Positions 1 through 36,773 of a stretch of DNA of 36,773 nucleotides are shown one piece after another (the first letter of the stretch is position 1; the number at the start of each line of letters is the position of its first letter). Location of the stretch: the NCBI GenBank assembly GCA_030691665.1, contig JAUYDU010000370.1, positions 1 through 36,773 on the forward strand, given 5' to 3'. The notes beneath the pieces were generated by a model that did not search any database, had not been told where the DNA came from, and saw nothing but the letters and a program-made list of their open reading frames with translations. The position numbers and the translations under genes were made by a program. This DNA comes from Chloroflexota bacterium (GTDB lineage Bacteria; Chloroflexota; Dehalococcoidia; SM23-28-2).

Positions 1-689
1 TTTTGCAGCGCGGCGATCAGGAGTTCTACACCCGGGTCCCCAATCTTCGTCAACTCCACCTCCGCTTGCCAGGCGACATCCTCGTCCTCGTCCGCAAGGG
101 CAGCAACTAACGGTTCGACGGCCCGGACGTCCCCAATCTCGCCCAGTGCGTACGCCGCCTCGTCTCGGACATCTGCCGAAGGGTCGCTTTGCAGGGCCTC
201 GATAAGGGGTTCGACTGCTCGCGCATCGCCTATGTCCCGCAGGGCGGCCGCAGCGTTTGCTCGGACATTCGCATCTTCGTCCCCAAGCGACGCGATCAAC
301 GGTTCGACCGCTCGTTGGTCCCCAAGGGTACCGAGCGCCTCCGCGGCCTTTGCTTGAACATCCGCGACCTCGTCGGCAAGCGCCGCTACCAGGGGTTCCA
401 CGGCCTGGCCGTAGTCGGTGTACGCCAACGTCTGCGCTGCCTGCGCCCGGACGGCGGGGTCCTCGTCCTGCAGAGCGGCAATACTGGCCTGAAGTGCTTC
501 TTCCTGCTCCGCTGTCAACGTTGCGGTTGGGGACTCAGGCTCGCCTTGTGTCCCTTGGGTTGCGGACGGAGTCGCGGGTTGAGCCTCTCCTCCTCCGCTG
601 CAACCCGCCGCTACGAGAGCCGCTACGCACATGGCAACCATGCCTACCGTAAATAAGAGAGCCGACTCGCCTCTTTGCTCTCGCATCAT
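1..689 (-). CDS. HEAT-repeat lipoprotein (3' end of gene lies beyond window start)
   Basis: Minus-strand frame from ATG at 689 (GGAGG about 6 nt upstream) reads MMREQRGESALLFTVGMVAMCVAALVAAGCSGGG (signal peptide plus lipobox). Repeated ~31-aa units AVEPL(I/V)AAL.DE...VR..AA.ALG.IGD follow, the HEAT_2/PBS-lyase repeat signature. Not in the ORF track because no stop codon lies inside the window. Confidence 0.8.
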   Translation of the reverse strand, partial: MMREQRGESALLFTVGMVAMCVAALVAAGCSGGGEAQPATPSATQGTQGEPESPTATLTAEQEEALQASIAALQDEDPAVRAQAAQTLAYTDYGQAVEPLVAALADEVADVQAKAAEALGTLGDQRAVEPLIASLGDEDANVRANAAAALRDIGDARAVEPLIEALQSDPSADVRDEAAYALGEIGDVRAVEPLVAALADEDEDVAWQAEVELTKIGDPGVELLIAALQ

Positions 690-759
690 GTGCCTCCTCG
701 GCTGAAGTCAGGAGCCCCAGCTATGAGAGCCCCGCGAGGAGAGCTCTAGCTCTTCTCGT

Positions 760-1125
760 TCAATCCCAGGTCGAGACCGCGATCAATTCGAGGTTCTTGT
801 CAAAAGTGAGTTTGGTCCCCGGCTCATAGGTCTCACCACCAAGGGTCACGGTCGCGTCACCGACAGTAAGCTTTGCGCCATAGCACCGGTATTGCGGTTC
901 GCCGTTCACGATCTCTATGCCCGAGGAGCCAGGAGGAAAATGGAAGATGATCTTGCCCTCCGTCTGCCCCACTATCGTCGCCTCCGCGCGGCACAGTTGA
1001 GTCCCAGACGGATAAGTATCCAAGATGTCGGAATACGTGGGGACGCTGGCGCCGCCACCTCCGCACGCAGCCAGGGCCATGCATGCGCCACAGAGAAGAA
1101 CCATCGCTAAGGTCGCTCTGTTCAT
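760..1125 (-). CDS. small exported lipoprotein, function unknown
   Basis: Internal ATG at 1125 of listed ORF 760..1467 gives MNRATLAMVLLCGACMALAACGGGG (signal peptide plus lipobox), with a GGGGAG-type RBS just upstream. The longer 235-aa version is Arg/Pro-rich and overlaps the next gene, so the short form is preferred. Confidence 0.7.
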   Translation of the reverse strand: MNRATLAMVLLCGACMALAACGGGGASVPTYSDILDTYPSGTQLCRAEATIVGQTEGKIIFHFPPGSSGIEIVNGEPQYRCYGAKLTVGDATVTLGGETYEPGTKLTFDKNLELIAVSTWD

Positions 1126-1159
1126 TGTGCTCCCCTTCCCTCGCTGTCCGTCCGCCAGC

Positions 1160-2173
1160 CTACTGCTCCTCCCACCACTGCCGCCAGCGGTCGGCGTCCT
1201 CGCCGAAATCCTGCCCGGTAATGGCTTCCAGCGCCTCGGCGGCGGGATGCCCCACCGGCAAGTCTTCATCCTCAAGCGCCTGGATGAGGGCGGGGACCGC
1301 TTCCACCGCCTCCGGCCCGATGTCCCGCAGCGCACAGGCGGCGGCCTCTCGCACCCATTGGTGTTCATCTCCCAGGGCCTGGGCGAGGGCGGGTACGGCA
1401 TCCACCGCCTCCCGCCCGATCTTCCCCAGGGACCACGCGGCGTTCTCTCGCACTGCCCTCTCTTCATCTCCCAGGGCTTGGATGAGGGCGGGGACTACTC
1501 CTTCCTCCGGCCCGATCTCCCCCAGCGCCCTGGCGGCGTAGAAGCGTACCCAGTAGTCTTCGTCACTCAGGGCCTGAACAAAGACCTCGTGGGGCGGCGA
1601 CAGATTAGCCAGAGCGTCGAGCACGGCCTTCCGCCAGACAATATGGAACGGGGCTTCCGTCTTGCTAGGGCAGGAGTAAATGACCCCGGACATCATGGGT
1701 TCTCTTTCATCGATCGGCACGGTCAGCGGCGCGCTCCCCGGCGTAGTAAGCGTCATCTGGCCGTCAACTTCCGCCCCGGTGTAGCAGAAGTATCTGCTGC
1801 CGTAGGCTGTCCCAAGAGGGTTGCCGATCAAAGCAATCGTTAGGGTAGCGTCACAGGGTGTTCCCTCAGCCACTACCTGCACACCTAACCCAACAAGGAT
1901 GCGCTGGAGAGTTTCGGCGATGGGCAGGAAGAACTCCTCCTCAATCTCGGGGTAGGATTGCTGTACGCCCAGGCAGAGTGTCTGCACACCCTGTCCGGGG
2001 GACAGCGTAGGGGTGACTGTCGGCAGGTCTGGCGTGGGGGTGGGCTCAGCGACAACGGGCGAAGTCGTGGACCCAATAGTGGGTGTGGAAGAGGGACCGC
2101 CGCCGCCGCACGCAGCCACGAGGGTCATGCAGGCGCCAGAGAGAAGGGCCATCGCTAGGCTCGCTGCGTTCAT
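1160..2173 (-). CDS. lipoprotein with C-terminal HEAT repeats
   Basis: Internal ATG at 2173 of listed ORF 1160..3265 gives MNAASLAMALLSGACMTLVAACGGGG (lipobox). C-terminal repeats VPALIQALGDEERAVRENAAWSLGKIG / VPALAQALGDEHQWVREAAACALRDIG / VPALIQALEDED are HEAT_2 type. The upstream part of the listed ORF overlaps the propeller gene in another frame. Confidence 0.8.
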   Translation of the reverse strand: MNAASLAMALLSGACMTLVAACGGGGPSSTPTIGSTTSPVVAEPTPTPDLPTVTPTLSPGQGVQTLCLGVQQSYPEIEEEFFLPIAETLQRILVGLGVQVVAEGTPCDATLTIALIGNPLGTAYGSRYFCYTGAEVDGQMTLTTPGSAPLTVPIDEREPMMSGVIYSCPSKTEAPFHIVWRKAVLDALANLSPPHEVFVQALSDEDYWVRFYAARALGEIGPEEGVVPALIQALGDEERAVRENAAWSLGKIGREAVDAVPALAQALGDEHQWVREAAACALRDIGPEAVEAVPALIQALEDEDLPVGHPAAEALEAITGQDFGEDADRWRQWWEEQ

Positions 2174-2271
2174 CGTGTTCCCCCTCCCTTGGCGGCCGTC
2201 TGTTGGTCTTGCATGCTCGACACTGCCGGACGCCTTCGCCAGTGGGCGATCTACTTCTAGGGCGCTGATGC

Positions 2272-3537
2272 TCACGGGCGTTCTGGCACCCAGCGCTCCT
2301 CCACCGCGGTGGTGTCGAGGGCGTAAACGTATCCGTCCTCGCTCCCGACGTACACTACTCCGGCCGCCACCGCTGGGGAGGAGGCCGGGGAGGTGACCGG
2401 GCCGCCCGTCTGGAAGCGCCAGCGCTCTACCCCCGTGGCAGCGTCTAGAGCGTAGAGGTAGGATTCGTCGGGGATATCGTCGGCGGCGATATAGACTACC
2501 CCCTCTGCCATCACTGGTGAGGAGAACCAGGCGCCGGTCTGGAAGCGCCAGCCCTGTTCTCCCGTGACCGCATTCAAAGTGTAAGCGCCGTCGGAGCTGC
2601 CGACATAGACTACGGCGTTGGCGACCGCGGGTGGGCCTTCCACGCCACTTCCGAAGGCCCAGCGCTCCTCCCCCGTCGCGGCGTCCAGCGCGCGTACGCC
2701 ACCGAGCCAGCTGCCAGTGTAGACCGTCCCATCCGCCACCACCAGGGCGGGAAGCGAGCGCCCGGCGTCGCGGCGCCACCGCAGTTCCCCCGTGGCGGCG
2801 TCCACGGCGTAGACGTGCCCGTCCCCGCTGCCAACGTACACTGCACCCTCCGCCACCACTGGGGAGGAGAGGCCAACGGCCTGGCCCTCGTAGCCCGTCT
2901 GGAAGCGCCACAGCCACTCCCCCGTGGCGGCGTCCAGGGCGTAGACGTAGTTGTCGCCGCTGCCGATGTAGACTACCCCCTGCACCACCGCCGGGGACGA
3001 GACCGAGCCGCCGGTCTCGAAGCGCCACCGCTCCTCGCCCGTGGCGGCGTTCAGGGCGTAGACGTAGTTGTCGCCGCTGCCAATGTAGACGACCCCGTCC
3101 ACTGCCGCCGGGGACGAGACCGAGCCGCCGGTCTCGAAGCGCCACCGCTCCTCCCCCGTGGCGGCGTCCAGGGCGTAGACGTAGTTGTTGTAGCTGCCCA
3201 CATAGACAACCCCGCTTGCCACCTCCGGGTGGGCGTAACCCCACCCGCCCGTCTGGAAGCGCCAAAGCACCTTTGGCGAGCGTTCAACGTCCGGGCCCTC
3301 TGGTGGCGACGTTGCAGTGGGGGCAGGCGTCGGCGAGAGCAGCGGTGTGCGCTCCGCTATGGCTGATGTCCGCTCCGGCGTTGGCGTTGCTTCGCGGTCC
3401 GATGTTGCCGTAGGGGTCGTTCCAGTTGGAGATGGGGTGGGCGTATCCTCGGACATCTCAAAACGGATGCACCCACCTGCAAGCAGGACCAGAAGGAGCA
3501 TGACGCCCATCATCTCGAGCGACCGTCCGACCTTCAT
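2272..3537 (-). CDS. PQQ-like (BamB/YxaL-type) beta-propeller repeat lipoprotein
   Basis: MKVGRSLEMMGVMLLLVLLAGGC lipobox and a Thr/Pro-rich linker are followed by at least 8 repeats of the form G.VY(V/I)GS.D..VYALDAATGEE.WRF.TGG. This is the PQQ enzyme-repeat / PQQ_2 signature. Confidence 0.85.
   Translation of the reverse strand: MKVGRSLEMMGVMLLLVLLAGGCIRFEMSEDTPTPSPTGTTPTATSDREATPTPERTSAIAERTPLLSPTPAPTATSPPEGPDVERSPKVLWRFQTGGWGYAHPEVASGVVYVGSYNNYVYALDAATGEERWRFETGGSVSSPAAVDGVVYIGSGDNYVYALNAATGEERWRFETGGSVSSPAVVQGVVYIGSGDNYVYALDAATGEWLWRFQTGYEGQAVGLSSPVVAEGAVYVGSGDGHVYAVDAATGELRWRRDAGRSLPALVVADGTVYTGSWLGGVRALDAATGEERWAFGSGVEGPPAVANAVVYVGSSDGAYTLNAVTGEQGWRFQTGAWFSSPVMAEGVVYIAADDIPDESYLYALDAATGVERWRFQTGGPVTSPASSPAVAAGVVYVGSEDGYVYALDTTAVEERWVPERP
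2941..3174. repeat. two near-identical tandem 117-bp units (one propeller blade each) inside the beta-propeller gene
   Basis: 2941-3057 and 3058-3174 both begin gtagacgtagttgtcgccgctgcc and differ at only a few positions by eye. Flanking blades (2812-2940, 3175-3290) are clearly more diverged. Confidence 0.85.
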
Positions 3538-3897
3538 CTTGTCTTGCCCCCTATTGGCGGCACCTTCATCTCTGTGCCCTATAACCAGCCTAGTTCCGAA
3601 GATAGCGGGCGTGCGTTACCGATGTGTTACTACACCCTTACCATGGGAGAACAATTCTCCCCACGAAAATGAGTGCAGAAGTTGTCGTCCTCCCGGCTCT
3701 CGCCGCCGCACGATGAGCAGAGCACAAGGCCTTGTTCGCCGCGATGCCCCATTGACCGTGGAGCAGGTTCTGGAGGACATTCTACCTGCGACAGAAAAGA
3801 GGTCATTCTAGCTGCGACGCGACACTATAGGACGGCTGCATGATGCCGCGCACGGGGGAGAATGTCAAATGCGACTGGTCGCCGGCCTAGCGCGCCG

Positions 3898-4191
3898 TCA
3901 GTGTCTGTTCGGTACTCGGGGTCGCTCCGGCCATCGCCGGAACGCCAGCCAGACGAGCATCAGGCCGCTCACCACGGGGACGACCACTAGCAAAACAAGG
4001 GCGCGGCTATACCCCGCCCATGGCAGAGCCTCCCAAGTAAGAACGATAACGAAAACGAGTCCCACAACCGGGATGAATACGAGTAGGGTGAGCCAGCGGG
4101 ACCAGCCCAGCTTTCCGGAAAGTTGCCACACTGCGGCTAGTACCATCACGATCCAGACGATGAACAGCAGTTCAAAAGGGCCGATACTCAT
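3898..4191 (-). CDS. small integral membrane protein, function unknown
   Basis: Internal ATG at 4191 with GGGAGG upstream. MSIGPFELLFIVWIVMVLAAVWQL... has three hydrophobic spans in 97 aa. The N-terminal extension of listed ORF 3898..4287 has no RBS support. Confidence 0.6.
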   Translation of the reverse strand: MSIGPFELLFIVWIVMVLAAVWQLSGKLGWSRWLTLLVFIPVVGLVFVIVLTWEALPWAGYSRALVLLVVVPVVSGLMLVWLAFRRWPERPRVPNRH

Positions 4192-4372
4192 GACGAATGA
4201 CCTCCCGCCTCTGCATGCCAGCGGGTATCTCTTGGAGCACTGGTGACGCGAGTACGCATTGCGAGACCTGCGAGCTAAGGGGGGCAACAGGGCGTGTCAG
4301 CCCGGTCCGAGCACTTTGTCCCGATTGTACTGGCGGCAGGTTGGAGGGCATCAGCCTGGGCGATCAGATAGA

Positions 4373-4666
4373 CTACTCAGAGCCCTTGTCCACCATCTCT
4401 CGTTCCTCCCTGTCATACGCTCCACTGTAGCGCATGTATCCACCGCAGATGCAGAGCACCGACGCAAGGAAGAACAGCAACGCAAGGAAAGGCACCCCTG
4501 CGGCCAGTGATCTCACTACACCCACGAAGAATAGGGCAACGCCGATGGCGCCCAGGATTGAGCTAGGCACGTGGGTCGAATAGGGCCCGCCCGCCAGACC
4601 CCACCCAAGCACGCCAAGTTTGGGGTTCTCTGTCAGTTTCCGTTTGACACCGTCTGGCTGCACCAT
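4373..4666 (-). CDS. small membrane protein, function unknown
   Basis: 97-aa ORF with GAGGG 5 nt upstream of the ATG. Two hydrophobic spans (ILGAIGVALFFVGVV, GVPFLALLFFLASVLCICGG). Confidence 0.55.
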   Translation of the reverse strand: MVQPDGVKRKLTENPKLGVLGWGLAGGPYSTHVPSSILGAIGVALFFVGVVRSLAAGVPFLALLFFLASVLCICGGYMRYSGAYDREEREMVDKGSE

Positions 4667-4741
4667 TTCTGCCCTCGTTTCATCTGCGGAGGGCCACTAC
4701 CTGCCCTCTCCTCGTCTGCGCTAGCCCAATAGGCTGACAGA

Positions 4742-5299
4742 TCAACGGCAAATGATGTAGCTTCCAGTCTTGGTCTTTGACTTTTCAGTCTTTCCAACCT
4801 GTCCCTGGAATACCTCGTATTCCTGTTCAAGAACATCTATTGAGGTCTCACCAACCACCTGCCTCGTGTGGTCCCCACTGTGGAAAACCATGACTGGATG
4901 CCCACTTGTGCCTTCAACGAGTGTCCTTTGCTCACTATTGAGGTCAGCATATCTGACCCATATCACGTCCACCTCAGGCTGCCTTTGCTCGAATTCCGTG
5001 ATGATGGGTTTCTGATACGCGCAGTGAGGACAGCCAGGCGAGTAGGCAAACAGGAGCTTCACACCACTCTCTGGGGCCGGCGTGGGCGTGGCTGTCGGCG
5101 GGACGGGTGTACGTGTGGCTACGGGTGTGGCTGTCCTGGCCTGGGCCTGTTTCGTGGGCGTAGCTGGGACTTTCTCTTCCTCACTCCCTCCGCACGCCGC
5201 CAGGAGAAGAGGCCCAAGGGCCAACAGGACAAGAATGCCGACGAGCCTAAGAGACAGACGACCACCTCTGACGGGCCCAACGTGTGCTGGAATTCCCAT
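4742..5299 (-). CDS. thioredoxin-fold thiol-disulfide oxidoreductase lipoprotein (CPHC active site)
   Basis: Internal ATG at 5299 with AGGAGG upstream. Signal peptide plus lipobox LLLAACGG, a Thr/Pro linker, then LLFAYSPGCPHCAYQKP (CxxC redox motif in thioredoxin-like context). Confidence 0.75.
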   Translation of the reverse strand: MGIPAHVGPVRGGRLSLRLVGILVLLALGPLLLAACGGSEEEKVPATPTKQAQARTATPVATRTPVPPTATPTPAPESGVKLLFAYSPGCPHCAYQKPIITEFEQRQPEVDVIWVRYADLNSEQRTLVEGTSGHPVMVFHSGDHTRQVVGETSIDVLEQEYEVFQGQVGKTEKSKTKTGSYIICR

Positions 5300-5478
5300 T
5301 ACTGACCTCCTGTCGGGTCTAATCGAAGCCGTTCCCAGAAATCCGGTGCAGAATCTGGGTCGGCTCCCGTTGGCCGATGCGTCCGCCGTTGCGGCGTGAG
5401 TTCCTCTAAACTTGGGCATGTCGCGTCACCTCCCGTATCTTACGCCCGACTTCTCAGCGCCCGCCATCGCCAGCGCTT

Positions 5479-5814
5479 CTAGGGATGCAATGCCGCACCG
5501 AGCGCGCTGAGGGTGATGAGACAAAGGATCCCCGGCCAATGCTTCCAGCTCCAAGCGAAGCCCAGCAAGAAGTAGCCAGAAGCCAGCCCGATGAGGAGTC
5601 CGGCCACGCTCAGAACCAGGACGTCTGCCATGATGAAGCAGTCGGTTGGTATCGAGCTCTCGCCCTGGGCTGCCTCGCTCTCCCCCAGGGAATGGCCTGC
5701 GGCCGATGCCGCGGCCACTTGCCGGCGTCTGGCCAGGAGCTGCGCCAGTGGAATGACCACAAGGGCCGTGACTCCCCACACTATGGCGGTACCAATCAGA
5801 ATACTGAGCGCCAT
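5479..5814 (-). CDS. membrane protein, function unknown
   Basis: 111-aa ORF with GGAGGAGG upstream of the ATG. Hydrophobic spans lie at both ends (MALSILIGTAIVWGVTALVVIPLA; VLVLSVAGLLIGLASGYFLLGFAW). Confidence 0.55.
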   Translation of the reverse strand: MALSILIGTAIVWGVTALVVIPLAQLLARRRQVAAASAAGHSLGESEAAQGESSIPTDCFIMADVLVLSVAGLLIGLASGYFLLGFAWSWKHWPGILCLITLSALGAALHP

Positions 5815-6042
5815 CTCGTCCTCCTCCTTTCCAGCGATTTCGCTGAGCGCATGACGGTCATCCCGTCCATCGAGGGAACAATACAGGAGGAGTGTTACTG
5901 AGGCGTTACCGGAAGCTTACGATCGCAGAACGATCTGGCGATGACAGCGAAAATAGGCTTGCGTCGATAGCCGAGCCCACTGGCCATTCCCCAATTGGGG
6001 CCGTTTCCGGCGAAACAGGGACAGGGACCGAGAGACCTGAGA

Positions 6043-6951
6043 TCAGGATTTGGAATCCATTCTCTGGAGAGGCAGGGTAACGGTAAAGGTGCTGCCCTTG
6101 CCGGGCGTGCTTTCCACCGTGATCTGCCCCCCGTGCTGCTCCACAATCTTCTTGGCAAGCGGCAGGCCCAAGCCGCTGCCGCCCTCCAGCCGGGTTCGCA
6201 TGTGCCTTGCCCGATACGTCTCGTCGAAGATGTGAGGCAGGTCTTCGGCTGGGATACCTTCCCCCTTGTCGGAGACCTGAGCCTCTAGGACGTCGTCCCT
6301 GACTCCAAGATGGACGTCCACGACGGAGTCAGGAGGGGAGTACTTTATGCCATTATCGAGCAAGTTAATCAACACTTGCTCCAGTTCTTCAGGGTCTCCC
6401 AGCGTCCTAGGGATTCTTGGCGAGGCGTGCAGGTTTAGCTGAATGCGCTTCTTCTCGGCTTGCTCGGTGAGTTTGAGGATTGCATCTTCGGCAATCCTCG
6501 CTACGTTGACCGGCTGCATGTCCAGCACAAACTCGGGGTTGTCCAGGCGCCAGAGGCGATGAAGCTTATCTATGAGTCGAGCTAGCCTTTCAGCCTCCTC
6601 TTGGATGATCTTCTGGTGGCGTCGCCAAATGCCTTCCTCTCCAATGGTGCACTCCCCCATTTCGGCTGCGTACCCCTTGATGGCAGCCAGAGGGGCCCTA
6701 AGTTCATGGGTCAGATGGCCGATGAATTCCGCCGAGGGACTATCTCTCCCTTCGGACAGCCCCTCTGCTGGTTTGCCAGCATCTTCTGGAACGGGCGTCG
6801 GCGAAACGCTCTGCTGTCGACGAAATCGTTGGAAGAGCCAAAGAGCTAGCGCCCCACACCCCAATAGGCCGAAAGCTAGCGCAAGGGCGGAAAAGATGTC
6901 CATGTACACAGTGGGAACAACGACAACGAAGCCGAAGCGCCATACTGTCAT
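6043..6951 (-). CDS. sensor histidine kinase (HisKA + HATPase_c), minimal N-terminal membrane anchor
   Basis: H-box HELRAPLAAIKGY, N-box LLDNGIKYS, G1 DKGEGIP, G2 GGSGLGL. The start overlaps the regulator stop in ATGA (translational coupling). Confidence 0.9.
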   Translation of the reverse strand: MTVWRFGFVVVVPTVYMDIFSALALAFGLLGCGALALWLFQRFRRQQSVSPTPVPEDAGKPAEGLSEGRDSPSAEFIGHLTHELRAPLAAIKGYAAEMGECTIGEEGIWRRHQKIIQEEAERLARLIDKLHRLWRLDNPEFVLDMQPVNVARIAEDAILKLTEQAEKKRIQLNLHASPRIPRTLGDPEELEQVLINLLDNGIKYSPPDSVVDVHLGVRDDVLEAQVSDKGEGIPAEDLPHIFDETYRARHMRTRLEGGSGLGLPLAKKIVEQHGGQITVESTPGKGSTFTVTLPLQRMDSKS

Positions 6952-7646
6952 CTGAAGTCCCTAAACTTGTAGCCTATGCTATGCACATTGAGGATGTAGC
7001 GTGGCTCTCGGGGATTCGGCTCGAGCTTCCGTCGCAATTCCGCGATATGTTTTCTGACCGTCTCGGTTTCGGTGTCGTCGGGGTAGTCGAAGACCTGCTC
7101 CAACAGCGTGGTCTTGCCGAGAGGTATCCCAGCGTTCTCTACCAGCTTCTTTAGAAGGTCGAACTCCTTGGGAGTTAGGTGAACATCCCGCCATTGTCCT
7201 TCCCTTAGGATGCTGACAGTTCTTTGTGGGATGCCGATCTGCATGTAGTCATCAATGACGATGACTTGGGGTGGCAACTTAGACCTGATCCTCGCCGCCA
7301 ACTCGCGCTCACTTATCAGGTCTTTCCGGAGGTAGTCGTCGGCACCCACGTCAAAGCCTAGTTCCAGATCACGTACGTCTTTTCGCTTGTCGGTCAGAAA
7401 GATGATAGGGGTTCTGTTTCCTTGACCGCGAATTCGCTTGCAAACATCTATTCCGTTCAGGTTGGGGTCGCCTAGTTCTATGTCGAGGATAATAAGGTCA
7501 GGCGCGTACTGTTCCACGCAATGCAGTGCCTCATGGCCATCACGCGCAAGGAGGACCTCGTACCCCCTTCTCTCAAGTTGGCCTTGAATGAGAGCGGAAT
7601 AATGAGGCTCGTCTTCTACTACCAGAATCCGCTTCCTCACAGTCAT
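6948..7646 (-). CDS. OmpR-family response regulator
   Basis: Receiver domain (ILVVEDEP..., DLIILDIELG phospho-acceptor context, K in FLTDK) plus a C-terminal winged helix (HLTPKEFDLLKKLVENAG...VRKHIAELRRKLE...ILNVHSIGYKF). Confidence 0.9.
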   Translation of the reverse strand: MTVRKRILVVEDEPHYSALIQGQLERRGYEVLLARDGHEALHCVEQYAPDLIILDIELGDPNLNGIDVCKRIRGQGNRTPIIFLTDKRKDVRDLELGFDVGADDYLRKDLISERELAARIRSKLPPQVIVIDDYMQIGIPQRTVSILREGQWRDVHLTPKEFDLLKKLVENAGIPLGKTTLLEQVFDYPDDTETETVRKHIAELRRKLEPNPREPRYILNVHSIGYKFRDFR

Positions 7647-8098
7647 TTCCGCCTGCCGAATGGTAATCGTACTTTCTGCGTAGGTTCTCTGGATACTCCC
7701 AACACGCGATCCGCTCTTGCTGCCTACACAGCGGGGTCTTGACGACCAGATGATCGATCATGAGGCAACCCCTTGTCAAACCTGCCTTGGACTTGGGAGC
7801 CCCTTCTGCCCGCGGGAGAGGACCTGCCCGTTCAAGCGGTTTCTTCTTGTTCGGAAAGCCCTCCATAACCTCCCGGGAACGCGAGCACGGAATTCAGCCT
7901 GTGCAACTTTCCCCGACGGCAGGACCTCTCTTGCCGCGGGGTCATCAGGCGTCACGCGTGCTCAGGCTCCACCCCCGCTTAACTCTGAGTTGGCAGCAAC
8001 TTCCGGAATCTGCATAAGGAGTTCTTAATGGACACCTCAAGGCTTGCTCTCGCTGCCCAGGGGACGATAGGGTATCGCCCAAGGGAAAAGAGCAGGCA

Positions 8099-8386
8099 GT
8101 GCTGCAGGAGCGTTCCCCAGCGGAGGTCCAGGCAGAGGTCAAGACGGAACAGACCCGCCGGTTTGTCCGTCACGCGAGAAGAATCACCCGGCGCAAGTTT
8201 ACCCCTGAGGAGAAGGTGCCCATTGTGCTAGAAGGCTTTCGCGGTGAGGTGTGGGTGAGGGAGCTGTGCCGCCGAGAGGGTATCCGCCCCAACGTCTGCT
8301 ACGCCTCGCTCAAGGACTTCATAGAGGCAGGTCGCCGACTTGCAGCGTGCGCCCTCCAGGGTATCCTACCGCAGGAGCGCACCTGA
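8099..8386 (+). pseudogene. IS3-family transposase orfA remnant
   Basis: Residues RRKFTPEEKVPIVLEGFRGEVWVRELCRREGIRPNVCYASLKDFIEAGRR (about 8189-8338) match the HTH N-terminus of IS3-family OrfA proteins. Similarity stops there. No leucine-zipper part, frameshift site or orfB follows. Confidence 0.65.
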
Positions 8387-8466
8387 AGCGCATTCAGGTG
8401 GGCGCTTTTCGGTTCAGGTGGGAAAGAGAAGGCCGCCCCGAAGGGCGGAATTCATGTCTTCACCTC

Positions 8467-8534
8467 TGGAGGGCCGGGTGGGATTCGAACCCACGACTCC
8501 CGGATTAAAAGTCCGGAGTTCTACGGCTGAACCG
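8467..8534 (-). tRNA. tRNA-Lys(UUU)-derived sequence, positions ~8-76 present, 5' acceptor strand absent (pseudo-tRNA / att-site remnant)
   Basis: The minus strand reads GTTC-AGCCGTA-GAAC (D arm), CCGGA-CTTTTAA-TCCGG (anticodon UUU), GAGTC, GTGGG-TTCGAAT-CCCAC (T arm), CCGGCCC-T-CCA. The 7 nt that should pair with CCGGCCC are GTCGCGA, not GGGCCGG. The D loop lacks the GG pair. Confidence 0.6.
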
Positions 8535-8860
8535 TCGCGACTTCATCGCTGCTTCCCTCCAAGTCGGCCTGAGCAGGAGCAAACGAAAAGCCTGTACCTG
8601 CTGGCTGAAGGCGGCGTGAGTTGGAAACAACTGACAACGTCACGGGATATCCTCATACCGACGTGCTCCGGCGCCGCTTTTCGAGGGCGCCCGGGGCGCA
8701 GCACGTTTGTCCGCTGTGAGACCTCCTCGACTGCCACTGCCTTGCTCCTTCTGCCCATCCGCAGCGCGTTGGCGTAGGCAGCCAACGTGGCGTCCCTAGG
8801 GTCGCTTGGCCGGCAAATTCGAGTGATCAGGCGGGCGCCCAAGGTGGAAGACGACCATGA

Positions 8861-8885
8861 CCATGGCAGGCACCGTCTGCCATGG
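8861..8885 (-). terminator. hairpin just downstream of the Tad operon's last gene
   Basis: Perfect 9-bp inverted repeat ccatggcag / ctgccatgg with a 7-nt loop, 12 nt after the stop at 8897. No clear U-tract. Confidence 0.4.
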
Positions 8886-8896
8886 CCGCCCCCGCA

Positions 8897-11800
8897 TCAC
8901 CTCGAGCTCGTCAGCTCCTTTAGGAGGGCCGTCGTCTCCGGCAGCGGTTCGGCCTCTTCGTCGTCCAGCTCCCGCCGTAGCGATTCCACCAGCACCTTGT
9001 ACACCTTGCGGACGCCGTTCACGTCCCCCGCCTTGGCGTGGCAGCGCATGAGGCCCCGTGCTGCCTCCTCGTCGATAGGATCGCGAGCCAGGATCGCCCG
9101 GTAGAAGTCCGTCGCTTTCCTGATGTCACGGCAGTCCATAGCCAGACGGGCGGCCGCGTAGGCCGCCGCGATGAACTTCCGCTGGTACTCCTGCCGGTAC
9201 GTGGCCGCCCACTCGTACGGTTCGCCCGCCAGCAAGTCGCCCCGATAGAGGGCCAGCGCCCGCTCGTATTCAGAAAGCGCGTCGGCACCGTGGAGCGACT
9301 CAGCGCGACGGAGGTGCCCCTCGAAGGCGTCCACATCCACCCGAAACAGGCCAGACCGAAGGTGATAGCGCTGCCCGGACGTAGCAAAGAACTGGGTGTC
9401 AGCATCGGCAGTCACACTCTTCAGGGCCCGCCGCAAGTAGTAGGCAGCGTTGGACAGCATGTGCTGCATCTGGCCCAGGTCTCCCTCCGGCCACAGCGCC
9501 TCTGCCGCCTCCTCTCGCGGTACGGCGCTCCCGCCGCGAGCGATGAGATAGGCCAGAAGCTCCCGGGCCTTCTGGATGGTCCATTGGGTCACTTCGCGTC
9601 CGCCAGCCTCTACCTGAAACGACCCGAAGCAGCGGACGGCAAACAGGGGGCCGGCCCCTGGAGCCTCGCCGTCTTCTGGTGTGGTGTCGACAACTCCCGT
9701 TTCAATGAGGCTCAGTTGCCGGGTGGGCCCGCTCCCACCGGCGTCGCTGGCCCCAGCCAACGGTGCTTCATCTGGCGGCGCTTCTTCCGCAGGCGTGTCA
9801 AGCTCTGCTACGCCTGGTACAGGCTCCCGGGCCGGTTCCTCACCGATGTCCGGCCCCAGCGCCTGCTCGACAGACTCTGCCAGCCCTTCGCCCCCGTCGA
9901 CGCTCTCCGTCGGCCCTTCGACATGGCTCCGCGAGTCCCCGTCTGCCTTGACTAGGTCCCCCCGTGGCGGGAGAGTTCCCAGGTTCCCCCCTCGTACCTC
10001 CACGGGCGTCAGTGTGACGCAGACGTCCCGGCCGATGCTGAGCGCCAGTTCGCCGGGTCTCGGGCCGGATTCTGCGGCCCCGTCAGCCTCCCACTCTGCA
10101 ACGCTCCCGCCGAAGACAACGCTTGCGCCGAAGGCGTCGAGGAGCTGCTGCTCCTGAACCTCCTCCACTACGCCGACGGTGTAGACGAGATGCTCCGGCC
10201 CCCGCCGCAGCACCGTGCTCAGCCTCTCGATGTCCGAACCGGCGTCGGGCGAGAGACCGACCACCGCCAGAAGGGCGGCAGGAGTAAGGACGCCGCCCGT
10301 GCCGCGGGCTATGATCGTCTCCTCCAGCTCGGCTGCAACTTCGTCCAGAGAGCGCGAGCGCGACTCCTCGCTGACCATGCGGACGTGCGGCAGCGAGGCC
10401 AGGTCGCCAAGCCTGAGGGTGGCTTCGCCATTCGGCAGGAAGGCGAGGCGTTGGGGAGGATAGGCCGCCGCCAGGGTGGCCAGCCAGGCGGAGACGAGAG
10501 CGTACGCTTCGTGCTCACTTCCCACCACGAGGACGCTCCCGACGGCGGCCAGGTTCAGATAGTGGACTCCCTCGCTATTCGCGCCGACAGGCACCAGCAA
10601 CAGGGCATCAGTTGCCTGACCGTCGCCGACCAGGAGGCCCGCCAGCCGCTGAAACCGAGAGAGCCTCAGCCGAACCCGTGTCGAACTCTCGGCGGCTCCA
10701 TCGATGGCGCAGGCCAGGCGCCGTCCAACGACGTGGCGGCTGCGCGCCACGGCCTGGGCCTCCCCGGGCGCACAATCGAGGGTGAACTCCAGGGTGCGCT
10801 TGGATTCGCGGCATGTCACTACGCGGGGGTCATCGAAACGCAGCTCGGCCAGCGCCTCCAGGAGTGACTGGGCCGCCAGGATCACCCTGCCGGCGTCGCC
10901 CCTGGCGGAGTTGTGTGGCTGGCGGCTCCTGGCCAGGATCTTTAAGGCGCGTCTCCCGTTAGAACCTGCCAGCCGCCTTACGGCTATGGCCACCGCTCCT
11001 GCCGCGCCGAGCCCGAGGGCGCCCGCCAGCACCGCTTCCGCAGGCGGTACCCACCCCCAGCCATCTGCCCCTTCAGCGCTGGGCTGCTCCGGCAAGGCCG
11101 GCGTGACCCAGGAACCAGCGCTGGGTGTGGCTTCTGGCGTGATTGGGGGCTCGCTGGTCGGCGCTGGCGCCGTCGGGGAAGGAAGCTCGGGCGGTATGGG
11201 CGTGGGCGCCTCAGCGGGCGGCGTCACCTCGACTGGGAGTTGTAGCGGCCAGCCCGGCAGGATCAGACTGGGGTCTGTGAATCGCCGCCCGCCGCCCATG
11301 TCCTGACCCTGGTTGAGGTTCCAGATTTCCGCCCAGCGCAGACCGTCGCCCAGGAAACACTCCGCGATGCGCCAGAGGGAGTCGCCCTCGCGGACGCGGT
11401 ACGTCACCCCGCCCTCCACTGGCTCAACATTGGCCGCTGGCAGCGGCACCTTCAGCACCCAGCCGGGCCGGATCAGGCGGGGGTCAGTGAGGACCTCCTC
11501 GTCAGCCATGATCCGGCCCGCGTTCGCCTCGAAGATGCGCGGATAGAGGGAGCCGTCGCCGTAGAACCGGCGAGCGATGTCCCAGAGGGTGTCGCCCTGG
11601 ACCACGGTGTAGGAGACCGAGCCGCCACCGTCCTCCGCAGGTTCGGGGGAGCAGCCGGCGTCCGAGTCCATGTCCGACCGCTGTTCAACAGGTTCGAACA
11701 TCGCCGCGGCCACGACACCTGGATGCACATCCGTCGCTGCCTCAGCTTTCAGCCGAGGAGCTGGAGGTAGCCAGGCGGCGAGGACGAGGGTGCCCGCCAC

Positions 11801-12211
11801 CGCCCCGTCCACGATGCGTCTCACGATGGGAACCGTAATGAGGTCGCTAAGTCGCAGCGCGCTGTGGGTCCAGGCCGTACCCTCAGCCAGTCCCGCCAGG
11901 CCGAGGGCCGCCAGCCGCAGAGTGACGGACAGCGCCAGGTAGATGAGCGCCAGCCAGCCGATGCTCGTGGCCAGGTAAATGACATCCTCGTAGGGCAGGT
12001 AGGAGCCGGTCAAGATCTGGCGCGCCCGTTCCCAGTCCGGCGGCAGCGATGGGGGGTGTGGCGGCCCGTTCAGCCACCACAGCGCGACCCCCAGCGCAAC
12101 GGCTCCAGCCGCCAGCCCGACGAATCGAAGGAGCCCGTCGGCCGGCTCTGTGTCGCGCCCGCCCCGCGGTTGGTCGATGGCTGCCTGTCTTCTCGCGCTC
12201 GCGTCCGCCAA
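8897..12211 (-). CDS. membrane protein: 3 TM - LysM - LysM - Pro-rich linker - TM - degenerate FtsK/EccC-like region - SARP (OmpR-type wHTH + BTAD)
   Basis: LysM modules [20 protein letters not shown]...[11 protein letters not shown] and [20 protein letters not shown]...[12 protein letters not shown]-terminus [18 protein letters not shown]...ARELLAYLI...[21 protein letters not shown]...[14 protein letters not shown] is the SARP/AfsR/DnrI pattern. Start is TTG at 12211, so the exact start is uncertain. Confidence 0.85.
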
Positions 12212-12218
12212 GACCGCT

Positions 12219-13115
12219 CTATCTCCCCGTCAGGATCGATTGCAGCTGCTGAACCGGGTAGGCCGTGGTGAACGAGCGGGTGATGGGGTCCAGCGGCTGC
12301 CAGGGCCCGCCGTCGACCCGGTACCGTGCCGAAAAAGTGATCTCCACGCTTACAGGGAAGGTGCCGCCAGTGCTCAGCGATGATTGCTCGTAGGTGTGGC
12401 GGATGTCGCTCTCTTCCGGGTAGCGCTGGCCCAGGGAGGTCGACTTCAGAGTCGCGCCGTCGCCGAAAGTCCAGCGGTAGCCGGTAGGGGTAATCTCCAC
12501 CTCCACGGTGGTGCCACCCAAGGTATCCGACGCCGCGATAGGCAAGCCGTCGTACCCCTCCACCCAGAACCAGGACGGCAGCGCCACCAGTCCCACTTCG
12601 GGGTTCACGCCCACGGTGATGGCTGGCACCGGCACGTGGTCCAGCAGCTCTGCCGCCACGCTCGCCGGGTCGACCGGATCGCCCTGCACGACAACCACAC
12701 TCACCTCCGACGCTTCCACATCGAGGGGAAGCCAGACGATACTCATGAATCCGTTGTCGCACTGAACCACCCAGGGCGCCTCCCCGGGGTGAAGGGCCGA
12801 CTCGCGTTCGAACCACTCGCGGGTGGCGTTGCCGATGTTCATCACGTCGGCTGTACACGACCAGCCTCCTCCGGAGCTGCTGCTGGTGTCGCTGGACGAC
12901 GAGTCGCCCGAACTCCCAGGAGAGGTCTCGCTGACCGCGATGTAGATAGTCACACCGTCAGGCCCTGATTCGACGTAGGTCACAGCAGAGTCCGGCTTGT
13001 TGTCTCCAGGGTCGCCCGGATCGCCGGGCGACGGGTCATCGGCCAAAGCGCCCGTCACTATGAGTCCTGCCGTAAGAGCAGCGAAGCCTACCACTAGCAG
13101 GTGACGCATCTTCAC
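12219..13115 (-). CDS. secreted protein of the Tad operon, function unknown
   Basis: Signal peptide [25 protein letters not shown], a Pro/Asp and Ser-rich linker, then a conserved-looking body ([12 protein letters not shown]..., YRWTFGDG...). An ATG at 13109 is an alternative to the GTG at 13115. An 8-nt gap separates it from the next gene. Confidence 0.7.
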
Positions 13116-13121
13116 ATCCCC

Positions 13122-13676
13122 TTAGCGCTGGCGAGTGCTCCGCACTACCTTCCAGTCGCCGCTTATCTTCTGGAAGTAGAATGTGTCCTTCAGGATTTCA
13201 CCACTCCCTGATGCCTGGCCGGGTTCCTTTGTCTCAGCGTCCACGTAGAAGCTGTTGTTCGTGATCTCGTCGTACAAAGTGGCCGAATCCGAGGTCATGT
13301 CCACGACCAGGAACTTGTGACTGACGTCGACTCTGAGAGCGAGTCCCTGCGACCGCAGGCCATCTATCTCCTCTTGGATGCGTTGTAGCTCTTCGCCCGC
13401 TGCCACTCCCTCCACCAGCGCCGGGTTCAGGTCAAGCAGCGCCTGGCTGTAGGCATCCCAGTAGCGCAGGTATGCTGCCTCCACCTCCTCTTCGGGTGAA
13501 ACGGTCGTGGTCGCCGGAGGGGTCTGCGTGGGCGCAACTGTGGCCGTGGCCGTAGCTGCCGGGGTCGGCGAGCCTTGGCCGTCCACGCGCTCTCCGTTTC
13601 CTCCACCTCCGTCGCACCCGAAGGCAGTCAGGGTCAACGCCGCCAGTACCACCGTGATTACCAGTCGCCGTATCAA
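13122..13676 (-). CDS. lipoprotein of the Tad operon, function unknown
   Basis: TTG start with GAGGAG 6 nt upstream. MIRRLVITVVLAALTLTAFGC lipobox, a Thr/Pro/Ala linker, and a ~120-aa globular part. Confidence 0.65.
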   Translation of the reverse strand: MIRRLVITVVLAALTLTAFGCDGGGGNGERVDGQGSPTPAATATATVAPTQTPPATTTVSPEEEVEAAYLRYWDAYSQALLDLNPALVEGVAAGEELQRIQEEIDGLRSQGLALRVDVSHKFLVVDMTSDSATLYDEITNNSFYVDAETKEPGQASGSGEILKDTFYFQKISGDWKVVRSTRQR

Positions 13677-13707
13677 CTTTCGCTCCTCGATCTTTCCATC
13701 CTGCCTC

Positions 13708-14145
13708 TCAGGGCATCGCCGACGCCACGCCGTGACGGGGCTCCGCCGTCGCCTTCGCGCCGATCTCCACGCTATCGATGCCTACCACCCGCAGGAAGCC
13801 CGTCGAGGCCTGCCTTGACACTGCCACCTCCACTCCCGCGGGACGGACGACCACCGAGTAGTCAAGGCCGCCCTCGTCCTCGAGGTAGCCCACGGCCGCC
13901 CGATAGGCTGCTTGCTCGTCCAGCACCACCGACCCCGACGCCCGGTAGGCGCCCTCGTCAACCTGCATGGCGCCGGCCAGGGCCGCCGCGTCGGCCACGT
14001 TCTGGAGGTCTCGCCGCTGGGCGAAGACGAGACCGCCGTCAGATACCAGACCGACGACCGCCACGAGACCGACCATCGTGATGGCCACCATCACGATGAC
14101 CTGGCCGCCCTCGTCGGCCGAGAAGCGTCGCAGGAACGCCTTCAC
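13708..14145 (-). CDS. TadG-like pseudopilin (TadE/G-like N-terminal domain)
   Basis: DEGGQVIVMVAITMVGLVAVVGLVSDGGLVFAQRRDLQNVADAAALAGA matches the Flp pilus-assembly TadG N-terminal pattern. GTGA overlap with the upstream gene. Confidence 0.75.
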   Translation of the reverse strand: MKAFLRRFSADEGGQVIVMVAITMVGLVAVVGLVSDGGLVFAQRRDLQNVADAAALAGAMQVDEGAYRASGSVVLDEQAAYRAAVGYLEDEGGLDYSVVVRPAGVEVAVSRQASTGFLRVVGIDSVEIGAKATAEPRHGVASAMP

Positions 14146-14612
14146 CGCAGCACCGCCTCCCGGCTCCGGTAGAGGTCGATGCGCTCGGCGTGGGTGCTCG
14201 ATACGGTCACCTCCACACGATCCAGGAGAGGCAGGTCGGCCAGGGGCACCCGGTAGCTCACTTCGGCCGTAGCCACACCTCCCCGCTGAAAGCCGCCTGT
14301 GTCCACATCAACCGCCAGGTTGCTCTGCGAGAGCCCGTAGCCGTCGGCCACCGACCGCGCGCTCTGGAGAGCGGCCGTCACGCCCTCTGACTCTGAGGAC
14401 GCGGTGGCCAGACTGCGCCCGGCCTCTCGGGCCGCCGCCTGCACCGCCACCTTGGCGTGGGCGATCCGGCCCACCATCACCACGCCGAAGGCCAGGAGCA
14501 GCAGCACAGGGATCACCAGCGCTGCCTCCACCAGGGCCTGGCCGGCCTCGCCCCGACCGATCCGCCACCACCACGAGGCCGTCCGTCCACCGGCACCGCC
14601 ATCACGGCCCAC
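14142..14612 (-). CDS. tadE: TadE-like pseudopilin
   Basis: GEAGQALVEAALVIPVLLLLAFGVVMVGRIAHAKVAVQAAAREAGR is the TadE-like motif (G/xxxxE(A/F)AL..P). Start is GTG. Confidence 0.75.
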   Translation of the reverse strand: MGRDGGAGGRTASWWWRIGRGEAGQALVEAALVIPVLLLLAFGVVMVGRIAHAKVAVQAAAREAGRSLATASSESEGVTAALQSARSVADGYGLSQSNLAVDVDTGGFQRGGVATAEVSYRVPLADLPLLDRVEVTVSSTHAERIDLYRSREAVLR

Positions 14613-15009
14613 TGCGGAACCCCTCCTGCCGTACCTCAGCCGTCGCCTCGATGGGGATGCTCCGGCCGGTCACCCAGGGAATGAAGAGCGGGTAGTCGCC
14701 CTCCGTGTGCACCACCATCGTCTCACCCCTATCTTGCGCTGTCACGCCGAACCCGCCGGCGCTACGCCCCAGGCCCGACTCGAGCACCTCGCGGGCGCGG
14801 GCCGCGCCCTCGGCCGGGGTCCGACCCTCGGCCGCCGCCAGGCGCGCCCCCTCCTGCACCGCCGTGGTCGCCACGTCCCTGGCGTGGTACACCAGGGCGA
14901 ACTGGACCACCCCGATGAGGATGACCAGCAACACCGGCAGCGCCAGGGCGAACTCCACCATGCTCTGGCCGCGCTCGGCACCAAGCAGCCGGAAGGCGGT
15001 CCGGGCCAC
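14602..15009 (-). CDS. tadE: TadE-like pseudopilin
   Basis: RGQSMVEFALALPVLLVILIGVVQFALVYHARDVATTAVQEGAR is the TadE-like motif. Start is GTG at 15009. Confidence 0.8.
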   Translation of the reverse strand: MARTAFRLLGAERGQSMVEFALALPVLLVILIGVVQFALVYHARDVATTAVQEGARLAAAEGRTPAEGAARAREVLESGLGRSAGGFGVTAQDRGETMVVHTEGDYPLFIPWVTGRSIPIEATAEVRQEGFRSGP

Positions 15010-15010
15010 G

Positions 15011-15214
15011 CTACATGCCCGTGATGCTGCTCACTATGTTCCCGAAGACAGTGCTGATGCCGCCCCCCAGGGCCTCGACCGCCGCCATTGCGGCGACGGC
15101 GATGAGGGCGGCGACGATGGCGTACTCCACCATCGTCTGCCCTATCTCGGCCCCGGCCAGGCGTTGCAGCCGCCCCAGGGCCGCCCCTGCCAGCTCGAGA
15201 AACCGTCCTGCCAT
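15011..15214 (-). CDS. flp: Flp-family type IVb prepilin
   Basis: ATG at 15214 with GGAGGTG 6 nt upstream. The 67-aa product has the Flp processing/hydrophobic motif G-QTMVEYAIVAALIAVAAMAAV. Confidence 0.85.
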   Translation of the reverse strand: MAGRFLELAGAALGRLQRLAGAEIGQTMVEYAIVAALIAVAAMAAVEALGGGISTVFGNIVSSITGM

Positions 15215-15273
15215 CGCTTCACCTCCGCTCCCGCCCGCTCTCACGGGCGAGTTCATTCACCTCTCCTGACCGC

Positions 15274-16218
15274 TCAGCCGCCGAGGCCCAGGAGTTCGAC
15301 CCCGGCCGGGTAGAGGAGCACCACCAGGAACACCGGAAAGATGAACACGGCCACCGGGAAGAGCATACGCACCGTGCTCTTGCCGCCTTCCTCCAGGAGG
15401 CGTGCCCTCTTCTTGTCTCGAACCGTCTCCCCCAGGGTGAGCATCGCCTGGCCCAGGGGCAGCCCCTGCTCCAGGGCCGCCTGCCAGGCGTCAGCCACCG
15501 AGGCCAGCTCGCCGACTCCCTCCCGCTCGGCCAGCCGGCGTAGCGCCTCAGCGTGGGTCGCCGCGCCCAGCCCGGCCTCCCGCACGGCGTCCCGCAGGCC
15601 GTCGCCCAGCACACCGCCTACCTGCCGGCTCACCTCCAGCAGCGCCTGCTCCGGCGACATGCCGGCGCTGGCGGCGATGGCCAGCAGGTCCAGCACCGTC
15701 GGCAGCTCCATCACCACCGCCGTGCGGCGTCGCTCCAGCCTCTCCTCCAGCATCCAGTCGGGCGCGGCGAACCCCAGGCCGAAACCCACCAGCCACATCC
15801 ACACCGGCCACGCTCCAAAGGGGTGGACCCCCAGGACGTTCATGAGGGGAAACGCCGTCAACAAGACCAGCCCGCTGGCCAGCTTCTGACCGTAGAACTG
15901 GGCCGTCGTCATGCCCGGCCAGCCCAGGGCCAGCTTCCGCTCCAGGTCGCGGCCACCGAGCCCGGTGCGGGCGACGACTCGCCCCAGGACGCGGCCGGCG
16001 TCCTCCAGCAGGGGGCGCAGCAGCCGCTCCAGGGCGGGCGACTTAAACACCGCCGCCTGCGAGCCGCGGCGCCCTGCCTCCTCCTGAAGCCGCCCCTGGG
16101 CCGTCAGGCGCCGCAGACGGGAAGCCAGGTCCGGACGCCGCCGGCCCACCGGCTGGGCTGTGACTATCAGCCACAGGCCGCCGCCGAGCATGCCGCTCAA
16201 GATCAGCGCTACCGCCAT
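15274..16218 (-). CDS. tadC: TadC (T2SS-F family inner-membrane platform protein)
   Basis: 314-aa polytopic protein with the T2SSF-type cytoplasmic domain (LPTVLDLLAIAASAGMSPEQALLEV...). Its position after tadB is typical. Confidence 0.8.
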   Translation of the reverse strand: MAVALILSGMLGGGLWLIVTAQPVGRRRPDLASRLRRLTAQGRLQEEAGRRGSQAAVFKSPALERLLRPLLEDAGRVLGRVVARTGLGGRDLERKLALGWPGMTTAQFYGQKLASGLVLLTAFPLMNVLGVHPFGAWPVWMWLVGFGLGFAAPDWMLEERLERRRTAVVMELPTVLDLLAIAASAGMSPEQALLEVSRQVGGVLGDGLRDAVREAGLGAATHAEALRRLAEREGVGELASVADAWQAALEQGLPLGQAMLTLGETVRDKKRARLLEEGGKSTVRMLFPVAVFIFPVFLVVLLYPAGVELLGLGG

Positions 16219-17078
16219 CGCAGCACCCGTTCGTTGCCCGGCAGGCGCGTCGCCCAGAGCATCGTCGCGTAGCCGATCGTCACGCTGGCCAGGCAGAGGG
16301 CCAGCAGCGCCTGTCCCACCGGCGACGAGAAGACGTCCAGGTAGCCGGGGTTGATGCTCCGCACGGCGACGATGAGCACCAGGGGCAGCGCCGCCACGAC
16401 CCGGGCCGACAGCACGTTCTTGGCTTGCTGCGCCCGCACCTCGCGCTCCACTTGCACCGCCTGTCGCACCGAGCGGCCCAACCCCTCCAGCACCGTGCTC
16501 AGGTTGCGGCCGCCCACCCGGTGAGCCATCACCAGTGCCGCCGCCACCGTGTCGAAGACTGGGTCGGCCAGACGTTCCTGGGTGCGGCCGACGGCTTCCT
16601 CGAAGCCGCTGAGCCGCAGGTCCCGCGCCAGCTCCCGAAAGGCTGGCCGGAGGGCCTCCGGGCCGCTGCGGGCCAGGGAGGCCAGCCCCTCTTCGACGCT
16701 CATGCCGGCTCGCACCGCCGCCCGCAAGGCGTCCACGGCGTCGGCCAGGGCCGCCTGAAGGACGGCCCGCCGGGCCTCGCGTCGCTGCCGGAAGTACCAG
16801 GCCGGCAGAGCCAGCCCGACCAGGAAGGCCGAAAGGGTCACCACCGGCCAGCCCAGGCCCATCTGAGCGACGGCCGCCGTCGCCCCACCGCTGGCGGCGC
16901 TCAGCAGCAGGAAATCTCGGCTCCCCACGCCCTCCACGCCCGCCTGGCGCAGGAACTCCTCCAGGCGCTCGGCCAGCCGATCGCCGGACGGCCCCGCCTC
17001 CCTTTCACGTCGGGCGGTGGCGGAGAGGTACATCAGGAGTACCCCGAGCCCCAACGTTAGCGACAACACCAGCGGCAC
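16209..17078 (-). CDS. tadB: TadB (T2SS-F family inner-membrane platform protein)
   Basis: GTG start with AAGGAGGAG upstream. T2SSF pattern (LADAVDALRAAVRAGMSVEEGLASL...). 10-nt overlap with tadC. Confidence 0.8.
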   Translation of the reverse strand: MPLVLSLTLGLGVLLMYLSATARREREAGPSGDRLAERLEEFLRQAGVEGVGSRDFLLLSAASGGATAAVAQMGLGWPVVTLSAFLVGLALPAWYFRQRREARRAVLQAALADAVDALRAAVRAGMSVEEGLASLARSGPEALRPAFRELARDLRLSGFEEAVGRTQERLADPVFDTVAAALVMAHRVGGRNLSTVLEGLGRSVRQAVQVEREVRAQQAKNVLSARVVAALPLVLIVAVRSINPGYLDVFSSPVGQALLALCLASVTIGYATMLWATRLPGNERVLRWR

Positions 17079-17114
17079 GACCTCGTCTCCTCCTTGCCCT
17101 CAGGATGGCTCAGG

Positions 17115-17190
17115 CCAGTCCAATCCCAGTCCAATCGTTGGCACTGACGCCATCGAGTTGCTCCAATCCCAGTCCAATTTCAGTCCAAAG
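17115..17190 (-). promoter_or_regulatory. two arrays of 11-bp direct repeats (GATTGGACTGG on the coding strand) in the tadA-tadB spacer
   Basis: 17115-17125 and 17126-17136 are identical (ccagtccaatc x2 on plus strand). 17158-17168, 17169-17179 and 17180-17190 are three more consecutive 11-bp units (ttgctccaatc, ccagtccaatt, tcagtccaaag). Confidence 0.6.
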
Positions 17191-17214
17191 TCTTTTGCCG
17201 GCTCCTGCCACCCG

Positions 17215-18498
17215 CTACGCCCCTTCCCACGGCAGGCCCGCCGCCTGCACCCGCGCCGCACAGCGGGGCCGGATGCCCGTCCAGGAGAGCCGCCCGCCGT
17301 CGGCCAGCGAGAACAGCTCGCTGCCCGCCACCGCGTCCTCCTCCAGGCCGGTGACCTCGTACAGGCTGCCCACCAGGCGGCGGCCGCTACTGGAGTCCAG
17401 CCGCAGGTGCACCACCAGGTCGATGGCTTCGGCTATCATCTCGGTGACCGAACGCGCCGGTAGGGCCTCCTCAGCCATCATGGCGTAGGTGCGCAGCTTC
17501 GAGAGGGCCTGGCGGGGGCCGTTGGCGTGGATAGTGCACATCGACCCCTCGTGGCCGCTGTTCATCGCCGACAGCATGTCCAGGGCTTCGCTACCCCGCA
17601 CCTCGCCCACGATGATCCGCGTCGGCCGCATGCGCAGGGCGTTCTTCACCAGGCTGCGGATGGAGACGGCGCCGACCCCCTCCACGTTGGGCAAGCGGGC
17701 CTGGAGGGACACGCAGTCGGGGAGCATGGACTCCAGCTGGAGCTCTGCCGTCTCCTCGATAGTCACCACCCGCTCGTGTGCCCCGGCTATGGAGGCACCC
17801 AGGGCGTTGAGGCAGGTGGTCTTGCCGCTACCCGTGCCGCCGGAGATGAGGATGTTCAGCCCCGCCTGCACCGCTGCCTCCAGGAAGCCCGCCACTTCCA
17901 GTGTCAGGCTCCCCAGGCCCACCAGGTCGTCGAGGGTACGGGCCCGCAACAGGAACTTGCGGATGGTGACGTGCGTCCAGCGAGAGGTCAACGGCGGGAT
18001 GACGGCGTTCAGGCGCGAGCCGTCGGGCAGGCGGGCGTCCACCATGGGGCTGGTCTCGTCCAGCCGCCGGCCCAGGCCTCCCACGGCCCGCCGCACCAGC
18101 CGCAGCAGCTCGGCGTCGTCCTCGAAGAACACGTCGGCCAGGCGCTTGCACCCGCCCTCGATGGCGAACACGCGGTGCGGCCCGTTGACGATGATCTCCT
18201 CCACCGCCGGGTCGTCCAGCAGAGGCTGCAAGGGACCCAGACCGAGGATGTCGTCCAGGATGCGCTGGGCCAGCCCCTGGGGGTCTGCCAGCGGCGTCTC
18301 TCCCGCCGCCAGGGCGCGCCGGTTGAAGGCGTCGATCCGCTCGGCGACGATGCGCCGCACGCGCTCCACCTCGCCCGGGCCCGGCTCCGCCAGGGCGTCG
18401 ACGGCCATGACCCGGCGCAGCTCCTCCCGCACCTCCTCGCGCAGAGCTCGCTCCCGCTCCCTGCGGGCGTCTGGCTGCACCAGCCCCGAAATCGCCAT
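17215..18498 (-). CDS. tadA: TadA/CpaF secretion ATPase
   Basis: Internal ATG at 18498 overlapping the tadZ stop (TGATG). Walker A ILISGGTGSGKTT and VirB11/CpaF-type body (VTIRKF, RIIVGEVRGSEALDML, GHEGSMCTIHAN). The upstream 111 aa of the listed ORF are Gly/Arg junk overlapping tadZ. Confidence 0.9.
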   Translation of the reverse strand: MAISGLVQPDARRERERALREEVREELRRVMAVDALAEPGPGEVERVRRIVAERIDAFNRRALAAGETPLADPQGLAQRILDDILGLGPLQPLLDDPAVEEIIVNGPHRVFAIEGGCKRLADVFFEDDAELLRLVRRAVGGLGRRLDETSPMVDARLPDGSRLNAVIPPLTSRWTHVTIRKFLLRARTLDDLVGLGSLTLEVAGFLEAAVQAGLNILISGGTGSGKTTCLNALGASIAGAHERVVTIEETAELQLESMLPDCVSLQARLPNVEGVGAVSIRSLVKNALRMRPTRIIVGEVRGSEALDMLSAMNSGHEGSMCTIHANGPRQALSKLRTYAMMAEEALPARSVTEMIAEAIDLVVHLRLDSSSGRRLVGSLYEVTGLEEDAVAGSELFSLADGGRLSWTGIRPRCAARVQAAGLPWEGA

Positions 18499-19754
18499 CA
18501 CGCTCTCCTGAAGGCCAGCCGCCAGCGCCGGCGCCGGCCTGCGCCTGCCCGCACCGCTGCTTCTCGACCGGCCAGTGCCGACGCGAGTCGGCGCAGCTCG
18601 CGCGCAGCGCCGCCGCCGACGGCCGTGAGCGGCACCTGTTCCCCCACCGCCCGCCCCGCCGCCTTGCGGTCCTCCGGCAGGGCCGCCAGGACGGGCGCGC
18701 CCAGGGCCCGCTCCACCTCCTCCGCGTCGTAGTGCTCGCGGCCCTCCCGCCGCTTGAGCACAATGCCGATAGCCTCTCCCTCGACGCCCAGGCCCTCGCG
18801 CAGGTAGCGCAGAGCGGCGCGGGCGTTCCATACCGCCACCAGGTCCGCTTCGCTCACCACCAGGATGCGCTCAGCCTGCCGAAGGAGCGCATCCGTGGCG
18901 GGAGAGGCTGCTCCGGCGATGGCGCAGCCGGCGTCGACCACCACGTCGTCGAAGGCCGACCCCAGCGCGGCGGTGGCCGCTGTCATCACATCTGCTGAAA
19001 TGGCCGACCGCTGTTCGGCGCGCTCTATGCCGCCCAGGACCATGAAGCCGGGCCCTTCTTGGAGCTCCTCGTCCAGGCGCCCGGCCCACTCGTTGGGCGA
19101 GGCGTCCTTCCCGTAGGCCAGGGCAAATAGCCCTCGCTGCGGGTCCAGATCCAGATAGGCCCCCACATTCCCGCCCCAGGGGTCGGCGTCCACCAGGACG
19201 ACCTCCCGTCGCCGCTCGGCCAGAGCCGCTGCCAGGCCGATGGCCACCGTTGTCTTCCCCGGCGCCCCCTTCCCGCTCACCACCGCCATCAGCCGCCCCC
19301 GAGGGGCATCGCCGTCACCGCCGGGCAAAGACCCCTGCATTCCTGCGTCCTCTATCTGCGCCGAGGCCGCAGGGGCACTGTACACCGGACCCCGCCTCAC
19401 CGCCGCACGCAGGGCTGCCGTCACGTCAGACGCGCTGGCGCTGGCCGGCACCAGGTGCGCCAGCTCTCCGTAGCGCGACACGTCCTGCCCGTCGGCGATG
19501 AGCACCAGGGGCAGGCGGGCGTCTCGCACGGCCGTGAGGACCGCGGCTGACAGACGGTGCAGGTCGCTCGAGGCGAGGGCTACGTCGACATCGGCGCCGC
19601 CGGCGCGCTCGGCCAGGGAAGGGCCGTCCAGACAGCGGCCGGCCACCACCAGGCCGTCGCCCGGCAGGCCCTCCAGCAGCCGCCGCTCCCGCTCGGCGTT
19701 GCCCACCGCCAGGAGCACGCGTATCGAAGGCTGATCGTCACTGGACGATGACAT
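18498..19754 (-). CDS. tadZ: TadZ/CpaE (receiver-like N-domain + MinD/ParA-type ATPase)
   Basis: Deviant Walker A VVSGKGAPGKTT, preceded by a receiver-like domain (IRVLLAVGNAERERRLL...). Confidence 0.8.
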   Translation of the reverse strand: MSSSSDDQPSIRVLLAVGNAERERRLLEGLPGDGLVVAGRCLDGPSLAERAGGADVDVALASSDLHRLSAAVLTAVRDARLPLVLIADGQDVSRYGELAHLVPASASASDVTAALRAAVRRGPVYSAPAASAQIEDAGMQGSLPGGDGDAPRGRLMAVVSGKGAPGKTTVAIGLAAALAERRREVVLVDADPWGGNVGAYLDLDPQRGLFALAYGKDASPNEWAGRLDEELQEGPGFMVLGGIERAEQRSAISADVMTAATAALGSAFDDVVVDAGCAIAGAASPATDALLRQAERILVVSEADLVAVWNARAALRYLREGLGVEGEAIGIVLKRREGREHYDAEEVERALGAPVLAALPEDRKAAGRAVGEQVPLTAVGGGAARELRRLASALAGREAAVRAGAGRRRRWRLAFRRA

Positions 19755-19773
19755 CGTGTCATCACCTATAGGC

Positions 19774-20472
19774 TTAAGGGACCGCAGCCTGAGAAGAGGC
19801 CTCCGCCGGGGGCAGGAGGGCCAGGGTGATGTCCCAGTTGACGGTAGCGTGAGCGACTCGCTCGGCCTCCGAGCGAGGCACCAGCAAGGTGACGTTGGTC
19901 AGCCCCCGCTCCTCCTCTGTCTGCCCGCGGGAGCCAAGGGCGATGGATCCCGGCTCGAGGGAGACGTCGTAGACCACGGCCCGATCCAGTAGGGTGACCG
20001 TCTGGCTGTCGGGCTTCCCCTTGTCCCGCGTGGCCAGCACCGCCACGCCGTCGCCCGGGCGCAGTCCGGCGTAGACCGCGTCCGCCTCGACGGGCACCGT
20101 CATCGCCACCTCGTCGGCGCCGATCACCGGGCCGGAGGCCAGATCGGGCCAGACCAGCATCTCCCCAGCATGTACCGGACCCGCCGTCGCCTGCCCTACC
20201 GCGTCGTTCAGTCGGGCATCGGGGATGGCGAGCGAGGCGAGGCCGTCCTCCAGGCGTACCCGTGCCACCGCAAGGTCGTCGTTCTGGATCACGTGGCCAG
20301 CCGGGATCTCCCGGCTGGCCACCAGCACCGGCACGGTCTCGCGGGTTGAGCCCCAGAAGAGGAGCCCGCCGCCCACCGAGGCGACCACCAGGACCAGGCC
20401 CAGCAGCATACGGCCGTCGACCTTTCCCAGGCCTGCCAGCCGAAACCGCCGCCGAGCCGTGATGGTCGCCAT
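19774..20472 (-). CDS. cpaB: CpaB/RcpC-like Flp pilus assembly protein (SAF domain)
   Basis: ATG at 20472 with GGGAGGG upstream. N-terminal TM (MLLGLVLVVASVGGGLLFW), then the SAF-type segment VPVLVASREIPAGHVIQNDDLAVARV. Confidence 0.75.
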   Translation of the reverse strand: MATITARRRFRLAGLGKVDGRMLLGLVLVVASVGGGLLFWGSTRETVPVLVASREIPAGHVIQNDDLAVARVRLEDGLASLAIPDARLNDAVGQATAGPVHAGEMLVWPDLASGPVIGADEVAMTVPVEADAVYAGLRPGDGVAVLATRDKGKPDSQTVTLLDRAVVYDVSLEPGSIALGSRGQTEEERGLTNVTLLVPRSEAERVAHATVNWDITLALLPPAEASSQAAVP

Positions 20473-20539
20473 GGCCCTCCCTGCCAGCCTGGATATGGAA
20501 AGCGAGAGGCTTCCCTCTGTGCCGAGCAAAGGGTGCCAC

Positions 20540-20776
20540 TGATGATAAACGGTAAAGCGAGGATTGTCAACCCTTGTGAACGAAATTTAATGAAATGTTT
20601 TCGGCACCGGCTTTTTGCGATACACTGAGATCGATGCTGTTGAGCATCAAGAGCTGGCTGAGCGGAGCCAGCCACGACGGCGCGCCCAACGGCGAGATCG
20701 GGTCTCCGCTCCCCGACCCCGAGGGAGCTAGCCCGCCTCGCCGGATCGCCGGGCGCACAAAGGGGGGAACAGAACT
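20540..20776. promoter_or_regulatory. divergent control region between the Tad operon and the EspR-like gene
   Basis: The only AT-rich stretch in this part of the window. It contains the direct repeat TTGTCAAC (20564-20571) / TTGTGAAC (20574-20581). No convincing -10 could be paired by eye. Confidence 0.35.
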
Positions 20777-21184
20777 ATGAGCACCACCCTGACAGAGAAG
20801 GTGGACCGCCTGTTCCGCACCTACCCCAGTCCCCGCGGGCGGGAGTACACCTACCGGGAGGTTGCTTCAGCCATATCCCAGCAGGACAGCGTCACCTTCT
20901 CGCCGGCCTACCTCTGGCAGTTGCGGACCGGCGTGAAGGACAATCCCACCATGCGCCACCTGCAGGCCCTGGCCCGCTTCTTCGACGTGTCGCCGGCCTA
21001 CTTCTTCGACGAGGAGCTCACGGAGTTCCCCGACGTGGAGGTGCGCCTCCTGGCGGCATCCAGAAGGGAGACGCTCCGCCGGATGGCCGTGACCCTGCTG
21101 GGCCTCAGCGACGAGAGCTTGAACGCCGTCCTCACGCTGGCCTGCCGGATGCGGCAACTCGAGGCCCTGCCATCGCCGGACTAG
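20777..21184 (+). CDS. EspR-like HTH (XRE-superfamily) transcriptional regulator
   Basis: MSTTLTEKVDRLFRTYPSPRGREYTYREVASAI...SPAYLWQLRTGVKDNPTMRHLQALARFFDVSPAYFFDEE follows, as I recall it, the N-terminal pattern of mycobacterial EspR (STT..RL.RLF....P..R..T..EV...YL.QLR.G...NP...ALA.FF...AYF.D). Confidence 0.7.
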   Translation: MSTTLTEKVDRLFRTYPSPRGREYTYREVASAISQQDSVTFSPAYLWQLRTGVKDNPTMRHLQALARFFDVSPAYFFDEELTEFPDVEVRLLAASRRETLRRMAVTLLGLSDESLNAVLTLACRMRQLEALPSPD

Positions 21185-21200
21185 CCGCCGCGCCTGGCCG

Positions 21201-21230
21201 ACCGCTGCCTAACCGCTGCCTAACCGCTGC
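21201..21230. repeat. 11-bp tandem repeat accgctgccta x2.7 at the truncation point of the integrase stub
   Basis: accgctgccta (21201-21211), accgctgccta (21212-21222), accgctgc (21223-21230). Confidence 0.8.
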
Positions 21231-21530
21231 GACCTCCACACCGTACAGCGCATGCTCGGCCACCACAACGTCGCCACGACCACCCGGTACCTCCACCTCC
21301 TCCTCAGCGACATGCAGGAGAAGATGCGGACCTTCAGCCCGATGGACAACATGACCCTAAGAAGCGAGAGGGAAGGGAAGAAGCCGGGGGGAACCTGGGA
21401 CCAGGCCGATGGCGGTCAGGTGAACAGTCGACTCATTGACACGCCCTGGACACCCGCAACATCGCCAAGTATGCCCACTGCCGCTCTTCGCAGTATAATT
21501 CCTCGCAGAGGCATATCACATGGTGCGTGA
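21213..21530 (+). pseudogene. 3'-terminal stub of a tyrosine recombinase/integrase
   Basis: The frame reads ..CDLHTVQRMLGHHNVATTTRYLHLLLSDMQEKM.. (about 21228-21350). This is the LGH...TT..Y.H box carrying the catalytic Tyr. Everything N-terminal to it (Arg-His-Arg catalytic residues, core-binding domain) is absent, with an in-frame stop at 21210. Confidence 0.7.
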
Positions 21531-22407
21531 AAGGCTCCTCTTCAAGACGTTCAAGGATCTTCGGCTGCGAGCTTCGAACGCACAATCGCATGTCGATCTC
21601 ATTCTGAACCTTGAGTCACTAGATCGCCACAAAGATCTCTTGGGGGCCCCGTCAACCGGCGTCGAGAGACGGCTTCTACTGACGGGCCTAGCCAATGTCT
21701 ACGGGATGGCGACGCACCTGAGGAAAGCCCTTCGGATTGGTTGGAAAGCCGGCATTGGTGCGATCCACTTTAACTCGACTGAAACGCTAATCATCGACCG
21801 TCAAGATGTTTGGCAGTGGGGGACAGGAGAGAGCCGAGCTCTTCCTGTTACAGGGAATCCGCATTCCGCCGTGCGTTCCTTTGACGCCATGTGGAACTAC
21901 TGGCGCTCCGTGAAGAGAATCGAGCCGGTGACCCAGGAACTGAAGCCATCCGCGCAGCTCCTCAAGGTGTCCTCGCATCAGTGGGATCAAATCGTTGCGA
22001 GTCTCAGTAAGAACCCTGGACTGCTTCATGTCATGTCGCCGAGAAGGTTTGAGGAATTGGTTGCAGAGCTACTTGAGCGAGAAGGCCTGCGGGTCAAGCT
22101 CACGCCGCCGCAGCGCGACGGTGGATTCGATATTTTGGCCTTTCTCAATACACCTTTAGGCGAGCATCTCTACTTGGTTGAGTGTAAACGTTGGGCGCCT
22201 CACCGAAGAGTTGATGTGACGATAGTACGTCAACTTCTCGGGGTGCTTCACCGCGATGAGGCTACGGCGGCCATGCTCGTTACTACATCGTCCTTCACCG
22301 TCGACGCTCGAAGGGAGGCGGATATCTTCCGGTATCGGCTATCCCTGAAGGGCTATGACGATCTGGTCAGGTGGCTCAGACTGCAACCGACTGGGCACAC
22401 CAAGTGA
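21520..22407 (+). CDS. Mrr-type (PD-(D/E)xK) restriction endonuclease domain protein with uncharacterised ~170-aa N-terminal domain
   Basis: C-terminus MSPRRFEELVAELLEREGLRVKLTPPQRDGGFDILAF...LYLVECKRW...VRQLLGV...AMLVTTSSFT is the Mrr_cat pattern (D...ECK). GC content is visibly lower than the flanks. Confidence 0.75.
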   Translation: MVRERLLFKTFKDLRLRASNAQSHVDLILNLESLDRHKDLLGAPSTGVERRLLLTGLANVYGMATHLRKALRIGWKAGIGAIHFNSTETLIIDRQDVWQWGTGESRALPVTGNPHSAVRSFDAMWNYWRSVKRIEPVTQELKPSAQLLKVSSHQWDQIVASLSKNPGLLHVMSPRRFEELVAELLEREGLRVKLTPPQRDGGFDILAFLNTPLGEHLYLVECKRWAPHRRVDVTIVRQLLGVLHRDEATAAMLVTTSSFTVDARREADIFRYRLSLKGYDDLVRWLRLQPTGHTK

Positions 22408-22657
22408 TAGAACTCCCTCTCGGCTGACTAGTGTCCTCTTGGGCTCAACGAACAAATTCAGGGCTGCCCGTCTCCACCCCTATCTGCCAGATTCACCCTG
22501 TCAGCAATCGTAAAGAGGGCAGTAATTACATGGCTGCTGGAGTTACCTAGGACAGTTTACGGAGAGCCTCCCTGGTGCCGCCCTGCAGCAGGACAGTTCG
22601 TTTCTCGCGATCCAAGGCAAGGAGAGCAATCCTTACTCCATAGACGAAGGGCGTCAT

Positions 22658-22884
22658 ATGGCGAAACCGAGATTACAGGCAAGGGACAGGTCACCATCCC
22701 CAAGGACGTGCGAGAGCGCCTCGGGCTCCGGCCGGGCGACGAGATCGAGTTCGTCGAGGATCGAGCGGGGTTCCGCGTCCAGAAGCGGGTGCTGGCCTCT
22801 CCCTTCAAGAAGTACCGCGGTTACGTGAAGGAGCTGGCGGGATGTGATCCTGACGAGCTCCTGGACTACATGCGGGGTAGATAG
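22658..22884 (+). pseudogene. AbrB/SpoVT/MazE-type antitoxin with a 1-nt frameshift after codon 4
   Basis: ATG GCG AAA CCG at 22658 is in frame 2. From 22672 frame 1 reads ITGKGQVTIPKDVRERLGLRPGDEIEFVEDRAGFRVQKRVLASPFKKYRGYVKELAGCDPDELLDYMRGR*. Restoring one base gives the canonical MAKP.ITGKGQVTIPK start. No cognate PIN toxin follows. Confidence 0.6.
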
Positions 22885-22886
22885 GC

Positions 22887-23078
22887 GCCGCCGTCGATAC
22901 CGTCCTCGAGGCCTGGCGCATCGACGACCAGTGGTGGCGCCTGCGGCCGGTGAGCCGGATGTATTACTCGCTCTCGTTAGAGGATGGGCGGGTAATGACG
23001 ATGTATCACGATCTCGTGAGCGGCGGATGGGCAAAGCAGGCCTATAGCAGTAAGTACCGCGGAGGCACGGATCAATGA
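22887..23078 (+). pseudogene. start-less fragment of a small conserved protein (WRIDDxWWR motif)
   Basis: The frame reads AAVDTVLEAWRIDDQWWRLRPVSRMYYSLSLEDGRVMTMYHDLVSGGWAKQAY with no start codon after the stop at 22878. From memory this resembles the C-terminal half of a DUF-type protein often found near Y-family polymerase/mutasome genes. Unverified. Confidence 0.3.
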
Positions 23079-23515
23079 AGATATTGGTCTTCACTGAGGG
23101 AACCGCCACCAAACATCCGTCCCAGGAGCACTTTTTCGATGTCGCCTCTTTCGTTCCTACTGAGGGTACGGTCGAAAAGCTCACGATGTGGCGGGCACAA
23201 GGCGCTGAGATTTCCTACCTGACTTCGCAGCGTTGGAATGACAACCCCCAGGCGGTTGAGGCCACGCTGCGACGGTTCAACTTCCCAGCCGGGGAGCTCT
23301 ATTACCGCAGAGAGGGCGAGGACTATGTGGACGTGGTGAGACGGGTGTGCCCCGAGGTGTTGATTGAGGACGATTGCAGGAGCATCGGTTGGGAGGAAGT
23401 GATCACACCCAAGCTCAAGGCCGAGTGGGGGATCAAGGGCATCATTGTTCAGGAGTTCGGCGGTCTGGCGCAGTTGCCGGATGGCCATCAGGAACTGCTG
23501 AGAATGGCCTCGTGA
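23075..23515 (+). CDS. hypothetical protein (146 aa)
   Basis: Clean ORF MKILVFTEGTATKHP...VLIEDDCRSIG... with a faint HAD-like flavour, but the first catalytic Asp motif is absent. No confident family assignment. Confidence 0.5.
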   Translation: MKILVFTEGTATKHPSQEHFFDVASFVPTEGTVEKLTMWRAQGAEISYLTSQRWNDNPQAVEATLRRFNFPAGELYYRREGEDYVDVVRRVCPEVLIEDDCRSIGWEEVITPKLKAEWGIKGIIVQEFGGLAQLPDGHQELLRMAS

Positions 23516-23516
23516 G

Positions 23517-23859
23517 ATGCCCTACGCCGAGCTTGCCGCCCACTTCCCCGAACAAGGGGAACTGGACCGCTTTCTAGCCGACACCGGCCTTCGACTGGAG
23601 CCCTCGAGCGCCGAAGCCCTCTATGGCGGGAAGGGCCTGGACCGACTACGTCCGTCGCCGTCCCGCGCGCCCGGCCTGTCCCCAGTGCGGTATCGCCCAG
23701 GACGTGCGCTGCTCCAGCTGCGATGCCAGCATCCAGCCTCGACAGCACGTACTCAGCGACTTCGTCATCGGAGCCCACGCCCTCGTGCAGGCCGACAGGC
23801 TGCTGACCAGGGACAGGGGATACTACGCCACCTACGTCCCCGAGCTGAAGCTGGGCTGA
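23517..23859 (+). pseudogene. PIN-domain (VapC-like) toxin remnant with zinc-ribbon insert, frameshifted and lacking the N-terminal catalytic Asp
   Basis: Frame 0 (23517) reads MPYAELAAHF...[11 protein letters not shown]. Frame 1 (from ~23623) continues (A)[18 protein letters not shown]...CSSCD...[39 protein letters not shown], the C-terminal PIN signature. Confidence 0.5.
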
Positions 23860-24345
23860 GTGAGCAGCACCGGATACAGGGGAGAAGGTGCAGTGAAGGC
23901 GAATGCTAGACCGAGGAACGCAACTGACGGGAGAAGGTGGGAAGTAGGGAACCACCTATTCACCGTCCTCAAACCAAGCACCTTATCCTCTCCAGGGTGA
24001 CACTCCAGCCCCAGGAAAGCCGAGGGCAACACGTTGCCTGGCAAGCTACTCACCGTCCTTCTCTCCCAACACTACCGTGGCGTCGCGTGTACACACCCCG
24101 TTACCCTTCCCCTTCGTCACAGTTGGACCTTCTCGATTAACTCAAGATGTAAATATAGCCACGGTCATATTTTTCTCCAACGCCGCTCCAACTGCGCCCG
24201 GCGTCGTCCCTGCCCTTACTCCCCAATCCCGGCGCTGCCCTGTGCATCGCCGCAGAGGGGCGCCGTGTCGGCCTGAATCGACCGCACCCATCGTTTCGCG
24301 AGTCGTCATACTCTGGGCGCTCTCTTGCACGGGCCGCCGCCAAAA

Positions 24346-24404
24346 TTGGAGTATATCCTCGCCAATTGGACTGCGCCCGCCGGATTCTTGGACTCGATTT
24401 GGAC
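24346..24404 (+). promoter_or_regulatory. four phased TTGGA(C/G) direct repeats
   Basis: TTGGA starts at 24346, 24366, 24388 and 24399 (aATTGGAGt, aATTGGACTGc, cTTGGACTCg, tTTGGACCTc). Spacings are 20, 22 and 11 bp. Same core as the tadA-tadB spacer repeats. Confidence 0.5.
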
Positions 24405-24847
24405 CTCCCAGCGGTAGGCTTGGCCCCGTAAGAAGCGCGTTTAGTCGGTACCGCCAATCGAAGAACCGACAGGACGGCCCGTCCGAGACCTTGGCCGGAT
24501 CAACCCGAAAGGGGAACGAGCTTGCTCTCCAGACTAGGGGCTGAACAGGGCAAGAGGATCAAGCAACAGGGCTGGCAAGAGGCCAGGATTCACGAAGGGA
24601 GGTGCGAACGAACAGGAAGCTGACACGAGACTCCACAGCCGAACCAGACGCCGTAGTCAGAGAAGGGAGGCGACCGAAGCCGAGAGACGACTCGTTCGAG
24701 TCCGACTGACAAGCCGGCGAAGAGCCGCTCCCAATAGAACGACGCACGGGCACCAGCGATTCGGCGAAATGAGGCCTCCTCGCGTCGGTCCGACCGAGAG
24801 CAACGGGTCTCGCCTGTAGCCTGAGCTGCCCGCTGTCCGTCAAGCAG

Positions 24848-24885
24848 AAGCCCCACCGGGGTTAGTCCCCAGCGGGGCTTTTTGC
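24848..24885 (+). terminator. intrinsic terminator
   Basis: aagccccaccgggg-ttagt-ccccagcggggctt forms a GC-rich interrupted ~12-bp stem, followed by a T-run (ttttt, 24879-24883). Confidence 0.7.
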
Positions 24886-24910
24886 GTTTCATGTCGAAAG
24901 GAGATCCGTC

Positions 24911-25033
24911 GTGCGATCCAGAAGCGATCGTTGGCGGAACGGGCGAGGCTCGCGGGGAGCCGCCCGCGCCGCGACCATGCTGAGCGCCGCTGCCTTCCTG
25001 GCGGCGCTTCTGTTCAAGGCCTGGCCATTCTAG
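24911..25033 (+). CDS. possible 40-aa peptide (basic N-terminus, hydrophobic C-terminus)
   Basis: GTG preceded by AAAGGAG at 7 nt. MRSRSDRWRNGRGSRGAARAATMLSAAAFLAALLFKAWPF. Third-codon positions are mostly G/C. Too short for the ORF track. Confidence 0.3.
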   Translation: MRSRSDRWRNGRGSRGAARAATMLSAAAFLAALLFKAWPF

Positions 25034-25054
25034 AGGTCGTAAAGGAGGAACACC

Positions 25055-25333
25055 GTGCAACTCGATACCGTATCCCGCCGCGAACTGTGCTGCCTCTCCA
25101 TGTGGGGCAAGCTGAAGCTGGCGGCAGAGCGCATCGACCCGTCCGAGTACCGGGACGTCGCCCTGGCCCTGGTGGCCATGGACGTGCCCGTGGGTCAGGT
25201 GAAGCGTCTGGGCATGGCCATCCTGGCCCAACGAGGCGAGGAGGGCCAGCGTTACTTCATGGGCGAGTACGCTGACCTCGTCTGGGACAGCCTGCGGGAC
25301 GAGCTGACGTCGGCCGGGGTGAAAGCGGCGTGA
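25055..25333 (+). CDS. hypothetical protein (92 aa)
   Basis: GTG start with AAAGGAGG 6 nt upstream. High GC3 frame. No recognisable motif. Confidence 0.6.
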   Translation: MQLDTVSRRELCCLSMWGKLKLAAERIDPSEYRDVALALVAMDVPVGQVKRLGMAILAQRGEEGQRYFMGEYADLVWDSLRDELTSAGVKAA

Positions 25334-25929
25334 GACGCAGGAGAAGGACTCGATCGAGGGCGTGGAAGGCCGTCCGCCGTTGGGGCTCCAGTGCGTGCCG
25401 GATGTGCCGCTGCGCGATCGTCGCCTGCTGCAACGCGCTGGCCCGTCGGCTCCGGACGCGCGGCCCGGCTGTCATCGTCGACAGCCGGCGTCGGCAGGCG
25501 CGGCGCCTGCGTCGAGAGGTGGCACGAGCTGCGCGGACCTACGCGCGAGCCCTTGGGACGGAACTGCCGCAGGGACTGCTGGTGGTGATCCAGCGAGTAG
25601 TCTACGACGGCCGGCAGCTCAACGGGCTGCTGCAGGCGTTCGACGGAGCCAGCGGGAACCGACGCTACGTGGTGCACCTGGCGCTGTCCGTGAACGGCCG
25701 ACAGGTGGGCGACGACGAGCTTGTGGCGGCCCTGCGTCACCAGCTGACCCGCGCTCTGGAGGACATCGTCGGCAAGCCCGCCCTGAACGTCCCGCTGGAC
25801 CTGGAAGTGCCGCGGGTGCGGGCAGGAGCGCCCATCGTGGAGCTGCGGCCCGAAGCGCGGGAGGGACACGACGGGCAGGAGCGTCGTGCCATGCCCTTCC
25901 AACGGATCGAAGACGACCAGGCTTCATAG
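25330..25929 (+). CDS. hypothetical protein (199 aa), Arg-rich N-terminus with Cys cluster
   Basis: GTGA overlap with the preceding gene. High GC3 in this frame, whereas the competing ORF 25362..25955 is Pro/Arg/Gly junk. Contains CRMCRCAIVACC and a globular-looking body LLVVIQRVVYDGRQLNGLLQAFDG.... Exact start is uncertain. Confidence 0.55.
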   Translation: MRRRRRTRSRAWKAVRRWGSSACRMCRCAIVACCNALARRLRTRGPAVIVDSRRRQARRLRREVARAARTYARALGTELPQGLLVVIQRVVYDGRQLNGLLQAFDGASGNRRYVVHLALSVNGRQVGDDELVAALRHQLTRALEDIVGKPALNVPLDLEVPRVRAGAPIVELRPEAREGHDGQERRAMPFQRIEDDQAS

Positions 25930-25951
25930 TTCAGCAAGGAGGTGAACAACC

Positions 25952-26974
25952 ATGACACAACGCATAGTGCTCAAGAGTCTAGGGGAACTCGGTCGCTTCG
26001 CGGACTTGCTTGCCCCGAGTGACCGGCCCAGCAACGAACGGGCGCTCGTGCCAGTCGTGGTCGAGCCGATGATGGCGCCGGACCTCGAAGCGCTGGCCGA
26101 CGCCGCGAGCCGGGCGGCCGAGGAGCTACGCCACCTCGCCGAAGCCGACAGCCGGGCGAGGCGCGAGGCGGAGGCGGCGCTGACCCGCTACCGGCGGCTC
26201 CAGGGCGACAGAGCCCGCCTTCAGCGCATCGCCGGCGAGGCGCAGACGGTCGCCGACCGTGCGGCGGCACTAGCCCAGGAAGCCTTCGAGCCCGCGTGCC
26301 GTGAGCGGGCGGGGGCCGTCGCGATAGCCGCGGCGTTCGTCGCAGCAACGGCCAGGAACCGGCTGCAGGCTGTCGAGGCGGACGTGGAAACGCTCGGTGC
26401 CCGCGAGGACCTGGCACGGCTGCTGGAGGAGGAGCGCGAGAGGGAGGAAGCCGCTCGCCGCCAGGCCGAGGAACGCCAGCGGGAGGCTCGGCTGAGAGAC
26501 GGTATCGCCCGTGCAGAGGCGCTGGCGAAGGAGCGAAAATTCAACGAGGCCCGGAGGCTGTTGGGTCGTCTCGCTCAAGAGTGCCCCAACAGTCCCGCCC
26601 TGGCCTCGTACATCGACAGGATACGGCGGCAGGAGTGGGCCGTCAAGACGCAGCGCCTCGAAGAGGCATTGCGTCAGGCCCGCCGTCTAATCCGCCGAGA
26701 ACCCCGTGAGGCCATCGCTCTCCTGGAGCCGCTCGACCTGAGCGGGATGCCGGACACCCTCGTGCGACAGGTCTACGGGTGCTGGTTGACCGGCTGCCGT
26801 GGCCTCGGGCTCGAATCGGCTATCCACTACCCGGCGGCCTTCGGCAGGGGAGCCGTCTTGATCCCCACGCGAGACAATGGCCTCGAAGTCGTCTCCGCCA
26901 TCGGCCTTCCCCACTGGCAGCCAGGCCGCCGTTTGTCTCGCGCTGCGCTCAAGGGCGCACACCCTCTCCGCTGA
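25952..26974 (+). CDS. hypothetical coiled-coil protein (340 aa)
   Basis: ATG with AAGGAGGTG upstream. A long Ala/Glu/Arg-rich heptad-like middle (EEEREREEAARRQAEERQREARLRD...) and a distinct C-terminal domain. Confidence 0.65.
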   Translation: MTQRIVLKSLGELGRFADLLAPSDRPSNERALVPVVVEPMMAPDLEALADAASRAAEELRHLAEADSRARREAEAALTRYRRLQGDRARLQRIAGEAQTVADRAAALAQEAFEPACRERAGAVAIAAAFVAATARNRLQAVEADVETLGAREDLARLLEEEREREEAARRQAEERQREARLRDGIARAEALAKERKFNEARRLLGRLAQECPNSPALASYIDRIRRQEWAVKTQRLEEALRQARRLIRREPREAIALLEPLDLSGMPDTLVRQVYGCWLTGCRGLGLESAIHYPAAFGRGAVLIPTRDNGLEVVSAIGLPHWQPGRRLSRAALKGAHPLR

Positions 26975-26999
26975 CTTTCCGGCCTCTAGAACGCCTTTC

Positions 27000-27030
27000 C
27001 CCTGGGGGCCGCTACAAGCGGCCCCCAGGG
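27000..27030 (+). terminator. 13-bp perfect GC-rich hairpin after the coiled-coil gene
   Basis: ccctgggggccgc-tacaa-gcggcccccaggg. No U-tract, so it is a terminator or other structured element. Confidence 0.45.
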
Positions 27031-27188
27031 TGCACATGCGTCCGCCCGGGGAGATCTGTGCCTGGCTCCCTGGCAAGCAGCAGGTCGACTCACAGCCCTT
27101 CGAGAAATGGAGAACCCAACATGTCCAAAGAAGACCGGTTCAGCGAATACAGCCGCCACAGGTGCCGACAACCGGCGGAGCTCTGGCA

Positions 27189-29081
27189 GTGCTAGACCTG
27201 TCGAAACTCAACCCGGAGCAGAGGGAGGCGGTCACCGCCACGGAGGGGCCTTTGCTCGTCGTGGCCGGCCCCGGCTCCGGCAAGACGGCCGTCATCGCCG
27301 CCCGCGCCGCCTACATCATCGACCAGGGGCTGGCGGAGCCGTCGGCGGTTCTGGCCGTCACCTTCACCAACAAGGCCGGCCGCGAGCTCAAGCGTCGCCT
27401 GGCTTCGGTGCTGGGGGAGTCGGCGCGCCAGGTGTGGGCGGGGACTTTCCACGCCTTCGCCCTGCGCATGCTCCGCCAGTGGGGCGGCCACTTCGGCTTC
27501 GATCCCGATCACCTCTCGGTTTACGCCGACCAGGGGGACCGAAGGACGGCGCTGACGCAGGCCCTGAAGGAGCTGGGCCTCGACCCCAAAGGTCAGCCCA
27601 GAGAGGCGCTCCTCCAGATGATCAGCCGGGCCAAGGACCGATTGCTCTGGCCGAAGGACGTGGCGGGGCGTGACCCGGAGCTCAGCGCCGTGTACGAGGC
27701 TTACCAGGGAGTGCTGCGGCGCCGCAACGCCCTGGACTTCGACGACTTCCTCCTGTTCGCCGTGCGGCTTCTGGAGGAGCGAGCCGACGTAGCCCGTTCG
27801 CTGCGCTGCACCCACCGGTACATCCTGGTGGACGAGTTCCAGGACGTGAATCACGCCCAGCACCGGCTTCTCACCCTTCTGGCCGCCGAGCACGGCAACC
27901 TCTGCGTCGTCGGCGACCCCGTGCAGAATTTGTTCTCCTGGCGGGGGAGCGACATCCGCTACCTGCTGGAGTTCCAGCGGGATTACCCGAACGCGCGAGT
28001 TATCTCCCTGGAACAGAATTACCGCAGCACGCAGGTGATCCTGGCCGTGGCCAACGCTCTCAGCGCCGCCCTGCGCTACGGGCGGCGGAACCTCTGGACG
28101 GCCAACCCACCCGGCCTGCCGGTAGTGCTGCGGGCCACCGACGACCCTCAGGCCGAGGCGGCCTTCGTCGTCGCCGAAGTGCAACGGCTCATCGCTGAGG
28201 GCGCTGTCGGGTCGCCAGGTGACTGCGCCGTCCTCTATCGAACCAACGCTCAGGCGCGGGAGCTGGAGCTGGCCTGCCTGGAGGCGGGCCTGCCCTACAG
28301 CGTGCGCGGCAACAACGACTTCCTGGCGCGCAAGGAGATCCGCGACCTCCTGGCCTACCTTAGGCTGGTGCACAACCCGCAGGACGTAGTGGCTCTGGGA
28401 CGGGTGGTGAACACGCCGCCCCGACGGCTGGCCACCCTGGAACGGCGCATCCGCGCCGGTGAGGAGCTAACCCTGGGCAGACTGGAGGCGGAGTTCCCCT
28501 GCGGCCTCAAGGGCGACCGCAGCCGCAAGGCGCTGCGCGATTTCCTAGAGGTCGTGGCTGTGCTCCGCTCCATGGCGGACGCCCCGCCTGGACCGCTCAT
28601 CGAGGCGGTTCTGGAACTCACTGGATACCGGACATGGCTGCGGGGCCAGGAGGACGGCGAAGCGCGCCTGGCGAACCTGGAGTCCTTTCGCGGATTCGCC
28701 GAGCGGTCGGAGGCTCAGGACCTGGCCGAGTTCCTGGACGAGGTCAGCCTCGCAAGCGACCTGGAGACGGGCTCCGACCCCGAGGGCCTTGCCCTCTCCA
28801 CCATTCACGCCGTCAAGGGGCTGGAGTGGCCGGTGGTGTTCGTCGCTGGACTGGAGGACGGACTGCTCCCCCACGCCCGCGCCCTGGACGGGCTGGAGGG
28901 CGAGGGCAGTGCCCTGGAGGAGGAGCTGCGGCTGTGCTATGTGGCGGTCACCCGCGCCGTCGACCGAGTCTACCTCACCTATGCGCGGCGGCGGCCAGGC
29001 AACGGCCGGTCACTAGCCGCCATGCCCTCGCGTTTCCTGCGACGGATGCCCATCGACCTGTTGGAGCGTCGCGCCGCGTAG
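27189..29081 (+). CDS. UvrD/PcrA/Rep-family SF1 DNA helicase
   Basis: Motifs: LNPEQREAV, GPGSGKT (I), AVTFTNKAGRELKRRL (Ia), ILVDEFQDVN (II), VVGDPVQNLFSWRGSD (III), LEQNYRSTQVIL (IV), STIHAVKGLEWPVVFV (V), LCYVAVTRAVDRVYL (VI). The GTG at 27189 was chosen because it lies 7 codons before LNPEQ. The listed ATG at 26877 overlaps the previous gene and the hairpin. Confidence 0.85.
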   Translation: MLDLSKLNPEQREAVTATEGPLLVVAGPGSGKTAVIAARAAYIIDQGLAEPSAVLAVTFTNKAGRELKRRLASVLGESARQVWAGTFHAFALRMLRQWGGHFGFDPDHLSVYADQGDRRTALTQALKELGLDPKGQPREALLQMISRAKDRLLWPKDVAGRDPELSAVYEAYQGVLRRRNALDFDDFLLFAVRLLEERADVARSLRCTHRYILVDEFQDVNHAQHRLLTLLAAEHGNLCVVGDPVQNLFSWRGSDIRYLLEFQRDYPNARVISLEQNYRSTQVILAVANALSAALRYGRRNLWTANPPGLPVVLRATDDPQAEAAFVVAEVQRLIAEGAVGSPGDCAVLYRTNAQARELELACLEAGLPYSVRGNNDFLARKEIRDLLAYLRLVHNPQDVVALGRVVNTPPRRLATLERRIRAGEELTLGRLEAEFPCGLKGDRSRKALRDFLEVVAVLRSMADAPPGPLIEAVLELTGYRTWLRGQEDGEARLANLESFRGFAERSEAQDLAEFLDEVSLASDLETGSDPEGLALSTIHAVKGLEWPVVFVAGLEDGLLPHARALDGLEGEGSALEEELRLCYVAVTRAVDRVYLTYARRRPGNGRSLAAMPSRFLRRMPIDLLERRAA

Positions 29082-29093
29082 AAGGAGATCGCT

Positions 29094-30131
29094 GTGTACG
29101 ACGTGCGGGCTATTCGGAACGCCCACGCCATCGAAGATGTGGCCAGCGACGCCGGAGTCGAACTGCGGCCCGTAGGTGGGCGGCTTCTGGGTCGCTGCCC
29201 CTTCCACCGTGATGAGCGGCCCAGCCTGGTGGTCTATCCGCACAATCGCAGCTATTTCTGCTTCGGCTGCGGTGCCGGGGGCGACGTCATCGACTTCGTG
29301 GCCCGGCTGCGCGAAGTGGAGTTCAAAGAGGCAGCCGCCATGCTCGCCGGCCCTTCTACTGACCAGAGAGGCCGCAAACGGGCACCGCCGCAGATCGCGC
29401 GGTCGACGAGAGAGCGGCACGCCCAAGTCTCAAGCCAAGCGGAGGTGGAAGTCATCGACGCTGCCGCCTCGTTCTACCACGACGCCCTTTGGCGGAGCCG
29501 AGAGGCTCTCGCCTACCTGGCCGCTCGGGGCATCGACCGGAGCACAGCCCACCGATGCAGGCTTGGCTTCGCTTGCCACGGGCTCGCGGACTATCTCCGC
29601 CGCGATGGGCTGAGCCTAGCAGCTGCTCGCCGTGTGGGGCTGCTCGTAGGGGAAGAGGGCACCATGCTAGGCCGCATCGTCATTCCCGACGTGCACGCTG
29701 GCAAGGCGAGGTGGCTCACCGGCCGAGCCCTGGGGCAGGCCACCCCCCGTTATCTGAACCTGCGTCTGCCGACGCCTCTGCTCGGTCTCGGGCTGGTGCG
29801 CGGGGACGAGGTCGTAGTTACCGAAGGCCCTTTCGACTGGCTGACGGGCATTCAGTGGAACCTGCCAACGGTGGCGCTGCTCGGCACCCACACCTCGCGG
29901 TCGACGGTGCAGACGCTCGCGCGCTTCCGCCGGGTGTACCTGGCGCTGGACGCCGACGAGGCCGGGCATCGCGCCGCCGCAAGGCTGACGTCGGCGCTCA
30001 GACCCCGGGCGATAGCTGTCGAGCTTCCACCCGGCGTCCACGACCTGAACGACCTGGGGCGCTCTCCCGCTGGCCGGGAGGCGTTCCAGCGCTGCCTAGA
30101 AGATGCAAATCGGAGAAGGGAAGAAAGATGA
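29094..30131 (+). CDS. DnaG-like DNA primase (CHC2 zinc finger + primase core + Toprim), short mobile-element type
   Basis: CPFHRDERPSLVVYPHNRSYFCFGCGAGGDVIDFV (zf-CHC2). RIVIPDVHAGKARWLTGRAL...PRYLNL (primase core). VVVTEGPFDWL...VYLALDADEAGHRAA (Toprim). GTG start with AAGGAG upstream. Confidence 0.85.
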   Translation: MYDVRAIRNAHAIEDVASDAGVELRPVGGRLLGRCPFHRDERPSLVVYPHNRSYFCFGCGAGGDVIDFVARLREVEFKEAAAMLAGPSTDQRGRKRAPPQIARSTRERHAQVSSQAEVEVIDAAASFYHDALWRSREALAYLAARGIDRSTAHRCRLGFACHGLADYLRRDGLSLAAARRVGLLVGEEGTMLGRIVIPDVHAGKARWLTGRALGQATPRYLNLRLPTPLLGLGLVRGDEVVVTEGPFDWLTGIQWNLPTVALLGTHTSRSTVQTLARFRRVYLALDADEAGHRAAARLTSALRPRAIAVELPPGVHDLNDLGRSPAGREAFQRCLEDANRRREER

Positions 30132-30922
30132 GATACCTTCGACGTAACGGCCGGGCTGCGCCCAGACGGGCGCCCGTTGGGGCGCGCCGCCTGACGGTTG
30201 GTAGGCGGACAACCAACACCCGGGCCGATGGGCTGCCTCGTCAGGTGCTCGCTCTCCTGGCGCAGCCCCTGGATCCGGCCCTGATCTCGGAGCGCGAGGC
30301 CCGCGATGGGCGGGTGCTCCAGTACATCGAGGGATGGGCCGCGATCAACCAAGCCAATCGAATATTTGGACACGACGGCTGGGGCGCAGAAGTGATCGGT
30401 GAGGTTGGCTATCGCCCCCTCAGCCTGGCCGAGCCCGACACTGGCGAGGCAGTCGCCGTGGGGATGTATGCCGCGACGGTACGGGTTTCGGTCCGCGGCT
30501 GTCCGCCGAAGGCCGACGTCGGCTGCTCCTTCCTCTCGCAGGACACGCCCGAGGCCCATGAGGCCGCCTACAAGGGCGCCGTGACCGACGCCATGAAGCG
30601 GGCTCTGCGCCACTTCGGTGACCAGTTCGCCAATAGGCTGTACGACCGTCGTAATGCCGTCGACCCGGCATCGCCGAAACGGGCGGCGCCAGCCTCCCCC
30701 GCCAGGCTGGAGGCGATGCGCCGCAAAGTGCTGGATCTGTCGGGACGCCTCGGCGTCGACGAGGGGAAGGCGCGCGCCTGGGCGCAGAAGCGGTACGGCC
30801 AGCCCCTTGACGCGCTCGGCGAGCAGGAACTGGCCGACGCCGTTCGCTCCCTGGCCGAACAGCTGAATCAGCGCAACGGCCTGGCCGCCGACAGGCGGAG
30901 CGTCCGCCGCCTGGCTGCGTAG
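30128..30922 (+). CDS. Rad52/Rad22-type single-strand annealing protein
   Basis: ATG at 30128 in ATGA overlap with the primase stop. LQYIEGWAAINQANRIFGHDGWGAEV...AYKGAVTDAMKRALRHFGDQFANRLYD matches the Rad52_Rad22 core. The upstream part of listed ORF 29489..30922 is out-of-frame overlap with the primase. Confidence 0.8.
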   Translation: MRYLRRNGRAAPRRAPVGARRLTVGRRTTNTRADGLPRQVLALLAQPLDPALISEREARDGRVLQYIEGWAAINQANRIFGHDGWGAEVIGEVGYRPLSLAEPDTGEAVAVGMYAATVRVSVRGCPPKADVGCSFLSQDTPEAHEAAYKGAVTDAMKRALRHFGDQFANRLYDRRNAVDPASPKRAAPASPARLEAMRRKVLDLSGRLGVDEGKARAWAQKRYGQPLDALGEQELADAVRSLAEQLNQRNGLAADRRSVRRLAA

Positions 30923-30927
30923 AGGCC

Positions 30928-31143
30928 ATGGCTCTCCAGCATCGACGCCTGGTGCGGCTGATACAGACCCGCACCGGGCTGCGATACGTGGTACAGGTCC
31001 CCGAGCCTCAGTGCCCTATCCCAGGCTGGCGCGCCTACGCGGTGCTGGCCTTCGGGCCGAACGGCGACGGCGACCAGCGCCTCACCCTGTACGAACGACT
31101 AGAGGATGGTCCGGAGGCTCCCGATGGCCAACAGGCAGCGTAA
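30928..31143 (+). CDS. hypothetical protein (71 aa)
   Basis: ORF packed between the Rad52-type and RadC-like genes. No motif. Confidence 0.45.
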   Translation: MALQHRRLVRLIQTRTGLRYVVQVPEPQCPIPGWRAYAVLAFGPNGDGDQRLTLYERLEDGPEAPDGQQAA

Positions 31144-31648
31144 TGATGAGCGCCAGTTGACGTTCCTCGCTCCCGATGACGCAGCACTTCTCCAGCTCGT
31201 GCGGGAGAACCTGCGCCTGCTGGCGGAGCTGCGGGTCGGCTATCGCCCAGTCGCTCACGGCGAGCCAAACGCCTATCAGGTGCGGTCGCCTCAGGATGTG
31301 GCCGACCTGCTAGCCCCCGAGATGGAGATGCTGGCTCAAGAGCAGCTAAGGGTGATCCTCCTGGACACGCGCAACCGTGTGCTGGACGTGGTGATGGTCT
31401 ATCAGGGGAACGTCGGGAGCGCGGTGGTGCGCATGGCCGAGCTGTTTCGCGACGCCATCGTTGCCAACGCGCCCGCCGTCGTCCTGGTGCACAATCATCC
31501 CTCCGGCGACCCTTCCGCCAGCGACGAGGACGTTCGTATCACCAAGGACGCTGCTCAGGCCGCGAAACTCCTCAGCATCGACCTGCTGGACCACGTAATC
31601 CTCGGGCAGGCGCGGTTCATCAGCCTCAAGGAGCAGGGCGTGCTGTGA
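31124..31648 (+). CDS. radC: RadC-like JAB/MPN domain protein
   Basis: JAMM motif VLVHNHPSGDPSASDEDVRITK. ATG at 31124 has GGAGG 6 nt upstream and is preferred over 31106. Confidence 0.85.
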   Translation: MANRQRNDERQLTFLAPDDAALLQLVRENLRLLAELRVGYRPVAHGEPNAYQVRSPQDVADLLAPEMEMLAQEQLRVILLDTRNRVLDVVMVYQGNVGSAVVRMAELFRDAIVANAPAVVLVHNHPSGDPSASDEDVRITKDAAQAAKLLSIDLLDHVILGQARFISLKEQGVL

Positions 31649-31663
31649 CGGCGTCACGGGGGG

Positions 31664-31715
31664 TTGCCAGCCGCCAGATGCGTACCGTATAATAGTTTAG
31701 ACCAGTATAGACCAG
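31664..31715 (+). promoter_or_regulatory. sigma70-type promoter plus direct-repeat operator of the phd-vapC pair
   Basis: TTGCCA (31664-31669), an 18-nt spacer, and a perfect TATAAT (31688-31693). The direct repeat TAGACCAG at 31698 and 31708 lies between the -10 and the RBS. Confidence 0.6.
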
Positions 31716-31729
31716 AATCGAGGTGCGCC

Positions 31730-31969
31730 ATGAAGCAGATCGGAGTCTACGAGGCCAAGACCCATCTCCCCCGTCTCCTCGACGAGGTGGAGCAGGGCGA
31801 GACCATCACCATTACCCGCCACGGGCGCCCTATCGCCCGCGTCGTTCCCGTGCGTGGTCGACGGCGGAGCGTGGGAGAAGCCATTGAGGCAATCCGCGAA
31901 TTCCGGAAGGGCCACCGGCTCGATGGTATCACCACTCGCGAACTCATCGAGGAAGGCCGGAGGCGCTGA
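31730..31969 (+). CDS. Phd/YefM-family antitoxin
   Basis: MKQIGVYEAKTHLPRLLDEVEQGETITITRHGRPIARVVP is the canonical Phd/YefM N-terminus. GAGGTG RBS. The stop overlaps the vapC start. Confidence 0.85.
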   Translation: MKQIGVYEAKTHLPRLLDEVEQGETITITRHGRPIARVVPVRGRRRSVGEAIEAIREFRKGHRLDGITTRELIEEGRRR

Positions 31970-32379
31970 TGCCATTCGTCTTGGATGCCTCACTGGCACT
32001 CGCCTGGCACTTCGAGGACGAGGTCTCGGAGTATGCGGACCGGGTGCTTGATCGGGTAGGAGAAGACCGCGCTCTCGTGCCCTCCGTATGGGAGCTGGAG
32101 ATAGCGAACGCCCTGGCAGTCGCCGAGCGGCGGGGTCGCCTCTCGCCCGCGGGCGTCGCCCGGGCGGTGGAGTTGTTTCTGGAGTTGGCGATTTCCATCC
32201 ACGAGGTGGCCCTTGAGTCAGCGCTGGGGCCAGTGCTCGACCTGGCGCGGACGCAGGGGATGACTGCTTATGACGCAGCATACTTGGAGTTGGCGATGCG
32301 GGAGGGGCTGCCACTCGCTACGGAGGACGAGGCCCTTCGTGCCGCTGCCCTGCGGGTCGGCGTGCCGCTGGTAGATTGA
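31969..32379 (+). CDS. vapC: PIN-domain toxin VapC
   Basis: MPFVLDASLALAW (first Asp), WELEIANAL (Glu), YDAAYLELAMREGLPLATEDEAL (third and fourth acidic residues). The size and the pairing with the antitoxin are typical. Confidence 0.85.
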   Translation: MPFVLDASLALAWHFEDEVSEYADRVLDRVGEDRALVPSVWELEIANALAVAERRGRLSPAGVARAVELFLELAISIHEVALESALGPVLDLARTQGMTAYDAAYLELAMREGLPLATEDEALRAAALRVGVPLVD

Positions 32380-32380
32380 C

Positions 32381-32827
32381 ATGGGAGACATCCAGCACAA
32401 AGCAAAGAAGCTCGAAGAGGGTCACGCCTGGCAAGAGACCGACGAAGTCGTGGAGGCAAAGGTGAAGCGGCCTCTGGACAAGGTCATACCGGTCCGCCTG
32501 CCCTCGGAGAAGTGGGAGGAGCTGCGGCGCGAGACCCGTGAGCTCGGCGTCGGCCCTGCCACTCTGGCGCGGAAGTGGATCCTGGAGAAGCTGCGCCGGG
32601 TGATGCTCACGAGGGCTTCCAACATCTCGCACGACGAGAGGACCCAAAAGGGCAGGGGCGAGAAGAGTTCTGATCCGAGACGACGGCGGCGCGAGACTGA
32701 AGAGCGCCGTCGCGCAGCGAGGGAGATCGCGCAACTCGCCGTCGAGGCTGTGCCGGACCCCGACGCCCTGAGCCACGAGCTGGATACCACCTACGAACTG
32801 CGCGACGAGAGCGGGGGATCCACCTAG
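32381..32827 (+). CDS. hypothetical protein with probable ribbon-helix-helix segment
   Basis: VIPVRLPSEKWEELRRETRELGVGPATLARKWILEKL looks like a CopG/RHH (BrnA-like) unit. The C-terminal half is highly charged and low-complexity. Confidence 0.45.
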   Translation: MGDIQHKAKKLEEGHAWQETDEVVEAKVKRPLDKVIPVRLPSEKWEELRRETRELGVGPATLARKWILEKLRRVMLTRASNISHDERTQKGRGEKSSDPRRRRRETEERRRAAREIAQLAVEAVPDPDALSHELDTTYELRDESGGST

Positions 32828-32851
32828 CAATCTGAGCCGCTCCGACCTTTG

Positions 32852-32885
32852 AAGAGCCCCGGAGGTTCGAGCCTTTGGGGCTCTT
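32852..32885 (+). terminator. hairpin after the RHH gene
   Basis: aagagcccc ... ggggctctt 9-bp stem, extended by inner G-U/A-U/G-C pairs. Weak T-tract. Confidence 0.4.
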
Positions 32886-32909
32886 GCTATTCCCGACACG
32901 GAGGTGATG

Positions 32910-34586
32910 ATGACCCAACTGACTGACACACCTGTCGCCCTGTTGGTCTGCGAGCGCTGCGGGCAGGCGGCGATGGGGCTGTGGGCCCACGGCGACCCCT
33001 GCCCGAACCGGCGCTGCGGCGGCCTGCTCACCACGCAAATCCAACCGGAGGTCACACGCGGAGCGGCAGCGCGCCCTGACGGGGACGGCCACGACGGCCC
33101 TGGCGATGTGCTGGAGTCGACCGTTCCTTTGTTAGCGCCGCTACCGCCCTCGCGCGATGGCGAAGGCGAGACGCTGGACGCGGGTCCTGAGCCAGAGGTT
33201 GAGGAGCTGGTCCTGCCACCGCCAGACCATCACTTCTTGGCCGGACGAGCCTACGCCGTCCGCCTGGCCCGACGGGTCGTCGAGCGACGGCGGCGGGGCG
33301 AGACGAATGAGCCCGATGTCCTCGCCGAGATACGCCGCCGCTTCGTGGACCTGGGGGCCATCTACCGGCCGCCCTCGGGCGTCTTCAACATCCAGCGCGC
33401 CCGCGAGCAGCACCGGGGGCAGTTCTTCAGCAACCCGGCCATCGGCCGCTTGCTCTTCCGGCTGCTCCAGCCGCCACAGGGTACCCGCGCCCTGGAGTCC
33501 TGCGTCGGAATCGGCAACCTCATCGCCGAGCCGGGCCGCGTCTGCGTCACCGGCATCGACGTAGACCGCGACGCCGTCACGGTGGCCCGAGCGCTGCTGG
33601 GCGACGGCCACTGCCTCGTGCTGGACGAGTTCCAGCACCATCGCTTCGACGGCAAGTTCGAACTGGTGCTGGGCAACCCGCCCTACAGCCTCCACCTCCG
33701 CGACCGCCGCCGGCTCTGGCAGCATGTGGGCTGGGACGGCTGGGGCCGCGCCGAGGCCCTGTGGCTGGAGCAGGCCTTCCTGGCTGTGGCCCGGCCCGGC
33801 GTGGTGGCCGCAGTCCTGCCCGCCAACGCCCTCGAGGCCCTGGAGCCCACGGTCGTGCGCTGGGTCGAGGGCAAGGGGCGGCTCCTGGTCTGCATTGATC
33901 TGCCGCCGGAGGCCCACGCCTCCAGCGATTGGCCGACCGCTCTCTTCATCTGGGTTGTGGGTGCGGAGTTCAGCGGGCCAGCCTACCGCGACCGTATGCC
34001 TTCCCTGGACGACGGCGCCATCGCCGACCTGCTGGCCCGCTGGCCCTCCAGTCAACTCGACCTGCTGGCGGCCTGCCGATCGGCCTGGCAGGAGACGGTC
34101 GAGCAGCGTCGGCTGACCGGAGACGACGGCCCGGTAGTGGTTCGCCCCTGGACGCAGCCGGCACGTCAGGAGCGCCGACAGCAGGCCGATGGCCTGCCGC
34201 TCGTGGACCAGGACGTCGTGCTGGCCCGCATAGTCGACGGCCGGCTGCGGCTCGTCCCCAACGGCTGGGCCGCCCAGGCCAAGCTTGCCCTCCTCGACGA
34301 AGAGATGGGCACCCGCTACGACCGGAAGCGGGAAGTGTACATCAAGCTCTGGCAGGAGCTCCTGGAGCGGCCACCGTTGCTCGGGCTCGAGGATGTAGCC
34401 GAGCGGCTCCGCTGCTACGGCACGGAGGTTGCCATCGACGGCCAGAGCGAACGCTGGCTAACGCGCCAACGCCGCTGGTACGAGCGCCAGATGGCGCCGC
34501 TCAGTCGGTGGGTGGCTGGACAGCCACAGGCGAAAGGCGGAAAGCAGAGGAGCACCGATGACGTTGAGCTGGACAAAGCTGCATGA
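32910..34586 (+). CDS. N6-adenine DNA methyltransferase (gamma-type order) with N-terminal zinc ribbon and ~230-aa uncharacterised C-terminal extension
   Basis: CERCGQ...CPNRRCGG (Zn ribbon), ALESCVGIGNLIAE (SAM motif I), VLGNPPYSL (motif IV NPPY). In-frame starts at 32904/32907/32910 follow GGAGG. 32910 has the best spacing. Confidence 0.8.
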   Translation: MTQLTDTPVALLVCERCGQAAMGLWAHGDPCPNRRCGGLLTTQIQPEVTRGAAARPDGDGHDGPGDVLESTVPLLAPLPPSRDGEGETLDAGPEPEVEELVLPPPDHHFLAGRAYAVRLARRVVERRRRGETNEPDVLAEIRRRFVDLGAIYRPPSGVFNIQRAREQHRGQFFSNPAIGRLLFRLLQPPQGTRALESCVGIGNLIAEPGRVCVTGIDVDRDAVTVARALLGDGHCLVLDEFQHHRFDGKFELVLGNPPYSLHLRDRRRLWQHVGWDGWGRAEALWLEQAFLAVARPGVVAAVLPANALEALEPTVVRWVEGKGRLLVCIDLPPEAHASSDWPTALFIWVVGAEFSGPAYRDRMPSLDDGAIADLLARWPSSQLDLLAACRSAWQETVEQRRLTGDDGPVVVRPWTQPARQERRQQADGLPLVDQDVVLARIVDGRLRLVPNGWAAQAKLALLDEEMGTRYDRKREVYIKLWQELLERPPLLGLEDVAERLRCYGTEVAIDGQSERWLTRQRRWYERQMAPLSRWVAGQPQAKGGKQRSTDDVELDKAA

Positions 34587-36339
34587 AGACGACGGGTTGG
34601 AGGCCCGCCACCAGCGAGATCTAGCGTCCGCCCGCAAGAAGGCTCTGGCCCTGGGCCTCGACCGCTGGCTCTACCCCTTCCAGTTCGAGGACGTGGTGCG
34701 GGCCAGCCTGAAGCAGAGCCTGCTCCTCACCTACCAGATGGGCCTGGGCAAGACGCGCGTCACCATCGCCCTGGCCCTGCTGTACGGCTGCCAGCGCAAC
34801 CTCCTCGTCGTCCCCAAGCGGCTCATGGGCGAGTGGGTGACCGAGTTCCGCGCCGTCGGCCTGGCCGACGACCTCCATGTCGTCGAGACGCTGGAGGATT
34901 CCCGGAACCTCCGGAGGTTCAATCTCGTGGCCATCACCGACCTCTGGCGGCTGCCGGACGATAGCCCCCTTCGACACGCCGGCGACGACCGCTACCGTCG
35001 GGGAGCCAACTATCGCTCGCACCTGCGGGGCGACCGCGTCGTCGAGGACATGGGCCTGCGCCACAGCCTGGCCTCGGTCCTGCGCAAGCGGTTCGGGTTC
35101 ATCGCCGTCGACGAGGCCTACTCCCTGAAGGATATGGAGGCGAACCAGACCAAGGCGGTGACCCATCTGCGGGCCAAGCACAAGGTCCTCCTCACCGGAA
35201 CGCCGGTGCGCGGCTACCCCAACAACATCCTGTCGCTGCTCAACTGGGCCTTCGGCAACGGCTCGGCCGTCTGGCCGGAGTACAGCTTCTTCGTCGAAGG
35301 GGCAGTGGAGAAGTTCCTGCGGCGCTTCGGCACCTACGTCTACTACGACGAGCAGCACCGGCGCACAGGGGACCGGGGGAAGAAGAAGCTGCTGCCCAAG
35401 ATCCGTGACCCCCAGGGCTTCCAGGAGATGCTGGCCCCCAAGATGATCCGCCGCCTGAACACGGAGCCTGAGGTGACGGCGGCGGTGCGCATCCCGGAGC
35501 CGCAGCTCCACTACGAGGCCATCGAGATGGACGACCGCCACCGCCGCGCCTACCAAGCGGTGCTGGCCGACTTCCGCGCCTGGTACGAGGCGGCGTCGGC
35601 GGAGGCCGGGGCCGAGGGGCGCACCCTCGGCCGTCAGCAGATCCTGCCCAAGCTCACCGCCCTCATCGGCTGCGCCTCCTTCCCCCAGCTTCTCGACCCT
35701 GACTGGAAGGAGCCCACGGCTAAACAGCGGCGGGCGCTCCAGATCGTCCAGGACGCCATCGGCGAGGGCCGCAAGGTCATCCTCCTCTCCCGCAACAAGG
35801 AGGGGGCGAAGTGGATGCACAGGCGCATCGAGCGGCTGGGCTGCGACCCCCTGTACGTGGACGGCGGCGTCAGCCTGGAGCTGAACCGCCGCACGTGGAC
35901 CTCGCCCCGCATCGAGCGCATCGACGCCTTTCGCCGCAGCCCCTTCCATCGGGTGCTGGTGGCCACGACGCCCTGCCTGGCCGAGGGGCTGAACCTCCCC
36001 GAGGCCAGCGTCGTCGTCTTCCTCGACTACGACTGGGTGCCCTCGGTGATGGCCCAGGCCTTCTCGCGGGTGCTGCGGCCCCAGCAGGAGCGAGACGTGC
36101 AGGTCTACTTCCTGACCTGCCGGGGGACCATCGAGGAGTACATGGAGCTGCTGTGCGACTGCAAGCGGAAGGCCATCGCCGAGGGGCTGGACTACGAGGA
36201 GTACGACTTCCGGCTGGAGGATCTGCCCGACATCAAGGCCTACGCCGAGGCCCTGGTCACCAGCTCGGAGGTGCTGGAGAGGTTCACCCGCCGCCGCTTC
36301 GTCGCCGGCTACGAACGGGAAGAGGGCCAGGGGAGTTAG
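34558..36339 (+). CDS. SNF2-family helicase/translocase
   Basis: YPFQFEDV, MGLGKT (I), LLVVPKRLMGEW (Ia), IAVDEAYSLK (II), LLTGTPVRGYPNN (III), VLVATTPCLAEGLNLPEASVVVFLDYDW (V), QAFSRVLRPQQ (VI variant). ATG with GAGGAG upstream lies 29 nt inside the methyltransferase gene. Confidence 0.85.
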   Translation: MTLSWTKLHEDDGLEARHQRDLASARKKALALGLDRWLYPFQFEDVVRASLKQSLLLTYQMGLGKTRVTIALALLYGCQRNLLVVPKRLMGEWVTEFRAVGLADDLHVVETLEDSRNLRRFNLVAITDLWRLPDDSPLRHAGDDRYRRGANYRSHLRGDRVVEDMGLRHSLASVLRKRFGFIAVDEAYSLKDMEANQTKAVTHLRAKHKVLLTGTPVRGYPNNILSLLNWAFGNGSAVWPEYSFFVEGAVEKFLRRFGTYVYYDEQHRRTGDRGKKKLLPKIRDPQGFQEMLAPKMIRRLNTEPEVTAAVRIPEPQLHYEAIEMDDRHRRAYQAVLADFRAWYEAASAEAGAEGRTLGRQQILPKLTALIGCASFPQLLDPDWKEPTAKQRRALQIVQDAIGEGRKVILLSRNKEGAKWMHRRIERLGCDPLYVDGGVSLELNRRTWTSPRIERIDAFRRSPFHRVLVATTPCLAEGLNLPEASVVVFLDYDWVPSVMAQAFSRVLRPQQERDVQVYFLTCRGTIEEYMELLCDCKRKAIAEGLDYEEYDFRLEDLPDIKAYAEALVTSSEVLERFTRRRFVAGYEREEGQGS

Positions 36340-36669
36340 CCCTGGCCCTCCTGGCCTCGGGTTGGACGGGTGGGAACGGCCTTGGGGCGGAGCGACAATT
36401 CGCCGGTCGCCACCCTTTGGACACGGCGCATGGCTCTTGACGCCTTCGGGACGTCATGCCATGATGCGGGCGCTGGCCTGGCAGACGACGAGGTACCATG
36501 AGGCGACTTGCCGGCCTGTTGCTTTTGACGCCCACTCTGGCCACTTCCGCGGATCTCACAGCCACAGCCGATACGCGCCCGAACTCTGGTCCTTTCTTCG
36601 CGCCGGCACTCTCTATTCTCTCGCTGTGAGTACATTGGATCCGGTCTGGTTTTCGGAGCCAAGCCACAT

Positions 36670-36773
36670 ATGTTTGAGAGACTGAGCCAGGATGATATTT
36701 CCGCTGCTCTCGCCGAACTGATCGCCCTTTTGGGGGTGAAGGAAGACATGCCCGTCGACGACCTCGTCGCCCT
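36670..36773 (+). CDS. 5' end of an unidentified ORF running off the window
   Basis: ATG at 36670 opens MFERLSQDDISAALAELIALLGVKEDMPVDDLVA with no stop before the window end. No motif, and only 34 codons are visible. Confidence 0.3.
   Translation, partial: MFERLSQDDISAALAELIALLGVKEDMPVDDLVA

Follow-up and report, generated by a model that had tools for sequence, protein, structure and literature searches.

The window, by which we mean the whole 36,773-nt stretch of Chloroflexota DNA that was analysed (contig JAUYDU010000370.1), carries a Tad pilus cluster. At the downstream end of the cluster lies a gene for a membrane protein with LysM, FtsK-like and SARP portions, called LysM-SARP below. 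The genes and the promoter of this region are as follows.

6948-7646: OmpR-family response regulator gene, lying with a histidine kinase gene about 1.3 kb downstream of the LysM-SARP gene
8897-12211, minus strand: LysM/FtsK-like/SARP membrane protein gene (TTG start at 12211, stop at 8897-8899, 1104 aa, from the ORF list and translation)
12219-13115, minus strand: secreted protein with signal peptide (from the translation), syntenic in all related Chloroflexota loci
13122-13676, minus strand: conserved lipoprotein, lipobox LTAFGC (from the translation), syntenic in all related Chloroflexota loci
13708-15009, minus strand: two tadE genes and a tadG-like pseudopilin gene (TadE and Tad Pfam matches)
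15011-15256, minus strand: Flp pilin with G/QTMVEY motif (PF04964, 34.5 bits, above cut-off)
15274-16218, minus strand: tadC (T2SSF domain)
16209-17078, minus strand: tadB (T2SSF domain), GTG start at 17078
17215-18831, minus strand: tadA/cpaF ATPase, longest ORF, true start probably near 18500 (T2SSE, 168 bits)
18498-19754, minus strand: tadZ (ParA/MinD-like)
19774-20529, minus strand: cpaB/rcpC (SAF and RcpC domain matches)
20542-20570, minus strand: near-consensus sigma-70 promoter TTGACA-17-TATCAT (11/12 matches), directly 5' of cpaB
20777-21184, divergent from cpaB: HTH protein gene

The LysM-SARP gene starts 8 nt past the stop of the preceding gene (12219), and its 1104-aa translation is identical to an NCBI protein of a Chloroflexota MAG. 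It codes for the only SARP in the window. The order TadZ-A-B-C-(Flp)-E-E-G-lipoprotein-secreted protein-LysM/SARP is the same in all Chloroflexota loci with enough upstream flank, and the gene shares its location and orientation with tadZ, tadA, tadB, tadC, flp, tadE and tadG. In a neighbourhood survey, the linkage of homologues to tad genes that the preliminary description would have predicted proved almost invariable (tad genes in 65 of 79 homologue loci, and on plasmids). The same gene order is found on Streptomyces and Cutibacterium plasmids, whose protein is homologous over its full length (hhalign probability 99.9-100%). The gene had been called the last of a pilus operon; this is true within the window, but a sister clade has a prepilin peptidase gene (tadV) directly after it. 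A wider context had been passed over, namely the T4SS conjugation genes that adjoin the cluster in relatives and the occurrence of the family on actinobacterial plasmids.

From the N- to the C-terminus, the protein consists of a basic N-terminus, three transmembrane (TM) spans, two LysM domains, a Pro-rich linker, a fourth span, an FtsK/TcpA/EccC fold, an acidic disordered linker and a winged helix-turn-helix (wHTH) followed by BTAD. The corresponding segments, with support from AlphaFold2 (AF2) where available, are listed here in that order.

12071-12136, minus strand: TM1, aa 26-47 (hydropathy 1.96, family mean 1.79; AF2 helix 23-48)
11918-11983, minus strand: TM2, aa 77-98 (hydropathy 2.03; AF2 helix 74-108)
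11765-11812, minus strand: TM3, aa 134-149, the weakest span (hydropathy 1.44-1.49; AF2 helix 113-147; preceding loop net +3.3 across the family)
11444-11620, minus strand: LysM domain 1, aa 198-256 (Pfam PF01476, best stretch 201-256; pLDDT ~90)
11237-11410, minus strand: LysM domain 2, aa 268-325 (second Pfam LysM stretch; AF2 beta-alpha-alpha-beta fold 268-325)
11039-11236, minus strand: Pro-rich linker, predicted extracytoplasmic, aa 326-391 (translation; pLDDT <50)
10979-11038, minus strand: TM4, aa 392-411 (hydropathy 2.17; AF2 helix 392-415; following flank net +4.5 across the family)
9992-10906, minus strand: FtsK/TcpA/EccC-fold domain, a predicted cytoplasmic pseudo-ATPase, aa 436-740 (Foldseek; pLDDT >90; PF01580 in distant members)
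10502-10537, minus strand: degenerate P-loop position, aa 559-570 (Walker A Lys and Ser/Thr missing in 62/62 relatives, Walker B likewise)
9656-9991, minus strand: acidic/Pro-rich disordered linker, aa 741-852 (pLDDT 27-42; translation)
9338-9655, minus strand: OmpR-type wHTH, aa 853-958 (Trans_reg_C, 24.3 bits; Foldseek to AfsR and EmbR; R927 invariant)
8900-9337, minus strand: BTAD domain, aa 959-1104 (PF03704, 57.4 bits; pLDDT ~97)

This plan of four hydrophobic spans, two LysM domains, an FtsK-like region and wHTH plus BTAD had been read from the translation, and Pfam, hydropathy, AlphaFold2 and Foldseek all agree with it. The Pfam HMMs recover both LysM domains (56.7 bits) and BTAD (aa 958-1099, 144/146 profile positions), while Trans_reg_C (aa 881-935) falls slightly under its cut-off of 26.2 bits. 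The AF2 model of the wHTH nonetheless has a pLDDT of ~95, and the SARP module of AfsR (8k60_I) fits the C-terminal part with an rmsd of 3.7 and a TM-score, normalised to the target chain, of 0.76; EmbR can be superposed as well. With phmmer, neither AfsR nor EmbR came up among PDB sequences. The recognition helix signature YYLRRAL is conserved, and R927 is invariant in 62/62 sequences.

The central region most closely resembles the motor domain of E. coli FtsK (Foldseek, 2ius_D, E=3.8e-11, 372 columns). Further matches are to TcpA (6o1x, 1.5e-9) and to EccC/EssC (EccC 4n1a, 8e-7). PF01580 (FtsK_SpoIIIE) scores above cut-off in the distant members P0055, P0059, P0065, P0070 and P0081; the window protein itself gives just a weak EccCb match (E=0.053). 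An FtsK/EccC-like cytoplasmic stretch of about 450 aa had been proposed. The fold is genuine, but only ~305 aa (436-740) are folded, and the larger figure is reached by adding the 110-aa acidic linker. The proposed degeneracy of the P-loop is borne out, as GK[ST] occurs at the P-loop columns in 0/62 aligned relatives and regular expressions for Walker A (GxxGxGK[ST]) and Walker B (hhhhDE) find neither in 22 diverse members. The aligned P-loop columns read G-SEHE-A in the window protein and G-LPDGGVE-T in distant members, and GLSPD occupies the Walker B position of the window protein. Since both motifs are missing family-wide, this domain is not a translocase or motor.

The hydropathy peaks lie at aa 26-44, 77-105, 127-151 (weak) and 393-411. 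Net charges over 62 relatives are +0.8 for the N-terminus, -2.3 for loop 1, +3.3 for loop 2, -5.1 for the LysM region and +4.5 after TM4. From these values and the AF2 helices we infer an N-in, LysM-out, SARP-in topology, with which the charge pattern agrees under the positive-inside rule. The placing of LysM outside depends on counting TM3, which is weakly hydrophobic (1.44-1.49), as a span. The charge pattern of the family agrees with the earlier proposal that the LysM pair and the DNA-binding domain face opposite sides of the membrane, so that LysM and BTAD HMMs, charge-based topology and tad linkage are all favourable to that description. A 591-aa paralog (L035, 9350-11125) is devoid of LysM, TM4 and the FtsK-like domain and retains TM1-TM2 together with the SARP module; its TM1-TM2 hairpin would leave the SARP module cytoplasmic there too. 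Repeat arrays stand on the flanks of this paralog. The LysM pair, taken earlier as a sensor of cell-wall material, may simply anchor the protein.

Several sites in the window carry phased direct repeats of the words TTGGAC and TTGGAG.

17118-17188, minus strand: candidate SARP-box array in the tadA-tadB spacer, with five boxes (TTGGAC/TTGGAG), three distal and two proximal, 11-nt phased within each group (TRF period 11)
17102-17107, minus strand: -10-like hexamer CATCCT, 10 nt past the last TTGGAC, ahead of the RBS AAGGAGG and the tadB start codon (GTG, 17078)
24346-24404, plus strand: second candidate SARP-box array, with four boxes (TTGGAG/TTGGAC) at spacings of 20, 22 and 11 nt
24415-24420, plus strand: -10-like hexamer TAGGCT, 10 nt past the last box of the second array
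24175-24191, minus strand: possible third site, TTGGAG-N5-TTGGAG, in opposite orientation, with TATATT 16 nt downstream

The pattern TTGGAS-N5-TTGGAS occurs five times in the window against 0.54 expected, and three of the five lie inside the 136-nt tadA-tadB spacer. Arrays stand at the same tadA-tadB position in ~20 related loci. A count of 5-mer self-matches over 21 such spacers gave 126 for offset 11 and 81 for offset 22, as compared with ~5 in shuffles, and in an unbiased scan of ~23-kb loci the tadA-tadB spacer was the top 11/22-periodic site in 15 of 26. Since 11 cannot be divided by three, the repeats are not coding ones. The layout of the spacer is constant: box pair, ~10 nt, -10-like hexamer, RBS, tadB start. 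An xAxxAT hexamer is found at equal offset in L001, L002, L004, L008-L013, L027, L036 and other loci, and the hexamers GCAGGCTAGCCC and GCACGCTAACCC stand after arrays in relatives, comparable to TAGGCT of the second array. The spacer is absent in L014, L026, L031 and L034, and L032 has no clear array despite a retained SARP module. In the actinobacterial plasmid homologues tadA and tadB overlap, and arrays were found in some only.

According to the published rule, SARPs recognise direct repeats 11 or 22 bp apart, of which the 3' repeat lies 8 bp from the -10 element (PMC10936776). Judged by sequence, the window arrays, with 11/22-nt spacing and an end 10 nt before a -10-like hexamer, would share this geometry. 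Phased arrays whose position is kept across related loci lend independent support to a DNA-binding regulator. Both DNA stretches earlier singled out for EMSA (17115-17190 and 24346-24404) are 11-nt phased direct-repeat arrays of SARP-box geometry.

The repeat word is lineage-specific and the recognition helix differs in step, a co-variation that is confounded by phylogeny. Two clusters of one MAG have distinct word/helix pairs, the words being GGGAGC in L023 and CTGGATTG in L033. Within a locus, the spacer and the region upstream of the TrbL-like operon have repeated 5-mers in common (8 in L003, 6 in L015, 4 in L023), whereas between loci the shared 5-mers are mostly 0-1, reaching 3-5 only among the window, L002 and L003, whose TGGAC-type words are related. 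In L002 the spacer word is ATTGGnGTG versus TTGGACT upstream of trbL.

T4SS genes (TrbL_4, PrgI, VirB4-type P-loop_TraG/AAA_10, SLT plus NlpC/P60) adjoin the cluster in L002, L003, L005, L015, L023, L026 and L036. The layout of the second array of the window (24346-24404) is homologous to that of arrays 5' of TrbL-like genes in L003, L015, L023 and L026, and an array of like layout precedes an o199-o340-primase block in L040. In the window, the ~650 nt 3' of the second array hold no conserved ORF and no T4SS genes. Homologues are also found on plasmids that bear conjugation signatures (PMC5696575).

Taken together, the protein is probably an activator of the SARP type, tethered to the membrane and anchored in the wall, that acts on Tad pilus genes and, in relatives, also on conjugation genes. 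From the cis-elements we infer that SARP modules would sit side by side on the 11-nt phased TTGGAC boxes in place of a -35 element. As the boxes end 10 nt before a -10-like hexamer, RNA polymerase would be recruited as it is by AfsR. The tadA-tadB promoter would then drive tadB, tadC, flp, tadE/G, the lipoprotein and secreted protein genes and the regulator's own gene, amounting to positive autoregulation, while the sigma-70 promoter 5' of cpaB would provide basal cpaB-tadZ-tadA expression. The second candidate promoter (24346-24420) has counterparts in related elements that would serve T4SS conjugation operons (TrbL/VirB6, cell-wall hydrolase, PrgI, VirB4, primase). More speculatively, the LysM pair would bind peptidoglycan on the outer face, hold the protein to the wall and perhaps report its state. 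The FtsK-like ring domain, joined to the C-terminal SARP module by the flexible linker of ~110 residues, may cause the protein to form oligomers, allowing a number of SARP modules to reach the 4-8 boxes that an array contains, and the tether may keep the locus at the membrane site of machine assembly.

Under a different view the protein would chiefly be a structural component of the Tad (or Tad-T4SS) machine of monoderms: a peptidoglycan-anchored scaffold with the FtsK-like ring and the TPR-like BTAD as docking platforms and a vestigial wHTH. The gene lies at an invariant place in a structural operon, next to those for envelope proteins and pseudopilins, both in ~30 loci and on plasmids, and this near-universal and apparently stoichiometric setting would suit such a part. 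So would the catalytically dead FtsK-like domain, the TPR-like fold of BTAD (TPR matches were seen) and the precedent of LysM anchoring other envelope machines to the wall (PilO-LysM/TsaP, PMC13319060). A vestigial wHTH, however, is hard to square with a canonical recognition helix (YYLRRAL, R927 in 62/62) in a high-confidence AfsR-like fold, with arrays of promoter geometry that accompany the gene and change along with its helix, or with the paralog pared to a TM hairpin plus SARP, which has arrays on its flanks. We consider this structural role, which is compatible with a regulatory one, unlikely. We also find it quite improbable that the protein serves for DNA docking in the manner of TraB or is a type IV coupling protein that has degenerated. 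On this view the arrays would be cis sites like the clt/TRS repeats of Streptomyces plasmids, tethering element DNA to a membrane ring by the transfer apparatus, and would not mainly be promoters. The fold does match FtsK and the pCW3 coupling protein TcpA, and T4SS genes adjoin the cluster in seven loci, and there are homologues on plasmids with conjugation signatures (PMC5696575). No member has Walker A or B, however, and therefore no motor; a separate FtsK-domain protein is already encoded by C. acnes plasmids; and the arrays stand at a fixed distance from the -10-like hexamers, RBSs and start codons of two operons, a promoter-like arrangement not needed by a transfer origin. The plan of N-terminal spans, an FtsK-like domain and a C-terminal winged helix also parallels that of FtsK and TraB.

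The arrays might instead be bound by another regulator, either the OmpR-family response regulator (6948-7646) or the HTH protein (20777-21184), leaving the SARP module with other targets or none. Response regulators of the OmpR type, too, recognise direct repeats with a spacing of roughly one turn of the helix, the response regulator and a histidine kinase are encoded ~1.3 kb downstream, and the HTH gene is divergent from cpaB both here and in L002. Yet, apart from the window, the two-component genes are near the cluster in L009 alone and the HTH gene in L002 alone, as against arrays in ~20 loci. LysM-SARP is the sole DNA-binding gene that always accompanies the arrays, and two clusters of the same genome differ in their word. 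This explanation is thus highly improbable, and a SARP activator acting at the arrays is the reading that we retain. A bolder version of it, which we regard as rather doubtful, would see in the protein a domesticated coupling-protein/FtsK-like ring joined to a SARP and acting as master switch for conjugative elements of a class not yet recognised. These elements would belong to single-membrane bacteria and be equipped with a Tad pilus and a Gram-positive-type T4SS. The input to the LysM pair would be wall contact or muropeptides, coming from a mating partner or the element's own hydrolase, ring assembly would relay this to multi-site SARP binding, and the pilus, channel and DNA-processing operons would be switched on together with element DNA tethered at the transfer site. 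If true, such elements would span Chloroflexota and Actinomycetota, including acne-associated Cutibacterium plasmids.

Among known systems, FtsK/SpoIIIE, Streptomyces TraB, TcpA and EccC/EssC likewise have a RecA-like motor-domain fold after membrane spans. FtsK and TraB carry a C-terminal winged-helix domain that reads short repeated DNA words. Unlike all of these systems, LysM-SARP has no Walker A/B, and its winged helix is of the OmpR/SARP type and not a gamma domain. The preliminary description had proposed a ToxR/CadC-style regulator, and the functional likeness stands: judged by sequence and model, the protein would share with ToxR, TcpP, CadC and VtrA the one-component plan of a cytoplasmic OmpR-type wHTH joined through the membrane to an extracytoplasmic domain, and like them it would activate transcription from its place in the membrane. 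For VtrA-type regulators, a role in linking the expression of a secretion machine to its assembly in the membrane has been proposed (PMC9977878). The style is not theirs, however, as the order is inverted (sensor N-terminal, DNA-binding domain C-terminal), there are four spans instead of one, BTAD and the FtsK-like domain are extra, and the outer domains are unrelated; no Pfam or NCBIfam match to ToxR/CadC sensor domains is seen in LysM-SARP. A 2023 survey of transmembrane transcription regulators does not mention SARP, BTAD or LysM.

As in FimV, TsaP and PilO-LysM, an outside LysM would tie a component of a filament machine to the wall, but there is no sequence kinship beyond LysM and those proteins have no DNA-binding domain. 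FimV carries cytoplasmic TPR motifs. The PilO-LysM of Chloroflexota is discussed in PMC13319060.

Known counterparts are the proteins annotated as 'LysM peptidoglycan-binding domain-containing protein' in Cutibacterium modestum and on Streptomyces plasmids, full-length homologues (hhalign columns 22-1095) placed after tadG. They differ in being only 22-24% identical, in showing Pfam LysM alone (two proteins scanned) and in the overlap of tadA and tadB without a spacer array. PAGK_2369 of the P. acnes plasmid pIMPLE-HL096PA1 was given as 'LysM, BTAD' and labelled TadB in a 2013 paper (PMC3666418, Table 2). By its description rather than by alignment it appears to be a counterpart, since its Pfam content is likewise 'LysM, BTAD' and it occupies the corresponding place in the Tad locus of that plasmid, and the TadB label appears to be a mislabelling. 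The 2017 plasmid paper makes no mention of it (PMC5696575). The family is probably an uncharacterised membrane-tethered switch of pilus/conjugation genes, its plasmid homologues being unstudied.

With the SARP family (AfsR, ActII-ORF4, RedD, EmbR), LysM-SARP shares a wHTH with BTAD directly following, AfsR in its transcription initiation complex being the structure that superposes (TM-score 0.76, target chain). It would likewise be a cluster-situated regulator, and its candidate targets are direct repeats at 11 or 22 nt that would take the place of a -35 element and stop 8-10 nt short of the -10 element. However, small, medium and large SARPs are soluble with an N-terminal module, whereas here the module is C-terminal (aa 853-1104) behind four spans, and a LysM pair on the predicted outer face plus an FtsK-like pseudo-ATPase take the place of the NOD/TPR extensions of 'large' SARPs. 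LysM-SARP is found in Chloroflexota as well as Actinomycetota, and its candidate targets are pilus and conjugation genes rather than those of antibiotic biosynthesis.

The longest ORF of the region, at 8897..12211 on the (-) strand, starts with TTG 8 nt past the stop codon of the gene before it and encodes a protein of 1104 aa, here called LysM-SARP. An identical NCBI protein, from a Chloroflexota MAG, is annotated 'LysM peptidoglycan-binding domain-containing protein'. SARPs are regarded as soluble, largely actinomycete-specific activators of antibiotic pathways. The best-supported reading of LysM-SARP is that of a membrane-tethered, peptidoglycan-anchored SARP, whose topology, binding and activation we infer from the evidence that follows.

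The two LysM stretches (56.7 bits) and the BTAD domain (aa 958-1099, 57.4 bits) proposed in the preliminary description are both recovered by Pfam. The OmpR-type wHTH proposed there is borne out by its AfsR-like fold; the Pfam match of Trans_reg_C at aa 881-935 scores 24.3 bits, slightly below the cut-off of 26.2. The AlphaFold2 model, which rests on a family alignment of 62 sequences, has a mean pLDDT of 74.6. It shows the LysM domains as confident folded blocks (aa 198-256 and 268-325), a cytoplasmic domain at aa 436-740 with pLDDT >90 and a wHTH+BTAD module at aa 853-1102 with pLDDT ~96, and disorder at aa 147-195, 333-434 (TM4 helix excepted) and 742-850. Searching PDB sequences with phmmer returned only designed TPR proteins for the SARP region and zero matches for the central region, so that fold comparison was required. 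In Foldseek searches of the PDB the C-terminus superposes on the SARP module of AfsR within its transcription initiation complex (8k60_I; TM-score 0.76, target-chain normalised; rmsd 3.7 A), and EmbR is a further structure match.

The FtsK/EccC-like look of the central domain, noted earlier together with a degenerate P-loop, proved correct and family-wide. Foldseek aligns this domain with the FtsK motor domain 2ius_D (E=3.8e-11, 372 columns), with TcpA, the coupling protein of pCW3 (E=1.5e-9), and with EccC/EssC ATPase domains, and FtsK_SpoIIIE passes the Pfam cut-off at the equivalent region of distant family members. No Walker A motif occurs among 22 diverse members. Aligned at the P-loop position are G-SEHE-A for the window protein, which is four residues under P-loop length, and G-LPDGGVE-T for distant members; GLSPD stands at the Walker B position. 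By this alignment, the nucleotide site is lost across the whole family, leaving a dead ATPase. The role of an active DNA translocase was rejected because Walker A and B are missing throughout the family.

Hydropathy reproduces all four hydrophobic spans originally described, with peaks at aa 26-44, 77-105, 127-151 (weak) and 393-411. Topology was judged by the positive-inside rule. Over 62 aligned sequences the mean net charge is +0.8 for the N-terminus, -2.3 for loop 1, +3.3 for loop 2, -5.1 for the LysM region, -1.8 for the segment before TM4 and +4.5 for the segment after it. This is the pattern expected of an N-in, LysM-out, C-in protein, and agrees with the suggestion that LysM and wHTH would lie on opposite sides of the membrane. 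The argument is weakest at TM3, which is short and weakly hydrophobic. A natural control is offered by a 591-aa 'mini' paralog (locus L035, 9350-11125 (+)), which keeps the TM1-TM2 hairpin and the SARP module (wHTH + BTAD) and is without LysM, TM4 and FtsK-like domain; since it has two spans, its SARP module would again be cytoplasmic. On either side of this paralog lie 11-nt phased GGAAC/TGGAC arrays (8669-8760 and 11183-11290).

LysM-SARP lies at the end of a Tad pilus cluster.

Genes upstream of LysM-SARP on the same strand of the window
19774-20529 (-), cpaB/rcpC
18498-19754 (-), tadZ
17215-about 18500 (-), tadA
16209-17078 (-), tadB
15274-16218 (-), tadC
15011-15256 (-), Flp pilin (PF04964 above cut-off)
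13708-15009 (-), two tadE genes and a tadG-like gene
13122-13676 (-), lipoprotein
12219-13115 (-), secreted protein with signal peptide

Directly 5' of cpaB, at 20542-20570 (-), is a near-consensus sigma-70 promoter, TTGACA-17-TATCAT (11/12 matches), which contrasts with the -35-less promoter-like site before tadB. At the other end, tRNA-Lys(UUU) (8471-8542 (-)), the sole match of an Rfam scan, lies 355 nt 3' of the LysM-SARP stop and is followed by a terminator-like hairpin at 8433-8448. Linkage of integration to the tRNA was dismissed as a family feature, since no tRNA adjoins the cluster in 30 related loci.

Other elements of the window were noted in passing. A 135-aa HTH protein (20777-21184 (+)), divergent from the Tad cluster, has a weak HTH_3 match and by eye resembles EspR-type nucleoid-associated regulators. 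A perfect 11-nt tandem repeat, ACCGCTGCCTA x2.7 (21201-21230), whose word is unlike the SARP boxes, borders a stretch of lower GC (0.59-0.64; 21.2-24.3 kb) with an Mrr-type restriction endonuclease (21520-22407) and a MazE-like fragment (22708-22884). ORF 21252-21530, by eye an integrase C-terminus, has no Pfam match. The stretch may have been inserted into the element. In overlapping (-) ORFs for HEAT (1160-3265) and PQQ/beta-propeller (2272-3537) repeats lie long tandem repeats of 99 nt x3.2 (1261-1576) and 117 nt x2.8 (2893-3214), which are probably protein repeat units.

A scan of GTDB, one genome per species, with an alignment of 22 closer sequences returned 79 loci with LysM-SARP relatives, and tblastn with the Tad proteins of the window found tad genes in 65 of them, as the proposed tad association of homologues would have it. 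The order TadZ-A-B-C-E-E-G-lipoprotein-secreted protein-LysM/SARP, on one strand, is kept in all Chloroflexota loci with enough upstream DNA. Actinomycetota loci (Promicromonospora, Nocardioides, Isoptericola, Propionibacteriaceae) likewise have tadA and tadE upstream. This synteny extends to plasmids of Cutibacterium modestum and Streptomyces sp. T12, where the same order ends in a 'LysM peptidoglycan-binding domain-containing protein' of 1025 and 1127 aa, respectively; profile comparison finds both homologous to LysM-SARP over the full length (99.9-100% probability, columns 22-1095). LysM-SARP is present in every monoderm-type Tad cluster examined. The family is large: in a profile search against 1.84 billion representatives, 10,417 proteins scored at E<=1e-30. 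At least 150 clusters at 50% identity reach 1e-120 or below, and the best 150 of the 10,417, all at E<=1e-120, mostly cover the profile end to end. A phage origin was rejected, since the matches in IMG/VR viral contigs were all generic phage LysM proteins, none of them a full-length relative.

The description of LysM-SARP as the last gene of the operon holds in the window and fails in a sister clade, where a Peptidase_A24 (prepilin peptidase) gene follows directly and overlaps its stop codon (L014, L015, L023, L026, L027, L031, L032, L034 and L036, at ~13.3-13.9 kb). The gene is thus not always last. A prepilin peptidase (tadV) homologue is missing from the window. Single genomes can hold 2-3 complete Tad plus LysM-SARP clusters, plus partial ones: L014, L031, L032, L035 and L040 on chromosome OZ253555.1, L008 and L012 on JABTUD010000001, L023 and L033 in BTUI01. 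These copies would fit several related mobile elements in one genome, with a repeat word particular to each.

Such repeat words are found in the tadA-tadB spacer. In the window, five TTGGAC/TTGGAG boxes lie on the operon strand of this 136-nt spacer: three distal and two proximal ones, with exactly 11-nt phasing inside each group. TTGGAS-N5-TTGGAS occurs 5 times in the window against 0.54 expected, a number reached in 0/100 shuffles. The last box is followed by 10 nt, CATCCT, AAGGAGG and the tadB start codon. In related loci the same spacer reads box pair, 20-33 nt, box pair, ~10 nt, xAxxAT hexamer, RBS and start. Summing 5-mer self-matches over 21 spacers gives 126 at offset 11 and 81 at offset 22 (shuffles ~5), and in an unbiased scan of ~23-kb loci this spacer was the strongest 11/22-periodic site in 15/26. 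As 11 is not divisible by three, the arrays are not coding repeats. According to the published rule (PMC10936776), SARP sites consist of direct repeats spaced 11 or 22 bp, of which the 3' one stands 8 bp from the -10 element. The spacer arrays follow this rule and are candidate SARP sites. A further, third pair of the form TTGGAG-N5-TTGGAG lies on the other strand at 24175-24191 (-), 16 nt before TATATT; it could act as a divergent promoter, SARP-dependent or -35-like. Strong 11-nt phased arrays near the cluster were also seen in the Actinomycetota loci L074 (847-920, Promicromonospora plasmid pNFX87a, TACTGGC), L044 (15993-16060 and 16762-16830, TCCGACG) and L078 (16256-16320, GTGCGCAC).

The repeat word varies by lineage, and the wHTH recognition helix varies in step.

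Repeat words and recognition helices by locus
window: word TTGGAC
L001: word TTGGAGT
L002: word ATTGGnGTG
L008/10/11/12/13/28/38/39: word TTGGAAC, helix HPLPNAAYYVRRTL
L020/L033: word CTGGATTG, helix HMLANATSALRSVV
L023: word GGGAGC, helix HMLANAAYAARAAC
L027/L036: word TTGGGGCG, helix HNLRNIAAVLRATL
L019: word TGTGGAG
L018: word TCGAG

L023 and L033, with different word/helix pairs, belong to one MAG. Being confounded by phylogeny, the co-variation is supportive and not proof.

A second array (24346-24404 (+)) ends 10 nt before the -10-like hexamer TAGGCT. In relatives, arrays of the locus-specific word stand directly upstream of an operon for a TrbL_4 (VirB6-like) protein, an SLT+NlpC/P60 wall hydrolase, a PrgI-family (VirB3-like) protein, a VirB4-type ATPase (P-loop_TraG/AAA_10) and a DnaG-type primase. 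Repeated 5-mers common to the spacer and TrbL-upstream arrays of one locus number 8 in L003, 6 in L015 and 4 in L023, with zero in L002 as the exception; across loci they are mostly 0-1, with 3-5 only among the window, L002 and L003 (related TGGAC-type words). A conserved stretch, GATCGCAnGCTA(A/G)CCC, follows the arrays (window counterpart GGTAGGCTTGGCCCC). No TrbL, SLT/P60 or other conjugation (T4SS) genes are found in the window, and the ~650 nt after its second array hold no conserved ORF. Then comes a DNA-processing block typical of a mobile element (25055-36339 (+)): ORFs o199 and o340, UvrD helicase, DnaG-type primase, Rad52/22, RadC-like JAB, an N6-methylase-like protein and SNF2 helicase. 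Primase, o340 and o199 recur near the LysM-SARP loci L015, L023, L036 and L040, the last arranged as the window is (array, then o199-o340-primase). With arrays placed before T4SS and DNA-processing operons, the Tad cluster seems to belong to a mobile, conjugative-type element, which in the window is either partly degenerate or extends past the contig. This points to a single regulon that joins Tad pili and T4SS genes on the mobile elements of single-membrane bacteria.

We propose that the sigma-70 promoter upstream of cpaB would give basal expression, and that LysM-SARP would activate a -35-less internal promoter for tadB through its own gene, as well as a second one, serving transfer or DNA-processing genes. 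Alternatively, LysM-SARP might be a purely structural wall anchor; LysM anchors other envelope machines to the wall, but the AfsR-like module and the conserved arrays argue against this reading. It might also serve as a coupling-protein-like DNA dock, which the TcpA match would fit; the missing ATPase motifs and the fixed distance of the arrays from -10-like hexamers argue against it. Finally, a different factor might bind the arrays. A histidine kinase and OmpR-family response regulator are encoded at 6043-7646 (-), downstream of the tRNA, and L002 has a 65%-identical copy of the 135-aa HTH protein at the same position. The kinase-regulator pair lies near the cluster elsewhere only in L009, the nearby OmpR-type regulator and XRE-like HTH are not conserved with the Tad cluster, and LysM-SARP is the only SARP within the window. 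The tethered SARP is the best-supported of these readings.

Further details of a tethered activator are speculative. The FtsK-like domain might form a ring that presents several SARP modules, on tethers of ~110 residues, to arrays of 4-8 boxes; LysM might report the state of the wall, beyond anchoring alone; and regulated proteolysis within the linker might free the SARP module. Tethering might also favour membrane-proximal expression, as proposed for VtrA and T3SS2 (PMC9977878).

We found no functional study of the family in the literature, and a published survey of transmembrane regulators leaves SARP, BTAD and LysM unmentioned. ORF PAGK_2369, in a P. acnes plasmid Tad locus, was listed in 2013 with Pfam 'LysM, BTAD' and labelled 'TadB', uncommented (PMC3666418); we take it to be the LysM-SARP counterpart by Pfam content and position, not by alignment. 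A 2017 study of C. acnes plasmids does not mention PAGK_2369, calls the link between Flp pili and plasmid conjugation genes unclear, and poses the regulation of the tad locus and its conjugation link as explicit open questions (PMC5696575). The family thus reaches plasmids of Cutibacterium modestum and, per the 2013 table, acne-associated C. acnes plasmids. Its interest is fairly high because it is widespread, occurs on medically discussed Cutibacterium plasmids and comes with precise candidate sites. Testable parts are now defined, namely box arrays, -10 elements and a 250-aa candidate DNA-binding fragment.

A membrane-embedded, wall-anchored SARP controlling a surface machine in Chloroflexota would widen both the role and the range of SARPs. 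By fold and domain content LysM-SARP belongs to the SARP family, but it departs from the usual architecture, which is soluble with an N-terminal SARP module. Its central domain shares the fold of FtsK and coupling proteins but lacks their ATPase motifs. The likeness to ToxR/CadC drawn in the preliminary description stands for the mode of working, which would be that of ToxR/CadC/VtrA-type transmembrane regulators. It does not extend to membership of that family, since in LysM-SARP the order is inverted, the spans are four and the sensor is unrelated.

Follow-up and report, generated by a model that had tools for sequence, protein, structure and literature searches.

The 136-nt spacer between tadA and tadB of a Chloroflexota Tad pilus operon is probably an activator-dependent internal promoter, which would serve tadB-tadC-flp-pseudopilins and the regulator gene itself. 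The spacer lies in a stretch of 36,773 nt (contig JAUYDU010000370.1), here called the window. A preliminary description of this DNA had suggested an internal, SARP-dependent promoter; that reading is supported in silico, and every prediction of it that could be computed came out as expected. Directly computed are the repeats with their phasing and conservation, the -10-like hexamer at its fixed offset, the covariation of helix and repeat, and, in a predicted structure, the SARP fold. The coordinates of all features are collected in Table 1.

Table 1. Features of the tadA-tadB spacer and its surroundings, in window coordinates.
Feature	Position	Strand	Basis or remark
tadA-tadB spacer	17079-17214 (136 nt)		bounded by tadA stop TAG 17217-17215 and tadB GTG 17078
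Distal array, three head-to-tail 11-bp units	17158..17190	-	read from the sequence
Distal unit 1, CTTTGGACTGA	17190-17180	-	
Distal unit 2, AATTGGACTGG	17179-17169	-	
Distal unit 3, GATTGGAGCAA	17168-17158	-	
Gap between distal and proximal units	17157-17137 (21 nt)	-	
Proximal pair, two perfect GATTGGACTGG units	17115..17136 (17136-17126, 17125-17115)	-	
Predicted -10 hexamer CATCCT	17102..17107	-	fixed offset kept in orthologues
Predicted start region (~17095) and short leader	17079..17101	-	start site inferred
Ribosome-binding site AGGAGG	17094-17089	-	ahead of tadB GTG 17078
Near-consensus sigma-70 promoter TTGACA-17-TATCAT	20542..20570	-	head of rcpC-tadZ-tadA
tadA/cpaF ATPase ORF	17215..18831	-	Pfam T2SSE, 168 bits
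tadB, first gene 3' of the array	16209..17078	-	Pfam T2SSF
tadC, flp, two tadE, tadG-like gene, two conserved unknown genes	12219..16218	-	Pfam; synteny conserved
Last gene of the operon, 1104 aa	8897..12211	-	Pfam and hydropathy
SARP-type domain, residues 851-1104 (last 254)	8900..9661	-	AlphaFold2 and Foldseek
Putative second promoter of the same design	24346..24420	+	pattern, PWM, homologous sites

The five 11-bp units of the minus strand, three and then two with 21 nt between them, lie where the preliminary description had placed them, and the last unit does end 36 nt before the tadB GTG. The description had counted five copies of TTGGAC in 76 bp; the five units are there, but strictly four of them carry TTGGAC and one TTGGAG, so that the unit core is TTGGAC/G. 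Start-to-start spacings of the units are 11, 11, 32, and 11 bp. Tandem Repeats Finder reported a period of 11 at 17115-17136 and at 17162-17188. The proximal pair spans the place where a -35 element is expected, and we propose it as the binding site of a side-by-side dimer of a SARP-like domain.

The claim that the array is not due to chance stands, as it is far above chance expectation and was never matched in shuffles or simulations. The window contains five copies of TTGGACTG against 0.78 expected; four of the five are inside the spacer, and none of 100 dinucleotide shuffles reached five copies. Five TTGGA per 76 bp on one strand did not occur in 300 first-order Markov simulations (maximum four, once). 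Scored with a PWM built solely from units of other loci, the distal 11-bp dimers reached 29.4 and 31.4 and the proximal dimer 31.0, compared to a null maximum of 16.9. The earlier estimate of about ten TTGGAC per window was fair, given the 15 counted on both strands. The statement that tadA and tadB are usually contiguous is borne out by three comparison loci, whose gaps measure 8, -4, and -4 nt.

The predicted -10 hexamer begins 10 nt past the last TTGGAC, which is 8 nt past TTGGACTG. A simple sigma-70 scan found no canonical promoter in the spacer; this is expected for an activator-dependent promoter and is not positive evidence for one. The promoter at 20570-20542 has 11 of 12 consensus matches (0.1 expected in shuffles), and this canonical -35/-10 promoter at the operon head makes the missing -35 at tadB meaningful. 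No terminator was found between tadA and tadB.

To assess conservation, we used 35 distinct tadA-tadB spacers from Chloroflexota MAGs and metagenome contigs with TadB 50-94% identical (the range of the tadB orthologues in L001-L031). Absence of the repeats from orthologous loci had been named as a refutation of the promoter reading; all 35 spacers carry the array, in the order hexamer-N5-hexamer-N10-NANNNT, about 21 nt with AGGAGG, and then the tadB start, and the final two hexamers are spaced by exactly 11 bp in each of the 35 scored spacers, counts that overstate independence because the loci are related. Extra upstream hexamers occur in all the orthologous spacers at a phase of about 11, 22, or 33 bp. 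The tally of spacings over the 35 spacers is 11 (61 times), 22 (20 times), 21 (17 times), a 15+6 pair (7 times), and 32/33 (6 times). The conserved part of the unit comprises 8 of its 11 bp.

The -10 hexamer was defined by A2 and T6 alone, with N10 tested first and then N9 and N11. The two bases stand at the N10 offset in 30 of 31 non-redundant spacers and at N9 in the other, a figure that is partly selection because the hexamer was located by requiring A2 and T6; the chance rate of A2 and T6 at one fixed offset is about 3%. The 10 bases between the last hexamer and NANNNT diverge among orthologues. The -10 stands 17 to 33 nt (mode 21) ahead of the start codon, and the SD block is conserved.

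Over 373,813 bp on both strands, the strict pattern was found only in the spacers, at three homologous second-class sites, and at one further site in L001. A scan of the window with the PWM from other loci marked two places only, the spacer and the stretch at 24.2-24.4 kb. Pairs of variant hexamers are confined to the spacer within each 20-kb locus, and the L032 spacer is of the TTGGAC type despite a frameshifted long-read assembly. Every orthologous locus with both genes has the spacer. In three related tad loci, whose LysM protein is without detectable wHTH/BTAD (a Pfam non-detection), tadA and tadB are contiguous and the spacer is absent.

The hexamer varies by lineage at constant geometry; the forms found are TTGGAC, TTGGAA, TTCGAC, TTAGAA, GGTCAG, AGTGAC, and GTAAT. 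By sequence comparison, the repeats diverge in step with the recognition helix of the last gene's domain and not with divergence in general. In partial Mantel tests on 17 loci, the correlation between site and helix, given the rest of the domain, is 0.49 (p ~4e-4); the correlation between site and the rest of the domain, given the helix, is 0.01. L009 and L041 have similar helices (NRMRV.M.RLR) and common GTAAY sites. The recognition helices of L036 and L039 read KMLYNAMYSLRV and NRLRSEMNRLRG, respectively. The recognition code is not one-to-one, since the spacer sites of L001 (TTGGYG/TGGGTG) differ from two other sites in that locus, which are TTGGAC. For the TTCGAC lineage (L015, L024), the regulator was not recovered, and the closest TadB relatives are on contigs <4 kb.

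The 1104-aa protein encoded by the last gene consists of hydrophobic segments, two LysM, one hydrophobic segment, an FtsK-like domain, an acidic linker, and a wHTH followed by a BTAD. LysM (56.7 bits) and BTAD (57.4 bits, cut-off 22.1) were detected by Pfam; Trans_reg_C scored 24.3 bits, just under its cut-off of 26.2, and Response_reg had no match. FtsK_SpoIIIE had no Pfam match in the window protein and was matched by orthologues alone (L039 with 35.5 bits, above the cut-off, and L009 with 22.4 bits). A Walker A motif (GxxGxGK[ST]) is absent in all 17 orthologues examined; the aligned P-loop position reads VGSEHEA, AGLPGGGGE, or AGLPGGGTE, without the lysine.

The AlphaFold2 model of residues 851-1104 has a pLDDT of 96.4 and a pTM of 0.91. 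The top six Foldseek matches in the PDB were to AfsR (8k60, 8hvr) and EmbR (2ff4, 2fez), with query TM of 0.74-0.77, and extended over the full 254 residues, while the remaining matches were TPR-only (query TM 0.23-0.40). The SARP fold was seen only by structure prediction and Foldseek, as phmmer of this domain against the PDB gave just designed TPR proteins. Homologues are named SARP-family activators in the JGI annotation. The C-terminal domain models as a SARP domain (OmpR-type wHTH then BTA), and the earlier assertion that the last gene of the operon encodes such a domain agrees with the Pfam BTAD match, the AlphaFold2 model, and the AfsR/EmbR matches. With the membrane topology predicted from hydropathy alone, the SARP domain would be the cytoplasmic tail of a membrane-anchored LysM protein and not a soluble SARP. 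A membrane-tethered wHTH must reach both DNA and polymerase, which would be plausible by analogy with ToxR/CadC.

In a Cutibacterium acnes plasmid, a 'LysM, BTAD' protein ends the tad locus (PMC3666418); in the literature on tad with BTAD/SARP, we found no description of such a system. Among other candidates, P0048/L033 is a truncated BTAD fragment outside a tad operon and uninformative, and H10 (Arthrobacter), a plasmid match to the C-terminal domain, is the BTAD regulator of a catabolic cluster outside any tad locus.

The operon was confirmed as a Tad/Flp (type IVc) pilus cluster by Pfam matches to CbiA/ParA, T2SSE, two T2SSF, Flp_Fap, two TadE, and Tad, and the earlier assignments of tadA, tadB, tadC, flp, and the pseudopilin genes were borne out. 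The true tadA start probably lies close to 18.5 kb, where tadA and the end of tadZ would overlap; tadA orthologues have 426-446 aa. An exact look-up of the window TadB returned no record. The first gene of the operon has no Pfam match in the window; the gene at the same position in related loci is SAF/RcpC, and a weak tblastn match to the SAF/RcpC region was obtained in L005 only. The genes from tadC to the two conserved unknown ones are proposed as the remainder of the transcription unit, and the regulator gene sits within this unit, its proposed target.

The second site has TTGGA at 24346, 24366, 24388, and 24399, then N10, and then TAGGCT (24415-24420). It has homologues in L001, L016, and L037 and heads a conserved operon of a leader at 24421-24545, ORFs of 92, 199, and 340 aa, a UvrD-like helicase, and a DnaG-like primase. 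The window would hold one or more target promoters beyond the tadB spacer. In the loci with variant hexamers, no second target was found within the 20 kb of each locus. Around the tad operon, a tRNA-Lys adjoins the regulator gene and is followed by UvrD-like helicase, primase, Rad52, RadC, methylase, and SNF2 genes; TrbL, SLT, PrgI, and TraC-like genes are present in related loci. With this gene content, the surroundings of the operon resemble a mobile element.

The mechanism that we propose goes further and infers that the repeats are bound, where transcription starts, that the effect is activation and not repression, how the protein lies in the membrane, and that a feedback loop results. Two copies of the C-terminal SARP-type wHTH-BTAD of the operon's last protein would bind the two proximal repeats at the -35 position as neighbors on the same helix face. 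This dimer would stand in for the -35 contact that is missing and bring RNA polymerase to the weak -10 CATCCT, as AfsR does at afsS. With a start at ~17095, the leader would be about 17 nt long and contain a strong ribosome-binding site. Further copies may bind cooperatively at the three distal repeats, which are helically phased too. The promoter at 20570-20542, with no terminator after tadA, would provide basal expression through read-through, and because the activator gene is the last in the unit that it would activate, the two together predict a positive feedback loop. Through the membrane anchor and the extracellular LysM, the activity of the protein may depend on the cell envelope or on pilus assembly, and the same protein may also switch on the helicase/primase operon of the mobile-element-like region.

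The published rule for SARP targets (PMC10936776, PMC11301090) sets the repeats 11 or 22 bp apart and puts 8 bp between the 3' repeat and the -10; within each repeat, AfsR makes its contacts to the first 8 bp. The spacer matches this rule in its repeat spacings and, with NANNNT as the putative -10, in the 8-bp distance, and the earlier identification of the 11-bp periodicity with SARP binding sites is upheld by the spacings of 11, 21/22, and 32/33 bp. The promoters of AfsR at afsS and of ActII-ORF4, DnrI, and RedD are alike in their direct repeats at 11/22 bp on one helix face, in the conservation of about 8 of 11 bp per repeat, and in repeats that overlap the -35, the 3' one ending 8 bp short of a weak -10 hexamer (predicted here). 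Their activators also have an OmpR-type wHTH followed by BTA (TM ~0.75 between our model and AfsR/EmbR). However, these SARP systems are known from actinomycete hosts and antibiotic genes, whereas the host here is a member of the Chloroflexota and the predicted targets are Tad pilus and helicase/primase operons. The SARP module is N-terminal in a soluble protein there; here it is C-terminal in a 1104-aa, predicted membrane-anchored LysM/pseudo-FtsK protein. The promoter is intra-operon, with the regulator as the last gene of the proposed target unit, and has four to six sites in place of two or three.

In pho-box promoters, winged-helix domains sit head-to-tail on tandem direct repeats of 11 bp that take the place of the -35. 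PhoB/OmpR promoters are alike in 11-bp direct repeats at the -35 position; however, these regulators have an N-terminal receiver, and the protein described here has BTA and no receiver, and control would not run through receiver phosphorylation. ToxR, TcpP, and CadC are wHTH proteins that sense outside the cytoplasm and bind promoter-proximal direct repeats while tethered to the membrane, a tethering that is predicted from hydropathy here. In ToxR/CadC, an N-terminal wHTH is combined with one membrane span; in contrast, the wHTH here is C-terminal after several hydrophobic segments and is accompanied by BTA, LysM, and pseudo-ATPase domains. Streptomyces TraB has a C-terminal winged helix, recognizes plasmid-specific direct 8-bp clt repeats, and binds peptidoglycan (PMC4447253). 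TraB is similar in membrane association and peptidoglycan-binding (both predicted here), the FtsK-like domain, the C-terminal winged helix, and the mobile-element context, but the protein described here has no Walker A and a full SARP domain, and its repeats are at promoter geometry.

The array could still be a promoter and be bound by a different winged-helix regulator, which we consider unlikely. An OmpR/PhoB-type response regulator is encoded at 6948-7646, 1.3 kb beyond the operon, with Trans_reg_C at 80.8 bits, a Response_reg domain, and a kinase at 6043-6951; the geometry is common to the whole OmpR/PhoB/SARP superfamily, and the likeness of SARPs to GlnR and PhoP has been noted (PMC11301090). 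However, this gene is across the tRNA gene and is not syntenic elsewhere (the sole match, in L009, is weak and partial), the repeats change with the operon and track the operon-encoded recognition helix, and the loci without the wHTH/BTAD tail are also without the spacer. That the repeats are a clt-like site for transfer or DNA handling, where a TraB-like last protein grips the DNA of a mobile element and no promoter is involved, appears quite improbable. The fixed N10-NANNNT distance, the constant position before the tadB ribosome-binding site, and the second site with its TAGGCT and conserved transcript would all be left unexplained, and DNA would be read by an entire SARP module (wHTH and BTA), known for its role in polymerase recruitment. 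The FtsK_SpoIIIE matches in L039 and L009, the LysM domains, the mobile-element-like surroundings with the transfer-type genes of related loci, and the clt and peptidoglycan binding of TraB agree with such a site; the lack of the Walker A lysine in all 17 orthologues makes an ATP-driven translocase unlikely, and we gave this explanation less weight for that reason.

The same protein might bind and repress, with the array as a roadblock or operator that limits read-through into tadB. The sites are within the read-through unit, and the covariation, as evidence of binding, does not tell activation from repression; however, a -10-like hexamer and SD conserved at fixed distances would be purposeless for a roadblock, sites over the -35 and 8 bp short of the -10 are those from which SARPs activate, and BTA is the polymerase-contacting part of SARP activators, all of which renders repression very improbable. 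Least credible is an action of the repeats in RNA, with the read-through mRNA bound by a CsrA-like or other protein, or processed, so that tadA is uncoupled from tadB. As no terminator was found after tadA, transcripts from the upstream promoter probably include the repeats, whose GGA cores adjoin the SD. Against this, the variants GGTCAG, AGTGAC, and GTAAT have no GGA and keep the helical phasing and the -10 offset, the repeats of the second site are upstream of the -10 and thus outside the transcript, and an 11-nt spacing is a property of the DNA helix. The spacer has no stable or conserved structure (single-strand fold z = -0.34) and belongs to no Rfam family, permissive E-values giving chance-level matches alone.

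SARP activators have been studied almost only as soluble switches of actinomycete antibiotic clusters. The promoter reading of the spacer places the same promoter logic in another phylum, through a SARP domain fused to a predicted membrane-anchored, peptidoglycan-binding protein. It suggests a way in which the genes for platform, pilin, and pseudopilins, the late part of the Tad set, could be controlled apart from tadZ and tadA, and it predicts a positive feedback circuit. The natural pairs of helix and repeat with rewired specificity would be useful to decipher or engineer DNA reading by SARPs. The results also flag a family of Tad operons on mobile-element-like regions of Chloroflexota, with relatives on actinomycete plasmids, for which a role in adhesion, DNA uptake, or transfer is conceivable.

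A wider and more doubtful idea, which we offer tentatively, is that the LysM/pseudo-FtsK/SARP protein is a membrane-anchored, cell-wall-sensing, self-reinforcing master activator of a mobile element in monoderms, reading lineage-specific 8-bp repeats. Its ancestor may have been a TraB-like DNA translocase, with the ATPase lost and a BTA domain acquired since then. The targets of the activator would be the Tad pilus genes from tadB on and the helicase/primase module of the element. If true, the state of the pilus or envelope, or cell contact, would be linked to DNA processing and transfer, and the natural variants of helix and repeat would be a ready-made recognition code for SARP domains.

The tadA-tadB spacer, a gap of 136 nt read on the minus strand, holds five 11-nt units in two blocks, and Tandem Repeats Finder returned a period of 11 in both. 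The units, and the 36 nt from the last of them to the tadB GTG, are as given in the preliminary description, whose overall observation is confirmed. In the window, TTGGACTG occurs 5 times (0.78 expected), a count not attained in any of 100 shuffles; 300 Markov simulations never placed five TTGGA on the same strand inside 76 bp. Both agree with the earlier claim that the clustering is not due to chance. GC falls locally to 0.59 at the spacer.

Coordinates of features in the window and in comparison loci
Feature	Position	Strand	Detail
tadA stop	17217-17215	-	TAG
Unit 1	17190-17180	-	CTTTGGACTGA, 11 nt
Unit 2	17179-17169	-	AATTGGACTGG, 11 nt
Unit 3	17168-17158	-	GATTGGAGCAA, 11 nt
Gap between units 3 and 4		-	21 nt
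Unit 4	17136-17126	-	GATTGGACTGG, 11 nt
Unit 5	17125-17115	-	GATTGGACTGG, 11 nt
tadB start	17078	-	GTG
Operon-head promoter	20570-20542 region	-	TTGACA-17-TATCAT
Same, with possible gene starts	20529-20570	-	GTG 20539, TTG 20529
FtsK-like region of regulator	9800-10960	-	residues about 420-800
tRNA-Lys(UUU)	8471-8542	-	
Second site	24346-24420	+	four TTGGA hexamers, spacings 20, 22, 11, then N10, TAGGCT
Conserved post-promoter stretch	24421-24545	+	
Same, L001	about 2838-2700	-	
Same, L016	about 1071-945	-	
Same, L037	from 4997	-	
Terminator-like hairpin	24864-24879		
Third pair	24172-24193	-	TTGGAG
L001 post-regulator array	18049-18110	+	TTGGA, spacings 22, 11; N10; GACACT
HTH_3 gene	20777-21184		
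Unrelated 11-bp tandem repeat	21201-21230	+	ACCGCTGCCTA, 2.7 copies
Genes beyond operon	20777-36339		
HEAT-repeat protein gene	1160-3265	-	
99- and 117-bp repeats	1261-1576; 2893-3214		

We searched 373,813 bp, comprising the window and comparison loci L001-L031, on both strands for TT[GC]GNN-N5-TT[GC]GNN-N10-NANNNT. Strict matches were confined to tadA-tadB spacers, a second site class (window 24388+, L001 2872-, L016 1104-), and one L001 site past the regulator gene. A PWM whose training loci excluded the window and its close relatives was scanned as 11-bp dimers. Scores were 31.4, 31.0, and 29.4 in the spacer, and 24.1 at 24193(-) and 18.5 at 24386(+) elsewhere in the window; the highest among 100 simulated windows was 16.9.

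By Pfam, the minus-strand order is first gene, tadZ, tadA, spacer, tadB, tadC, flp, two tadE, a tadG-like gene, two unknown genes, and the regulator, a 1104-aa LysM, Trans_reg_C, and BTAD protein that ends the operon. The first gene had no Pfam matches in the window; SAF/RcpC genes hold its position in related loci. Since a near-consensus promoter heads the operon, the organism uses ordinary -35 elements; such an element is conspicuously missing at the proposed tadB promoter. Only 2 nt separate the end of the operon-head promoter's -10 from the GTG that starts the longest ORF, so the first gene probably starts further downstream (e.g., at the TTG) or is leaderless.

A TadB scan of the genome collection gave nine Chloroflexota MAG loci, a metagenome scan with TadB gave 22 more, and a further ten came from look-ups of homologues of TadB and the regulator. 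In every such locus carrying both tadA and tadB, the repeats are kept, the spacer is 89-242 nt, and the layout is identical: a hexamer pair spaced by exactly 11 bp, ten bases, another hexamer with A2 and T6, 17-33 nt (mode 21) with AGGAGG, and the start codon. Two to four additional hexamers lie upstream of the proximal pair. Start-to-start spacings were 11 (61 times), 22 (20), 21 (17), a 15+6 overlapping pair (7), and 32/33 (6). When 31 non-redundant spacers were aligned at the last hexamer, the conserved unit was A-TTGGAC-T (8 of 11 positions), and the ten bases ahead of NANNNT were not conserved in sequence. The offset was N10 in 30 of the 31 (N9 in L040), a figure partly selected because A2 and T6 were demanded when the hexamer was located; the chance rate of such a hexamer at one fixed offset is about 3%.

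The hexamer sequence varies across lineages and the geometry is constant; each variant pair is restricted to the spacer of its own 20-kb locus. Such a pattern is expected if the sites are read by a sequence-specific protein inherited together with them; it is not the expectation for a structural or RNA element. Across the tabulated loci the site type follows the regulator's recognition helix. With rest-of-domain divergence removed, site and helix distances correlate (partial Mantel r = 0.49, permutation p ~4e-4, 17 loci); given the helix, r between site distance and the rest of the domain is 0.01 (17 loci). This covariation is good evidence that the operon's own protein reads the repeats, though not conclusive, because the 17-locus sample is small and phylogenetically structured.

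Hexamer variants and recognition helices in the comparison loci
Hexamer	Loci	Helix
TTGGAC / TTGGAG	most lineages	TTGGAC: 11-residue form (seven lineages); TTGGAG: 12-residue form (L005)
TTGGAA	L026, L034, L035	HPLPNAAYYVRR
TTGGYG / TGGGTG	L001	HLLNNAASYLRR (TTGGYG)
TTCGAC	L015, L024	
TTAGAA	L036	KMLYNAMYSLRV
TTGAGG	L040	SRLYSNLSILRS
GGTCAG	L029, L038	QNLHQSGSRLRR (L038)
AGTGMC	L039	NRLRSEMNRLRG
GTAAT / GTAAC	L009, L041	NRMRV.M.RLR

Wherever a locus extends far enough, the regulator gene is conserved at the operon end. We modelled the last 254 residues from a 42-sequence alignment (pLDDT 96.4, pTM 0.91). All six of the best PDB matches belonged either to the AfsR SARP domain as seen in its transcription complexes (8k60 chains I and J, 8hvr chain I) or to M. 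tuberculosis EmbR (2ff4, 2fez), with query TM 0.74-0.77 across the entire domain; the remaining matches were all TPR proteins (0.23-0.40). Sequence search alone of this C-terminal domain missed the likeness. Together with the Pfam assignment, the model upholds the earlier statement that the last gene encodes a SARP domain. Two LysM domains sit between hydrophobic segments (residues about 26-48, 76-109, and 391-412). Orthologues matched FtsK_SpoIIIE (L039, 35.5 bits; L009, 22.4 bits); a Walker A motif is missing from all 17 examined, whose aligned P-loop is without the lysine. The central domain looks like a pseudo-ATPase. The protein would thus be membrane-anchored, with LysM outside and the pseudo-ATPase and SARP domain inside.

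This gene order recurs in three plasmid tad loci, those of Curtobacterium pC1c, Ca. Chlorohelix allophototropha, and Streptomyces sp. T12. Each has a syntenic LysM protein without a Pfam wHTH or BTAD match, and the tadA-tadB distances are 8, -4, and -4 nt. The array is absent at the junction of Curtobacterium pC1c, the one locus searched.

According to PMC10936776, repeats in SARP targets are spaced by 11 or 22 bp, and the 3' one is 8 bp away from the -10. At the afsS promoter, whose -10 (CACTGT) is suboptimal and whose -35 is overlapped by the afs box, AfsR touches the leading 8 bp of every 11-bp repeat (PMC10936776; PMC11301090 agrees). In the tadA-tadB spacer, 8 nt separate TTGGACTG from CATCCT, the predicted -10, and the last repeat starts 16-17 nt ahead of this hexamer, as at afsS. 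The suggested internal SARP-dependent promoter for tadB onward is supported by all available computation (in silico).

Another OmpR-family regulator could in principle bind the repeats; this is unlikely, with the lack of synteny and the helix-repeat covariation both weighing against it. The repeats might instead be a DNA-handling (clt-like) site of a TraB-like protein, an attractive reading because TraB is FtsK-like, binds peptidoglycan, and reads 8-bp repeats (PMC4447253), features that the regulator recalls. It is nevertheless quite unlikely, given a P-loop that is dead and repeats placed in promoter geometry. Repression, which would leave the conserved -10-like hexamer and SD unexplained, is very unlikely, and a role at the RNA level is highly improbable, fitting neither the variant hexamers, nor the DNA-helical phasing, nor the second site.

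Sites homologous to that second site carry TAGACT (L001), TAAGCT (L016), and TAGGCT (L037). About 125 nt after its predicted -10 are conserved, with predicted hairpins and little covariation (three sequences only). This stretch, which reads CCCCGUAAGAAGCGCGUUU.GUCGGUA...ACCGACAGG...GGAAACGAGCUCGCUCUCC, has one hairpin with a GNRA-type loop and an optional one missing in L001; it had no Rfam match and could be a leader or small RNA. A terminator-like hairpin lies past it. Gene order downstream is shared among the window, L001, and L037: ORFs of 92, 199, and 340 aa, a UvrD-like helicase gene, and a DnaG-like primase gene. The third pair has the opposite orientation, with TTGGAG 17 bp from TATATT, an ordinary -35 spacing; with the second site it suggests a divergent control region. 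No counterpart of the L001 array just past the regulator gene was seen in the window; there, the regulator gene has the tRNA gene next to it.

Beyond the operon lie XRE-type HTH, Mrr, UvrD-like helicase, DnaG-like primase, Rad52/22, RadC, N6-methylase, and SNF2 genes; GC is lower at 21.4-24.6 kb, and related loci carry T4SS-like genes (TrbL, SLT/NlpC-P60, PrgI, TraC-like). The whole tad cluster seems to belong to an integrated mobile element. A perfect 11-bp tandem repeat just past the HTH_3 gene is unrelated to TTGGAC, and the 99- and 117-bp repeats within the HEAT-repeat protein gene are probably coding repeats unconnected to the promoter.

Under the SARP-promoter interpretation, the upstream promoter would give basal read-through into tadB, since no terminator was found between tadA and tadB, and a small amount of regulator would be made. 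Its SARP domains would bind the phased repeats and bring polymerase to the weak -10, raising output of tadB-tadC-flp-pseudopilins and of the regulator, and the membrane/LysM part may tie activation to the state of the envelope or pilus machine. The literature found on tad and BTAD/SARP does not describe this system; its sole trace is an entry reading 'LysM, BTAD', listed in a table at the end of a C. acnes plasmid tad locus (PMC3666418). The promoter logic itself is known SARP logic. New are the setting in Chloroflexota, within a Tad operon and with proposed self-activation, the predicted membrane-anchored LysM / pseudo-FtsK / SARP architecture, and a natural series of rewired helix-repeat pairs.

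What the first reader, a model, noticed from the sequence alone, without database searches (positions are those of the whole stretch)
32904..36339. Translationally coupled N6-adenine methyltransferase (zinc ribbon + long unknown tail) and SNF2 helicase
**Observed**
- The SNF2 ATG lies 29 nt inside the methyltransferase ORF behind its own GAGGAG, so the two are made together.
- The methyltransferase has a Cys4 ribbon at the N-terminus and ~230 aa after the catalytic domain that I cannot assign.
- The SNF2 protein has DEAY in motif II and a divergent motif VI.

**Interpretation**
- MTase plus SNF2 is the core of DISARM class 1 (DrmMI + DrmD). Separately, it is a common anti-restriction cargo of conjugative elements and phages.
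- No DrmA/DrmB/DrmC-like genes (DUF1998, PLD) are in the window.
- This is therefore a reduced or new methylation-plus-translocase pair, an orphan protective methylase with a partner, or a system continuing past 36.7 kb.
Basis: partly seen in the sequence, partly recalled or inferred. Interest (0 to 1): 0.6.

Follow-up and report, generated by a model that had tools for sequence, protein, structure and literature searches.

The report
Split methylase–SNF2 motor of mobile element
These two overlapping genes are a two-piece version of a roughly 1,000-residue DNA-methylase-plus-motor protein that plasmids, conjugative elements and phages often carry, probably to mark their own DNA against restriction; it is not a DISARM defence system.

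Summary
A 560-aa gamma-class N6-adenine methyltransferase (32904-34586) overlaps a 593-aa SNF2 ATPase (34558-36339) by 29 nt, and GAGGAG lies 5 nt before the SNF2 ATG. The Cys4 ribbon, the ~210-aa tail, DEAY and the divergent motif VI are all present.

The pair is collinear with single ~1,000-aa MTase-tail-SNF2 proteins of conjugative megaplasmids such as pHG1, an archaeal plasmid and many metagenomic elements. Beyond its own clade, 20 of the next 28 profile hits of the methylase (E < 1e-14) are such fusions. An SNF2 tree nests the split clade inside fused lineages, which points to a gene fission.

The "unknown tail" is the conserved segment that precedes the SNF2 module in the fusions. It has no Pfam family and no fold match.

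The DISARM reading fails. DUF1998 is absent from the genome, the DrmD model scores 28.7 bits against a cut-off of 610, and relatives with longer contigs show no conserved third gene. Relatives sit in replication/recombination modules of integrated elements, plasmids and one tailed phage.

The most likely function, inferred and not shown, is motor-coupled protective methylation of the element's DNA. This is the known "methylase-helicase dyad" in split form, so interest is modest.

The parts
32852..32885 (+). 15-bp-stem hairpin between the preceding 148-aa gene and the methylase. It could be a weak terminator or a stabiliser. It is followed by the GGAGG Shine-Dalgarno at 32900-32904.
   Evidence: minimum free energy -34.1 kcal/mol for 91 nt, z -2.2
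32904..34586 (+). Methyltransferase gene: 560 aa from GTG 32904. The start is more likely ATG 32907 or 32910.
32949..33017 (+). N-terminal Cys4 zinc ribbon (C16, C19, C33, C38), followed by a low-confidence linker to about residue 105. It is present in the split clade. The three fused relatives whose sequences I read lack it.
33219..33953 (+). N-terminal helices plus the gamma-class N6-adenine methyltransferase core (residues ~106-350). Motifs: GQFFSNP, ESCVGIGN, NPPY.
   Evidence: dN/dS 0.09
33954..34583 (+). C-terminal tail (residues ~351-560). Its conserved core, residues ~407-539 (34122-34520), is the unassigned domain that lies directly before the SNF2 module in fused relatives.
34547..34552 (+). 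GAGGAG Shine-Dalgarno for the SNF2 gene, inside the methylase ORF.
34558..34586 (+). 29-nt overlap of the two ORFs. The SNF2 gene is in the +1 frame relative to the methylase.
34558..36339 (+). SNF2-family ATPase gene, 593 aa. Walker A GLGKT, DEAY, TGTP, and motif VI QAFSRVLRPQQ with both arginines. No nuclease or other accessory domain.

Best explanation
The two genes encode the two halves of a methylase-helicase dyad, a nuclease-free DNA N6-adenine methyltransferase that works with an SNF2 double-strand-DNA translocase.

In most relatives the same parts form one ~1,000-residue chain: methylase core, conserved ~130-residue linker domain, SNF2. In a Dehalococcoidia lineage the gene was split at the boundary before the SNF2 module, and the methylase half gained an N-terminal zinc ribbon.

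The pair belongs to the replication/recombination module of an integrated mobile element, in the order UvrD, DnaG-type primase, Rad52-like, RadC, Phd/VapC.

Proposed mechanism:
- The SNF2 half moves along the element's duplex DNA using ATP.
- The methylase half is held to it through the conserved tail, which is the covalent link in the fused forms.
- The methylase marks adenines quickly and widely on newly entered or newly replicated element DNA, so that the recipient's restriction systems do not cut it.

Shown here: the anatomy, the homology to fused proteins, the fission, intact catalytic motifs, purifying selection, the mobile-element context, and the absence of DISARM parts.

Inferred: physical association of the two proteins, DNA as the substrate, motor-assisted methylation, and the anti-restriction role.
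For: (1) Collinearity with a fused protein. Methylase residues 145-555 align to residues 17-424 of the 1,039-aa 'SNF2-related protein' of Paraburkholderia plasmid pPs24235_2 (E 1e-14). SNF2 residues 4-577 align to residues 477-1017 of the same protein (E 9e-61). The same holds for pHG1 and, for the methylase half, the 986-aa protein of Methanomethylovorans pMETHO01, the plasmid record with the best tblastn match to the SNF2 half.

(2) Profile search of 1.84 billion representatives. Beyond the two hits of its own clade, 20 of the next 28 hits of the methylase profile (E below 1e-14) are longer proteins, mostly 950-1,100 aa, carrying this SNF2 module C-terminally. An example is P0141: methylase+tail 11-423, SNF2 427-990, E 6.9e-159.

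(3) SNF2 tree. The split clade (100/100) and an SNF2-only sister clade nest inside paraphyletic fused lineages when rooted with outgroup SNF2s. The supporting nodes score 100/100, 98/87 and 96/90. One change of state accounts for the split clade.

(4) The pairing is kept in all seven homologous loci with enough flank, at methylase identities from 39% to 88%.

(5) Context.
- The fused relative L010 sits after ParB, Rad52, DUF932 and RadC. The window has the same Rad52 and RadC neighbours.
- The proteobacterial fusions lie beside Lar restriction-alleviation, DUF1173, an exonuclease and PRTRC genes on conjugative or mobilizable plasmids.
- L012 is a tailed-phage contig.

(6) Catalytic motifs are intact. 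The fold matches gamma-class DNA adenine methylases. dN/dS is 0.09 for the core, 0.31 for the tail and 0.13 for SNF2.

(7) Literature.
- Orphan methylases are enriched in plasmid leading regions and are thought to be protective (PMC11541004).
Against: - No experiment exists for this ~1,000-aa family that I could find. The functional claim is by analogy.
- P1 DarB, the only tested archetype, shows no detectable methylase similarity to this family (BLASTP E > 1, no profile hit) and only marginal helicase similarity (E 0.006).
- The module sits among replication and recombination genes rather than in a mapped leading region, so a replication-linked role is equally compatible.
- The genes are separated by up to 1.9 kb in relatives, so tight co-translation is not essential.
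- Complex formation was not tested; no multimer prediction was available.
- The tail has no fold match, so its role as a docking domain rather than a target-recognition domain is unproven.
Confidence: 0.6

Rival explanations
1. The pair serves the element's own replication or recombination rather than anti-restriction. The SNF2 protein would act as a fork-remodelling or strand-annealing motor, like ZRANB3 and SMARCAL1. The methylase would mark element DNA for replication timing, strand discrimination or gene regulation.
For: - The pair lies inside a UvrD, primase, Rad52, RadC module here and next to ligase, UvrD and primase in L005 and L012.
- The named eukaryotic hits of the SNF2 protein are mostly ZRANB3 annealing helicases.
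- The SNF2-only sister clade survives without an adjacent methylase in phage-like contigs.
- In L017 the tail domain persists as a separate 196-aa ORF on the same contig as the SNF2 gene.
- The SMARCAL1 HARP domain and a phage 'HepA-related protein' appear among the non-significant fold hits of the tail.
Against: - The HARP hits are not significant (E 1.5, prob 0.06; E 0.82).
- The ZRANB3 similarity is generic SNF2 similarity (22-26% identity).
- The ancestral and dominant form keeps methylase and motor in one chain, which argues that methylation is the point of the machine.
- Plasmid relatives sit beside restriction-alleviation genes.
Confidence: 0.2
2. The pair is the core of a restriction-like defence system: reduced DISARM, a BREX-related system, MADS or a new kind. 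Its effector would lie off the contig or be supplied in trans.
For: - Methylase plus SNF2 is the DrmMI and DrmD combination.
- PADLOC gives weak hits to mad2 (8.1e-12) for the methylase and to DpdE, ZorD and DrmD models for the SNF2.
- An Mrr-type nuclease gene lies 10.5 kb upstream.
- The contig ends 434 bp after the SNF2 gene.
Against: - DUF1998 is absent from the genome.
- DrmD equivalog scores are far below their cut-offs.
- The PADLOC SNF2 hits cover only the generic ATPase core of much longer profiles.
- Neither protein has a nuclease domain.
- No other defence-specific family is found in the module.
- Relatives with 7-8 kb of downstream sequence have different genes directly after the SNF2 gene and no nuclease partner.
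- The family's contexts are plasmid, ICE and phage replication or establishment modules.
Confidence: 0.05
3. The two genes are merely neighbours that act independently: an orphan methylase and an unrelated helicase.
For: - Relatives tolerate inserts of 0.25-1.9 kb between the genes.
- An SNF2-only clade exists.
Against: - The two halves are covalently joined in most of the family, with exact collinearity.
- The two genes co-occur in every split-clade locus examined.
- The tail that is the linker in the fusions is kept under purifying selection.
Confidence: 0.1

Closest known systems
Single-chain ~1,000-aa methylase-SNF2 proteins of plasmids and integrative elements. Examples: WP_011154226.1 'helicase-related protein' of Cupriavidus necator pHG1; WP_201657665.1 'SNF2-related protein' of Paraburkholderia sabiae pPs24235_2; WP_342664122.1 of Methanomethylovorans pMETHO01.
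   Same: End-to-end collinear homology of methylase core, linker domain and SNF2 module. Mobile-element context with Rad52, RadC and ParB-type neighbours.
   Different: Here the protein is made from two genes split before the SNF2 module. The methylase half carries an extra ~145-residue N-terminus with a Cys4 ribbon. Identity is only 19-30%. I found no experimental study of the fused family.
DNA methylase-helicase dyad of polyvalent proteins; archetype phage P1 DarB (Iyer et al. 2017, PMC5512222).
   Same: - A gamma-class (EcoKI/TaqI-like) adenine methylase with an N-terminal helix and an FF(T/S)xP motif plus NPPY.
- Partnered with an SNF2-clade ATPase.
- Carried by phages, plasmids and conjugative elements.
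- The split 'conserved gene neighbourhood' form is explicitly mentioned in the paper.
   Different: - DarB is 2,255 aa and packaged in the virion.
- It shows no detectable methylase similarity to this protein and only E 0.006 in the helicase.
- The LPD36 domain is not demonstrable here.
- The pair is not part of a polyvalent protein.
DISARM class 1 (DrmMI + DrmD with DrmA, DrmB, DrmC).
   Same: An N6-adenine methylase beside an SNF2 helicase.
   Different: No DrmA, DrmB or DrmC. The DrmD model score is 28.7 bits against 610. No DrmMI hit. The context is a mobile-element replication module.
Type III and type ISP restriction-modification enzymes, and BREX-related methylase + SNF2-nuclease pairs (PMC12839542).
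   Same: A methylase functionally coupled to an SF2 translocase.
   Different: There is no nuclease domain, and none of the TUDOR, inactive-REase or HKD domains named for those SNF2 proteins was found by Pfam. The domain order is methylase then motor. The carrier is a mobile element rather than a host defence island.

Membership tests
DISARM class 1 | DrmA/DrmB: a DUF1998 (PF09369) protein in the locus | tested here: not met
   PF09369 has no match in the whole 72%-complete assembly, while the control genomes respond. It is absent from the 7-8 kb downstream of the pair in relatives L003 and L013.
DISARM class 1 | DrmD-type SNF2 helicase | tested here: not met
   NCBIfam DISARM_DrmD scores 28.7 bits (cut-off 610). 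DrmD_b scores 16.8 bits (cut-off 950). The PADLOC DrmD hits are partial and weaker than the DpdE and ZorD hits.
DISARM class 1 | DrmMI methylase and DrmC PLD nuclease nearby | tested here: not met
   No DrmMI model was among the methylase's PADLOC matches at E <= 0.1. PLD domains occur only on other contigs, C481, C46 and C22.
Methylase-helicase dyad of mobile elements (Iyer et al. 2017) | EcoKI/TaqI-like gamma-class adenine methylase with an FFxP-type N-terminal motif and NPPY | tested here: met
   GQFFSNP at 172-178 (GQFFTSP, QFFTP in relatives) and NPPY at 258-261. Top Foldseek hits are HsdM, PacII M, M.BseCI, CamA and M.TaqI.
Methylase-helicase dyad of mobile elements (Iyer et al. 2017) | SNF2-clade ATPase fused C-terminally or encoded next to the methylase | tested here: met
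   Pfam SNF2-rel_dom and Helicase_C. The gene is adjacent and overlapping. The same module is fused in relatives.
Methylase-helicase dyad of mobile elements (Iyer et al. 2017) | N-terminal LPD36 domain (four helices, GxG[GAS] motif) | tested here: inconclusive
   Two helices (109-128, 135-144) and a conserved F-x-D-L-G motif precede the core. No Pfam family was detected there.
Methylase-helicase dyad of mobile elements (Iyer et al. 2017) | Detectable homology to the archetype P1 DarB | tested here: not met
   BLASTP of the methylase against DarB gives E > 1, and the A1 profile gives no hit. The helicase gives E 0.006-0.012.
~1,000-aa plasmid/ICE methylase-SNF2 fusion family | Collinear homology across methylase core, linker domain and SNF2 | tested here: met
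~1,000-aa plasmid/ICE methylase-SNF2 fusion family | Single polypeptide | tested here: not met
   There are two ORFs in different frames. The split is conserved in the window's clade and derived on the tree.
Type ISP / type III restriction-modification | Nuclease domain on the motor subunit | tested here: not met
   Only SNF2-rel_dom, Helicase_C and ResIII (ATPase core) were found in the 593-aa protein.
MADS (methylation-associated defence system) | mad2 methylase together with the other mad genes | tested here: not met
   The mad2 hit is partial: 42.7 bits, covering only the core residues 168-345. None of the ten neighbouring proteins scanned hits a mad model.

The most novel reading that the evidence does not exclude
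The conserved ~130-residue domain at the end of the methylase has no Pfam family and no significant fold match. It may be a new SNF2-partner domain that lets methylase and motor assemble in trans. The same domain also exists as stand-alone small proteins. In the sister clade it stays with the SNF2 gene after the methylase is lost. It could therefore be a general adaptor or DNA-structure reader, perhaps HARP-like, for a class of mobile-element SNF2 motors. Their primary job might then be replisome-coupled DNA remodelling, with methylation as an add-on.
Probability: 0.15. Interest if true: 0.5.

Novelty: new member of a known kind. Interest (0 to 1): 0.27.

Why it matters
The report takes a candidate 'reduced DISARM' off the list. 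It shows that the pair belongs to a widespread family of nuclease-free methylase-motor proteins of mobile elements for which I found no experimental test.

The natural split form is a practical handle on that family. The two halves can be expressed separately to ask three questions:
- Does the SNF2 motor make methylation faster or broader?
- Does the unassigned linker domain mediate the contact?
- Does the machine protect incoming DNA from restriction?

The report also documents a clean case of gene fission at a domain boundary.

Tried and rejected
- **DISARM, MADS and BREX-related membership.** Rejected.
- **A third conserved gene downstream.** The window is the whole contig. Relatives L003, L004 and L013 show variable genes and then ImuB/DnaE2. 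The window's last 434 bp do not match L003 beyond the first 23 bp.
- **Circular contig or terminal repeat.** None found.
- **Split as an assembly or frameshift artefact.** Rejected. The overlapping split arrangement is kept in three further loci, L003, L004 and L014.
- **Programmed frameshift giving a fused product.** The SNF2 frame is +1 relative to the methylase. I saw no slippery motif in the 29-nt overlap, and the genes are separated by inserts in L013, L005 and L012.
- **Identity of the tail.** No significant result from any of these:
  - Pfam at E <= 10 on nine diverse tails gave only a 13.7-bit wHTH hit in one.
  - PDB sequence search gave nothing.
  - Foldseek against PDB gave a best E of 0.76, with SMARCAL1 HARP at E 1.5.
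  - Foldseek against BFVD gave a best E of 0.016.
- **Phage relatives.** Only distant, generic hits in 50,697 phage records.
- **DarB homology.** Not detectable for the methylase.
- **NCBIfam 'pilus expression-regulating Snf2 helicase'.** 67.5 bits against a cut-off of 1,100, so not a member. A literature search for it led nowhere.
- **Contexts of stand-alone tail proteins P0273 and P0285.** The contigs were too short to be informative.
Full report
**What is there**

The window is the entire 36,773-bp contig C499 of a fragmented assembly: 2.76 Mb, 563 contigs, 65% G+C, 72% complete. Close homologues come from Dehalococcoidia MAGs.

Two plus-strand ORFs match the finding:
- 32904-34586, 560 aa from GTG;
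- 34558-36339, 593 aa from ATG.

They overlap by 29 nt. GAGGAG lies at 34547-34552, 5 nt before the ATG. The methylase more likely starts at ATG 32907 or 32910, after GGAGG at 32900-32904. Third-position G+C is 0.85 and 0.94, typical of real genes in this DNA.

**The methylase**

Sequence libraries barely see it. Pfam N6_Mtase scores 19.3 bits, below its cut-off. The best PADLOC hit is mad2 at 8.1e-12, over the core only.

The motifs are intact: GQFFSNP, ESCVGIGN and NPPY.

An AlphaFold model built on ten homologues has mean pLDDT 69, with the core and tail mostly at 75-94. It matches gamma-class DNA N6-adenine methylases: type I HsdM, PacII M, M.BseCI, CamA and M.TaqI, at Foldseek E 5e-12 to about 1e-7.

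The N-terminus holds C16-x2-C19-x13-C33-x4-C38, modelled as short beta-strands (residues 10-14, 39-44) and conserved in the clade. A disordered linker follows, to about residue 105.

**The SNF2 protein**

Pfam finds SNF2-rel_dom (2.4e-18) and Helicase_C (3.6e-11) and nothing else. Walker A GLGKT, DEAY and TGTP are present. Motif VI, QAFSRVLRPQQ, keeps both arginines. The ATPase is therefore probably active, and there is no nuclease domain.

**The key result: a split form of a fused protein**

tblastn of the methylase against 72,556 plasmids hit 16 records. In 15 the match lay inside a gene annotated as an SNF2-related, DEAD/DEAH or helicase-related protein; the sixteenth record carries no annotation. 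All were on conjugative or mobilizable megaplasmids of Cupriavidus, Paraburkholderia, Caballeronia and Burkholderia.

In pPs24235_2 and pHG1 that gene encodes a protein of about 1,040 aa. In pPs24235_2 it lies beside a Lar restriction-alleviation gene; in pHG1 beside a 3'-5' exonuclease. Both have DUF1173 and the PRTRC cassette nearby.

Against the pPs24235_2 protein:
- methylase residues 145-555 align to residues 17-424 (E 1e-14);
- SNF2 residues 4-577 align to residues 477-1017 (E 9e-61).

The plasmid record with the best tblastn match to the SNF2 half is a 986-aa protein of the archaeal plasmid pMETHO01. Its N-terminal half aligns to methylase residues 159-560.

**How general the fusion is**

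A profile of ten split-clade methylases was run against 1.84 billion cluster representatives and gave 429 hits at E <= 1e-3. Beyond the two representatives of the window's own clade, 20 of the next 28 hits (E below 1e-14) are longer proteins, mostly 950-1,100 aa. phmmer shows that these carry the window's SNF2 module directly after the methylase and tail. For example, in P0141 the methylase and tail span 11-423 and the SNF2 module spans 427-990 (E 6.9e-159).

The 'unknown tail' is thus the conserved segment joining methylase to motor in the fusions. Its core, methylase residues ~407-539, is found by plain phmmer in fused proteins just upstream of their SNF2 module, at E 1e-6 to 1e-18.

**Direction of change**

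A maximum-likelihood tree of 49 SNF2 modules was rooted with five more distant SNF2 proteins.
- The split clade (7 sequences, support 100/100) is sister to an SNF2-only clade (9 sequences, 100/100); that pairing has support 96/90.
- This pair of clades lies inside successive fused lineages: P0141/P0027/P0028, then P0148/P0165, then 21 other fusions, then P0160/P0176.

Fusion is therefore ancestral and the window's arrangement is a fission.

The three fused relatives whose sequences I read lack the zinc ribbon. A scan of one genome per species found the split methylase only in three Dehalococcoidia MAGs.

**Is the overlap essential?**

The overlap and a purine-rich Shine-Dalgarno are kept in L003, L004 and L014 (26 nt). 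They are not kept everywhere:
- L013 has a 1.25-kb insert carrying two opposite-strand ORFs, flanked by a duplicated 5' end of the SNF2 gene.
- L005 has a 68-aa ORF between the two genes.
- L012 has six small ORFs between them.

Co-transcription is likely here. Strict translational coupling is not a conserved requirement. I found no sign of a frameshift site that would rebuild a fusion.

**Context**

Upstream in the window, in order:
- three unknown genes;
- UvrD, true start probably 27189;
- a DnaG-type primase;
- a Rad52/22-like protein;
- a 71-aa ORF;
- RadC;
- Phd/VapC;
- a 148-aa unknown.

Further left are an Mrr-type nuclease and a Tad pilus island next to a tRNA-Lys.

Relatives show the following:
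- L003, L004, L013 and L014 share the replication/recombination module.
- The fused relative L010 has ParB, Rad52, DUF932 and RadC in front of the fusion.
- L005 and L012 place the pair among pol-beta-like, ligase, UvrD and primase genes. L012 also has a tape-measure gene, so it is a tailed phage.

The pair is therefore mobile-element cargo in replication or establishment modules, not part of a host defence island.

**DISARM and other defence systems**

- DUF1998 is absent from the assembly.
- PLD domains lie only on other contigs.
- DrmD equivalog scores are 28.7 and 16.8 bits against cut-offs of 610 and 950.
- No DrmMI model was among the methylase's PADLOC matches at E <= 0.1.
- The other module proteins hit only generic helicase, primase, JAB and type IV nuclease models in PADLOC.
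- Downstream of the SNF2 gene the relatives differ. L003 has an SNase-LTD gene on the other strand. L013 has two unknown minus-strand genes. Both then reach an ImuB-like/DnaE2 cassette.

There is no conserved third partner.

**The tail**

A tail-only model has pLDDT 89-95 over residues 91-180 of the 209-residue piece. The order of elements is beta-hairpin, helix, beta-hairpin, two helices, strand, helix.

It has no significant match in PDB (best E 0.76) or BFVD (best E 0.016). It has no PDB sequence match and no Pfam family in nine diverse members.

The SMARCAL1 HARP domain (E 1.5) and a phage 'HepA-related protein' (E 0.82) appear in the lists. They are far from significant, so this is a lead only.

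The domain also occurs as stand-alone proteins of 170-200 aa. One lies on the same contig as an SNF2-only gene, 6.4 kb upstream of it (L017). This hints that the domain goes with the motor rather than acting as the methylase's target-recognition domain, but it is a single case.

**Selection**

Against L003, dN/dS is as follows:

| Region | dN/dS |
|---|---|
| Methylase core | 0.09 |
| SNF2 | 0.13 |
| Linker | 0.25 |
| Zinc ribbon | 0.30 |
| Tail | 0.31 |

All parts are maintained.

**Mechanism and comparison with what is known**

Iyer et al. (PMC5512222) describe the 'DNA methylase-helicase dyad'. [quoted passage not shown] P1 DarB is the archetype that protects DNA against type I restriction. 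They propose motor-driven methylation of incoming DNA.

Samuel et al. (PMC11541004) find orphan methylases enriched in plasmid leading regions.

The window's pair fits this kind in anatomy and context. It is not close to DarB itself, and I found no experiment on the ~1,000-aa family. I therefore rate the structural and evolutionary statement as well supported, and the functional statement (motor-assisted protective methylation) as the most likely but untested reading.

The main rival is a replication-linked role for the motor.

**Verdict**

The feature is real, and it is a new split member of a known kind. The DISARM reading is not supported. Interest is modest. The two useful points are the unassigned linker domain and the fact that the natural split offers a way to test the family experimentally.

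Noticed in passing
L013:11616-13007: In a Dehalococcoidia relative a 1.25-kb insert separates the methylase and SNF2 genes. The first ~72 nt of the SNF2 ORF occur twice, once at the methylase end and once (diverged, GTG start) before the real gene. The insert carries two opposite-strand ORFs, 146 aa and a 151-aa zinc-ribbon protein.
   Followed up: partly
genome contig C471:4310-6668: Three frame-shifted pieces of a second SNF2 C-terminus (83-91% identical to the L003 protein), followed by a homologue of the L003 195-aa downstream gene. This is either a decayed second copy of the element or a strain variant in the bin.
   Followed up: no
window 32852-32885: A strong 15-bp-stem hairpin with a weak T tail lies between the 148-aa gene and the methylase. 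It may be an attenuator, a terminator or an RNA-stabilising element.
   Followed up: partly
window 26877-29081: The UvrD ORF as listed (734 aa) overlaps the preceding gene. The L003 homologue is 630 aa and aligns from 27189, so the true start is probably there.
   Followed up: partly
L017:974-1564, with L018 and L021: The SNF2-only sister clade (625-642 aa) lies in phage-like contigs carrying genes such as gyrase, SSB, RusA or T4-type RNA ligase, with no detectable methylase nearby. In L017 the tail domain is a separate 196-aa ORF (E 4e-10).
   Followed up: partly
L003:17796-21683 and L013:20710-21639: Relatives carry an ImuB-like Y-family polymerase gene, and in L003 also a DnaE2-like gene, a few kb downstream of the pair. 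This is a mutagenesis-type cassette on the same element.
   Followed up: no
L005:10763-13786: The UvrD-like helicase of this relative contains an intein.
   Followed up: no
window 36340-36773: After the SNF2 stop the sequence does not match L003. A sigma-70-like site lies at 36437-36465. An ORF starts near 36680 (MFERLSQDD...) and runs off the contig end.
   Followed up: partly
window 21520-22407: A stand-alone Mrr_cat (type IV, methyl-directed) nuclease gene lies 10.5 kb upstream of the methylase. Whether its specificity is compatible with the methylase's product is unknown.
   Followed up: no
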